DNA from: Malacoraja senta
Taxonomy: Eukaryota
NCBI GenBank assembly: GCA_038087875.1
Contig: CM075990.1
Location: 9,736,001-9,800,000, forward strand
Direction: 5' to 3'
DNA length: 64,000 bases
Each line of letters begins with the position of its first letter. Position 1 is the stretch's first letter. Positions 1 to 64,000 of the stretch are shown in pieces. Under the pieces are notes generated by a model that was not told the origin of the DNA, ran no database searches, and saw only the letters and a program-made list of their open reading frames with translations. Both the position numbers and the translations under genes were made by a program.

Positions 1-1534
1 ATTTTTGAATTAGAAATTCAGAAATTCTTGATGAATGTTGGAATAAACATCCTAATACAGAAAAATTAATATCTTATATATATAATATTTTATTAGACAG
101 TGACATTCCATCGACGGACTTACACAGACAAACATGGGAAAAAGAATTAAATCAAATAATAACGAAAGATACTTGGGAAGAAAGTTTACAACACATACAT
201 CAATGTTCATTAAATGCCAGACATTCTTTAATACAATTTAAAGTAATACATAGGTTACATTATTCAAAAACAAAATTACATAAAATCTTTCAACATATCT
301 CACCTATATGTGATATATGTCAACATTTAGAAGCTAACTTATCTCATATGTTTGCAAACTGTATAAAAATTAAAAAATTCTGGGTAAATATTTTCAGTAT
401 AATATCTAAAGTGACCAGCACACAATTGGACCCGGATCCAAAATTAATAATACTCGGAACATTAGAATTAAATCAAACATTTACAACAACACAAAGAAAC
501 TTTATTGATTATAGTATAATAACGGGACAAAAATTAATTCTAAAATTTTGGAAAGGCCCTATAACCCCCACAATCAAAATGTGGATTATAGAAATGACGG
601 AGACCTTAAACGTGGAAAGAATCAGATTTTCCCTGTTGGACAAACAGGAATTATTTGTTGGAAGGTACACAAAAATGCTGGAGAAACTCAGCGGGTGCAG
701 CAGCATCTATGGAGCGAAGGAAATAGGTAACGTTTCGGGCCGAAACCCTTCTTCAGACTGATAGGGGGTGGGGAGAAGAAAGGAAAAAAGGAAAAGGAGG
801 AGGAGGAGCCCGAGGGTGGGGGGAGGGGAGGAGACAACCAGATGGCTGATGAAGGGGAGGGGACAGCCAGGGCTAGCAGAATTGGGAGAATTCAACGTTC
901 AGGCCACCAGGGTGTAGACTGCCCAAGCGGAATATGAGGTGCATTTCCTCCAATTTACGGTGTTGCTCGCTGTGGCCATGGAGGAGACCCAGGACAGAGA
1001 GGTCAGATACGGAATGGGAGGGGGAGTTGAAGTGCTGAGCCACCGGGAGTTCAGGTTGGTTATTGCGGACCGACCAGAGGTGTTCGGCGAAACGATCGCC
1101 AAGCCTCCGCTTGGTCTCACCGATGTTGGAACATGGTCTCCCTTTATTGATTATTTAAAGGGTCAGAATGGTTCAGCACAGGAACCTGACTAACACTCGG
1201 GCTAAAGAATGGATGAAATGTTATACTCTGAAATGTACGAATATATCTCGAACAAAGTTTTTTATCTTAATACATTTTTCTATTCTTCTTTAACTATCTT
1301 TTTCTTTTCTGTTTTCTTTTATTATTATTATTTTTTTTTTTTTCCTTTCTCTTTTCTTTCTTTACTTCATCTATCTTTTTAGTTCTATCTAGTTTAAAAA
1401 AAACAAAAAAAGGCAAAAGGTATTGGAGACAATGTAATAATAATTGACAATATTATCAATTTAAAAATGTAAGACTGGTAATGATGATAATATGTTGTGT
1501 ACTTATCTCCAATAAAAAATATTTTTAAAAAAAA
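1..1534 (+). mobile_element. L1/Tx1-type LINE 3' end (ORF2 C-terminus, 3' UTR, A-rich tail), interrupted at 664-1123
   Basis: Translates to CDICQHLEANLSHMFANC...FW...WK...ELFVG|TWSPFIDYLK, typical of the L1/Tx1 ORF2 cysteine-rich C-terminus; AATAAA and A-run at ~1511-1534. Confidence 0.75.
664..1123 (-). mobile_element. Penelope-like element 3' fragment (GIY-YIG C-terminus + terminal repeat) nested in the L1/Tx1
   Basis: Minus strand 873-1126 reads IGETKRRLGDRFAEHL...PVAQHFNSPSH...RKLEEMHLIFRLGSLHPGGLNVEF*; flanked by direct repeat TGTTGGAA (656-663, 1124-1131). Confidence 0.85.
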
Positions 1535-2090
1535 GAAGCTTCTTTCTTTGTTTATGTAATAGAGTGTGATGGGGGGTTGTTTATTCTGTTATTCTGAACT
1601 GAATATTTGATATTCAATGCAGGTATCCATTTATCAGATTTTGCAAATATTTGTGCTTTGTACTTTGTTAAGTAATTGTGAGCAGTAATCTTGCTTTATG
1701 ACAGAATGGATACAGCATTGTCATTTGGCTCGTTGAGGCTATACAATCCCAGTACAAATGCAATCCAGCTAGTCTAACATTAATCCGACATTACTGAGAA
1801 CATTGAATCACCTAAAGAGACTAGTAGATGTACACTAAATGTGTAACATAGAATGTTGCAATCGCATACTTAACATCGCCACATATTATAAATCAATATT
1901 TGCAGTTATGCACCTCAGAATTCACAACTGGTATAATGTAGTAAAATGGGTAGAATTTTTTTACATGAATCTTACTCAACATCATTGTGAAACCTTCTGC
2001 TTTTACTTTTGTGTGCTGTAATTCAGATTTGATTGCTCCATCTTCATCTGTGGAGAACCATCAGCATGTATAAAATTATACTTTTTACAG

Positions 2091-2204
2091 GAAAATATCC
2101 TCATGCGAATACACTTTCACATTGCTGATGAAACGAAGGAGGACATTTGCACAGCGAAGCACTGTATTCCACACCAGAAATTTGCTATGACTTTGTTTGA
2201 GCAG
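2091..2204 (+). CDS. USP54: USP54 exon (USP domain): [38 protein letters not shown]
   Basis: ttttacag|GAA ... CAG|gtaaga; 114 nt, phase 0/0. Confidence 0.93.
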
Positions 2205-5200
2205 GTAAGAATAATTTACTTTTTAGATTGGTAAAGTCAGATTTAAAAAATGTTTTCCACTACTTCTATGTTTTCAGCTTTCTTTTTGAGTCAAAATCAG
2301 TTTTCTCTACAATATCAGTTATGTTAGGTACTGAAGTTTATCTCTTAATGTTTTGCATTTTGTGAACAATTATTGGTGTTTATTAGGATAATCCAAAATA
2401 TTATAAATGTTCTTTCCTTTTCCCAGTTACTTCATTATCGGTTCGAAAGTTAATGTTAGAAACTATTATTAGAGATATGGAAGCAGAGAATATGAGAAAA
2501 ATTCAAGATAATCAGGTAGTCAACATGGTTTTGGGAATGGGACGTCCTGTTTGAACTTATTCATAGTGGAAGAATTAACACATTGGCGTGAGTAGAAAAC
2601 TAGTAATTGAAATGGGCAGGGTGCCTTCTGAGGAAAGGTGAGCACAGTAAGCTACTGTCTAGATTTTTGGAAAATCAAAAAAGGACATAAGATCCTGAGG
2701 GGTTTTGATTTGGGTGGATACAGAGAGGAGGCTTTGTCTTGTGAAGAATCTAGAACTAGGTTAAATGACCAAATAATCCAAGTATATTTAACTTTATGAC
2801 GTGCAATATTGGAATTTCACTTGAAAACCTGTTAATATGTTTGACTTGTCTGATGGCTGGCATGGAATATTTTTTTTCCTTGCAGTGTGTTTGTACCAGC
2901 TGTGGTGCAACATCTGACCCACTGCCTTTTATCCAGATGGTGAACTACATTTCTACAACGGCATTATGGTAAGCTATTGCTAAGATTCATTGTATTAAAC
3001 TTGTACCTTACAATAATAACTTTTGTGCACAAAGTAACATTAGTATATTGGAGGTAAATAAAAAGTGAGAAAGCTTATTATAAGAAGTACATTGTTCCCG
3101 TCATATGCTGGTGAATGAATCCGTGTACAATTTCACATTCTGAAACCAGAAACCTGCATTTTAAACACAAGTATAAACGAGAATGGAAATCAAACTATGT
3201 TGAGTTTGCGTTCATAAAACATGACCCTACTCATCAAATTGGGATCATAAACTTTTAAAGTGCTGTGGTTGCAGGAAAAATATTTTTTGCTGATGAGGAA
3301 TCCTATCTAATAATAAATGTTGCAGTATTTGTGGTATGTTTTGGCAGTCTATCTCAAAATCTTTAAACAGGGAGTGTCTTTGAAATGCTGACTTTGCTCT
3401 GTTTACTGCATCATGTACAATTAGTCTTAGATGCATGTTATGAATTTGCACAGTGGTGTGCTCTAAAATTGGCGACATTCTTCAAAGGGGAATACAGGCA
3501 AAGGTCATTGGAATTTGTGAAAAGACAGGACTCCTTGCACAAACTCATTTTGCCAGCAGGAACCTTACTTGTTTGCTTTATAAATAACCAATGATTTGGA
3601 TAAATGCTTGACATGTGAGTGGAAGGCTCAAGAGTTGTGATCACAATGTACTAAAGTTTTCAGCTATGCAAGAAGAGGGAATATTTTACGGCACAGACAC
3701 CAGACTGGAAAAGGACAGACTTGGGAATGTGGTGTGATGAGACATTGGTATAAAGGATTGTGCATCATTACTCAGATAATGGAAAAAGGATTGAAAAGTT
3801 GTAAAATAAGGAAACTAGGAATATAAGGAGGTCTATCACCCTTAAGCCACTAATAAAATCAATACTAACGGACAGTGAGTAAATAAAAGTTAAGAGAAAG
3901 TAGGAACTGGTAATTGCAGCTAAGGGTAAGAATGGAAAAGAATTGAATATTGAATGAAGAGTAAAATATTGTCGGCCATTAAACAATGAATACAGAACAA
4001 GATCATATAGTGGAAGGATTTAACACTGAAATGACATGATAAATCAAAATAAATTATTACAGAGCATAGTTAACCATCAAGTAAACAAAGTGGTGGACTG
4101 AGTGGGATTCATCAGCAATCCTGAAGAGGAAGTTGGAAAGTTGTAGCAAGTTCAGGGTTCTTAATGAATGTGAGCCAGAATGAGAAAAATATATTGACAC
4201 GCTGGCCCAGAAAATTACAGGCTAGTTGGCATAGATCCATGTTGGTTCATTTCAGATTATTTTCCATCATCTAAATTTGTACTTTGATAATTTTATCTTT
4301 AAAAAGATTCTAAAATATTCTCTTTGTGATAGAGAAATATTATTAAAAGTATTCGTACAAATTTAGATGAGGGGAAAAAATATCTGAAATGAACCAACCT
4401 CAATTTAAGAAAGGAAGATTTTGCTTTGCACATGTGATTGAGTTATTTGAGGTGATGAATGGGAAAAAATGTCACATGAATTACATGAACATTTAGACAA
4501 TGTACTAAATTAACGATCATTGATTGACAAATGGATGCATAATTTGGAGATAGTTAACAAATTAGATTAAAAACTAGCTATGAAGAAACACATGATTATA
4601 GTTAAGGATATCAATGTTCTGCTTGGGACTCTTCTATCGAAATAACTTCAGTGTAGGGCCAGAATATGTTTACTGATTGGTTTTAGGGATTTGGGCATTG
4701 GTGGCAAGGCCACCTGTTATTGCTCATCCTTAATTGTCCTCAAAGTTGGTGGTGGGCTCCTTCACCACCAACGAATAAAACTGATTGTTGCTTGATTGTT
4801 CCTAGAACTGCCACAATCCTTCGGTTGAAGTTGCTCTTGAGGTACTGTTTATTATTGTGTTCCAGACAGTGAAGAAATTGCAATGTATTTGCAAGTCAGG
4901 ATGGTGTGCAACTTGTGAGGGAACCTGTGAGCAGTGTTCTCATGTGCCTGCTGCCCTTGTTCTTCTTGATAATAGAACTTGTGGGTTTGGTGGGTGTTGT
5001 TCCTCTAGTTAGAGTGTGCTCAGTAAATTTTGTGGATGGTATGAAGAAGGACTACTTTGTGCTGGTGATGGAAGAAATAACCATTTAGGGCGATTTGATG
5101 GGATGCCCAACAAGGGAGCTGTTTTGACCTTGAGCATCTCAAGAGTTTTTGGAGTTGTTCTCATCCAAGCTGTTGGAGAGTATTTCCTTGTGTAACCAAC

Positions 5201-8200
5201 CATGACGTATTGCAGACGACTTTATTAAGGCTCACAAATGTACCCAAAACCTGTGTATAAAATCATGAGAGGAATAGATCAGGTAGATCAGAGTCTCTTG
5301 CCCATAGTAGGTGAATCGGGGACCAGAGGTTTAACGTGAAGGGAAAAGATTTAATAGGAATCTGAGAGGTAACTTTTTCACACAAAGGGTGGTGGGTGTA
5401 TGGAAGAAGCTGCCAAAGTTGAGGCAGGGAATATCCCTACATTTAAGAAACAGACAGGCACATGGATAGGACAGGTTTGGAGGGATATGGACCAAATGCG
5501 GGCAGGTGGGACTAGTGCAGCTGGGACATGTAGGCTGGTGTGGGCAAGTTGGGCCGATGGGCCTGTTTCCACACTGTATCACTCTATGACACTAAAACAT
5601 AAAATGGGGATATTGGAAAGGTGATGGAATGGTGAAAAATAAGTGGTGGACAGAATTCACTTTCAACAATTGGAATGTGTACATATTGATTAAAAAAATA
5701 CATATAATTAGAATTGTGCATGATGTGGAAGAGCTGTGAGATTTTAGTTTTGGATGACAAAACTAAAAAGCAGAGTATGTGATCTGGGTGCCAAATCTAA
5801 GATGTTTGAAAAATGGAGAGAGCACAATGCAGCTGACGGATGCTGTTTATATGACAAAATGCAAATGTAAAAAGACATGGATACTTGTGATTGATTGGGA
5901 TAGAACAGAGATTATAGGGTGATTTATCCAAGATGTTTAAATTTATGAAGAAATAGTACAAAAAAGATAAAAACAGATTATTTTCAGCGGTTGATTTGGA
6001 TAAAATGAGAGAGTCATAGATTTAAGATTAAATCCAGGGATTAAGAAATGGAACAGAATAAATATTTTATTTTACACAAGGATCAGAAGTCTGCGATTGA
6101 AGCAGTGTGCACTGGCATTACATAAGTGATTAAAAGGATATATAAATATAACTACCACACAGAATTTGGGCATACTGATTATAGAGTATATTTTCTTCAC
6201 TGCTTCTTTCAATATTAGTTCATACAATAACTAGCTTAGTTAGTTCGGCCCGTTGACCCTATGCTTCTCCCACAACCTTTTTGTTAATTGCAATGAGGCT
6301 TGTTGTCCACTTGCCCACAAGAATCACCCACCATATGTCACACCCTCAAACCCCTGCCCACTACAAGCACACCGAAAGCAGTGCACAATGAGCCTTCCCC
6401 ATTAGCAAGTCTCAGGCCCAATAGGATGTGATGGTGTCCTTCCCTCTCTCCTTCTTCCCTCTCTCCCTCTTCCCTCTCTCCCTCTTTCCTCCCGCTCTCT
6501 TCTCTCTCGCCCTCTCGTTCTTTTCTCTCTCGCCCTCACCTCCCTGCTTTTCTCTTCCTCTATTCCCGCCCAATCCGTCCCTTGCCTCTTATTCTCTGGC
6601 TGTATAACCAGGGTTGCACCTGCCTTAACTCCAATTGCTTCTTGAGTGTACCCTGATCCCAAAGGATCCCAATGCACGTTGTTTGACCCTCATCACCTAC
6701 CCAGGTTTTAATTGGAATAGAATAGCATTGTCTAATACATGATGAAGCTTAATCTCCCCATTTCAGGAAATAAATTTATTTACTTGTCAGCGTGTCTGCT
6801 GTCCTGCAGAGCCTTTGTTGCCTTTCATGGGAACCAATTCCAGTCTCTTTGTCTCTTTGTTTAGTAATCAAGCAATTCGAATGATGGAAAGACGTGAGAA
6901 ACCGACGCCTGACATGTTTGGAGAGCTTCTGCAGAATGCAAGCACAATGGGTGATCTTAGGAACTGTCCGGTATGTGTCAATTCACTCTTGTTTAACATT
7001 AGTTATGCTGTCTTAAATTCAAAGGAATTCTATACTTGGATGTCTGTACCTTAACGATGCAGGTGATAATAGTTCTAAATTCACCCTTCTCATCATGCTT
7101 CTATTTCCCAAAACTCCTACGATGCAAAGTAATTTTTTTAGTTCTGTGGATTATAGGATGAATAACAAGTCTGTGAGTGGTGGTTTCCTTCTGCAGAATT
7201 GATTGAAAATTAGTTGCTTGTCCTTTATGGTTGGTTGGACAGATCTGATCAAATCAGTGATCAAAATATTCCATTTTTCGCCCGGGGAAATTCAGTTCAA
7301 TGGTTCTGCACTGCAGAACGACATCCAGTTGATTAGCCTGCACCTTTAGTGTCTTACTTTTCTTTGCTTAAGAGCAAGATCATTTTTTAAGTACATGGGA
7401 CAAAAATGAACAAAGAATGTTTAAAAATAAAAATATGTCCAGAGAATTATTGTTTTGTAATATAGTTTAATCAATTTCAGATGATCTTGTTTGCTTGCAT
7501 CACAGTATCTTTGCTTTGTTACTGTGCTATTATAAAATCTGTTCAAAACTCAATTAAATGCAAGTAGGTGCTCCTTTGTGTTAAAACTGTCCAGCTCCAT
7601 GGTGATATTTGCTTCCATTGGAGGACAGAATGAGAATGTGAATAGAATCTCAATGACTGCAGTTGATTGTTGGGAGTGAAAAGTTCAGCCGTGGCTGCAA
7701 ACCATTTCCGTCTGCTGCTTGGACCAAAGTGGAAGAGTGATGATAAAAGAAATAGGACCTGACCTATTAATTTTGTTCAGTTTTACTGAGGTGGTTTCAG
7801 TATCCAAATGCAGTTTTAGTACTGGAAAATTATACATGTATTATCCTTGTGGGAAAAGTGTTGTTTTTTATTTACTTTTCAGTCTAATTTTAAACAATCT
7901 TTAAATAACTGGGGAGCTTCCTTTTTTGAATAAGATATTCATTATCAATTTTTCAAAAGTATTAAGATTTTTCTGAAATAACTTTGCAAACCATTTGAAA
8001 AATGTATTTAAAAGTGATCCTTTAAGTTTCAGATATCTCACTTGTTTTCTTTTCTCTCATTTCTGATATCTCTCTTACATTAAAAAAAATTGATGCTGGT
8101 CTGGGAGTCAGTTTGATACTAAATACACTTCAGACTAAAGTTTATATTCTGCTCGTCAGTGATCGGAATATTCCATTTTTGGCAGATACAGCGCAAAAAC

Positions 8201-11200
8201 AGGCCCTTTGGCCCACGAATTCCACGCCAGCCAGCGATCACCGTGTACACTAACCTGCACACACTAGGGCCCATTTTACAACTTACCGATGCCAATTAAC
8301 CTACAAACCTGTAAGTCTGGAAGGAATCCAGAGCACCTGGAGGAAACGCAGTCATAGGGAGAACGTACAGACAGCATCCGTAATCAGGATCGAACCCAGG
8401 TCTCTGGCACTATTAGGCAACAACTCTGCCGTTGCCCCACTGTGCCACCGACTTATGGCATATGATGGAGACCTTGCTTTAGATCATGCTAGCTGGGGGT
8501 GTCGGAAGATTTCTTGATATATATTTTTATGGACATTGAAAGAAATCCAAAATGTGTGAATAAATTTGCGGTTACCTAAGTGGATGCCAAACCCTGAAAA
8601 TTGTGTGAACATTAGAAAAATTGCAGATGCTGGAAATCTAAGCTAAAGCCAGAACATGCTGGAAATACTCAGTAGGTCAGGTTTCAGGTCAAAGCGCCTT
8701 CATTAGAACTCTCTTTCTCATTCCACCGGATGCTGCCTGACCTGCTGAATGTTTTTAGCATTTTCTGTTTATAAATGTGAAATTAGTGTTTTGCATTCAA
8801 TTGCTCCTAACTGCTAGTCAATAATTGCCATTAATTAATTAGAAAGGTTATTTAAAAAAGTCATGTCTATATCCATTTCCTGTTGAACATGTCTATGGCA
8901 TATCATGATGAACAATATCCTATCAATGTTTAAGAAGGAACTGCAGATGCTGGAAAATCAAAGGTAGACAAAAATACTGGAGAAACTCAGCGGGTGAGGC
9001 AGCATCTATGGAGCAAAGGAAATAGGCAACGTTTCGGGCCGAGACCCTTCTTCAGACTGAAGAAGGGTCTCGACCGCTGAGTTTCTCCAGCTTTTTGGCT
9101 AATATCCTATCAATGATCACAGTGACCAGATCTGTAGAAGTTGCAAATTTAGCTATTAAATGTTTCAGACTTAAAGTTGGAGCTCTTTTCCATTTTTTGC
9201 TCCGTTACAATGATAAACTTAAATCTACAAAATGTTGCGTTGGCTTTTAACACGCTGCATAAATCGCTAGCAAACAAAACATTGGGATAATATAAGATGG
9301 GCGGCCAGGAGATGTGCCAATACTGTGAGATGTGGGAATTTGTCGACACCATTGATGTAGATGGTGTAGATGATCCCTACAGCTGCAGTAAGTGTTTGAA
9401 GCTAGCAGAACTCGAGCTCCGCATTGATGAGCTGGAGACCCAACTTCATACGCTGCGGTGCATCAGGGAGGGGAGTATTACCTGGATGTTTTGTGCCAGG
9501 GGATGGTCACACCGACCAGTTTAACTAATTCAGTAGTTAGTGAGCAGGGAAAGGAAGGTGTGGCCATAAGCGAGGCAGGTAGGGGGAACCAGGAGGAGAT
9601 GCGGCAGGAGCCACAGCCCTTGTCCCTGACGAGCATGACCGAGGCTCTTACTCAATGTGAGGACGGGATCAGGGGCTGTGGGAGGGATGAGCAACCTGGC
9701 TGCAGCACCGTGGATCAGGGGGCCATTCAAGAGGGGGGAGTTAGAAGAAATGCCGTGGTGATAGGGGATAGTATTATTCGGGGGGTAGATAAGGTTCTCT
9801 GCGGCCAGCAGAACATGTCCCGAAGGCTGTGTTGCCTACCCGGTGCTAGGGTTAAGGATATCTCTGCGATGCTGGAGAGAAATTTGCAGAGTGAGGGGGA
9901 GGATCCAGTGGTCGTGGTCCATGTGGGGACCAATGACATAGGAAGGACGAGGAAGGAGGATCTGCTGAACGAGTTTGAGCAGTTAGGGAATAAATTAAAA
10001 AGCAGAACCTCGAGGGTACTGATCTCCGGATTGCTACCTGAGCCACGGGCCAAATCGGCGAGGGTACGAAAAGTTAAAAAGCTGAATGCGTGGCTCAAAG
10101 ACTGGTGTGGGAAAAATGGGTTTGGTTTCTTGGGCCACTGGCACCAGTACTGGGACAGGGGGGATCTGTTCTGTAAGGACGGACTTCACCTGAACGGTGC
10201 TGGGACTGGGGTCCTGGCAAATCATATAACTAGGGCAGTAGAGAGGTCTTTAAACTAAGTAGCGGGGGGGAGGTATCAAGGGGGGTAATAACGGCAGGGG
10301 TAGAGGAAATAGAGCAGGGTATCAGTGGGGAAACGGAAAATCAAAATGTGACAGGAGGATCCAGAATGTGTGAAGATAAAGCTCTAGATGTAAAAGGGGC
10401 AAAAACAGAAAGGAAGGGTAGTAAAAATCATCTGAAAGTGCTGTATCTAAATGCACGGAGTATTCGAAATAAGATAAATGAATTAACGGTGCAATTAAGT
10501 ACATATAGTTATGATATCGTGGCCATTACGGAGACATGGCTGCAAGGGGATCAGGATTGGGAGTTAAATATAGAGGGGTACTCGGGCCCTTTTAATAAGG
10601 GAGGGAATAACGGCAATAGAGAGGAAGGATATTGCGTTGAAGGATCAGGATAGTGAAACATCTTGGGTACAGATAGAGAATAACAAGGGGAAAAAAACAC
10701 TAGTGGGTGTAATTTATAGACCTCCAAATAGCTGTGACGCTGTTAGTCAGAACATAAATCTGCAAATAGTTGACGCATGTAAAAAGGGAACTGCTGTAAT
10801 CATGGGGGACTTCAATTTTCATATTAATTGGGCAAACCAAACTGGGCAGGGTAGACTAGAGGAAGAGTTTATAGAATGTATTAGAGACGGGTTCCTAGAA
10901 CAGTATGTCACAGAACCGACAAGGAGGGAGGCAATCTTGGATCTGGTCCTGTGTAATGAAGCAGGATTAATTAAAAATGTCATAGTTAGGGACTCGTTGG
11001 GAACAAGTGACCACAATATGGTCGAATTCCATATTCAAATAGAAGGGGAGCAGGTTGAAACTCAGGCTAGGGTACTGAGTCTAAATAAGGGGGATTATGA
11101 AGGTATGAGGACTGAGCTGATCAAAGTTGACTGGGATAGCAGACTCAAGAATAAGACGGTACATGAGCAGTGGTGTACGTTTAAGGATCTACTGTATAAC

Positions 11201-14200
11201 CTTCAAGAAAAATTTATTCCTATGAAGAAAAAAAGGGGTAAGGGAAAGAACAGTCAGCCATGGCTCAGTAAAACTATAAAGGATAGTATTCAGCTGAAGG
11301 CAAGGGCATATAAGGTAGCTAGAGATAGTGGGAGGGTAGAGGATTGGGAAGCATTTAAAGGTCAGCAAAAAATAACTAAGAGATTAATTAAGACGGGGAA
11401 AATAGACTATGAAAGGAATTTAGCGAACAACATAAAAACTAATAGTAAGAGTTTTTATAGCTATATAAAAAGAAAAAGGGTGGCTAAGGTGAACGTTGGT
11501 CCATTGGAGGGTGAGACTGGAGAGTTGTTGGTGGGGAACATGGAAATGGCAAAGGCATTAAACGAGTATTTTGTATCAGTCTTCACCATAGAAGACACAA
11601 AAAATATTCCAACGCTGGATAAACAGGGGGCGGTAGGAATGGAGGAGCTAAATACTATTAAGATCACCAAGGAGGTGGTATTAGGGAAATTAATGAGACT
11701 GAAGGAGGATAAATCCCCTGGGCCTGATGGATTACATCCAAGGGTCTTGAGGGAGATAGCGGTGGGGATTGTGGATGCATTGGTGATAATTTTCCAAAAC
11801 TCCCTGGAGGCAGGAACGGTCCCAGTGGATTGGAAAATGGCCAATGTAACACCTATATTTAAAAAAGGAAGTAAACAGAAGGCGGGTAACTATAGACCGG
11901 TTAGTCTAACATCGGTGGTGGGTAAAATGTTAGAGACAATTATTAAAGAAACACTAACGGGGCACTTGGATAAACATGACTTCATCGGACAGAACCAGCA
12001 TGGTTTTGTGAAGGGGAAGTCCTGTTTAACGAATCTGCTCGAATTCTTTGAGGAAGTAACAACCCGGGTGGATAAAGGGGAACCGGTGGATGTGGTATAC
12101 TTGGACTTCCAAAAGGCTTTTGACAAGGTGCCACATAAGAGACTATTGCTAAAAATAAAAAATTATGGGATTGGGGGTAATATATTAGCATGGGTAGAGG
12201 ATTGGCTAACAAATAGGAAGCAGAGAGTGGGGATAAATGGTTCATACTCGGGATGGCAACCGGTAACTAGCGGGGTTCCGCAAGGGTCGGTGCTGGGACC
12301 CCAGTTGTTCACAATTTATATAAATGATTTGGAGGAGGGAACCAAGTGTAATATATCAAAATTTGCGGACGATACAAAAATGGGAGGAAAAGTAGGGGAT
12401 GAGGAGGATAGGAAGAGTTTGCAAAAGGATATAGATAAGCTAGGTGAGTGGGCAACAACTTGGCAGATGAAATTTAATACTAATAAATGTGAAGTCATTC
12501 ACTTTGGGAAAAAAAATGATAGGGCAAGTTATTTTCTAAATGAGGTGGAGCTGCGTTGTAATGCAACGCAAAGGGATCTAGGGGTAGTAGTACATGAATC
12601 ACTAAAAGTTAGTATGCAGGTGCAGCAAGCAATCAGGAAGGCCAATGGAGTTTTGGCCTTTATTGCTAGGGGGATTGAGTATAAAAACACGGAGGTCTTG
12701 CTGCAGCTGTACACAGTATTAGTGAGACCACATTTGGAATACTGTGTACAGTTCTGGGGTCCATACTTAAGAAAGGATGTACTGGCCCTGGAGGCAGTGC
12801 AGCGAAGGTTTACAAGATTAATTCCTGCAATGAGGGGATTGACATATGAGGAAAGGTTAAGTAGGCTGGAACTCTACTCTTTGGAGTTTAGAAGAATGAG
12901 AGGCGATCTCATTGAAACATATAAGATCGTGAGGGGCCTTGATCGGGTGGATGCACCGAGGATGTTCCCAATGATCGGGGAAACTAGAACTAGGGGACAT
13001 AGTTGTAGAATAAGAGGGGGCTCTTTTAAAACTGAGATGAGGAAGAACTTCTTCACCCAGAGGGTGGTTAATTTATGGAATTCACTGCCCCAGGGAGCAG
13101 TGGAAGCAGAAACATTAAATATATTTAAGTCTAAAATAGATGTTTTTTTAGCTGCCAAGGGGATAAGGGGCTACGGGGAGAGGGCAGGGATATGGACCTA
13201 GGTATGGTTAGTATAGTAAGACCTGAGTGATCTCCTGGACAAGTGTCGATCGCCTGGATTGGGGTCGGAGAGGAATTTCCCGGATTTTTTTCCCGAATTG
13301 GACCTGGGTTTTTATCCGGTTTTTTGCCTCCCCCAGGAGATCACGCGGTTCTTGGGGTGGAGAGGGGTGATAGCAATATAAAGGGGAGGGTAGTGTCTTG
13401 TGTTCTGTGTCTTGTGTCTACTGTTTGTGGGTAAGGGTGTCTGTTTAGTGTTCAGCCATGAGCGAATGGCGGTGCGGGCTCGATGGGCCTGGTGGTCTAC
13501 TCTCGCACCTACTTTCTATGTTTCTATGTTTCTATATAACCTATAACACTTGAGATAGCTTTTATTACTTGCTTACATAAGTCCAGTATATTGTGAAGTA
13601 CAGAAAACAAACAAATAACAAATTTGCATTGAAAAGCTAAAAACTGCAGATGCTAGCAATCTGAAATAAAAGCAGAGCTTAAATTTATAGTTCATTTCAA
13701 TGTTTATATTTTTTGATTTTTGCAATTATGTAAGTTTTCCAAGTATTCTGTATCTGTAATATTTTTTTAATTGCACAGAGTGTGGAATACTCATCTTTTA
13801 TTAATGCAAGTTACTACAGATGTATTGTTAATTAGTCTGATTATTTTTAATTTTTCTTCAAGCTTCACAAATGAAACACCACCAATGGAGTTTCTGGCTG
13901 GAGATTAAAAGCAAGTTTGGCAGGCTGACTATTTTCTGCATTCCCCTCCCTCAGTCAGACAGGGATACAATCCCATTTATTACACTCAGTTGACTTGGCA
14001 AATTAAATGTTGAACATGGCTCTTTACTGGTTTCGTAACTCTGTTCTTTACTAAGTTGTTGGAGTACTTTATTTTAACATTATTTATTATATCAGTTGTT
14101 TAAGCAGAACATTACTTAACTATCTTTAATTGATTTAATCCAAAAATTAATGAGTTTGCAGAGGGGAAACTGGAAATGATATTTTTCTTTGACCATGTTC

Positions 14201-17200
14201 CTGTTCATGCCTGTTCATTGTCATTTGTCCTTGATTGATGTGATTGGGAACTCACCATATGACTTCATTGAATTTGGCAGCTGACTGCATTGATGCTGCA
14301 CCTGTTGAGTACAATGCTGTGCTACGTGTCGTGTTATATAAGCTTTCATCTGCAGTTAGAACTGCACTTTGAGATTTCATTGCCTACTGCATTACTAGGT
14401 AGTTTTGTCAGTATCATTAAAATAATTTATTTTAATAACAATCTAATTTTCTTTACAGAGCAACTGTGGTGAGAAGATTAGAATCCGTAAAGTATTGATG
14501 AACTCTCCTGAGATAATCACTATTGGTCTGGTCTGGGACTCGGATCATTCTGATCTTGCCGAAGATGTTATTCACAGTCTTGGAACATGCCTCAAACTTG
14601 GAGATGTAAGATGGTTATCAGTGTTATTGCTGAATGTAAATGAAATGCAATACCTGTGACGTATGCACTTTGCAAAATGAAGTAAGAGCAATATGCCAGC
14701 AGTACAAGATGCTCATATGAAATAAAAAATAAGTGGTGATAAGAGACTTAAAATAGTCAAACTTCCACGACAGGGCATTGGAATTGTTAACTTATTTGTA
14801 ATACCGGGTCTCACAAAGAAGGTAGTAAGTGAATTTAAGATATTTTGGTTATAATTTTCCAAAACTCTCCAAACTCAAATTTTTTACTGTAGATATTGAA
14901 GAAGGGAGAGTCAAACTTGGCAAAATATGTTTTATATGTAGTGAGTAAATTACCCGAATTCTAGGACAAGTAAGTACGAACAATGAGAATCGATGTGCAT
15001 GAAATAAGTGGACCATGTTTGTCTTAAGAATGCCTAAAGGCCAGTCGCCCAATAGTTTTTTTAACATCTGAAGTAATGGACTTCCAGACGAAGATCCAAC
15101 CTCGGAGATTATCAAAAAATAAAGGTTCATGGAATTCAACATAACTTTGTTGACTGGTTGGGGGTGAGATATAGCAATTAAAAAGAAAGAAAGAATACTC
15201 TGGATGTGACAAGTGCCACATTGCCTAAGTATTAAGTATTAAACATTTTGAAAGAGTATTAATGACATGGATGAAAGAGAAGAAAGTTATATGTTGTGGT
15301 GTGCAATGACAGAGACTGTAAGCTGCATAGATGGGAGCAGCAAGTTACAAAGGCACAAGCTAATTAGTGAATGTGGAGTTCACTGTGGAGAAGTATAAGA
15401 AACACGAACCGGAATATTTTGGTAATGATGGATCTGTTTGTCTGAGCTACAGTAGTCTTTTGGCAACAGGAGGCTTCAAAACATTGGGTGAAATAGTGAA
15501 TCCATTTGATGCATCAGTTATTTGCCAAAATTCCCTGCATCACATTTGTAAAATATTATGCACTGCTGTGAGTTGGCGTTTGATGTAGGAATTACTAAAG
15601 GCGAAAATTCAGCTAACATGGAAAGAGTTGGAACAGTGAGATTTACTGATGCATAAAATTTGGATTTAGCGTGAGGTTTGCATCTCAAGCTGTTTCACTT
15701 TTCTTTTCAAATTTCAATTCGGTATTTGGAAAAAGAGTTATTGTATTCAGTTATTTTGCACGCAGTTGCACATATTTGTTCTTGCCGTTGCATTAATGAT
15801 GGTATGTGACATGGATCTGAAACTTGTAAGTCTGGAATTGCATGAGACTTCTCTTGGAGCTCTCTTCAGGTGGAATTTCGAAATAAATGATAAATTAATA
15901 AAATAAAATCACACCTGTAGACATGGTAATTATTCCCTTTTAGTTGTTAGTGTGGTTTTCTTGTGTATATTTTCTAGAGGCCATGTCAGTTAACCTGTAT
16001 TGGCTGAAAACTAATGAAAAACTGAAATATAATTAATTATACACTGCCCTGTATACCAAGTGATCTTTATGCTGTTGGATTCGCTGTAAAATCACACATA
16101 AGCTCAACACTTATATCTTACCCTATAATGTCAGCCCACTCAATCAACTTCCATCAAAGTTTAAGTCATTCATTCAAACATATTATTATGAAGTGAAACA
16201 CAAAGTACTGAAGAAACCCAACGGTTCAGGCAGCATCTGTGGAAGTATAGGCAGTATAGCTGATGTTTTGGGTTTTAACCAGAAGGGTCCTGACCTGAAA
16301 CGTTGCCTACCCATTCCCTCCACAGATGCTGCCTGACCCGCTGACTTACTCCAGCACGTTATGTTTTACTAAAGATTCCAACATCTGCAGTTCCATGTGT
16401 CTCCATATTAAGATGAATCTTTGGAAGCGCTAGCATTTCAGCCATTCCAATGATAGGTTCTGGACAGAAACCCATTAAAAGTCTTAGATTTACTTAGTGA
16501 CGGTTGGCATTGCAGTTGTCATGACGCTCCGTGGCTGGATTCTCCATGAATGGTACCAGTAGAATCCAGTCTTGCTGAGATTCCCTAGCATTGCACTTGG
16601 AAAATCACCCTTTGGTTCAAATACAGGCCAGTCATGGAATAGGATCAGAGACCACATTCATCTTTGTAGATTAGGAAACAAAGAGCAAGGTGAATTATCA
16701 AAATTAATTTACATTAGTTTACTGTTTTAGTGTGTTTTGAATTAACCTTATTTTTAAAAAATGTAATTATTTGCTTCATTTTCATAGTTTTTAAAATGTT
16801 AGAATATATAAAAGGTACAAATATCAATTAGTGGCTCTTGCACAGGACAAGGACTTACCCTTATATTTGCTTGTGCTAAAAGCTGCCAAACTGTGTGGAC
16901 CAGGCCTTTTTACAATGTCGGGCTTTATCGCTGCGAGGATCTTGCTGCCTGATTCCATGTTAAAGCAGTCAGCAAAATCGGCCCTTCACATCTGAGGCAG
17001 GGTGAGACCAGAAAGACCCCAGTTCTTTAAGGTTTCATTACGATTGATAAAAGAACCAGTGTAAACAACACCGAAGATGGTGATATCTTTAGAATTAAAC
17101 TAGATGTTAACTAGAAAGCTGCCTCTGTTTTTGTGGGGATTGTTGTGGCTTTTAAGACACTTGAAAAACAATGCTATACCAAAGATAACAAAAACATAAT

Positions 17201-17482
17201 ATTAACTGCAGATTTAATTTAACTTATTTCCAGCTATTCCCCACCCTCCCCCTCCTTCTCCCTCTTAAGGAATAGGGGGCCATTAAGCCCCCTTGAGACT
17301 GTTCTGTCATTCAACAGGTTAATGGCTGAAGGACTATCTGAAGTCCATAATTCTGCTCTATTTATTCATAACTGTCAAACTCATCTTTGAAAGCAGTTTT
17401 TGACTGAGCACTCTGGGATTGAGAAATCCATAAACCTCCTTTGACTGGAGAAATGCTTCTTCATATATATATTCAAATTCGC

Positions 17483-17516
<34 letters not shown>

Positions 17517-20500
17517 TACAATTCATTAATTGATAATGTCTGATAAATCCCTTTGGCAAAACGTGCATATCTTTTTACATATAATATGGCGTCATATTTA
17601 ACAAGATCACAACTAGAGCAAATAGAGCACCATGTGGTTTCACTGTAGACATTGATTTGTACGCAACTGGCTAATTTGTTTGACTCCAAATAATTTAAAC
17701 AATATTTGCAGCTTTAACTTGTTGATAAGGAACACCATTTTGTTTTCTAAAAAAAAACGTGATATTAACTAGGATGACTTGAAATTTTCTCAATGTGGTT
17801 AACCGAGGCTGGTTTAAAAATAGCCTGTCACAATTCCATGCTCCAAAGGATATCCTTTTATTTGACAGCTATTCTATCGAGTGACGGATGACAAAGCTAA
17901 GCATACAGAGCTTTATTTGGTCGGCATGGTGTGTTACTATGGCAAACACTATTCTACCTTCTTCCTCCAAACAAAAATTCGCAAATGGATGTATTTTGAT
18001 GATGCTCATGTGAAAGAGGTAGGTGATCTTTTCCTAAAATATCACATCTTGTCACTGCAATCTAGTCCAAGAGTTATTCTTATTGCTGGCCTCAGTGGCT
18101 GATTGCTTCAGGGTAGGCAATAATATGAGCACATGAATAATGTTGACAGCCTTTTCATATGCATTATTTTTAATGCTTAGCTCATGTCTTTGCTTCCTCC
18201 ATACTTGTTTTAGAATGGTGTTTTGAACTGGGTATTCTGACAGTCATATCTGAATGAATCTTTCAAAAAAAGAACATACCCCAGACTCTGAATTTGGTTT
18301 TCTTTAAAGAGAACACGCAGCTTTAAAATGTGGAGATGTCAGAACAGCAATTCTATGAACAACAATGTCCAATTCAGAGCAGTATCACAAATGTTATATG
18401 CAGTGTTATCCAAATTTGCCTGCGACATTGCAGCCTTTCTTACTGTTTGTATGTAATTTGTGCATTCTCCACCTCAACACTGCATTCTGTTCCAAGCTCA
18501 GATTGCCAAACGAGCAAAGTGCTGCTTCCTGTTCTCTTTCATTAAAGGTCTCTCTCCCAGAACCAAGATCACAATGCAATCAGATAGATGTTTTTGGATT
18601 GCTACTGTTGCAGAATAAAACAGCTTCAGTTTCCTCACCACACTTAGCTACAAATAAGTTTGCATGTAACAAGGCTGAGCACAATTTACAATTTAAGAAG
18701 GCCATGTCTATGTTGATTTGATTTGAGAAATGTAGTTTAAAGACAATTGATACTTTAACTGCTGATGATGCAGTAGAAATTGTATAGTAATAATCAGTGT
18801 CGTAATTCGAAATGTTTCCAATTTAGATTGGACCCAAGTGGAAGGACGTTGTGACCAGATGCATTAAGAGCCACTATCAGCCATTACTACTTTTGTATGC
18901 AGATCCAAGAGGCACTCCTGTATCTGCACAAGATCTACCAGTAGCAGACACCCATCAGTACAGCCGAACTTGTTATGATAGTGAAGATTCAGGTAATTAT
19001 GATTTTTATATTCATGGTTTATTTAATATCTCTGAATTTGATTGTGAACAGATTGAGTAAAGAGTCTGTACGAGTATCTTATTTTGCCTCAGTAGAATTG
19101 AAAGAGTTCAATTTTATTTCTTTAATTAAACTTTTTGCATTCCATCTCCAGTTCAATGCCAGTTCAATAGAATGTTCCTTCAGGCAATTCGTCAGCAAAG
19201 CTCTTACAGATTGCTACCACCATTTTACATAATTGTGTTTCAGAATTTTTTGAGTAATATTACAGTTGAAAAGTAGTTATTCCTTTGTGAGGTTGCTTCT
19301 GTTTTGTTTTCCTTGCATCATCTAGATTGAGGTTGAAAAGCTGTAGCACAGTTGCAGGATGCAAGCAGTGTATTGTATGTTTTGTTTCGATGCTTTTAAA
19401 TCTCTGTATCCATTCATTCTTGATTCAAAATGTTATGTTATGAAGTCTCCATTTAGAGGGTTTTGATATAGCTTAATCGTGATGCTGTCCTAGCACATTG
19501 AGTTATAAACAGAGATGGACAATGTGCAATTTATGGGTGGAGGAGTCTTCTTGAACCATACTTTTCTTAGTCCAGAGGAGTCTAGCAGGCATTTGCTGCT
19601 ATTCTTAGCCAAATGTGCCTTTTTCTGGGGTGCCCACTGTCATAGATGTTTTAAACCTTATATGTTTTCAGCCATAAATGGCCCGGTTAAGTTTGGGACG
19701 TATGACAATAAAACACTCTTGAAGTTACTGTCCAATGCACTGGATAATTGCCAGAGGCATGAAAAAGATTAAAGTGGTGCTAAATCCTTTGCTCTACAAC
19801 TTGTTCCGATACAACTGTGACAGTATCTACAATTACTGTAGATTTTGCTAATTATCCAGGTGTGATCTATCCATTCGGAGCTAATTACCAACAAAAAAAA
19901 GCAACGTTGGTAAATGCACTGCTCAGTTTACTACGAAGGTGAGCATTGAGCGGATGAGGGTTTGTTTCCAGTTTTTTCAGTGTTAGCAGAACTCAGTTAA
20001 GTTGTCTTTTTGGTCTGTGCTTCTGGATGGAATTCCTGCTTTTTTCCTCCAAAGGCATTTTGCTGAAGAAAACATTGGAACTACGCCTAATTGTTAGTGA
20101 GTATAAATTAAATAGGAGGGACTATCTTGCAAATGATATATGGGTGCAGTGGGCAGCTGCATGTCTGGAACTTAATTTGGTGTTGGGTTTGGGGCTATAG
20201 ATGGAAAGGATTGAAAGCATGCGTGAGGAATTGTTCAATTACTAGCTCCAATCGCGGCTCATTAGTTCTTCACCAGGTGTCATTTCGAGTCAGAATGCAA
20301 AACCATGTATTCAGACTAAAAACACAATTTTTCTTTGCACTTGCTTGACAGCATTTATTTGTTTACCTTGGAAACAATGTCTAGTTATATGGAGACAGGC
20401 ATAGTCAGTTTTTAAAACTGCTTGTTAAAAATGTATATGGAGCATTTAATTAAGAGTTATTGTGTTTTCTGTTCAATTAACATATTCAATTGTGAGATGA

Positions 20501-23500
20501 TTCACAGGCACCTTTCTGGTGTAAAGTGCATGTCATTCTTACACATGTCTTTTCCCAAACTGGGCACACCAATACCCATTTAGATGGCAGGTGTGGTTGT
20601 CTAGAAAATATGATGTGCTGTAGATGGTCTTTCAGACTTGTTTTTATGGGGTTTTACAGGAAGGGAGCCATCTATATCCAGTGACAGCAGAACAGATTCT
20701 TCGAATGAGAGCTACCATTACAAGCACAGTCATCAAGAGTCTATGGTCAGCCATTTCTCATCTGATTCACAGGGTACAGTGATTTGCAACATGGAAAACG
20801 ATACAGCTTCTCAAAGCAGCAGGGATACAGGTACTATAAATTGTAAAATGATTGGTGACTCCAAGAATTGAAAATCAATCTGTGGTATGGCAGAACCCAG
20901 CATAATGGAGTTAATTAAGACTTTGTGGTTGTCATTTACAGAAAATTAATTTTACAATTGGTGAGAAAATCTGAAAAGAAAGATTCAATTATTCAATGTT
21001 GATTCATTTTTGGCTCCACATGTGAACCTTTAAGTGGGGAATTAGAATATTTTCTGAGAACATCTGATGAAAGGGATTTATTTTCCTTTCTTTTAAATAG
21101 GCTGCAGTAAACGGCAGCTAATAGAACTGTTTCCTTACTGCTCCTGCAAATTAGTTTCAATCATGGTCTCTCGTGCTGTCAGTGTGCAGTTTGTGCATTC
21201 TCCCTGTGAGCACGTTGGTTTTCCCAGGTGCTCCAGTTTCTTCCTGCATTTTAGAGACTTGTAAATGAGTGCATTAACTGGATGCTATAAATTGCTCCTC
21301 CTAATTTGGAGGTGAGAAGTAGAATTTGAGGGGGCATTGATGGGAAAGTGGGGAGAATGTGGAGATTATGGAATTTAATCCAAACAAGTGTGAGATGTTG
21401 CATTTTGGGGAGTCGAATGTAAGCTTAACATCTCTATATACCTATAAAAGTCTGATCTTGTGTGTGTGTGTGTGTGTGCATGTCTGTCTGTATGCATTGT
21501 ATCTTCCACAAAACGATATGCTCGAACTCTTAAATTTTTACATATTCCTACTCACATTTTTCCCCTCCACGACCTCATCAGGTACACCACAGATTTCATG
21601 CTCTATTTCAAAAGTTATTCACGATTAAAGTTAAAAAACAAAAACAAAAACCGCTTCTCACAGAGAGCCTTTATCCAGCAGCTTCAAATGATGATGTCAC
21701 AATGCCACTCACAGTGCACCAATCACAATTGACTCTCAGGGCTGATCGGAGAGAGGGGGCGGAATCTCCCTGTCGGTTTGCTCCTGGGCCTGGCCAAGAT
21801 GGCAATTCGCAGGCCCCCCCCCAACCAAGGGCAATAGAGGCCTAGAATACAGTGCCAGAGAAGGTGGTGGAAGTATATAAGATGGCAACATTTAAGAGGC
21901 ATTTGGACACGCACATAAATAGCAGAAGTTGGAGGAATATAAATTGCGCTGGTAGATTGAATTAGTTTAAATTGGCTTGATCGGTAAGGCATCTTGTGCT
22001 GAAAGGTATATTCCTGTGCTATATTATTCTACAGTATGTCTATGTTCAATGTGTACAAAATACTGGTGAATCATGAACTTTTACACCCATCCCATTCTAC
22101 CAACATATAAGTGAATTCTAGAAATCCCTTTGATCCTTGAGTTCTGCTTTCTTTTCTAAACACTCCTGAGAAGTAAATTGTATGCCATTTTAGGTATGCA
22201 AAATAGGTTCAGTATTTCTGAATGCTGAAAGTTATTAACCTTTGTGCAATGCAAGCAACGCAGAAAGTAACCTGTGTGTAAAAGAATAATATGAATTTAA
22301 AAGGGAAGTTAGGGGTTTTGGGAAAACTAAGTTTATAAAAATGAGTTGGAAAGGTGGAGAAAAAGGAAATTTGGAGGTGGAAATTGGAGAAGGTGAGAAT
22401 ATTGGATTGGTTGGGATAATATGGTGCAGTGGTCCATTTAACAAAACTAGAAAGGGCTGAAGTTGGTAGGAAAGATATAGATAGAGAGCTGGGGATGGTG
22501 AGCTGAGAGATGGTTGACAATTGTTGGAATTGGAGGATGGTGAGCAAAGTACATGAGCAGGAAGAACTATAAAAGCTGTGGGGATGGGAGCAAATGAGGC
22601 TAAATGCACCGAGCTGAACAATAAAGCAGAACATCATTTGGTCGAATGTATGATAGAGTTCAAAAGACACAGAAACAATAATGAATAAGGTTTAGGAAAA
22701 GCAATCTGTCAATTTTTGTGGTGTGTTGGATGTTTGACTTTCATGCCTAGTTTTATAATGTTAAAAAAATTATACTTTTTATAATTATAAAATTATAATG
22801 TAAATTATAATTATAAATTTTATAATGTAAATCTTCCTTTTAAAATAAAAATGTTGACATCCAGATTTTTTACTAGAAATCATTTTGTTTTTCAGAAAGA
22901 AATAATTCATAAACTACCATTCAATGCGCAGTTGTAATAGCCTGTATAGTTCCCCACAGCTGGGTGTTTAAGAAATAATTTAAGTGAGGGGTTTATTCTT
23001 TCCACTGGTTGAACTGCACAAGCATGATAAATGCAAGAATAGGAAGGGGGGTGATAGGTAAAGGTCCTTTATGCAGTGTGGTACATGTTTGGGGTTTGGA
23101 AAATAGCTTGAGTATATAAATGACATAATGCTGTGAAAATATATATTTTAACATAGGGAGGAAAGTTCTATACAGAATTGGAACAATGAAGTCACTGACT
23201 ACAGCATAATTACAGTCAGCTACAAGCTGTTGCTTGATAATAACTGGTGTAATACTATGGATCATGGGTAATATCACAAAGTGTTGGCACCACTGTGTCA
23301 ACCAGTCAGTTAAAGACAGTCTAGGCTCAGAACAGACTGTCTATTTCAGCTTTCCTTTATGAATATGATGCAAGATCTGTGGACTGGTGAGCATTCAATA
23401 TAGAGATTTATTTTTAAAGTAGGTCTACAGAAAATTTCTGCCTTTTTGAATATGCAGTGACTTGCAATGTCCCATTTACTGGGCTGTGCCATATTTTCTT

Positions 23501-26500
23501 AAAATTAAAATTAATTTTATCTTAAGAAATTGATATTTTGTCCCAGGACATCATACAGACAGTGAATCTAACCAACGACCTCCTTTCAAAAAAGGGATTT
23601 CTGTGGATAGAAGGCGAAGTTCCAGCCGACCTAGGCGCCCTGACAATCGCGGGAAACCAGAGAAGTCAGATGAAATTCCCATTTGTGGTTATCACAGTGA
23701 AGGTGAGGAAGGACATCTAACTTGAGCCATTGCAGAAATGTCATGAACCTGGAAGTCCAGATTGGTATGGGTGTGGTTGTGTGTGCTTGTGTACAATGAA
23801 GTTGCTGCTCTTGTGCATGCTTTATAGTCTTTTGTGTCCTTTATGTCCAAAATTGTAGGCGAAACATTGAAAGAGAAACAAGCCCCAAGAACTGGACCGA
23901 AACCTGCTACGAGTCGATTGAAGGACTTCAAAGAAACTGTGAGCAATATTATTCATAACCGACCTTTGCATAATCAAGACCAGGGCAACAACAAACCCAT
24001 TCCTGCAAAATTGGTGGACTCTGTAGATAACGGAAATTTCCGAATGTCAATTGGACGCTCAAGAGACTGGGAAATGGAGAGCACCAGTGGTGAATCCAAA
24101 TCAAGTTCATCGAGCAGATCGAAGACTTACCTGTGGAAACCTAAACGTGAGGTTCTTAATATTGATAGTATCTTCACAAAAGAGAGAAAAAAGCCTGGCT
24201 CCAGTCCACAAATGGCTTCATTGTCTGAAGACGGTGCTAAAGATTCTAACCACAATAAGACTGAAAGTTCAATAGGAGTTGGAAGCGCTCCTTTGACATT
24301 AGACAATTCAAAAAATGAAGGAAAAGACATTCAGATTAATAATAATGACAAATATGAGAAGACTGGGTGTTCAGGCAAAGGAATGCAACAAGTTACTATC
24401 CAAAGTTTGGGAGAAAGTGAACGTTTTATTCAGAGAATGGAATCTGGCTACGAGAGCAGTGAACGCAACAGTAACAGTCCAGTAAGTTTGGATACGTCAG
24501 TTTCTGATGGGCTCCCAGGTGGAGTGCAGAATTCCACTGTCAATCCTTTCAGGTAAATTATCTTATTTACTTAACGTATCTCGTGAGCTTGAGAGCTTGA
24601 AATGTTATATATCAGGAAGTGCTTTCAGTTTGCAGTTACTAATAACATTTTATTACTTATTTTCTATAATATCATTGCTTTTAATTGAGATTAAAACAAA
24701 ATCCAGTAAAATTGATTGGGCACAGAACCTCGTATTAGATGTGAAAATACTTTGTTCTCATTTTTAAGCCCCTTGTTTATCCTTGCTACAGAAAATATCT
24801 CAATTTATTTCTTTTTCTGTTTTATCAATGCAGAAATTGATATACCCTGTTGCTTATTTGGATATTTCTGTTACCTTACAATAAATTATGATCTCTGTTG
24901 CTTTTGTGCTTTCTGTTTGAAGGGAAGCAAGTGTTCACAATAAATGCTGATTTCTGTGTTGCTACGTGTCTTTTGTTTGAAGGGAAACTTGCACTAAGAA
25001 AGCAACCATTTCTGGTCCTTCATGGAAAACGGTTCCCAAGTCCAAGAGCAGCAGTGCCTTACAACAAGAATCAACTGCAGCTGCCAAGAGCTGGGTGCAT
25101 TTGCAGCAGGTTCCCAGTAAGAAAGCTTGCAACCTTTTATATTATGGTGCAGAATGTTTGTTTAGATCTCTGATAAATGTATTAAAAAATTGGCATACCT
25201 CACTTGTATGTTTTATCATTAAAAATGACCTTGGAGTTATCACTTTCCTTACATTGCTATAATTTTTTTATTTAAACAGGATAAATTCTTTTGAAAATGC
25301 ATGCAACTACATTAAAATTATTATTGATAGACTGTATTTGTAAGATAACTTTGTAAGGAAGCTGTTATAATAATTTCAATGTAAGGGATGTGTGCAAGTG
25401 CCTTCCGTGGGTTGTTTGGCATTTTTGTAGTAATCAAGTTAACACATTTACTTGCTCATTGATCCGAATCGGTGTTGGAATGCATTCTTTTCATTCCCTT
25501 TCAAGTCCCCATAAAGTAGATGAAAACTTAACAGTTTTATAAGCAAATGCAACTTTCTTTTAAAGTAGTATTCTAAGACCTCAACAAGGCATAATATGTC
25601 TTTGGAATGGAGACACAAGAAATTCTGGCATCAGGAGCAAGAAACAACCTGGAGAAACTCAGCAAGTTGAGCAGCACCTGTGGGGGAAAGGAATTGTCAA
25701 CATTTTGACAACTAAGTATGGAGAAGGAACATAGCCAGTGTAAAGAGGAAAAGTTGAGTGATGAGACAGAGGCCAGTGGGTGATTGGTCAACAGCAGAAA
25801 GCTAGAAGAATGTGGATCTCGGTACATTTTGGAAAGTGAGACCCAGAACTTGCCTGCCTGCCTTATCCACCTGTGCTGCCTCCCAACTCCACCCTTTACC
25901 CTTCTCTATCTGGCTAGTTTGGCCCATCATCCTTCACCCCTCCTTGGTCCAACAATCATCCACTGGCTCCTGTCTCATCACTCCCCCTCTCCTTGATGTT
26001 ACCTATCTTTCCTCTCCACTCTTAGTCCTGATGCAGGGTTTCAACTTGAAAAGTCAACAGTTCTTTTCCCCTCACAGATGCTGCTTGATCTGCTGTGTTC
26101 CACCTGCAGATTGTCTGATGCCTTTGGAATACTACATTAACTTTAAAGGATTAGCCAGTGTCAAACTTGTGCAGTCATATCTGACGCTCACCTGAATTGA
26201 CCAGGGGCCAGAAGAGTAGAATTAATTTGAGCTGGCACATCACCAAAATATCCTGATCTAAATGGAAGCTGAATGTCTTAAAGATAATATTCTTTATTTG
26301 AAGTATTTCTTCGTGACCTGTCAATAAACACGTATGTTTTTATTAAATTTCTTTAAAGTATGCTACATGATAGGAATGGGCGAAAGGACATATTTTAATC
26401 AATTCATGCCAAATGAGTTTTGGTGAAGGAATTTTAATGTCCAACAATTGTTCTAATCTATTTGTAATAGTTCTGCTTGTACAGCAATTGTTATCCTGTA

Positions 26501-29500
26501 ATTGTAGTCAATTCATTTTTACATAGGATTAGCAGAACTCAGTATCTTGTCCACTACTTTATCCAATGGAACATTGCATCGAGCCACCGGCTTACAACTG
26601 GAGGCCTGCAACAGAGGTGGTAACGAACTCCAGCACTCTTGATGACAATACACTCTTATTATTAATTGCAGCTATCCCATGGGCTACCGACGATCAAGTC
26701 ATATCTTGTCTTTTTAAATGCAATCCTTTAAAATAGTCAAAATGCCCTTGGAATGCGACAGAAACAAACTCCAAATTGTTGCTCTGTTGGACTGAAAAAT
26801 TGATGATTGGGATAGATTACTTGCTTGTCACATTTTCTGTCAGTACTGAGCACTACTGGATCTGGAACATTAAGGTGAAAGTATACAGTGTGCCACCTTG
26901 ATAGATGTAGTGGACTTTAACCTGAACCTTTGGTTATCTTCTGAGCTAATCCAACGCTAACTCATTCCCACAGCAAGAATTCTAAATGAGGTTGTCCTTT
27001 TATGCACATTTAATGCTGCCTCCCTTGTTGATTAGGAATCTGATTATTCTGCTTCGTAAGAGAGAGATGAAGGTTGCGACACGATTTTATTCTGAAATTC
27101 TGTCAAAGTTCAGCTGACCTTGTATTTAGCTACTATTTATTCAACCCTTATTTGTTGCAGCAAGCGATTTTCAGTCTTTCTGCAACAGTCTTGCAATGGC
27201 TTGCTAAAATAATACACACTCATCACCAGTAGTTGCTAAGGAACACTCCCATGGATTGAATTCAGTAAACACATTGAACATTCCGTAACTGGACATTAAG
27301 GTCCGTTTACTTTGGGCTAATAAAGATTTATTTCAGAGGACAGCAACTATCCTCTGTGAAGTCCTCCTCCAAAAAATAATATTTTTCTTCTTGTTCAATT
27401 GTCTTTGTTTCAGTTCTCTGTTTTCACTGCTAAGCCTCATAAATGTGTTTTTTTTAAAGGTGTTTTTTTTGCAGTTGATCCACAGAATGTTGCCAACTGA
27501 AATTAATCGATCCTTATTAATATGAACATAAACTATTGCCATTGTGAATACTTTAAACAACTACACACCACAGATATTCTGAAAAAAACAAAGGTTTCCC
27601 ATTTAATGCAGCTGGCTCGAAAGATGCATGCATGTCATTTATCCAGCTGACCTGATTTTTATGCTCCTGCTTAATTTGTGCAATTAACTGTCCTGCTGCC
27701 AGGACGCTGACTGCTTGATTTGGTTCCAACTCCCATATTTAACTTTAATTTGATTGCCAGATTACAGGAAAGCAAATTGTGCCACCATGCATAAGAACAA
27801 TCAGTTTTAGTGGAGCTGCTTTCACGCAATGGTGTTTCAGTTATTGTTCAGGAAATGGTTTTGGTCAACCATGATGTCCTTCAACCTTTTGATGTTCTCC
27901 TTTTCAAAACAAAATGTAATTTCTCCTGTTACTTTGTTTTAATATGCAATGGATTCATAGTTGTACAGCACAAAATAGGCCTTTTTTTGCCCAACTAGTC
28001 CCTGCCAACCAATATGTATATCTAAGCTAGACACATAGTGTTGGAGTAGTCAACAGGTCAGACAGCATCTCTGGAGAAAAAGGATGGGTGACGTTTGGTC
28101 ACCTATCCTTTTTCTCCAAAGATGCTGCCTGATCTGCTGAGTTACTCCAGCAGTTTGTGTCTATCTTTGATGTAAACCAGCATCAGCGGTTCCTTTCTAC
28201 ACAGTATTTCTGATCTTATTCTGTCTGCGTTTGGCCCATGTTCCTCTAAACCTTTCCTCTACATGTACATTTTTAAATGTCCTTTAAACACTAAAATTGT
28301 GATTAAACGTGCAATTTATTCTCACGAGTTATAAAGTTGAGATTTGACCATAATAATAACCAGTTTCTCTCTTTTATTATAAAAGCTGTATTTTGTATTC
28401 ACCAATCGTACACAGGGTGAGTCCAGTCACAGATAGCTATACTAATTCTCCCTTGTCTCTGAACAGAGACAACATTCTGGTGCCATGGTGACTTGCTTAA
28501 GGGCCTGTCCCACTTGGGGGATATTTGGGCGACTGCGGAGCGTCAGTGACTGATGCCCGTAAAATCGTCAAGTTGCATGACATACACGCTGACGTATGCT
28601 GTCATGCGGGTGACGCCCGGTTAGGGTTGAGACTGTAAAATATTCTTCCTTCAATGCATGGATTTTAAACATTAATATATTAAAACAAAAAATTGTTTTT
28701 ATTTATTTTTATTAGAAGTAAGTACAATATTATAGTACATAAGTACCTAATACACACTGAGATATTACAGTTCATGTACAACTTCTTATTTTTAATTTAA
28801 CACTAAAACAGAAAATGAAGATAGGAAAAATAGAGGAAAAGAAAGTATCGTAAAAAGTGGTGAAAGTGTTAGTTCGTGAAATGGTAAAGAAAGCCCGAAG
28901 AAAGAAACAAAAAGGTAGAAAATGGTGAAGAGAGAGAAAAAAAAGAAGAAAAAAAAAGAAAAAGAAAAAAAAAGAAGGAAATAAAAAGAGAGAGATTAAG
29001 AGAGATATACCTATTTAATAGCTATTTAATAACTTTACCCACCCCTCACCCGGTTCTGAAACATTTAATTTCTAAGGTTGTGTTGCACCATATGCTTGTA
29101 AAAAGTCGATAAAGGGAGACCAAATCATTAAGAATTGGTCTGCTTTACCTGCTAGGAGGAATCTCATTTCTTCCAGATGTAACATTTCCGACATATTTGA
29201 AATCCACATTTTAAGCGTTGGTGTAAATGCATTTTTCCAAAATTTAAGTATAAGGTTTTTTGCCGTTATTAAGCCATAATTAATGAGAGATTTTTGAAAT
29301 GTAGTTAGCTTGCATCCGTCTTCCATTGTTCCGAAGATAATCAGTTCTGTGCTGGGGTTCAATTTTATGTTAAATAGTTTTGTAAAAATTCCAAAGATTT
29401 CATTCCAGAATTTATAAAGTTTTGTGCAGTAGACAAAAGAGTGCAAATGAAAAGATGTCTGAGTTGTTCAGGTTTATTTATAGGGTATTGGTCCGCTTCC

Positions 29501-32500
29501 ATCCCTCCTTCTCCACTCCCCCCTACCCTTCTTCCCTCACCTCTCCCCCCCATCTTCCATTCCCCACTCTTCCTCCCTTCTCCCCGCTCCACTCTTCTCC
29601 CCCTTATCCGCTACCCCCTCCCCTCGCATCCCCTTCTCCTCCTCTCCTTCCCTTCTCCCATTCTCCACCCCCCCCCCAACCCCCACTTTCCCCAATGCCC
29701 CCCCATTTGTGGACCCAGCCTGCGACCAGCAATCCCCCACTATCCCACTATAAATTGCCCCTAGCGCACACTATCCCACACACGCTAGGGACAATTTATA
29801 CAAACCTGTGCACCTTTGGAATGCGGGAGGAAACCCTAACCCTAGCCATAACCCTAGCCATAACCCTAACTCTAGGTTGATAGGCTTGGTATATGTATAA
29901 ATTGTCCCTAGCGTTTGTGGGATAGTGTGCGGGGGATCGTTGGTCGGTGCGGACTCGGTGGGCTGAAGGGCTCTGTATCTCTGAACTAAATGTGACACAG
30001 GGGTCCCAGGAGTTGGACTCGAACCCCCAATGTTCTGCCTGCTCCTCATGGGAACTAAACTGTTGGTCACGAGTTGTCCCAGAGGCAGATCTCTCTTCAA
30101 ATGGTCTCTCCAAACCCCCAGAGGCAGCGGGCTTTTTAACCGGGTACAGGCAATGTTGTCAATGTACCAGTGCCACCTACCTGCTCCAGCCACTGAGTCT
30201 AAATACCCACCACCCATTTTGAAGCAAGGCGAGGGGGGGGGGGGGGGGGGGGATGTTGTTCCCAAAGTCTGCATTAATCCCATTGTCAATGTTAATAAAA
30301 CAGATGATGTGGCCTTTGTGCAGCACTATAAGTGGGATCTAGCTGTCACAGGCTGGGTCCACAAATGGGAAGAGGGGAGAGGAGAGTTCAGTCTACACTC
30401 ACTGAATCCATCCTTGTTAAAGTTATAGAGACGGTGATTGCATCTGGAAGCGGACCAATACATCTATAAATAAAACTGAACGACTCAGACATCTTTTCAT
30501 TTGCACAATTGATTTTATTGTATTAATTTTAATATATTAATGTTTAAAATCCATGCATTGAAGGAAGAATATTTTACAGCCCATCTGTGGTCCCTAACCC
30601 CAACCCTAACCGGGCGTCACCCACAGGACAGCATACGTCAGCGTGTGACAGGGTGCACGACATGATGAGACACCCAAATGTTGCCGCAGGATTTTGAACA
30701 TTCCAAAATCCTGGGGCGCCAGGGAAGCACCGCGCATTACCGCGCATCACTGCATGCGTCACCACATCTCACCACGTGTCACGACCCGACCAAGACGCGA
30801 CAAACTCTTTTTAGGCTGTCGCCTAAATGTCGTCCAAGTGGGACGGGCCCTTTAGTTATTCACCTTTTCCCAGGTTTCTAGATGGTGCTTTCGTTGGTGT
30901 TTAACACTTGTTAGCTATCCATGGCTTAAAAGTAGTTAATTTACAACAGAAGACTTGCACACCATCTTGTGGAGGAAAATTGCTATGGCAGACGCTTCTC
31001 CCAAACTAAGCTTGTGCTTCTCTCTCATTGAGCCCACTTTTCAGCCACTGAGTATCACAGAGTTGGAATTTGATAGCTCTGTCTTTGTGAAAGGCCATTG
31101 TTTGTAAGAACGTGGATTCACGGCTAAATAAATGGCATTTGAGGTGGACCACTTGGATCACAGGTTTTAACATAGCATGTCGATACTTATTATTTAATTC
31201 CTCTGTTATAATGAAAGTCAACTTTCATCAAATATTTGGTGAACAAACCGTGCACTTAATACTTCTACTGTTTGTTCGCATGACCTGGAAGTTGAAAATA
31301 AGAATGAAATCATTTGAACACTGCAACTCTCCAGATCTGGAGCTGTAGACAGCTGTTGAAATTTTGCCTAAAGATGTTAAACCACTGTAGAGAAAGATAC
31401 TGGTTTACAGAAAGAGATTTGAAGACTGGACCATTGTCTCAGTTCCCAGCTCGACCATATAAAAAAATTAATTAGTTCAGATTTGCTACTGTGGTTGACT
31501 CGCTGCCTCGGCAAGGCCACCAGCATAATCAAGCACCAGTCTCTCCCTGGACACTTCCTCGTCTCCCCTCTCCCATCAGGCAAAAGGTGCAGAAGTGTGA
31601 ATCTGAATACCACCAGATTCAGGGGCAGTTTCTTCCCAGCTGTTATCAGGCAACTGAACCATCCTATCACCAACTAGAGAGCGGTCCTAAGCTACCATCT
31701 ATCTCATTGGAGACCCTCAGGCTATCTTTAATCAGACTTTACGGGACTTTATCTTGCACGAAACATTATTCCCTTTATCCTGTATCTGTGCACTGTTGGT
31801 GGCTCAGTTGTAATCATGTATAATCTTTCCACTGACTGGATAGCATGCAACAAAAAGCTCTGTATACATGACAATAAACCAAACTAAGCTAAACTAAAAA
31901 AAAAGAAAGGAGGTACTGGGGCATACTGCTATTTCCTTGCTGCACATTTTTCTGCTTCCACATGGCCCCCCTGTGTGGCTTACAAGGGTGGCAGTTCATG
32001 GTTCTTTTCTGCATACTCATTAATGGGAGGAAAATCTAGTTTGGTACTGATGCAGGCTGAAATAATCATTTTGACTAGTTTGACAAAGTCAAAAAGTAAA
32101 TCAGGAAATACAATGGCACAAATCATGTTGTAACACCAAATAGGAATGGTGTGAGCATTTGTTCATCTTATATTTTTCCATATTTTTTTCCCTTCTACCC
32201 TGCATGTGAGGTTAAGGTGCGGTCTGTTTTTCTGTGTAATTCTTCCGGTGTTGTTGAGATGGCAGGTGGAATAGGAGAATGTTCCTCCGTTGGGATTGTG
32301 GAAGTTAGGGAGATTTCCAATTTCCCTGAAGACTACACCTGCAGTAAGTCAGTTCAGCTGCAGCTCCTTAAGGACCATGTTAAGGAACTGGAGCTGCAGT
32401 TACAATGAGGTGGTCATGCCAAACGTTCAGGGAGGAAGTGGATGGGTGACTATCAAAATAGGAAATAGTCAGAGAGTGCAGGAGTCCCTGGGGCCATTCC

Positions 32501-35500
32501 CCTCCATGACAGGTATGCTCCTTTGAATACCGTTGTGGGGGAAATCTAGCCAGGAGAGCAGCAGTCTTCCAGTCTTCGGTGTAAACAGACTGTGATCAAT
32601 TTTTTCGATAATTACAAAGGAAAAGTTTAGTCCGAATTAATGTAGGCATACTATAGACAGGTGAACTTTAGATGAAGAAATAAGGAAATATCGGAAAAAT
32701 TAAACAAATATTTTGTGGAAAAAGACACCAAATATCATCCAGAAATAATGAAGAATGATAGGTCTAAAGTGAATGAAGAGCTCAAATAAATCAGCATTAG
32801 CAAAACAGATATTGGAAAAAATTAATGGAATTAAACCAATAAATCCCCAGAGTCTGAAGAAGGGTCTCGACCCGAAACGTCACCTATTCCTTCGCTCCAT
32901 AAATGCTGCCTCACCCGCTGAGTTTCTCCAGCATTTTTGTCTACCTTCGATTTTCCAGCATCTGCAGTTCTTTTTTAAACACTCCCCAGAACACAATCAC
33001 TTGAATCCAGTGCACTGGTTATCATATTCCAATATTCTGTAGACTATGGAACAGTTCCCACAGAATGGGAGACAAAGTAACCCCATGATTTAAGTAGCTC
33101 AGTTAACCTGACATGAATTAAGAATCTACTATCCAGGAATTGATCGCAAAGTTATTTAAATATTTGTTCTATTTCAGTTTGACGAACATCATTGGATCTC
33201 CTAACAGGTAGCAGTTGCCAGATCAGAATGCTTAATTTAATGCAGATTCAGATTTCTTTATTGTTATATACATCAGGGTGCAATGAAATTCCTGTTCACA
33301 TGATTATCACAGAGATGGCAGTATACATACAATAATGATAACTACAACAGAGTGCAAAAACATCAGAGTGGTGCAAGATTGTTGGGCAAAAAAAAATTGA
33401 AGTACAAAAGTGCACAAGAAAAGTACAATAATGGAATAGCTGAATGAGGTAAAGGTCAAAGTAAGAGCACATGGCAACACATCCAGGATGTGTGTAGAAA
33501 AGAGGTTCAGGAGTCTCAGCGTAGTGTGGAACAAGCTATTCCTAAGTCTGGACATCTGAGCTCTCAAGCACCTATTTTCTCTCAGAAGGTAGAGGAGAGA
33601 AAAGGGAATGGCCTGGGTGGCAGGTATCCTTGACGATACTTGGTATTGGTTTATTATTGTCAAGTGTACCAAGACACTGAAAAAACATTGTTTTCCAGTC
33701 AAATCATACCATACATGAATACATCAAGCCATTCACAAGTAGTGCAAAGAGAAAAATACCAGAGTACAGAATATAGCATTTTCCAGCTTTCCTGATGCAA
33801 CCCACCATAACGATGAACTGGGTGAAAGGAAGGAAGTAACAAACTAGACTGTGTTCATCACTCTCTGCAGGTTCAGGCATTCATGAGCACAGCATTTGTC
33901 ATATCAGGCTGAGATGAATCCCATCAAAATACTTTCTCTAGTGCTTCTATAGAACTAAGAGTGAATTGTCGTGAATTGCTGCTTTTGGGAAAAAACACTT
34001 GGCGGTTGAGACTCCTTTATTGAGGAGTCTAAACTTCCACAAATTCTCCAGTACCTAGGCTAAGAAATCTACTCTGGCATAAGTACAGCAAGCCCATTCA
34101 ATTGTTTGGCAAAGAGCAGCCAATAGAAGATAGTTTCCTATATTTCATTGAGATGATTTAAATGTATTTTATTGTTTTCTAATAATTTCACTTATTTAAA
34201 TTTGTAAGTTTTTAATTTTGAATGTTTATAAATGTAAGATATTTGTGAACAATTAATCTACGATGAAGCCGTGATAGAGTCACAATCATATAACGCGGAA
34301 AAAGTCCCTCAGCACAAATCGTTCATGCTGACCGGTTTTTATAGCTAAAATCATCCCATCAGCCTGCACTTGGCTCATATCCCTGTGAATATCTATACAC
34401 AAGCTTGGGTGTGTAAATTAATTTTTTGTCCAAGTAATTTTGAGGTTGGGGCTTCCCACATTGGCTTGAAGAGACCGTGCAACTCACTAGTCAGTTGATG
34501 ACCAGGTTTAAAGGGGAAGATATCCCTTGGCTCCAGCCCCTGATAAATTGGGTTTGACATCAAGCAATCAGACAGCACCCAACATGTCTTTAAACAGGCA
34601 CATTGAATGTATTACCCTTTGCATTGCAGCAGCTGAAGCATAAAGATGCAGTTTTAAATTGCTACTCCAGAAAGTTGAACATGAACATCCACACCACCAC
34701 TTCTTCTTCTTGCGTATGGCGTGCACAACCTAAAGTTGTAAGACAACTTGTTCTGTTTGATCTTCTGTTGTGCACACCAGGTTGATTGCATTCATTGAAA
34801 CAGGGTGGACCACTCCATTGAGTGAAGAATACTGTACTATGAAAGGTGGCAATTTTTTTTTTGCCGGGATATGTTGAAGTGTTTGGGTACTCTGCTCAAG
34901 TAGATTTAAAAGACCTCATGATATAATTTGGAACAAGAACAGGGCACTCTCAAGTTTTTTAAATTACTATTATCACTCAACTAATGTCAGTAAATGTCTG
35001 GCCATTGTTTCATTTTTATTTGTAGGATTGTGCTTGGTAGAAATTGGCTGCTATATTTTCATCATACTGCAATGAATTAATATGAAAAATCTTGTAAAGT
35101 TCCAAGGAATAATGAGCTTTTGAAGGGCTCTATAAATTCAGGTCTTTCTTTATACAGTCCCTTCTGCGCTAAATTCAGTTTCTTTTAGATCAGGATAGCA
35201 TTTTGCACAATTTATTTCACCAATATATCTTTCATTTTATCAAAAGGCAAATAGACTCATCTTGGATTAAATAATATTTCAGAAATGTCCTTTTTCAAGC
35301 TAGAAATAGAAGTGTAGTGCTATATATGCTACGATGAGCTCACTGAATGTTGCAGTTCTGTTTTGTACCGTCTATATACTTTGGGAAGCTTTCATGTCCC
35401 TGAATGGTATAAACATTGACCTTCAGTGTCTGATGGTTAATGTATTCCTGGAAGAGCAGTATAGCAGCTGTCTTTGACAAATGCTTGGTATAGTTGATGA

Positions 35501-38500
35501 GAACACAAGTTAGTTCATCCCCACATACTCTTAACATTTGAACTTGGCAAGTTGATGGGTGAAATTAGTTAGTGATGTGCTGTTGTCTAGACACAATATT
35601 GGATTTTGGTGAGTTTATAATGCTTTTTGCTGTTCATCTATTAATTTAAACAATGAAAACTTTGGATAATTCTGTTAATGCTCCGTTGGAACTCTCAGAT
35701 ATCAAGTAGAGTGAATCGAATTGGCTGAACGTGTGAGATGATGGAAAGCTGAGATGTGTTGTACCTCTGGCAAGACAACAGACCCTTCCGTTCACAATGT
35801 GTTGAACATGATACCAAATTAAACTAATCTCCCCTGCCTGCATGTCATTCATATCCCTCCATTCACTGCACATCCATGCGCCTATCCAAAAGTCTCAAAC
35901 ATAATGGAGGAGGTTGGCATGTTGACTGAAAAGAAAGTTTCTGAAAGTGTTAAGATACCAAACCATTGCTTGACTAGACCGTGGAACAGCTGCTCAATTT
36001 AGAAACAGATCCCCAGATGTTCGAAGAAGACTTTATAATATCGACTGGACTAGAACCATCTTTGCTGTATCTGAATTCGGTGCCTAGATGGATGCTGGGT
36101 GATCTATGCTTACATTGTATAAGCGTAGTGGTTATAGCAAAATAAATGTCATGGGTAGTTAAGTCTACAATATTGCACTGGGTCCAGAGTCACATATAAA
36201 CCAGACTTAACGCTGCATTTCTAACTCTGAACTAACAATTTCTGAACTATGTGGGTGGTTTCTGTTATTGAGGCCAGATTTGTTTTATAAATTCCAGATT
36301 ATTTAATTCACAATTTAAATTTCATCTTTATCATGGTGATATTAAAACTTGCATCTCCTCGTTGTTCATCAAGCCTTTGGATTTTCAGTCAATAATTTAA
36401 TGGAGATGCCATAAGCAATACCCCCTTACTAATGTACAGTTGGTTGCACTACAAACATGTGTATTTCTGAATGTTAGACGTTTAGTCAGAATTGTCTGGC
36501 AACCTGAATAGCAGTCTGAATTTACCCCTTGCCTGTCAGGCAGAAACCCATGTAGAGACAAATTGTTACGTTTTAGATGAGAGATCTTATTTCTGGAGAG
36601 TTTCTGATGAAGGGCACTAAATTGAAGAAACACTAACTCCATTTCCCCCTCCATAAATGTTGCCTAACCTGGTGTATTAAGAATTTTGTGTTTCTATTTC
36701 AAATTTCCAAAATTTGAGTATTTTGCTTTTGTTCTTAAAAAATAGTTGATTTTTGAAATGAAAAAACATCATACAATAGTCAAACAGTGTTAGATACTGC
36801 TCACACATAGATACTTTATACAAAATAAGACCAAATCCTAAATAAAATGGTCAGGTGTAGTTCAATTTCATAGTGTAATGAAGGAGGTCCAGATCACATT
36901 TAATTTTCTTTATTGGCAATCCCTCTGGGTCAAGAATGATTTGCTTCTACTGCATTTCTGAAAGTTCTAAGGTGGCTGATGAAGCCCAAGTGGGAACCAA
37001 GCATGCAGCTTGTCTTTGACAGATTGGGCGAGTAGTTTGGTAGTTTATGCTCCTACTTTTCTTTATCAGCTTCCATTTGCTCCCAATCAAGGGACCTATT
37101 ATTTTTTCCGTTAAACATTCCTTCTTCATTGCCAGGTTTTCCCATGAGTCAGTGGTATGTTATACTTTTCAATGCAACTTTGAAAAGATACTTGAATTGT
37201 TTTCTCTATTCATCTGGCAATCTCTTGCCTTGACGGTGCTCAGAATAGAGTGCCTGGTTCAGGAGCTTGCTTTCAAGATGTGCACAATGTGGTCTGCCAC
37301 TGGAAACTGACTGAGTGTTGGGGCCTCAATGCTGGGGCTGGGAGAAGGTGGCTCTCATAAGAGCAATCAGTTTGGCAGATTTGAAGAGATAATAATGATG
37401 ATGACAAATTTTACATTTTGTTCATTTAGATGAAAATTACAGTAATCCCATGCGAAGTGAGTTGGATGAGCTGGAAGAGGAGATTAAAAGAAGAACTAAA
37501 GAGGAGGAACTGAGAAGAAAGAAACTGAGGGAAAAGGAAGCAGCAATGGTATTTAATCCCCGACCGAGCAAGTTCATGGACCTGGATGAACTACAAAATC
37601 AGGGTGAGCGCTTCCCTGCCGCTTGGTGTGTGACCTGTAATATTACATTTATTTGAAGTTAATATGAACAGAAATGAATTTATGGCTAAACCTCTAGGCC
37701 TCTAATAAACTATCACAGTAGAGATCTGATGCAGGAAATCCTTTCAATTTTATACTGTCTCCACTCTTTAAGTGGAAGATCATTTGACCTAACTGTTGAC
37801 TTCTGCCGTTACCCGTGTTTGCCTATTCCATTTTGGAGAGCTTTTGAGGATATTGTGCTCCCCATATTCTTGGTACCATCATCATAGAAGTTCATATAGA
37901 CTCCAAGAATTGTTGCTGAGTAGTCTGGTAATGATTGGTGAATGATAATATTTATGCCCACTAGTTTCTGAATTTGGTTTTATGCTGGTCAGATTCATAA
38001 AGTTATACAGCATGGAACCAGACCTTTTGGCCCTCGTCCATATTGACAATGATGCCTATCTATGTTAATCCCATTAGTCTGTCTTTGGCCCATATCCCTC
38101 TGAACATTTCCTATCCATCTGCCTATCCAAATGTTTTTTAAACGTAACTGTACCTGCCTCTACTATTTCCCCTGGCTTATTGTTTTATTGCAGTTAGTCA
38201 TACTTTAATTGCATTGATTAAATTGGAATGTGATGTCATTTTAACATAAATCCATTTATTTTTCCTCATTTTCTACCACTTCCAAATCTCCCTTTCCTAT
38301 TTCCCCAAATTGGCCCTATAGTGGATTTGATCTGATTGTCACTGCATAAGGCTTTGGTGTTTTTCACTCTTTCTGTGTTGGTAGAGCTATTTCAACGTTA
38401 CAGCTCGTGAATAGTGCAAAGCTGTGTATATTGCAGGATTGGAGTTGGTGCGCTTTTAGTGCGGTGTGATCCACCCATCCAGCACTAATGATTTCCTGGA

Positions 38501-41500
38501 CCACGCATTGTTAAGATTCTGCTGCATTATTACTCTGGTTATTACTCCAAAAGTGCAAAGATAGAATTGGTCCCTTTGTCTGCACTTGAATTAAATTTAT
38601 TATCCTGGAACAGCAAGAGGGAGCACATCTCTGATGGTTCCTTACAGATCTTGTGACTTTCTAATTTTGCAAATAAGAGGTCATTAAACCACATAATGGT
38701 TTACTCATTTAACATCGCCTGTACTTTTAAGGCTTCATAAACAGGTGGCTGGGTCTGAATTTAATTACAGTTTGGTGAGGGAAAGACATAGATTGGAATG
38801 TGATTATAAATTTCTCTCACCAGGTAAGCACTGCAGCTTGAAACTTTTAAGGCCCTCAAAGCTATAAAAAAGTGAATTTATAAATGTTCAATGCAAAACA
38901 TTTCGTTTGAAAGAATTAGTTCTTAATAAATGTTTGCCAGTGTTAAATTTTGATATTGCATTTTAATAAATGTTTAATTTAGTGCATGTGCAAAAAAAAA
39001 ACCCTGCTGTTGCTTCTGCAGGGAAGACTGACAAGTTTGAGAGATCATTGCAGGAGGTAGACTCTCTATTAGAACAGTCTTTCCGTCTTGAACAGAAGGA
39101 TGACTTGGCTGCAGCACTCAATCTCTGCAATGAAGCTGTGTGTAAGTAACCCTAACTGCCTCTGCTGCTCGCAGACTAAATGCTGTGCTAACCAGTTATG
39201 AAATCCTGCTCACTATAATCTGTTCTTCGCTTGGATAGAAACTGAACCTAAACCAGTTATTCTTTTTTTTTTCTTTATGTGCATGTCAAATTCCCAATTA
39301 GATAATCTACATGTGGAAAAGTTGTCTTGAAATCATTTCATGAATACTTTAAGGAGAATTTTGGTTTTATTTAATTGAGTATCTGGATTTTCAAATTTAA
39401 TATACATAATAAAGTCTTGTTCTTTTAATTGTTCAGAACTATGGAAAGCTATTTAAATAATGTTTATCCTAAAATGCTCTTTTATGAGAAACATTTTATG
39501 TTAACTTCTCATTTGGTTTAAATCAAGGAGGTGCAAAACTAATTTATTTTCTTAAAATATATTAACAATAATTAATCTGACTGGTAAGTTAAAACTTATG
39601 CTGTTTGGTACATTGAAAATACAGATTCTCAGTATTACAAATTAGCAGTTCATTTCACATTTCTTTCATGCTTTTGATCATTTCTATCTTTGAACATGCC
39701 TAATTTCACTGAAGAGTAATGTTTGTGTCACGCATTCACTTTAATTTGGCTTTTGCTCAGCTATGTGGAGTCATGTGTGTTCTTAATAAGATATGTGACT
39801 CATTAAGCATTTGATGTGACATTTGATGATTTTCTTTACAACCATCATTTTGTAATTAAAGCAATGCTGTTCCAAACACCGCTAACATTGCATCAGAGCA
39901 TTTGTGAGTTTCTCATACTTTTATAATTGCATGTTGTTTGAGTCTGCGTGTGCATTTTTTTCTGCTGTTTTGCATTTTAGCTAAACTAAGACTTGCTATG
40001 CATGAAGGCAGTGCCATCACACACAGCAGAGCCCTTGCTGATAAGAAGCTGCATATTTGCATGAAGAAGGTTCGAAGTCTGCAGGAGAGCATGCAACCAT
40101 CCACCCACTCCCCACCAACTGGGGACTCTGTGACTGAATGCAAAAGGTAGTATCCTTAGGATTAAGAGGGGGCAAAATGTCAGGTGAATTAGGTTTGAGC
40201 TTAAAGGAAGTCATCCTGTGAAATAAGACATAGAAAGTTAGCCTTAGTTAAGCAAAATATACAAAAACCACAACAGTAACATTTTTTCAAGATGCCATTT
40301 AAAAAGAGAAATTTGCAGAACTCCTGTGAAGTACTATGGCACTTGTACGAATTAAAGGAGGTTGCTTCTTTGAATCTAAAATTGTAATAAAAAAAAGATT
40401 AGTTGTGCATTCATATTTTTAAGTGATTTTAACAAAGGCTGCGTGGTGTAGGCCATTTCTTTGAGGTTTGTTATAATTTCTAATCCATTTAATCAAAATA
40501 TTTGCAAATGTTTTTTGAAATATGCATGGAGACTCCACAGTGAACAACTCCACTGTAGTTTTCATTTCTTCGTGAATTTTAACAAGAATTGATTTTAACC
40601 TTTTCCTCAGCAATTCCTTAGGTTTACTGCAAAATTACTCTTTTTGAAATAAATTGGATGCTGATATCAGATTTTAATGTGCAGTTTAATTAAACGTATT
40701 TGTTGGTGGAGATGTGCAAGCAATATGTGTGTTGTGTGTGGCCACTGTAAATTATTCACAATAAAATTTTGGAAGTAACACCATTCTTTATTTCAGTATG
40801 CAGGCTGGCCAGGTCCAAATACTGTTAGCATCAGAGAGAGTAATGGAACCCATCAGTGAGCCAGACCACAGGCCCAAACCTTCCCGAGCCCTGCCAGCCT
40901 CCCATCACCAGCTACAAGTCCAACATGCTACCCAGTTACACAGCCCTCACTCCGAATCGCATGGCCAAGCTTCTGCTACATTGACTTCTGAACTAAAATG
41001 GAACCAATCTGCCAGCTATACCAATGAGCTTCCGTCTTTCCACAAATGCAATTGGGTTCAAGGGGAAAAGGTGGAGGAGAAATGTGTAAGTGGTGCAGTG
41101 AATATGTGTCAGGTGAAAAATAATGATGAACCAATGGAAGAGTCACCGGACTGTTTCCCACACAATTACAAACTGAAAATGAACAAACATGGCTCCTTGC
41201 CTTTGCTTACTTCTGAATATGGAGACATAAGTCACACATTTTCCTCACCATCTCCCCACTGTCAGGTGTTGACACCAAGAGATGAAATAGATTTGTATCC
41301 AAAGATCACGCCTCATTCTCTGTATTTCAATTCAAGGCAACTTGAATTGAACACGACTGATACCAGTATATCTCCATCTACAATTTTGTCGTCCACGAAC
41401 TTGAAGTGGACCTCTGATCAATCTTCTACCCCTAAAGCAATTTTGAATTTGGAGTTCAACTCAAAGATTGAAGGTGCCCATTCACCAAAGATCAAGACAA

Positions 41501-44500
41501 CAGTTGATATGGGTAATGTACAGTCAACGACAGCACAGATTCAAAGATTAAATGCAACGCTGGGCCAGGGAAATGAAGATGTTAATTACAAAAGAGTGCA
41601 TTCCAATTCTCGGCCAAAGAAAATGGATCAGGAAGTATTGCAGCTACCTCTGAATAATAATCAACAGGTAGTGTTTCTTCAGAGCAAGGATCAGTTGGAC
41701 AGTGAAAAGTGGCCTATTGACAGCTTATATTCTTCCCAGGTTTCAGATGCACCATTAGATTGTAAAACTGAGGCACCTGCTCCTCTACCAGTACCTTCAT
41801 ACAGACCAAAGACAAATACTGTTGCAAGAGATCTGAGCTGCCATTCTGGTGCATCAGATTTTCTATCTGACCCTCCAACAGATGATACATGTGATCAAAA
41901 ATACCAACGTATTGTCCAGTCACTTTTCGGAGACACCTGTTTAAACAACAACTCTGGTCCGATTAGACAGCAGCATGAACATTCCACAAGTTCTTCTGTA
42001 CCTGTAGACCACTGGATTGATGATATAAGAAAACATTATGTGCCTCGGTCAGATTGCCGAAACAGTGAACAGCAACATCTGCATAATAAACAGCCCAGCC
42101 AAGAAAGTAACACACATGGTCATGGGCAACAAATGCAGCCGATTAATGCTAAAGATCAGGACATACAGCTGGAGTTTTCAGAGCTGGAATCCCTCTATCA
42201 AGCAAGTCTGCATGCTTCGGATAATAGGAGATACTTACCAGGTAGACAATTGGCAGAGAAAGTCACCAGGCAAAGTAGCATTAAACCAGGTAAGAAGATG
42301 CAACATGTAGTGAACAAAAAATATTGCTGCATAGTTTGTGGAAAGTGTGACATGAGTTTGGATGTACTGTTTATGGTATTCAGTAGCTAATGACCAATTA
42401 CCCAAGCATTATAAGTCTCATGTAGGGTCTGAGAATTGGTTTTCTGAGAAGGCACGAAAGCACGACAGTAGGAAAGATCTATTACTTTTCTTAATTACAG
42501 TAAAATTTGGATTAACAATTAAATCTCATTATTACTAGGTATCCTCCTGTCTGCTTCACTATTTTGGTGAGTTTGCAAATCGTTCAAATAGATCTGGACT
42601 GTGGTAAAGAAGATAAATTCTTGATTTTCTTGATTTTTATTCTCCACATTTAGTTTGACCGTCGTTCTACTTACTGGCCCCTATCATTTCCACCCTGTGT
42701 AGCGTGAACTGCTATCAATATACACTTCTTGCAAATACAAAGACCATCTTGTTTTCTTGCAAACTACTGCTTCATTTTTAAACTCTTTTGCCTCAAGTTG
42801 CTGAATATGTTGCCACTACCCAAATCCATATCCCCTTTTTATACCTGATTCAGTTTTAGCAATGATCAGCCATTTAGCATGCCATTTTGACCATGAGCAC
42901 AATTAATCACTTGTGCATCCTGGTCAGTCTGTATTTTCAAAAATGCCCAGTCAAATCTGCTTCGATCATTGCCTTTGAATCACTGTTCTTTTCTCATATC
43001 TTCAATTAATTTCCTATTGATTGTAATACACCATCTTGCAAAGGTGACCGTTCCTGTCTTTGAACTGTTATTTTGGAATCCCTGAGGGTTGACCTTTGAT
43101 CAGCTGTATCTTAACCCTTGATGACATTATTCATTAACATGTACATATCTTACTATGTGCATTATTTTGGTAATATTTGTAAGATAAAAACAGTGGTTGA
43201 ATGGCAGAGTAGACTTGATGGGCCGAATTCTGTTCCTATCACATATGAACATGAACAGTACATCCTTGAAGTACCTAGCCAATCCGCACGTATGAAGAGT
43301 GAAACAGTTAATGCTACTTCCTTCACAGGTGCAGATTGACGTTCTATGCATTTCCAGTATTTTTGTCATTATTCCAGATGCCCTGAATATGTAGTTTATG
43401 GCTTTGCAATTGTTTGTTTTTTTTCTCTCTGCTTCTATCTTTAACACATAATGCCACCATTAGTTTAGTTTGATTTATTTCTGCTAGTTGGTTGTTTGTC
43501 CTTGAGTTTATAGAAAGGTTGTATTATAAGTAACGTATAACATGTACATCTTGGTAAAGGGGATAAAATGACCATTGCTTCAGTGGAATGATTTGAGTAC
43601 AGCAATTTATAATCTCGAATCGCTTAATAAAAATTGCAGAGTAGAATGAAGAAGTTTGGTGATCGTATGAGCTTAAACTGTTCCTTGGCCCACATAAAAC
43701 AATTTCTACTGCAGCTGCAAGTAAAGGACCCCTTTCCCACTGCTTCCTTCCTGGAATATCACCATCCTTCCCAGTCATACTCCCTGTTACCTTTACCTCC
43801 AGATCTTAACTGCATACATGACACATGTTGCCAATCCCCAGCTGTGGATGCACACCTGTCCACATTTCCAACCCTATCTCTGACATTACTATTGCATTTA
43901 TTTATCTTTTTTATCTAATTTCACATAGACTGGCAAACATTTATGTTACAGACTGACATTAGTCCACAGACTTCTTGTTGAGGAACACTAGAAAAGAGCA
44001 CAATTACCAGAGGACCTAGGACCTCCATTGAAATATCTGGGACCTTTTTAGGGGATGCAGTACTTTCATAATGAAGTTGTATGTTTTTTATGGTATAATA
44101 GATCATCCTTTGGAGGCCAATTTATTTAAAATCAATAATCTAACTACACTTGGATACTTTAAATAAAGGAAATGTTAATATTTCTGATGTGTGTGCCAAT
44201 AGTTTCTGCACAAAACGTTACAAGAAAACACTTCTCTCCGCCTGAAAGAGGGCGATCAAAGACTCCGACTGCAGAGATTGAGCGCAGTGCTTATCGAGCA
44301 GCTGTACCAGTGAGCACAAAGGTACGTGATAGCTTTGTAAGACACGGCACTTATTGTTCCTTACCTGTTATAAATTTCATTCTGAATTGAATTGAAGTTT
44401 AATCTGCTTTTAAATATGCAATGCGTTAGGTTCAACTATTTATGTTAAATTGTTGCTTTCTTTCAGGCTGTTCATGTTTAATGGTGCGAATAAATAGTGT

Positions 44501-47500
44501 ATTGGGATAAATTGTGCATATCTAACAGGTTAAAGTCTTCTGTTACCATTTTGAAAGATGTATCTTGATCTTTTAAGATAAAGTTTGATTTATCAAAATG
44601 TTTCCTCTGTCTTGCTTAATTGGGCAAATTAAAACACTGTACCAATCTTCTCGTGAAGAATCAGTGGAATAATCCAAATGAAATAAAAGTGGTTGCATCG
44701 TGGCTTGGTTTGGCAACGTGAGCGTCCAGGAGCGGAAAAGGCTGCAGAAAGTTGTAACCACTGCCCAGACCACCATCGGCTCTGACCTCCCCACCATCGA
44801 AGGGATCTATCGCAGTCGCTGCCTCAAAAAGGCAGCCAACATCATCAAGGACCCAAACCATCCTGGCCACGCACTCATCTCTCCGCTACCATCAGGCAGA
44901 AGGTACAGGAGCCTGAAATCTGTTACATCCAGGTTCAAGAACAGCTACTTCCCCACTGCCATCAGGCTATTAAACTCGCCAACAAACAGACTCTGAACTG
45001 TAACAGCCTATTGCACTTTATCTGCTTATTTATGTATATATTGAACTGAGCTGTTTAAGAAGGAACTGCAGATGCTGGAAAATCAAAGGTAGACAAAAGT
45101 GCTGGAGAAACTCAGCGGGTGCAGCAGCATCTATGGAGCGGAACTGTTCTGTACTTTTGCTCCCAATATTCTGTTGTGCTGCAGCAAGCAAGAATTTCAT
45201 TGTCCTATCTGGGACACATGACAATAAACTCTCTTGACTTGACTTGACTTGACTTGAAAATACTCAGCAAATCAAGCTGCATCTGTGGAGAGAGAAACAG
45301 ATTTAATGCTTCAGGTCAATGAACTCTCATGAAAAAATTGGAAATAAAGCTGTTTCTAATTAATGCATTTTAAGGCTGGTCGAGAAATAGCCATTGATGT
45401 TGAAGGAAAATGAGTCCAGGTGAAGAATATGTATGCATTTGTATCATTGGAAAGCAGCTAGTCAAATTAATTAGGGCATGAGTTAACAGATTTTAGAACT
45501 GTTCTTAAACTGTTGGACTGTTCTCCAGTTTTTACTTTAAAATGTATTTATTTGTACATCTCATTTTATAAGGTGCATTTCAATGAGTTTTCTCCAAGAG
45601 AAAACTTGGAAAATGACAGTTACAGTGCAGATAATTTCCGTCGTATTGCTCGCAGCCTGAGTGGAACCATCCTTGCTCACAGAGAGAATCCTGTGGTTAT
45701 TCCTCACAGTATCGTAAGTAAACCGTCCTGCGGCAACAAAGGCATAAAATGGCACTGAATTGGCCTTGAGTGAATTGAATACATTTTAACCAGTTTATTT
45801 CCTTTGTCTCCGTGAAATGTTTTTTCATTTTGTCATTGTTCGCTTATGTTGGAAGGAAACAACAAATGTGAGAAAACAAGTGGAGCCTCAAAACAGATCA
45901 GTCAGTTCCTCTTCATTGACCACGGCCAAAGGCCCCTCCCCTGATCCTCTTGTGTTAGCCTCCTACCCTCAACATCATCCCTTCCTACCACAACACCTCT
46001 CGTTTGATCCACTGCAGCCCAACATGTCTGGTGATGCAAACAGAGCTTCAGGTAATCCTGCTTGCACAAAATACTAACATTTACGTCTTTTTCAGTGTAC
46101 ATTTGTCCTAAAGTTTGTCTATAAAGCCCTTGTCTAGCTAATGCTAATTTCATATGGTACTATTTCACATATATATTAGTATTAAGATATCAAATTAGGA
46201 TGTGTTTAAACTGTTCACCGTGCTATTCGCGCATGTATTTTGCAACATAAGATTTGTTTGGTCATTTGCTGCCATTCAGCATATGCCAATAAATCGGAAA
46301 ATTGTATAATATTTGACAAGTTTGTGCCATTTATTTTTATTCTGTAGTAAGATTCAAAATGGATAAATAGCTGGAAACACACATGGCAGTCTAGCTGCGG
46401 ATTAAATCCAATGGATCATGAATGACTGCAGTGTTACAGCACACAGGGCAGCAAAGTAGCTCTACAGTTAGCGTTGCTGCCTCACAGATCTAAGATCCTG
46501 GGTTCAGTTGGAAATTCTGTGGTGATTCCCGTGTTCTGATATTATTTCAGCAAATGATTGGTTAGGACAGCCATGTAGAACATAGAACAGTATAGCACAG
46601 TAACAGGCCCTTCATCTCAGAATGTCTGTGGCCACTAAAAATAACCCTATCTGCCTGCCTGTGATCCATATTCCTCTCTTCCCTGCATGTTCATGTGCCT
46701 TTTAAACGTCATTATCATGACTTCTTCCAGCACCCGCCCTGGTAGTGTGTTCCAGGCACCTGCCAATTTCTGTGTAACAATAAACTTGCCCTACATATGT
46801 CTATTAAACTCTCCCCCCCCCATCTTAAACATTTGCATTCCAGTGTTTGATATTTTTACCCCATCTATGTTTCTCATAATTTTATGAAATTCTATCACAT
46901 CTCCTCTTAGCTCCCCTTAGTTGTTGATACCCTTTTGAAAATAATCTAGATTTCTTCAACCTCTCATTATAGCAGATACTCTCTAATCCAGGCGATATCC
47001 TGGTGAACCTCCTGTACACCCTTTTCAAAGCCTCCACATCCTTCCTTTAATGGGAAAACTAGAACTTGCATGCAATACACCTAATGTGTTCAAACCAAAG
47101 TTTTATAAAGATGCAACATGACTTCCTATACTGCTTCAGTGGATGAGTTCTTCAGTGTGACAATCTCCCTGATTAGCAATGTGATTCCTCTTTTATCTCC
47201 TCTGTCATGTTTGAAATATAGTAACCGTCAAAGGCCAGAATATCACAATTCGATGCACTAATCCAGGGTCTAAATTCATCTACCTTACCCATAACATTCC
47301 TTGCATTGCAACGTGTGCACTTCAGCCCATCAGTGCAAACGGTATTTATTTCATCAATGTCTCTATTAGTTATGGTGAATGACTGACGAATCAGTCTGAA
47401 GAATTGGAGTAGAATGTTGTTATTGCTGTTTTGATCTGATCAATATAATGATCTAATTTACGTGTTTTTTTGTCGAAAATAGACAGGAACGTCGAAAAAC

Positions 47501-48177
47501 TACTGGCTGTGTTTGACCGGGGTGAAGCTCTCAACCACGAGAACTACCAGAGTGTTGCAGTGAACTATGGTACTTTGCCACGCTCAGAGAAGAGAATAAC
47601 CTTAGGACAGAGACCCATCAGGAAAGACCAGATTAATGTTGCAAACATAATCAAGCAGAGAATAACTCAAGCAGTTCTTCCTGATAAGACAAAGGTCGAA
47701 CAACTTTGCAAAGATCCACCTAGCATGGCAACACTCAGCAGGTCACCATATCAAACCACACCTGAGGTGCCTGATAGTTTTGACACTTTTCCTGGGAATT
47801 ACAGATTGAGGCATAGCATTGGCCAGAATACTTCTCCAAAAGGCAACTTCATGGCAAATACTTTGGAACCTCAGAAATCTCCTTGCTTTAAGTCTTCAGG
47901 TCCTATCCGTCTTGATGTACCTCCTGATGAGGATTGGAGGAAGGCAGTTTACACCCAGTCTCAGCACAGTGATAGGAGGTGTTTGCCCAGCAAAACTGTT
48001 GCAAGGACCAATGGTACTGGTGTGTATTCAAGGAGACCATCAGCTGAACAGACTACTTCACGACCTGCCACCAGAGGTCGCCCGTGTGCTCTATGCCAGC
48101 TGGTTCTCACAGATGCTGGTGAGGCCTACTGCCAGAACTGCAGTCTGTATATGGCACGATTTAAACCACGACACTAA
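2091..48177 (+). CDS. USP54: Ubiquitin-specific peptidase 54, 5'-partial spliced CDS: join(2091-2204,2886-2968,6865-6970,14459-14605,17869-18018,18827-18992,20660-20830,23547-23702,23859-24552,24983-25116,37430-37603,39022-39141,39981-40146,40797-42289,44203-44321,45573-45713,45856-46051,47483-48177)
   Basis: 18 exons read by hand, all AG/GT bounded with compatible phases, summing to 5025 nt and ending in TAA. The translation matches USP54 as I recall it ([20 protein letters not shown]..., [10 protein letters not shown]...[62 protein letters not shown]). The motifs downstream of the USP domain fit USP54 rather than USP53. Confidence 0.93.
2886..2968 (+). CDS. USP54: USP54 exon (USP domain): [27 protein letters not shown]
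   Basis: ttgcag|TGT ... TG|gtaagc; 83 nt, phase 0/2. Confidence 0.93.
5250..5590 (+). mobile_element. CR1 LINE 3' fragment
   Basis: Degenerate RT C-terminus ([11 protein letters not shown]) followed by CR1-type 3' end gggccgatgggcctgtttcc...ctctatg. Confidence 0.7.
6865..6970 (+). CDS. USP54: USP54 exon (USP domain): (C)[35 protein letters not shown]
   Basis: tgtttag|T ... CCG|gtatgt; 106 nt, phase 2/0. Confidence 0.93.
8185..8450 (-). mobile_element. tRNA-derived SINE with CR1-like tail (V-SINE/HE1-like)
   Basis: Minus strand has ggtggcacagtg (A box-like), ctgggttcgatcct (B box), core tgtacgttctccc...tcctccaggtgctc, and a gggcc...gggcctgttt tail. Confidence 0.7.
8929..9100. mobile_element. 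Short Penelope-derived insertion with fold-back structure and 15-bp TSD
   Basis: Perfect direct repeat AATATCCTATCAATG at 8914-8928 and 9101-9115; interior is the PLE terminal repeat joined to a partial inverted copy. Confidence 0.85.
9297..10258 (+). pseudogene. CR1 ORF1 (CxxC..CxxC Zn finger, leucine zipper, SGNH/GDSL esterase), one frameshift at ~9470
   Basis: CQYCEMWE...[21 protein letters not shown], then after the frameshift [31 protein letters not shown]; stop at 10256-10258. Confidence 0.88.
10348..13201 (+). pseudogene. CR1 ORF2 (APE endonuclease + reverse transcriptase), disrupted by an internal deletion/frameshift at ~10585
   Basis: [35 protein letters not shown] (APE); [41 protein letters not shown] (RT); 854 aa uninterrupted from 10637. 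Confidence 0.92.
14459..14605 (+). CDS. USP54: USP54 exon (USP domain): [49 protein letters not shown]
   Basis: ctttacag|AGC ... GAT|gtaaga; 147 nt, phase 0/0. Confidence 0.93.
16195..16405. mobile_element. Degenerate Penelope-derived inverted terminal-repeat pair
   Basis: ggttcaggcagcatctgtgga ... tccacagatgctgcctgaccc inverted match, with a degenerate gaagggtcc..acctgaaacgtt motif between. Confidence 0.6.
17460..17517. repeat. (TA)n(TG)n microsatellite
   Basis: Direct reading. Confidence 0.8.
17869..18018 (+). CDS. USP54: USP54 exon (USP His box): [50 protein letters not shown]
   Basis: tttgacag|CTA ... GAG|gtaggt; 150 nt; carries the GKHY histidine (17947-17949) and the YFDD motif. Confidence 0.94.
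18827..18992 (+). CDS. USP54: USP54 exon (end of USP domain): [33 protein letters not shown]...CYDSEDS
   Basis: atttag|ATT ... TCA G|gtaatt; 166 nt, phase 0/1. Confidence 0.93.
20660..20830 (+). CDS. USP54: USP54 exon: (G)[56 protein letters not shown]
   Basis: ttttacag|GA ... ACA G|gtacta; 171 nt, phase 1/1. Confidence 0.92.
21430..21800 (+). mobile_element. Possible non-autonomous Helitron-like or other DNA repeat
   Basis: Begins A|TCTCTATATACCTATAAAAG followed by a (TG)n run, CpG-richer than its flanks, and lies between CR1-like fragments. The 3' end was not identified. Confidence 0.3.
23547..23702 (+). CDS. USP54: USP54 exon: (G)[51 protein letters not shown]
   Basis: tgtcccag|GA ... 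GAA G|gtgagg; 156 nt, phase 1/1. Confidence 0.9.
23859..24552 (+). CDS. USP54: USP54 exon: (G)[10 protein letters not shown]...RDWEMESTS...[22 protein letters not shown]...NPF
   Basis: attgtag|GC ... AG|gtaaat; 694 nt within ORF 23834-24556, phase 1/2. Confidence 0.92.
24983..25116 (+). CDS. USP54: USP54 exon: (R)[44 protein letters not shown]
   Basis: tttgaag|G ... CCC A|gtaaga; 134 nt, phase 2/1; PSW..PKS.SSS motif as in USP54. Confidence 0.85.
25608..26112. mobile_element. Old Penelope-derived inverted repeat pair
   Basis: ggagacacaaga...ctggagaaactcagc...gcagcacctgtggg at the left; ctgatgcagggtttcaacttgaaa...cacagatgctgc at the right. Confidence 0.55.
28028..28200. mobile_element. Penelope-derived palindrome (~65-bp arms, 5-nt loop)
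   Basis: 28028-28092 is the reverse complement (with mismatches) of 28098-28163; centre ggtgac-gtttg-gtcacc. Confidence 0.8.
28500..30851. mobile_element. Non-autonomous PIF/Harbinger-type DNA transposon with long subterminal inverted arms and nested insertions
   Basis: TIR AGGGCCTGTCCCACTTGG (28500-28517) vs CCAAGTGGGACGGGCCCT (30834-30851), 17/18 match; TTA TSD at 28497-28499 and 30852-30854; internal arms 28585-28685 + 29441-29500 mirror 30446-30646. Confidence 0.8.
28696..29440 (-). mobile_element. L1/Tx1-type LINE 3' fragment inserted in the left arm of the Harbinger-type element
   Basis: ORF 29072-29446(-): [17 protein letters not shown]...ILKFWK...WSPFIDFL, paralleling the element at 1-1534; T-rich (poly-A on minus) end at ~28696-28712. 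Confidence 0.8.
31495..31890 (+). mobile_element. Rex1/Babar-type LINE 3' fragment
   Basis: [11 protein letters not shown]...PGH...LPSGKRCRS...[17 protein letters not shown], then tgacaataaa and an (aaact)n-like tail. Confidence 0.75.
32852..32982 (+). mobile_element. Young Penelope terminal-repeat insertion with 8-bp TSD
   Basis: Direct repeat TCCCCAGA at 32844-32851 and 32983-32990; sequence is the near reverse complement of 8929-9055. Confidence 0.8.
32854..32881 (+). ncRNA. Minimal hammerhead-ribozyme-like motif in the Penelope terminal repeat
   Basis: CUGAAGA-A-GGGU[CUCG]ACCC-GAAA-CGUC: hammerhead core boxes flanking a 4-bp stem II, palindromic ACGU and a UC cleavage-type site. Confidence 0.55.
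33250..33955 (-). mobile_element. Old Rex1/Babar-type LINE fragments
   Basis: Minus strand reads ...[15 protein letters not shown]; tttattgt.a ends at ~33258 and ~33653. Confidence 0.5.
34701..34815 (+). repeat. Unclassified interspersed repeat, copy 1 (related copy at 62945-63070 on minus)
   Basis: ttcttgcg..ggcgtgcaca.cctaaagttgt...caacttgttct.tttgatct...ggttgattgcatt...gaaacagggtggaccac shared between the two loci. Confidence 0.75.
37430..37603 (+). CDS. USP54: USP54 exon (coiled-coil-like): [57 protein letters not shown]
   Basis: catttag|AT ... CAG G|gtgagc; 174 nt, phase 1/1. Confidence 0.92.
39022..39141 (+). CDS. USP54: USP54 exon (MIT-like helical region): (G)[39 protein letters not shown]
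   Basis: ttctgcag|GG ... GTG T|gtaagt; 120 nt, phase 1/1. Confidence 0.92.
39981..40146 (+). CDS. USP54: USP54 exon (MIT-like region, continued): (S)[39 protein letters not shown]...ECK
   Basis: cattttag|CT ... AG|gtagta; 166 nt, phase 1/2. Confidence 0.92.
40797..42289 (+). CDS. USP54: USP54 large exon (S/P/Q-rich, probably disordered; contains [11 protein letters not shown])
   Basis: atttcag|T ATG ... CCA G|gtaaga; 1493 nt open, in frame with ORF 40798-42390, phase 2/1. Confidence 0.9.
44203..44321 (+). CDS. USP54: USP54 exon: (V)[39 protein letters not shown]
   Basis: ccaatag|TT ... AAG|gtacgt; 119 nt, phase 1/0; SKTxTAE motif. Confidence 0.85.
44686..45257 (+). mobile_element. Rex1/Babar-type LINE 3' fragment, with a Penelope terminal-repeat fragment inserted at ~45052-45140
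   Basis: AWFGN...[12 protein letters not shown]...[36 protein letters not shown]...[15 protein letters not shown]; (GACTT)n tail at ~45236-45256. Confidence 0.85.
45573..45713 (+). CDS. USP54: USP54 exon: [47 protein letters not shown]
   Basis: tttataag|GTG ... ATC|gtaagt; 141 nt, phase 0/0. Confidence 0.9.
45856..46051 (+). CDS. USP54: USP54 exon: [21 protein letters not shown]...[11 protein letters not shown]
   Basis: ttggaag|GAA ... TCA G|gtaatc; 196 nt, phase 0/1. Confidence 0.85.
46575..47130 (-). mobile_element. CR1 3' fragment
   Basis: catagaacagtatagcacag..acaggccctt start, then the reverse complement of degenerate RT C-terminal motifs. Confidence 0.65.
47483..48177 (+). CDS. USP54: USP54 last coding exon: (D)[14 protein letters not shown]...DVPPDEDWR...[30 protein letters not shown]
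   Basis: aaaatag|AC, phase 1; open to TAA at 48175-48177. Confidence 0.9.
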
Positions 48178-50166
48178 CCTTTGTGATCAGGCCAAAACCA
48201 ATGATGGGTTTCGCGGCAATTATCTTAAAGTAGACTGATGCTGGGACTAAAAACTGATATTGCTACTAACTGAATGTATAGTAACTCTGTAAAAGTTATC
48301 ACATATCAGTTGTGATATTGAGAACTGATAGTGCATTTAATGATTAGTATAAATGAAAAATGATGAAGGCTTGAGATAGAATTATATAAATTATAAAATA
48401 GAAAATATTTGGTTATTATTTAGAAATTAAGTTTGAAGTTCTGATGCTGGATGTAGCAACTGCACTGCTGTCCTGCAGATGTACATAATTATTGCAATTT
48501 TGCAATGTAATCTGACCAAGTAGTCTCTAGACACTGATAATTTGGATCATTACATTGAGGTAAAATGTGAAACATCTCTACTACAGTAGAATGATCTGAA
48601 TGCATTTTATAGTTTACATGTTGTTAAGTTGTACCAGAAATTTTGCAGTACACAATTTAATTCGCCCATTTAAAATTAAAATCAATTGTTGAAATATTTT
48701 GTATTAAAATAAGTACAAGGACCACCTTTGTGATGTTTCTTAACAAAAACCTCAAAATCTATTTAGGGCTTGATGGTTTCAACATCTCAAAAAAATGATC
48801 TTAAAAGTTTGAATCTAGCTACAGGATGTTTGAAATAATGATAGAAAATGCTAGAAATACTCACCAGGTCAGGCAGTACCTGTGAAGAGAAAATGGGTAA
48901 CATTGAGGTCATCAATCTGAATTGTTAACTCTTGTTTGTCACTTACCGGATGTGGCCTGATCTACTGAGTATCTCCAGCATCTGTACTGGCGATGGATGT
49001 TTAATGTTTTCATCTAAATTTTCTTTCTAATTTATCCAAGGTGTTGCAAATTTGATTTGTTAGGTTACTGGTTTTACAAATAATGGAGCAAGGAATTGGA
49101 TGGATCAGTAAGGTTCAGTAGAATCTCAGTTATTCTCTGAACCCTGTTGTTCTTTCAGTATGTATTTCTGCAGCAACTGATCAACTTCACGTGCAGGAAT
49201 CTCAGATGTTGGAACTCGAAGTGTATTAAAAGATAAACCAGTGTGCAAATTCAGCTTTCTGTCCAGCTTTAATGCAATCCTAATTTGTTTGGTTGCATAC
49301 TTGGTTTCTTGCCAATTGTGAACAAGTTTTTATTTTTGTAACACACATGTAAGAGCAAAAACACATTGACATTCACTGTCTTGTGAAAATGTATATAATA
49401 GAAACTCTATTTGATTTTGGATCTAATGTTAGAGTATGGATATTGTTTCACAGAGGGCCACCAGGGCTAAGATGCTGCTGGACACACAGAATAATGAAGG
49501 ATGGAGGTTAAATGTAATTATTGAAGTGTGTGTGTGTTCTCGGACATTGAGCTTGAGTGTGATGATGTGACAAATAGTGGAAAAGGAGATTGGATGTATG
49601 AAGATCGGATAATTAGCAGGACGTTAGAAGGCAATGAGATGGCCATATTCAATGGGTTCCAGCCCCCAATCATCTGCTGGACCCAGAGGAGCTTGCCTTC
49701 AATTTCCTCTTATTCATCTATTATTTTTATGATGTGCATTATACTGCTTTGCGGAAGTTTGTAAAGCCTTGCCAATTTTCCAAACTGCTAAAGATCTATG
49801 TGAAGTGTCAGCAGTCAATGCTTAATATAAGCTGTTGTAATGTCTTCTGTTACATGGAAGTAACTGTTCCACCAGTGAGAGGAAAGTTCTTTTCTGCTGT
49901 TCACACCCTTGTGTATATCTTGTAAAGATTACTGAAGTCAAAAGTTACTGGTGTACAGTTGTGGAGTTGAAGAATTTATTGCAGAAAATGGTTTACAGAT
50001 TTTTACTGTACTTTCATACTTGTCTGCTTAGAATGCTTGATATTATTGCTAATGTATTCTTGTTAAAATGTGTACAGCTATTACAGCCGATGAAATGTGA
50101 ACTGGAAAATGTATGTACCAATTGGTATTTAATTGCAGTGCTAGGAAATGCAACTCATATTTTTGC

Positions 50167-50172
50167 AATAAA
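50167..50172 (+). promoter_or_regulatory. Candidate poly(A) signal for USP54 (3' UTR of about 2 kb)
   Basis: AATAAA after a repeat-poor, TGTA/AT-rich UTR-like stretch, with T-rich sequence downstream. Earlier ATTAAA hexamers also exist. Confidence 0.45.
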
Positions 50173-51761
50173 GTATCCAAATGTGCTTAGACTAGTCATT
50201 GATCTAAACCTGATAATGTGCCAAAGGTTAAAACATTTTTCTCTTTCCCTTTTGTGAATTGAGATTGGTAAAGAGGGCTTATTGATGAACTGCACAGATC
50301 AAGAAGAAAGAAGTTGTCTTTCATTTATAAAGCTCTCAAAGATTCTTCGCATTCAAAGTGCAGTCACTTGTTACACAGAGCAAGATGGCAAGTAATTTGC
50401 ACGCAACTAGGACTAGGTGAATGAACAGCTAGATTATCATTAGTGAGTCAATTGACATCCAAATGTAAGCCAGGATACTGAAAAAAAACCTTAGTAGTCT
50501 GAGGAAATATTGTTCATGGTATTTAAGCACCGACAAGGCCTTGGTTTATGTTTCAGCTCGGAGAATATAGTTCTCCTTCAGAACTACAATGATTCTGATC
50601 GATACGTTTAGAATAGTTAGAAGCCCACAGGATTGATCAAATAATAGTTGTGGTGTGACAATTAAGTTATCTCACAAATAATCCATAGACTTGAATTCAA
50701 ATCAACCTTAGTTGCTGTGGAACTAATATACAGTTTGCTAATGCTGATCACAAAATTATCAACGATGATCACAAAACTATCAGCTTGTTTGAAATAGTTA
50801 TGTGCTTTACCAATGTCAGGGGAAGAAATGTGCTGTCCTTACCCGTGTGGCCTGAAATGCCTCCAGACCTACCAATATTAAGCACTCTTTGAAATTGCCT
50901 AGCAACACACACATTTCAAAGGTGAAGGGAACAGGCAAATTCTGGTCTTGTCAGTATACTTAGGTGCCCAAAAATTATAAATTAAAAGAGAGATATATAA
51001 ACGAGGGAAAATTGGCCAAGATACAAATTGGAACAATGCCACAAACGAATTGTACAACCACTTAGCAAAATTCAGAGTTCAATTTTTTAATTAATCTTAA
51101 AATGTACATGAGCGTGTTTCACACAACTTGTGATCCTGTGTCACACAATGCTTAGGTCAAAGAACAAAGTTTCAGGGCTGCTTGCCACGTTTACAATCAG
51201 AATATCATGTTAGGTGGGGTGATTTGGCATGCAAATGTATGGTAACTAATCTGCAAGGAGTTTCAGCAAAGCTCCTCATTGAAATGTGTTGGGCTCAATT
51301 CAGCAGGTTGGGGAGAGAGGTGCATGTTTAAGAGTACCTTAATTGCCATTTAATTAACAGATATATAGCAGGGCTACATTTCCCCCCCTTTTTAGACATT
51401 TGATGTTTCTTTTTTATTGGCCTATTAAAATAAGAAATGCCTAGACTTCATTATCTGCACTTTAAATCTGTTCACAATAAACTATTGAGGGAATAACTGT
51501 TGTAAATGTAATTAGCATCCACAATATTTTGAGATCTCAGTGGTGGCTCAACTGTTTCAACTCAAGATGATTGGCAAGAGCTAGGCTGACATCTCATGGC
51601 AGAGAGCATGCCGGATTAACTTTGATGTGGTCTTTCGGAATGGCTGTCTGAGTGGTACCTGAAAAATCAGATGACACTATCAAAGAAGCAGAGAGCGTTT
51701 GCTAAATTTCCTAGTCAATATTTGTCTCAACTAGACCTGCTGGAACAGATTATTGAATCTG

Positions 51762-53143
51762 AATGCTGGAGAAACTCAGCGGGTGAGGCAGCATCTATGG
51801 AGTGAAGGAATAGGCGACGTTTTGGGTCGAGACCCTTCTTCAGACTGATGTCGGTGGGGGGGGGGGGAGAAAGGAAGAGGCGAAGGCTGTGGGAGAGCTG
51901 GGAAGGGGAGGGGAAGGAAAGAGAAAGCAAGGACTATCTGAAATTGGAGAAGTCAATGTTCATACCGCTGGGGTGTAAACTACCCAAGCAAAATATGAGG
52001 TGCTGCTCCTCTAATTTGCAGTGGAACTCACTCTGGCCATGGAGGATGCCCAGGACAGAAAAGTCAGATTCGGAAAGGGAGGGGGAATTGAAGTGCTGAG
52101 CCAACGGGAGATCAGTTTTGTTATTGCAAACTGAGCATAGTTATTGGGCGAAGCGATCGCCAAGCCTGCGCTTGGTCTCACTGATGTAGAGCAGTTTACA
52201 CCTGGAACAGCGGATGCAGTAGATGAGGTTGGAGGAGGTGCAGGTGAACCTCTGCCTCACCTGGAAAGACTGCTTGGGTCCTTGGATGGAGTCGAGGGGG
52301 GAGGTAAAACGACAAGTGTAGCATTTCCTGCGGTTACAAGGGAAAGTACCAGGGAAGGGCGTGGTTTGGGTGGGAAGGGACGAATTGACCAGGGAGTTAC
52401 GGAGGGTAGGGTCTCTACGGAAAGCAGAAAGGGGAGGAGATGGGAAGATGTGGCCAGTGGTGGGAACCCGTTGGAGGTGGCGAAAATGTCGGAGGATTAT
52501 GTGTTGTATGCGATGGCTGGTAGGGTGGAAGGTGAGGACAAGGGGGACTCTGTCCTTGTTACGAGGGGGGGATGGGGAGTGAGAGCGGAGCTACGTGATA
52601 CAGAGGAGACCCTGGTGAAAGCGTCATCAATAGTCGAAGAGGGGAACCCCCGTTCCCTAAAGAATGAGGACATCTCCAATGCCCTGGTTTGGAACACCTC
52701 ATCCTGGGTGCAGATGCGGCGTAGACGGAGGAATTGGGAGTAAGGGATAGAGTCCTTACAAGAAGTAGGGTGGGAAGAAGTGTAGTCCAGATAGCCATGG
52801 GAGTCAGTGGGTTTATAGTAGATGTTGGTCAGTAGTCTGTTACCTGCGATGGAGATGGTGAGGTCTAGAAACGGGAGGGAGATGTCGGAAATGGTCCAGG
52901 TGAATTTGAGTGCTAGATGGAAGTTAGTGGTGAAGTGGATGAAGTCAGTGAGTTCTGTATGGGTGCAGGAGGTAGCACCAATGCTGTCGTCAATGTAGCG
53001 GAGCTAGAGTTCGGGGATAGGGCCACGGTATGCCTCGAACAAGGATTGTTCGATGTACCCTACAAAGAGGAAGGCATAGCTGGGGCCCATGCGCGTCCTT
53101 TGACTCCTCCCATTTCCACCAAATCCAAGGCGTAGCTATGGGG
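51762..53143 (-). mobile_element. 5'-truncated Penelope-like element (RT C-terminal half + GIY-YIG), degenerate, with a 48-bp 5' inversion
   Basis: Minus strand: TRMGPSYAFLFVGYIE..., LRYIDDSIG (RT), FTCTSSNLIYCIRCSRCKLLYISETKRRLGDRF (GIY-YIG), then the terminal repeat; stops and frameshifts present. Confidence 0.88.
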
Positions 53144-53293
53144 CAGAAACCTCTTATCCTATGCATGCCATTTAGGACTTTTCCAACTATTAGGTTAAAA
53201 TTGAATTCCATATTTAAGGAGAGCATTTCTCTCTTTTGTCTCATCACCATTGTCTCCCCAATCCAGCTCAATGTCCTTTCTTCAACCATAAAG

Positions 53294-54331
53294 TAGGTAT
53301 GTTACAAAACTTACCTTCAGCGGCGCTGCAGTTCTGTCACTGGCCGTGTGTGTGACTTTGGCGCCTTTGAGGAGGGGGGCGGGATTAAAATGCCGTTTTC
53401 TCCTGCCTGTCCGAGATATATTTTCTTGGGCTGCTACCTGATGCTGAAAATTCGTTCCGACTGCCGTTCTCGGAATTTTTTTTTAAAACCCCGCGGGACA
53501 ATTTCAGCGCTGGAGTAAAATAAAAAGCGTCAACGCTTCTAACGCAGGCAATGGAACGGATCTCACGTACGGGACAAAGCAAGGTAAGTCGTCTATTTTA
53601 CATATAAACTTGCTTCTTAGGATGACTTTAATCAAAATTTCACGTTGCGAAAATGTGATTTGGGCCCCATACGAACCGGCAGTGTTTTTACTGCCGATAT
53701 GGGGTTTAAATTCACCGCAAACCGCAACGTTCCAATCGATCGCGTTCCACAAAAACCCACTCGCAAGATGATTAAAATGGCCATTCATTTACGGGAATTA
53801 AACAATAAATTCCTTCCATTTGGCCTATAAATTCATGACAATGAGATATAAAAATCATGTTATATTGTGAATTCTTGTGTGAATGTTATTTGGACACTAA
53901 GGCTATTTAAAAATGTTAACCTTTTCTTAAGAAATGGATAGATGTTTAGATCTAGTAATTGAATTTTGTAATTAGCTACAATTAGGTAACTAACTAATTA
54001 TATGCTTTAATTTCAGGTCATCCAAGTAAGATTGTTTCATATTTGTTTCAGAATGCTTCAATCTATAATAACTGAACATTTCTTCCAGTTCTCTTAATTT
54101 TTAAGAAAGTTATGGGCTTTTGACTGTCCTCGATCACAGTTTTTGAGTTAAGTCAATGGAAAAGTAATAGGGAACAAGATGCTAATTTCAGAGTATGAAA
54201 ATGGCCATAACTTTTTTAATACTGGATATGAAAGTGAATTAGGTGTCAAATTAAACTTCTTTTTATGCTTTATCTGATGGGATAAATTGCAGACTTGATT
54301 TTTAAAATCTCAAAATGTTGTAACATTGCTG
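53294..54331. mobile_element. Probable non-autonomous DNA transposon (hAT-like), ~1.04 kb
   Basis: Imperfect TIRs TAGGTATGTTACAA / TTGTAACATTGCTG (11/14) flanked by direct repeat CATAAAG (53287-53293, 54332-54338); CpG-rich left portion, no transposase ORF. Confidence 0.55.
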
Positions 54332-54879
54332 CATAAAGAACATTAATTTTTGGCATAACGAGCAGCTTTTCACAGCTGTTCTCCATTGGGAATTGTTTCA
54401 GTTTTTCCTTTTAGAAGAATAACCTTGTCAATTCCAGTTTTAATTGCAACTCCAGTTTACTGACTACTCTTCTCTGACTTTGGCAGCTTTGCCCTGAGGT
54501 GTCAGCTCCATCACAGAATATTAAGCGTGAAATGCCAAATAGTTCAAAGCTTCCAGATGACAATCCTCTGAGGATGTGGCCTTCTGAATAAAAAAACCTA
54601 CTGTGAAAGATAAATATCTTCATAAACAACTGAACTTCTCATTTGCATGATCGGGTAAGTAGACACATTTCAAGAGGTAGTTGATGTTCTTCAATTCTCC
54701 ACCAGATTGATGCTAAAGAACCATAGTTTTCAGAAAATCACAGGCCACGCCTTTGTTTTCCACTGCCATCCTCATGAAATTCAGGAAGACTTCTGTGTAA
54801 CTGCTCCATTCACCACATTTTTACAGGCCATTTGGTTTATTTACAGATACATGTGAAGCTGAACCTTCAATAACCTGAT

Positions 54880-55079
54880 NNNNNNNNNNNNNNNNNNNNN
54901 NNNNNNNNNNNNNNNNNNNNNNNNNNNNNNNNNNNNNNNNNNNNNNNNNNNNNNNNNNNNNNNNNNNNNNNNNNNNNNNNNNNNNNNNNNNNNNNNNNNN
55001 NNNNNNNNNNNNNNNNNNNNNNNNNNNNNNNNNNNNNNNNNNNNNNNNNNNNNNNNNNNNNNNNNNNNNNNNNNNNNNN
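54880..55079. other. Assembly gap (200 N)
   Basis: Run of n characters. Confidence 0.99.
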
Positions 55080-55084
55080 AGTGG

Positions 55085-55800
55085 ATGTATGCCAGCCAGT
55101 CCTGTCACTGGCATGGGGTTTCATTTCTTTTGGCGGCTAGGCCTGCATGCTGGAGGTGGTCCTTTATGCAGTCTTTGAACCGTTTTATTGGGCTTTGACC
55201 CTGTGACAGAACTCTGCAGGAGTTGACGAGACATGTGGGATTCATCCATCCGGATCACATGGCCTGTCCCATCGAAGCTGGGCCTTTATGATCATTGCTT
55301 CGATGCTTGTGAAGCCAGACCGGTCCAGCACTTCCTTGTAGGTAACCCTGTAACGAATGCTCATGATGGACTGCAGAGAGTGCACGTGGAATTTCTCAAG
55401 CTGGCAGATGTGTTTCCTGTACAAGGTCCATGTTTCACATCCATACAGCAAGCTGGAGAGTACTACAGCTTTGTAGATTTTCGGACTAGTTGACAGCTCG
55501 ATGTTATGGTGGTTTAACACCTGTGCTTGGAGTCGACCAAGTACTTGATTGGCCTTGCTGATCCTGGGCAATATTTCCTTGTCCAGCGAGCCATCAGAAG
55601 ATATCACGCTGCCCAAGTACTTGAAAGCATCAACTGTTTTCAGCTGTGTGTTCTCAATGTGTACACATGGTGGTGGCACTGAAGAGCCTTGTGCTGGCTG
55701 GCTGGTGGAAGACCTCTGTCTTATTGAGACTGATATTAAGACCAAACAGCTGTGCCGCTTCTGCAAATCTGGACACGATAAATTGGAGATCAGACTCCTT
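55085..55800 (-). mobile_element. RTE-clade LINE RT C-terminal fragment
   Basis: FKYLGSVISSDGSLDKEI..RISKA...IYKAVVLSSLLYGCETWTLY...QLRW (ORF 55242-55832 minus). Confidence 0.85.
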
Positions 55801-55999
55801 GTGTGCCATGAGGGTACAATGCCATAACACACCCAGTCATTTCACATCGTGCCACACCACTCCCTTTATTCACCTGTTACATACCTATTCATGACACACC
55901 CACTCGATTACATGCCCTTCTTCTTGAACAGTCCCTCAGGATCAAGGATGATTTGCTTCCATACCAGTTTTTAGGATTCAGAAATGACTGATTCGGATG

Positions 56000-56100
56000 A
56001 AGATAAACACAAAATGCTGGAATTAATCAGCAGGTCAGGCAGCATTTCTGGAGAAAATGGATACGTGAAGTTTCGGGTTGGAACCCGTCTTCAGACTGAT
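56000..56100 (-). mobile_element. Penelope terminal-repeat fragment with hammerhead-like motif
   Basis: Minus strand reads CTGAAGA-C-GGGT[TCCA]ACCC-GAAAC at 56070-56094. Confidence 0.65.
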
Positions 56101-58559
56101 TATAGTAGATGGCCGCGGGGGGGGGGGGGAGTGGTCACTGGAAGCGAGAAAAAAATACAGACAAATCGGTACCGGCAACAGTTGACCTGAGAATGAGGCT
56201 GTTGTCTGAACCACAGATTCTTCCACAGACACCACAGGAGATTCGCTCTTATTCACAGAAGAGTTTTAAACTCTTTCTGATCTTCAGTCTTTTCTGATCA
56301 CACCATGGAACGATAGAAAGTTATGGTGTAGTAAGAGGCCAATCAACCCAGTCCAGCCAAAAAATGATCTATTTAGATTACTCCCACTTTGTAGCTCGAG
56401 GACCTTTGTCTTGAAGGTTACATCTCCTTACGTTATCCACAGATCTTTTAAATAGGGACCGTTTCTGCCTTAAATCATATTTACAGGACTCATCTTCTTT
56501 CCATTCCAGTTCTCCTTGAGTCAAATGCATGTCCAACCCTTTATGGCCATCTTTTTCCCATCACAGCTTGATCATTGGTTGCCACGCTAACACTCTACAT
56601 TTACTGTACCTCAATAAATGTATAGGCTCTTAGCTTTCAGCCTAGAGCTAAACATGTAGAGGAACACATGAATGATTTCTTCTAACATCATTAACTCTTG
56701 TTGATCAGCTTGTATATGGGTGTTTCCGTAAATAAGGGTACCAACCTGTGACATGGGTGTCCAAATTTGAAAGATATTAAATTATAACAAAATACCACAG
56801 CATTGAAAATGGGCCTACATATGATCCTTTTGAGCTAATTTGTGATCAAAATCGACCAGAATTTGACCAAACTTTAATACTTTCAAAATTTGAAATATAA
56901 ACAAGAAAAAAACATTATTTATAAATTTACATTTTCTTTTAATATACATAAATGAAGAAGAATATAGTAACCTTTTCATCAAATTCTATGTTAATTTACT
57001 CAAAATTTGCCCAGAACCAAAAGCATCTGTGTAGACAGGAGCATACTTTCAACGAGGCATGTCATTATCTGGGACCAGATCACTTTCGATTCCCTTCGCT
57101 ATAGTGCACACACTTTACAACAACATAGTAACAAGCAATGAAAGTTTAACAGAATTTAAACATTTATATAGTAAACAAGACGTAACATTTACTAGAAAAG
57201 AACGAAAAAGTGCAAAAAGATTTTTACTAACCAATGATTCCAAGCAAAAAAAAGTGAACAGTGTTATTCAGAGCAGTGAGCTTACAACGTCTCTTATACT
57301 GATTTCTAAGCTCCCTTACAAAATGTCGGCACGTAACCCACCACGAGGCCCGTAGTTCAGGTCAGGGTTATTACAATAAGGCCTTGGGTTTAACCAGATA
57401 TGTTTTCAGAGAAAGCACGTTCTCTCTCATCTCTTCATTGTTCCGCTAGGTTTGTTTCCATCCCTAATCTGCCTCACAGTTTAATTGCCACAGGCAGATC
57501 TTCTGAACAATTCCCAATTCAGAATTCCATGATCAATCAATTTTAAACAACCAAATCCTTCAGATTAATTTTATTATCAGCCTCTGGCTTGATACTCCCT
57601 TCCCATTTTCAGAGGGCTTCACAGACCATTAACAGCTCCTGTAATATGGCCATGTCAAAATATCTGTTAAGGCTGAAAACATTGTCGATTTTTCTATTTC
57701 ATGATGGTTGTACTCCTGTACTCTGAGCAGTCAATTGGACTTTTCATTAAAACTGACCCCAAACGTTTACTCTGCTTCCATTTCTAAAAATGCTGCCTAA
57801 CCTATTGAGTGTCTCCAGCGCTTTCTGGCCTTATCGCTGGCACCCATGTACTGAATAGATGGAAAAAAATAGAAAAGATGGAATTTTGACTTAATCTGGT
57901 AAGTACAACCTTTAGAAGCATTTGTAGGCTGATGTTTGGAATGTTTGGTCCGGTGTTTTCTCTTGTAGTTGCTATTTGGATTGGAACAGCAGGGGGGGCT
58001 ATTGATGGCTAGTGGGGAATTATTCACACAATGAAAACCTGTTGGGTTGCAGAATGACTGAAATAATAAATTGACAATGCTTAGGAAACTTACACTTAAA
58101 ATAGACATAACTAATTAGCTGCTAACATCACCTGCAAAATCTGGTCTTTTGGAAAGTTTGGAACTGAATTGTATTGGGCCTGACACTGCTACATATTATT
58201 TCCTCGGATTATTCAGTGGGATAGGCAGCACGGCACAATAATGAACATTTCCTCTCGTAACCAAATAGCATGTATTAATTAACTGTGTTCTAAAAATTAC
58301 TATTACTTCCCCAATTTTATTTGGAATTCACTCTGTTACTGATTTATTAGAGATGTTTTTTAAAAAAGAGGACAAACATGTAGACAAAAAAATCCAGCTG
58401 CTAAAGGCTTCCAAAGTTAGGCAGGGAGTCTGTGTTCATTCCTAGTGTTTTCACCAAATAATAAAGGCTGAAGCATCTGTATACAAACAACACTTATGCT
58501 CTATGAAACACTAGCATCGATCTTCCATCATTATTTTCATTCTTCTTTGACAGTCTGAA

Positions 58560-58960
58560 CATAAGACATGCTGTATGAGTAGAATTAAGCCATTCGGCCC
58601 ATCGAGTCTACTCTGCCATTTGATCATGGCTGATCTATTTTTCCCTCTCAACACCATTCTCCTCATAATCTTTGACACTCTTACTAATCAAGAACCTATC
58701 AATCTCTGCTTTAAAAACAGCCAATGTATTAGCGTCCACAACCATCTGTGGCAACGAATTCCACAGATTCACCACCCTCTGATAAATTCCTCCTCATCTC
58801 CATTCTATAGGTACGTTCTTGTATTCCAAGACTGTGGCCTCTGGATCTAGACTCTCTCATTACTGGAAACAACCTGACCACATCCACATCTATCTAGGTC
58901 TATCATTTTCTGGTAGGTTTCAATGAGATCCCCCCTCAACATTCTAAATTCCAATGAGTT
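58560..58960 (-). mobile_element. CR1 3' fragment
   Basis: gccattcggcccatcgagtctactctgccatt...gaattccacagattcaccaccctct; a related copy lies at 63660-63890. Confidence 0.75.
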
Positions 58961-59879
58961 CTGACCCAGAGCTTTTTAATGGAAAAATATCCAACCTCCA
59001 CTTCCAGACAAGATCGCTCAGCATTTGTAGCTGAGCTAAAGGGCCGAGATAATGCTTGCATTAGTACTTGGTCTAGCACCAAATCATTATTGATTAATCC
59101 ACTGAAGTAAAGAACAGAATGGGCTTTGTACACAATATCTGCAAAGCAAAGGTACTATACTAATCTGCCACACTTTAACATCATGCCCTCTGTAAAAAAA
59201 ATGGTTCATGGTGAGACCCTGAAAATGAGGTCCATTTCCCTTTCTTTGAGAGCCACTTTTCAATGAAGGCAGTGGTGAATTTCATCATGTCTCCTTTACT
59301 GAAAGGTAGCACCTGAGGTATGGGAAGTGATTCTATATTATCAGGCACTAGCTGCCCCATCTGGGGTAAAGATTGCTGATCCCACATTGATCTCATCAGT
59401 TACCTTAGAATCCATTGTGAAGCAAGTCACCCATGACCTTGAAAAAATGCTTAAGATGACCCCAAATCCTGCTGATTGGAAATAGTGATCACTGACATAC
59501 AATTGCTTTCAGCCTCCTGCCTATAACACTTGCACTAAATCAAGCTGTATTCACAGCCTCTCTTCAGTCTATATCCCAGGCAAAAGAATACCTCCTGCAA
59601 AACTGCAGTCTCTTGTGGAGCATTCCCCCATGTCTCAAGAAGCCAAGCCTCTTGGCAGCATTTGTGTCTCAAATTATCACATTATATGGTGAATCTAATT
59701 TCTCCTACACCCTAGATGCTATTCAGAGAAATATATTCGCTGAAAAAACACCCAGCCAGAGAAGATATTTAGAGTTGATTAAATACTTGGTTAAAGAGAG
59801 GAGTGTTAAAAAAGCTGTTAAAAGTTTCAGAGCAGTGGAGAGGTAAACTAGTCTGAGGACAGGAATTGTAGGCTTTAAC

Positions 59880-60215
59880 ATCGTGAAGCCTGTGGTCTTT
59901 GGTAAGAAGAGGCCGACTTGGGAGCTCCATGCTGCGGAGAGAGTTTGAACAGCCCCGATGCAGGAGTTTCGATCACACCGGGAGCTTCGATCGTCGGCTC
60001 CAGGCGGTTTGATTGCCCCGACTGCAGAAGAACAAAGAGGAAGAAGATTGAACTTTATTGCCTTCCATCACAGTGAGGAATGTGGAATTCACTGTGGTGG
60101 ATGTTTATGTTAACTTTTATGTGGTTGTGTGTCTTGGTGCTTTTCACTTAGTAGGGCAACCCAAATATCACTGTACCTTAATTGATACGTGACAATAATC
60201 TGACCTTGACCTTGA
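59880..60215 (+). mobile_element. SINE or non-autonomous LINE with Rex/L2-type tail
   Basis: CpG-rich short repeated units (tttcgatc / tttgattgccccga) and a cactgtacc...gtgacaataa...(CCTTGA)n end. Confidence 0.5.
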
Positions 60216-62944
60216 AAGCAAAGCCACTAATGGTGGATTATCAAAGAATGGACTGGACACCAATTAGAGGGTCAATTAACCTGATAAAGTTGTGGAAATC
60301 TTAAACATAGCCCCTCGAAGGATATAAAATCAAGGAAGAAGGATATCATAAGAAGGAGACACCAAGAGACTGCAGATGCTAGAATCTTGAGCAAAAAACA
60401 GTGTGCTGGTGGAATTCAGTAGGCTAGGCAGCATCTGAGAAAGGAAATGGACAGATGACATTTCAGGTCTGGTCCCTTTTGATGGAGTAGGGCGAAAAAT
60501 ATGGAAAAGAGAGGCAGGGGTGGGGCAAAGCCTGGCAAATGATAGATTAATACAGGCGAGGGGTGAGTGATTGGCAGGGGTGTAGATACTGATAAAGGCA
60601 GGAGGTGAGGAGAAAAAAGCAGTCCGATAAGAAGAAGAGTGAAATGTAAAGCCAGAGGGAAGAGAATCCAGGTGGAACGGGCACAGGAGAGGAGGGATAT
60701 GTTTAAAACAAAACTTTGTCTTACTAGTAGCCAATGTATTTCAGTAGATACGGTGGGCATGGAGCAAAAGAGGATAATGTGAGACAGACTTTTAGATGAG
60801 TTTAAATCTATGGAGGTGGATAAAGGGCTCAGCCAATAATGTACTAGAAAGGTTTATTCCAGAGTAGGAGGAAAAAGGTGGAGATTTCAGCAGCAGAACC
60901 GAGACAGGAATGGGCAGTTAACATTACAAGGGCAAAAAAGGGTAGACATTGTGGTGGAGGCTAGAGGTTCAAAATACCTGAAACCAGTTTGCAGATTTTA
61001 TTCAAAACAAGGTTACCAAGGTGAAACATTCCACGTGCGACTTGAAGAACTGTCTTAGACGCGAGTTTTGATTTCTTTATCTTTATTGCCAGAGTAGGAA
61101 CAGATTCAATGTTTAATTTGCCTGATGTTAATTGATGAGTAACATTCACCTTGCAATATTAATGTGACAAAGAGTCTGGCAGGTTCCAAAAAGTTGATTA
61201 GCGAGTAAAATGGTTGAGTATGTACTTAATACAATAGTGTCTTGAATTGATTGCAAAGATTGATCTTAATGAAAACTCACATATAAATCAAGTACTAATG
61301 ATTCATCAGTAGAATAATACAACTTCAGAGACATAGTGAATGGAGTGAACTTCCCAGTCATGAAAAACCCACGATCTGCAGCTGGAGTTACATTGAATTA
61401 AAATATCATTAGCTCAATATCATTTTATTTGAGTTCTCTGGTGGTTGATGAAAGAAGACATCCTCACTCAGTTAATAATGTTCAAGAAATAATTACTGTG
61501 AGTTCATTGATTAAAAATCAATTCTTCATTCACTGGATAAAGAAGGTGTGCAATGTGATGAAGACAAAGTAATAGCTGGTTACTGGATAAGTTGATTAAC
61601 AAATAAAAATGCAGACATAGGAAACTGAAGTAAAAACAGACGATGCAGAATAGCATCAATAAAGAAAACACATTAAAAACAGGAGACCATCTGGTCATAC
61701 CTCGCCTTCGTTATTTCCTGATTCTGTACCTCGTATCCGCTATGCTCCAAAATCCCACAGCCTTAGACTCCCAAAGCGTCCAAAAATTTCCATCCCCAGT
61801 CTTGAATAGTTTCATTTCAGTCCTGAATTTCAAAGAGTCAAACCTATTTTTAAAATTACGGCTATATGTTGTACAATATGCCCCTTTGCTTTGTCCTCTT
61901 ACTTGAGGTTATGCAACAGTGAATCATCTAATTTATTCTGAACATAGCTATGGATGATTTACATGGAGTTACATGAAATTGATAGATGAAGAACAGGATA
62001 TTTGACCCAAAGTTCATGCTCTATACATAAGCCTCCACCTGACACTCTTCACTGTGTCCTTTCTATAGACCTTCTATTTTTTTTCTTCTTAATCATTTTG
62101 CCAAGAATGCAACTGTGTTATTTGCCAGAACCATTCTCTGTGGTCATGGATTCCACATTTTTCCCACATATTTGGGTGATACAGACAAGAACAGATTAAA
62201 TCAGCAGACCACAGCTGGGTAACGTCATGGCATTCACTGTCTGAACTCCTCCTTGAATAATGGGCCCTTTAAGTGATGAGCTATATACCACCAAGGAGTC
62301 AAGTACTACTTTATTTAAACAATTATATTTAAAGCTTAAGGACTCCTGCCAAATTGTTATTTTGCCTTTGGAAGTGAATGTCTCAAATGAATATTATGTA
62401 AGAAGAATTTTGAAATGGATCAAAGGAACATTTTCGCTCTGTGGTTTGATTGTGATTTGACCTTGCATCAAGACACAAAAACTTCCTGTAGCTTTGATCA
62501 CAGAATAGTCAGAATCATGACAGAAGCTCTTTCAAACCAGACACAGAATGTGGTTTGTGACTGTGCCAAATGGAAGCTAAACTCAGCCAGCATATCGGGT
62601 GAGAAGCTGAGTCATCAGAATAGAATCAACATTTAATTGCTAATGATGTACTTAAAAGAGTTGAATTTTTCATCCTAGCGTTGTCAGGTAATACCAATAA
62701 AAAACAAAAATGTGATTTAGTGTCAGGAATGACTTTGATACAGTTGTTGAAGTTATATATTCCAACTCTGAGTTTTGGCTAAGTACAAATTAATTCAAAA
62801 CGGGTTAGAACTAGAGAAGCATTATAAACTTCAGCTCCCAACTTGACAGTGCCAATGCAGTCAGAGCAATTTAAACAAATTCTCCTAAAATTACAGTTTG
62901 TAACACAAATTTAAATAGATTAACATCTTGTAAAAGTGGGGAGG

Positions 62945-63070
62945 GAGATTGCAACCTACATGTGGTCCACCCTGTTTCGACTAATGCAATCAACCCGACG
63001 TGCACAAAGAAATAGATCAAATAGAACAAGTTGCCCCACAACTTTAGGCTGTGCACGCCTTCGCAAGAAG
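62945..63070 (-). repeat. Unclassified interspersed repeat, copy 2
   Basis: Reverse complement matches 34701-34815. Confidence 0.75.
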
Positions 63071-63659
63071 ATCTTGTAAAAGTGCAGACGCAGACTATAA
63101 GAGGAAACACAAACTTTGCACATTATTATTCAAAATCTTTTATAAGCTATAACTAAGTTTATCACAGTTGTAGAAATATATGTGTATATAGTTTAAATAT
63201 ATTTTTATTAATAAATCAGTCCCAAATAAATCATTGTTAAGCCTCCTAGGTTTCAGTTACTCAAGCACTTTGTGTCGTTTTCTGTAAACCAGTATCAGCA
63301 GTTCCTTGTTTCCACACTGAGAAGCACAGGTACAAAATGTACTCTAGTTGGGAGAGATTTCCAAGCTCATCTCCAATTGTAACCCAGTAACAGCACCGAT
63401 TACAAGCTGAAAGCCGGGGATGCCACATTTTACTTAAAGCTCAGCAGAAGATGAGGAGTGTATGGTCGAAAAACCTGAAAACTAGAAATCAGAATAAAAA
63501 CTTGAAAAGGATGAAAATACTCAACTGAAATTCTGTAAATGAAATGACAGGAGTAGGCAGAAACAGTGGGTCTGCCAGGGCAGTTCTGTTTATGGTTTTT
63601 GAAAAGGTATTTCAGTGGGACAGGGAAGGGTCTCGACCCGAAACATCATCCATTAGGTT

Positions 63660-63890
63660 GTGTGATAGGAGCAGAATTAGGCCAATCAGCCCATCAAGTC
63701 TACTCCGCCATTCAATCATGGCTGATCTATCTCTTCCTCCTAACCCCATTCTCCTGCCTTCATCCCATAGCCCTTGACACCCGTAATCAATAATCTATCT
63801 ATCTCTGCCTTAAAAATATCCATTGACTTGGCCTCCACAACCTTCTGTGGCAAAGAATTCCACAAATTCACCACCCTCTGACTAAAGAAA
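63660..63890 (-). mobile_element. CR1 3' fragment
   Basis: gataggagcagaattaggcc...tctactccgccattcaatcatggctgatcta...gaattccacaaattcaccaccctctg. Confidence 0.75.
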
Positions 63891-64000
63891 TTCAGTTCAA
63901 TTTAGTTTATTGCCACGTGAAACGCTTTTTATTGCGTGCTAACCAGTCAGTGGAAAGACAATACATCAGTCCATTTACAGTGCACAGAGAAGGGAATCCT

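Follow-up and report, generated by a model that had tools for sequence, protein, structure and literature searches.

The CR1 retrotransposon found in the 64,000-nt stretch of Malacoraja senta DNA analysed here (hereafter the window) carries a slippery heptamer, TTTAAAC, immediately ahead of the stop codon of its ORF1, and comparison with related elements makes it highly probable that esterase-type CR1 elements produce their ORF2 product through programmed -1 frameshifting, as an ORF1-ORF2 fusion. Most ribosomes would terminate ORF1 at a Leu-Asn-stop end, while a minority would slip back one base on U_UUA_AAC into the ORF2 frame and, much as for Gag-Pol, synthesize a fusion of ORF1, linker, endonuclease and reverse transcriptase (RT). 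Frameshifting of this kind would set a high ORF1:ORF2 ratio, and the fusion would keep the RT together with its own ORF1 protein and with the RNA of origin. We infer the slip, its efficiency and the fusion protein from sequence comparisons. The -1 slippery junction itself is real and deeply conserved; it is new for CR1 in the literature searched, the mechanism being known from other systems.

The CR1 element and its ORF1-ORF2 junction

The element is a CR1-type LINE on the plus strand, extending from ~9297 to 13535 within an intron of a USP54-like gene (an exon at ~14459-14606 matches PDB 8C61). Its features, in window coordinates, are as follows.

9297 to 10258, plus strand: CR1 ORF1, with a Cys-rich N-terminus, a linker and an SGNH/GDSL esterase (~9740-10255), ending Ser-Leu-Asn-stop
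10249 to 10255, plus strand: slippery heptamer U_UUA_AAC (TTTAAAC), in X_XXY_YYZ phase with ORF1
10256 to 10258, plus strand: ORF1 stop abutting the heptamer, TAA here, TAG in the related loci L001, L038 and L046 and TGA in a lizard consensus
10249 to 10431, plus strand: region from the heptamer to the endonuclease start
10266 to 10270, plus strand: conserved core of five G (G5) at +11 to +15 past the heptamer, within the G7 run 10264-10270; candidate linear stimulator
10280 to 10300, plus strand: further G runs (G6 and G4), in the window family only and not in L001, L046 or L038
10346 to 10351, plus strand: out-of-frame ATG-TGA start-stop
10366 to 10368, plus strand: first in-frame ORF2 ATG, 107 nt past the ORF1 stop, with A at -3
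10432 to 13201, plus strand: ORF2 core, APE endonuclease and RT (Pfam PF14529, PF00078)
13202 to 13535, plus strand: 3' UTR with terminal (TTTCTATG)n-type repeats, which end near 13535

A microsatellite-repeat 3' end in place of poly(A) is a defining trait of CR1, and the 3' end of the element consists of short TTTCTATG repeats, not poly(A). The closest named homologues come from rays and sharks, its esterase groups with shark and ray proteins, and its junction is like those of the sequences labelled CR1 in part of a published consensus set (PMC13343379), a study that describes CR1-group elements as the dominant retrotransposons in most vertebrates. The ORF1 esterase was recognized by Pfam (PF13472, E 6.8e-14) and contains GDS, GTND and DGLH blocks; its nearest solved structure is the ZfL2-1 ORF1 esterase 4C1B, which is both a sequence match (E 1.2e-28) and the top fold match.

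The copy in the window is dead. Its ORF1 frame is disrupted near 9470 (by alignment against the intact relative P0001) and its ORF2 frame near 10584, where ~11 codons are missing; this second lesion is copy-specific, since three of four runs of contigs continue with different sequence there. The family, by contrast, is young and abundant, with intact proteins at 97-98% identity (P0001 and P0121, the latter an ORF2 at 98%) and with 449 and 1590 contigs matching 501 bases in two runs. Within the 64,000 nt of the window no second full-length CR1 was found, only 3' fragments.

ORF1 ends TCT TTA AAC TAA, and the sequence read directly confirms that the heptamer stands in slippery phase right before the stop, as an earlier note on this DNA had stated. 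That note had also followed the -1 frame open from 10234 into the endonuclease; the frame has no stop up to 10650 and reads FKLSSGG...MCED.... Its coordinates for the G runs (G7 10264-10270, G6 10280-10285 and G4 10297-10300) and its in-frame ATG at 10366 are correct too, but the APE domain had been placed at 10348, where the sequence is still linker, the endonuclease beginning at ~10432. TTTAAAC has 39 matches in the window (24 on the plus and 15 on the minus strand), and a stop follows directly in one of the 24 plus-strand cases. Base shuffling leaves the 65-codon linker without a stop in 1.1% of cases, and the part of it ahead of ATG 10366 in 12%. With so common a heptamer, and with 12% of shuffles open as far as the ATG, one copy is therefore weak evidence and the case rests on conservation. 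Across four runs of contigs no variant of the heptamer reached a frequency of at least 2%, which says little about selection because contigs lose rare variants and the family is young.

Conservation of the junction in DNA and protein

Four genomic junctions from three independent families were compared, namely the window, L001, and the pair L038 and L046, which belong to one family. None of the last three was located via the heptamer: a search with the esterase yielded L001 (43% identity) and one with ORF2 yielded L038 and L046 (43% identity), and the latter two are apparently invertebrate DNA inside prokaryote assemblies. All three read T_TTA_AAC_TAG. The longest invariant block of the alignment of the four loci is TTTAAACTA, followed by G5, and the sequence flanking the TTTAAACTA block diverges freely. 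Conservation at the junction exceeds, at the nucleotide level, that of the encoded amino acids, the probability of the codon choice given the residues being ~0.03 for the window, ~0.03 for L001 and ~0.1 for L038 (each with its own codon use), this last value being rough, as six stops in the codon table behind it stem from a segment that is partly out of frame. The -1 frame of L001 and L046 runs from the heptamer into the endonuclease without a stop, and no ATG precedes that domain; the first in-frame ATG of both lies inside the endonuclease, past the conserved NARS motif. Relative to its sister L046, L038 has a one-base indel directly after the G run. The earlier note had named as contrary evidence a heptamer or phase that is not conserved in the family and frequent stops between the heptamer and the APE start. 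Heptamer and phase are kept in four of four genomic junctions (three families), the frame is open in three of four, L038 with its indel being the fourth, and no such contrary evidence was found at the sequence level.

The ORF2 scan of prokaryote assemblies returned 29 loci, apparently eukaryotic contamination, and the junction is present in two of them (L038 and L046). In the locus L049 the ORFs overlap in the same -1 relation without TTTAAAC, and in-phase A_AAA_AAC and C_CCA_AAA are present; the remaining prokaryote-assembly loci are fragments, single-ORF elements or other LINE types. The metagenome scan gave a CR1 junction of the window type in one of 24 loci among the matches listed. The viral contigs scanned contained no CR1 junction, and plasmid and phage records yielded no match.

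Published consensus sequences extend the comparison across vertebrates. The supplement of Stuart et al. 2026 (PMC13343379), of which the first 400 bases per consensus were used and rows were counted by eye, contains 21 junction rows under 12 species labels of vertebrates; the heptamer is complete in 20, and the remaining row is cut within it. These rows span a chimaera, sharks, rays, bowfin, a teleost, coelacanth, a frog, crocodilians and a lizard, and the stop after the heptamer varies among TAA, TAG and TGA. The count is circular for 17 of the 21 rows, which came from a search for the heptamer followed by TA (23 matches: 17 junctions, two in 5' UTRs and four not CR1); of the four rows from other anchors, three have the whole heptamer and one is cut within it. 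A search of the same supplement anchored on the esterase gave seven matches, three of them CR1 rows, all with the heptamer. As a control, synonymous and variant junctions were searched for, covering some codon and stop combinations only, and none of the 16 matches in these consensus segments was a CR1 junction with a changed Leu or Asn codon; the sole CR1 match had its stop changed to TGA and its heptamer intact. The consensuses are missing columns, so reading frames are unreadable from them. The searchable part of the Suh 2015 supplement gave three matches, and the two listed are ORF2 3' ends, not junctions.

At the protein level, ORF1 products ending in Leu-Asn (LN) are found in sharks, rays, bony fish, coelacanth, frog, turtles and a lizard. 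They make up 49 of 120 listed homologues, and 42 of the 46 DGLHL-bearing proteins among the top 59 homologues. Among the best 150 representatives (50% identity), 101 have the DGLHL block, and of these 44 end in LN and 10 in GN, figures obtained with a profile biased toward LN, as it was built from the window protein and the 47 of the top 59 homologues with complete C-termini. The distance from DGLHL to the end is 26, 32 or 39 aa and LN is terminal at each length, so that LN tracks the stop and not the fold.

The heptamer would also constrain the residue ahead of LN, which must have a U-ending codon if X is U. Residues with no such codon (E, K, Q, M and W) precede LN in one of 81 distinct tails, versus 103 of 567 residues at positions -4 to -10 (p = 7e-6, a value inflated by the relatedness of the sequences). 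Where proteins end in GN, the residue ahead of it can be encoded with a final G in 10 of 10 cases (17 of 70 background residues cannot), and in a lineage with an invariant internal Lys-Asn (KN) and a variable tail the preceding residue has an A-ending codon in 15 of 15 (27 of 75 background residues have none). Judged from protein, the GN and KN lineages would fit the heptamers G_GGA_AAC and A_AAA_AAC; DNA of these two families was searched for and none was found. According to the part consulted of a review on frameshifting, U_UUA_AAC, G_GGA_AAC and A_AAA_AAC are among the heptamers most prone to shifting on mammalian ribosomes (Atkins 2016, PMC5009743). In the KN lineage 2-14 further codons precede the stop, so the stop need not adjoin the site.

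A tree of the esterase core, tail excluded (163 sequences, midpoint root; 99 of 259 proteins had been dropped for having no block, being too short or long-tailed, or being duplicates) contains a clade with support of 0.94 in which 109 of 133 members have LN, GN, KN or FF, against 0 of 30 outside it. A search for fused proteins found two, one of them informative, the stingray gene model P0124, which continues from ORF1 via FKL to the endonuclease. The terminal Leu closes a predicted helix and is aligned to a Leu of a GDSL structure from a bacterium; it may also be structural, packing in the last helix.

Alternative readings and candidate stimulators

Termination at the ORF1 stop followed by re-initiation, either of the UAAUG type of SART1 or of the AUG-independent type of mammalian L1, would produce a separate ORF2 protein, with the LN-stop end retained for reasons to do with the protein or with termination, and with the G run helping to hold the ribosome. 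Such a process has been shown for SART1 (as stated in PMC3708506) and is favoured for L1 (as stated in PMC5009743), and ATG 10366 is in frame and usable, with a similar start in the catshark consensus ScyCan_CR1-20. Moreover, TAATG overlaps the stop in three of the 21 consensus rows, all from sharks (ScyCan_CR1-1a, SquAca_CR1-17a and SquAca_CR1-6c), which is the SART1 signature. We nevertheless consider re-initiation improbable as the general explanation. It leaves unexplained the fixed synonymous codons, the preceding U and the exchange of LN, GN and KN; the fold does not need LN, since the ZfL2-1-like esterases outside the clade do without it. An AUG overlapping or adjoining the ORF1 stop is absent in the window, L001, L046 and L038, ATG 10366 has no equivalent ahead of the endonuclease in L001 or L046, and in the window a scanning, re-initiating ribosome would reach the ATG-TGA at 10346 first. 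Frameshifting and re-initiation could coexist in some lineages.

Under frameshifting, the question is what might stimulate the slip. The G5 core is present at +11 to +15 in four of four genomic loci, where it forms the invariant alignment columns G87-G91. In the consensus rows, which are gap-prone and were counted by eye over the segments used, an exact G5 at +11 to +15 appears in seven of 21, and a run of at least four G within +4 to +14 in 17 of 21. In the -1 frame the run holds the third position of a Gly codon constant, and for this reason a signal at the RNA level looks likely. Structural stimulators are placed 5-9 nt downstream of shift sites, with a minority, linear or bound by protein, at 11-15 nt, as summarized in the available part of the review (Atkins 2016, PMC5009743), which gives the linear stimulator of PRRSV, CCCANCUCC, at 11 nt. 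By analogy, the CR1 spacing appears to fit this minority, and we infer that the G5 run is less likely to act as a quadruplex than as a stimulator, linear or bound by protein, at the mRNA entry channel. A local hairpin was rejected as a conserved stimulator: the fold downstream of the heptamer has z = +0.7 and no Rfam match, and a search for a shared stem-loop or pseudoknot 5-9 nt downstream, made without explicit pseudoknot modelling, gave weak folds that are not common to the four loci.

The earlier note had proposed that a G-quadruplex formed by the downstream G runs stimulates a -1 shift leading to an esterase-endonuclease-RT fusion. The shift and the fusion are strongly supported by the comparisons described above, but the quadruplex finds no support, and we regard this sub-case of frameshifting as unlikely. 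In the window the stretch has the highest G4Hunter score of the element (2.2) and matches a long-loop G3 pattern, and synthetic quadruplexes are able to stimulate frameshifting (reported in PMC5009743). The relatives, however, retain a single G run (G4Hunter 1.16 and 1.48), the additional runs being family-specific, and four conserved G tracts are wanting, as the long-loop pattern occurs in the window and in none of L001, L046 and L038. Neither the G3/N1-7 quadruplex pattern (in +1 to +100 at the four loci) nor a quadruplex predicted by ViennaRNA with the quadruplex option was found, and no natural quadruplex stimulator was known as of 2016 according to the same part of the review (PMC5009743). 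The G-quadruplex was rejected as a conserved stimulator.

Another proposal, a weak lead that we judge doubtful, is that the G run pairs over a long range with a pyrimidine tract in the 3' UTR of its own element, in which case only full-length RNA would yield ORF2. The best predicted downstream partner of the junction G run does lie in the 3' UTR, both in the window (13326-13334) and in L046/L038, and the UTR belonging to each junction is a better partner than that of the other family. Shuffled sequences, however, reach the observed pairing energy in 7 and 5 of 100 cases for the window, 1 and 2 of 100 for L038 and 13 and 5 of 200 for L046; the L046 junction pairs even better with the ORF2 of the window, a non-cognate target; part of the 3' UTR target in the window is occupied by a local UTR helix; and the query segment was picked post hoc, with two families testable.

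That the motif is a DNA or RNA signal unrelated to decoding (in splicing, as an internal promoter or in polymerase slippage, for example) or an accident frozen by descent would accord with evidence that consists of sequence conservation, and with the presence of TTTAAACTA in two spurdog CR1 consensuses also within the 5' UTR, but it is very improbable for a motif that is phase-locked to ORF1 across tails of 26-39 aa, appears to alternate among known shift-prone heptamers and has no long homopolymer.

A broader proposal can be put forward tentatively, as one that we find possible but, taken as a whole, would not bet on. Esterase-type CR1 elements from invertebrates to reptiles may have kept a Gag-Pol-like -1 shift since before the vertebrates, with heptamers swapped between lineages, and in the LN lineages the five-G motif at +11 would be read by a trans-acting protein (the ORF1 protein or a host G-run binder) and not by an RNA fold. 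In that case ORF2 output would work as a regulated switch within vertebrate genomes, analogous to the PRRSV mechanism but with a G-rich motif.

Frameshifting in CR1 and in known systems

The ORFs of turtle CR1 were reportedly described as overlapping in a 1997 paper, so an early remark on frameshifting is possible. In the open-access literature, outside which the 1997 turtle and chicken CR1 papers fall, we found no proposal of frameshifting for CR1. The word 'frameshift' is absent from the main text of PMC13343379, PMC4120745, PMC3905857 and PMC3708506, and CR1 is unmentioned in the available part of the frameshifting review (PMC5009743). How LINEs translate ORF2 is described as unclear (in the part consulted of PMC3708506), and the conserved slippery site offers a precise and cheap test of it. 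If the frameshifting reading is true, the working CR1 enzyme would be the ORF1-ORF2 fusion, not an ORF2 annotated from its first AUG, which in L001 and L046 is an annotation that removes the first endonuclease motif; screens for intact CR1 would have to score the junction, and the esterase would travel with the RT.

Programmed -1 frameshifting is known from coronaviruses (U_UUA_AAC in IBV), retroviruses and animal LTR retrotransposons, as covered in the available part of the review (PMC5009743). The heptamer class and phase are the same there as in CR1, as is the arrangement of a structural gene in the 0 frame and a polymerase in the -1 frame; CR1 differs in that the host element is a LINE and no hairpin or pseudoknot is predicted 5-9 nt downstream. 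TRE5-A and TRE3-A of Dictyostelium are L1-clade non-LTR elements whose ORF2 is said in a review to need a -1 frameshift (PMC5911963). Like CR1 they are APE-RT LINEs with ORF2 in the -1 frame, a likeness drawn from that review's statement, but they belong to another clade and another kingdom and have no esterase ORF1. In Penelope-like elements, ORF1 is reported to be set apart by a frameshift with a pseudoknot (PMC8557442); these share with CR1 a non-LTR-type nature and a programmed frameshift ahead of the RT, and differ in RT class, in endonuclease and in having a pseudoknot as stimulator. For elements of Paramecium, a +1 shift or re-initiation is reported (PMC5405496). SART1 and mammalian L1, as described in the parts of those papers available, are like CR1 in having a bicistronic LINE mRNA and the problem of access to ORF2, some shark CR1 consensuses also having TAATG; they are unlike it in making a separate ORF2 protein, for which no slippery heptamer is needed, and most of the CR1 junctions compared have no overlap of stop and start.

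For the G5 run, the nearest parallels are the linear 3' stimulators of PRRSV (with nsp1beta/PCBP), Semliki Forest virus and Ty3, as listed in the same part of the review (PMC5009743). The PRRSV motif is C-rich, whereas that of CR1 is G-rich, and it acts mainly in -2 frameshifting; a protein binding the CR1 motif is hypothetical. Both, however, are short unstructured motifs beginning 11 nt past the shift site, and the G5 of CR1 has the form that characterizes the PRRSV and cardiovirus type, a short linear motif ~11-14 nt away. If its role is as proposed here, this structure-free G5 stimulator would be a further example from nature in that small class of frameshift signals.

Setting of the CR1 element within the host gene

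The CR1 of the window is intronic in a USP54-like gene and lies on the same strand as this gene. The features that surround it in the window, together with a predicted helix in its own 3' UTR, are as follows.

5253-5493, 46912-47046, 58659-58959 and 63746-63893: other CR1-like families, represented by four old fragments of their 3' ends
8927-9075: short interspersed repeat, directly upstream of the CR1
13228-13239 with 13333-13344: 12-bp helix in the CR1 3' UTR (region 13202-13450), from fold prediction
14459-14606, + strand: exon with a match to USP54 (inactive ubiquitin C-terminal hydrolase), PDB 8C61 at E 1e-26
40765-42390, + strand: long open frame of 541 aa
47452-48177, + strand: long open frame of 241 aa

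A Pfam scan of the two long frames gave nothing above the cut-off; they are probably large exons of the low-complexity C-terminal part of the host gene. The repeat upstream of the CR1 has relatives at 662-761, 32851-32981, 45052-45139 and 51762-51848, among others (about nine related pieces within the window). The 3' UTR is long in this CR1 family (334 nt), with the predicted helix preceding the terminal hairpin, and this region may be a lineage-specific insertion.

Animal elements under other database labels

Animal LINEs were located within prokaryote genome assemblies (loci L037-L065), and three CR1 ORF1 proteins (P0026, P0040 and P0064) carry database labels of Pseudomonas, a flatworm and a microsporidian. 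All of these look like host contamination.

Junctions and 2A-like motifs in other elements

The ORF1 of an invertebrate-type CR1 (L038:3668-4924) has, after its Cys-rich N-terminus and ahead of the esterase, a stretch that we take from its motif to be SH3-like.

Outside the junctions, two spurdog consensuses in the supplement of PMC13343379, SquAca_CR1-18 and SquAca_CR1-3, likewise have TTTAAACTA with G-rich sequence after it, in the 5' UTR.

In a different CR1-like element (L049:1063-1114), ORF1 and ORF2 overlap in the same -1 relation as in the window CR1, with A_AAA_AAC in phase 14 codons upstream of the ORF1 stop and no AUG ahead of the endonuclease motif. In other LINEs (L063:243-404 and the minus strand of L037 near 10150), the endonuclease is preceded by 2A-like DV/VE-x-NPGP/NHGP motifs, a type described as a recoding signal in PMC3708506.
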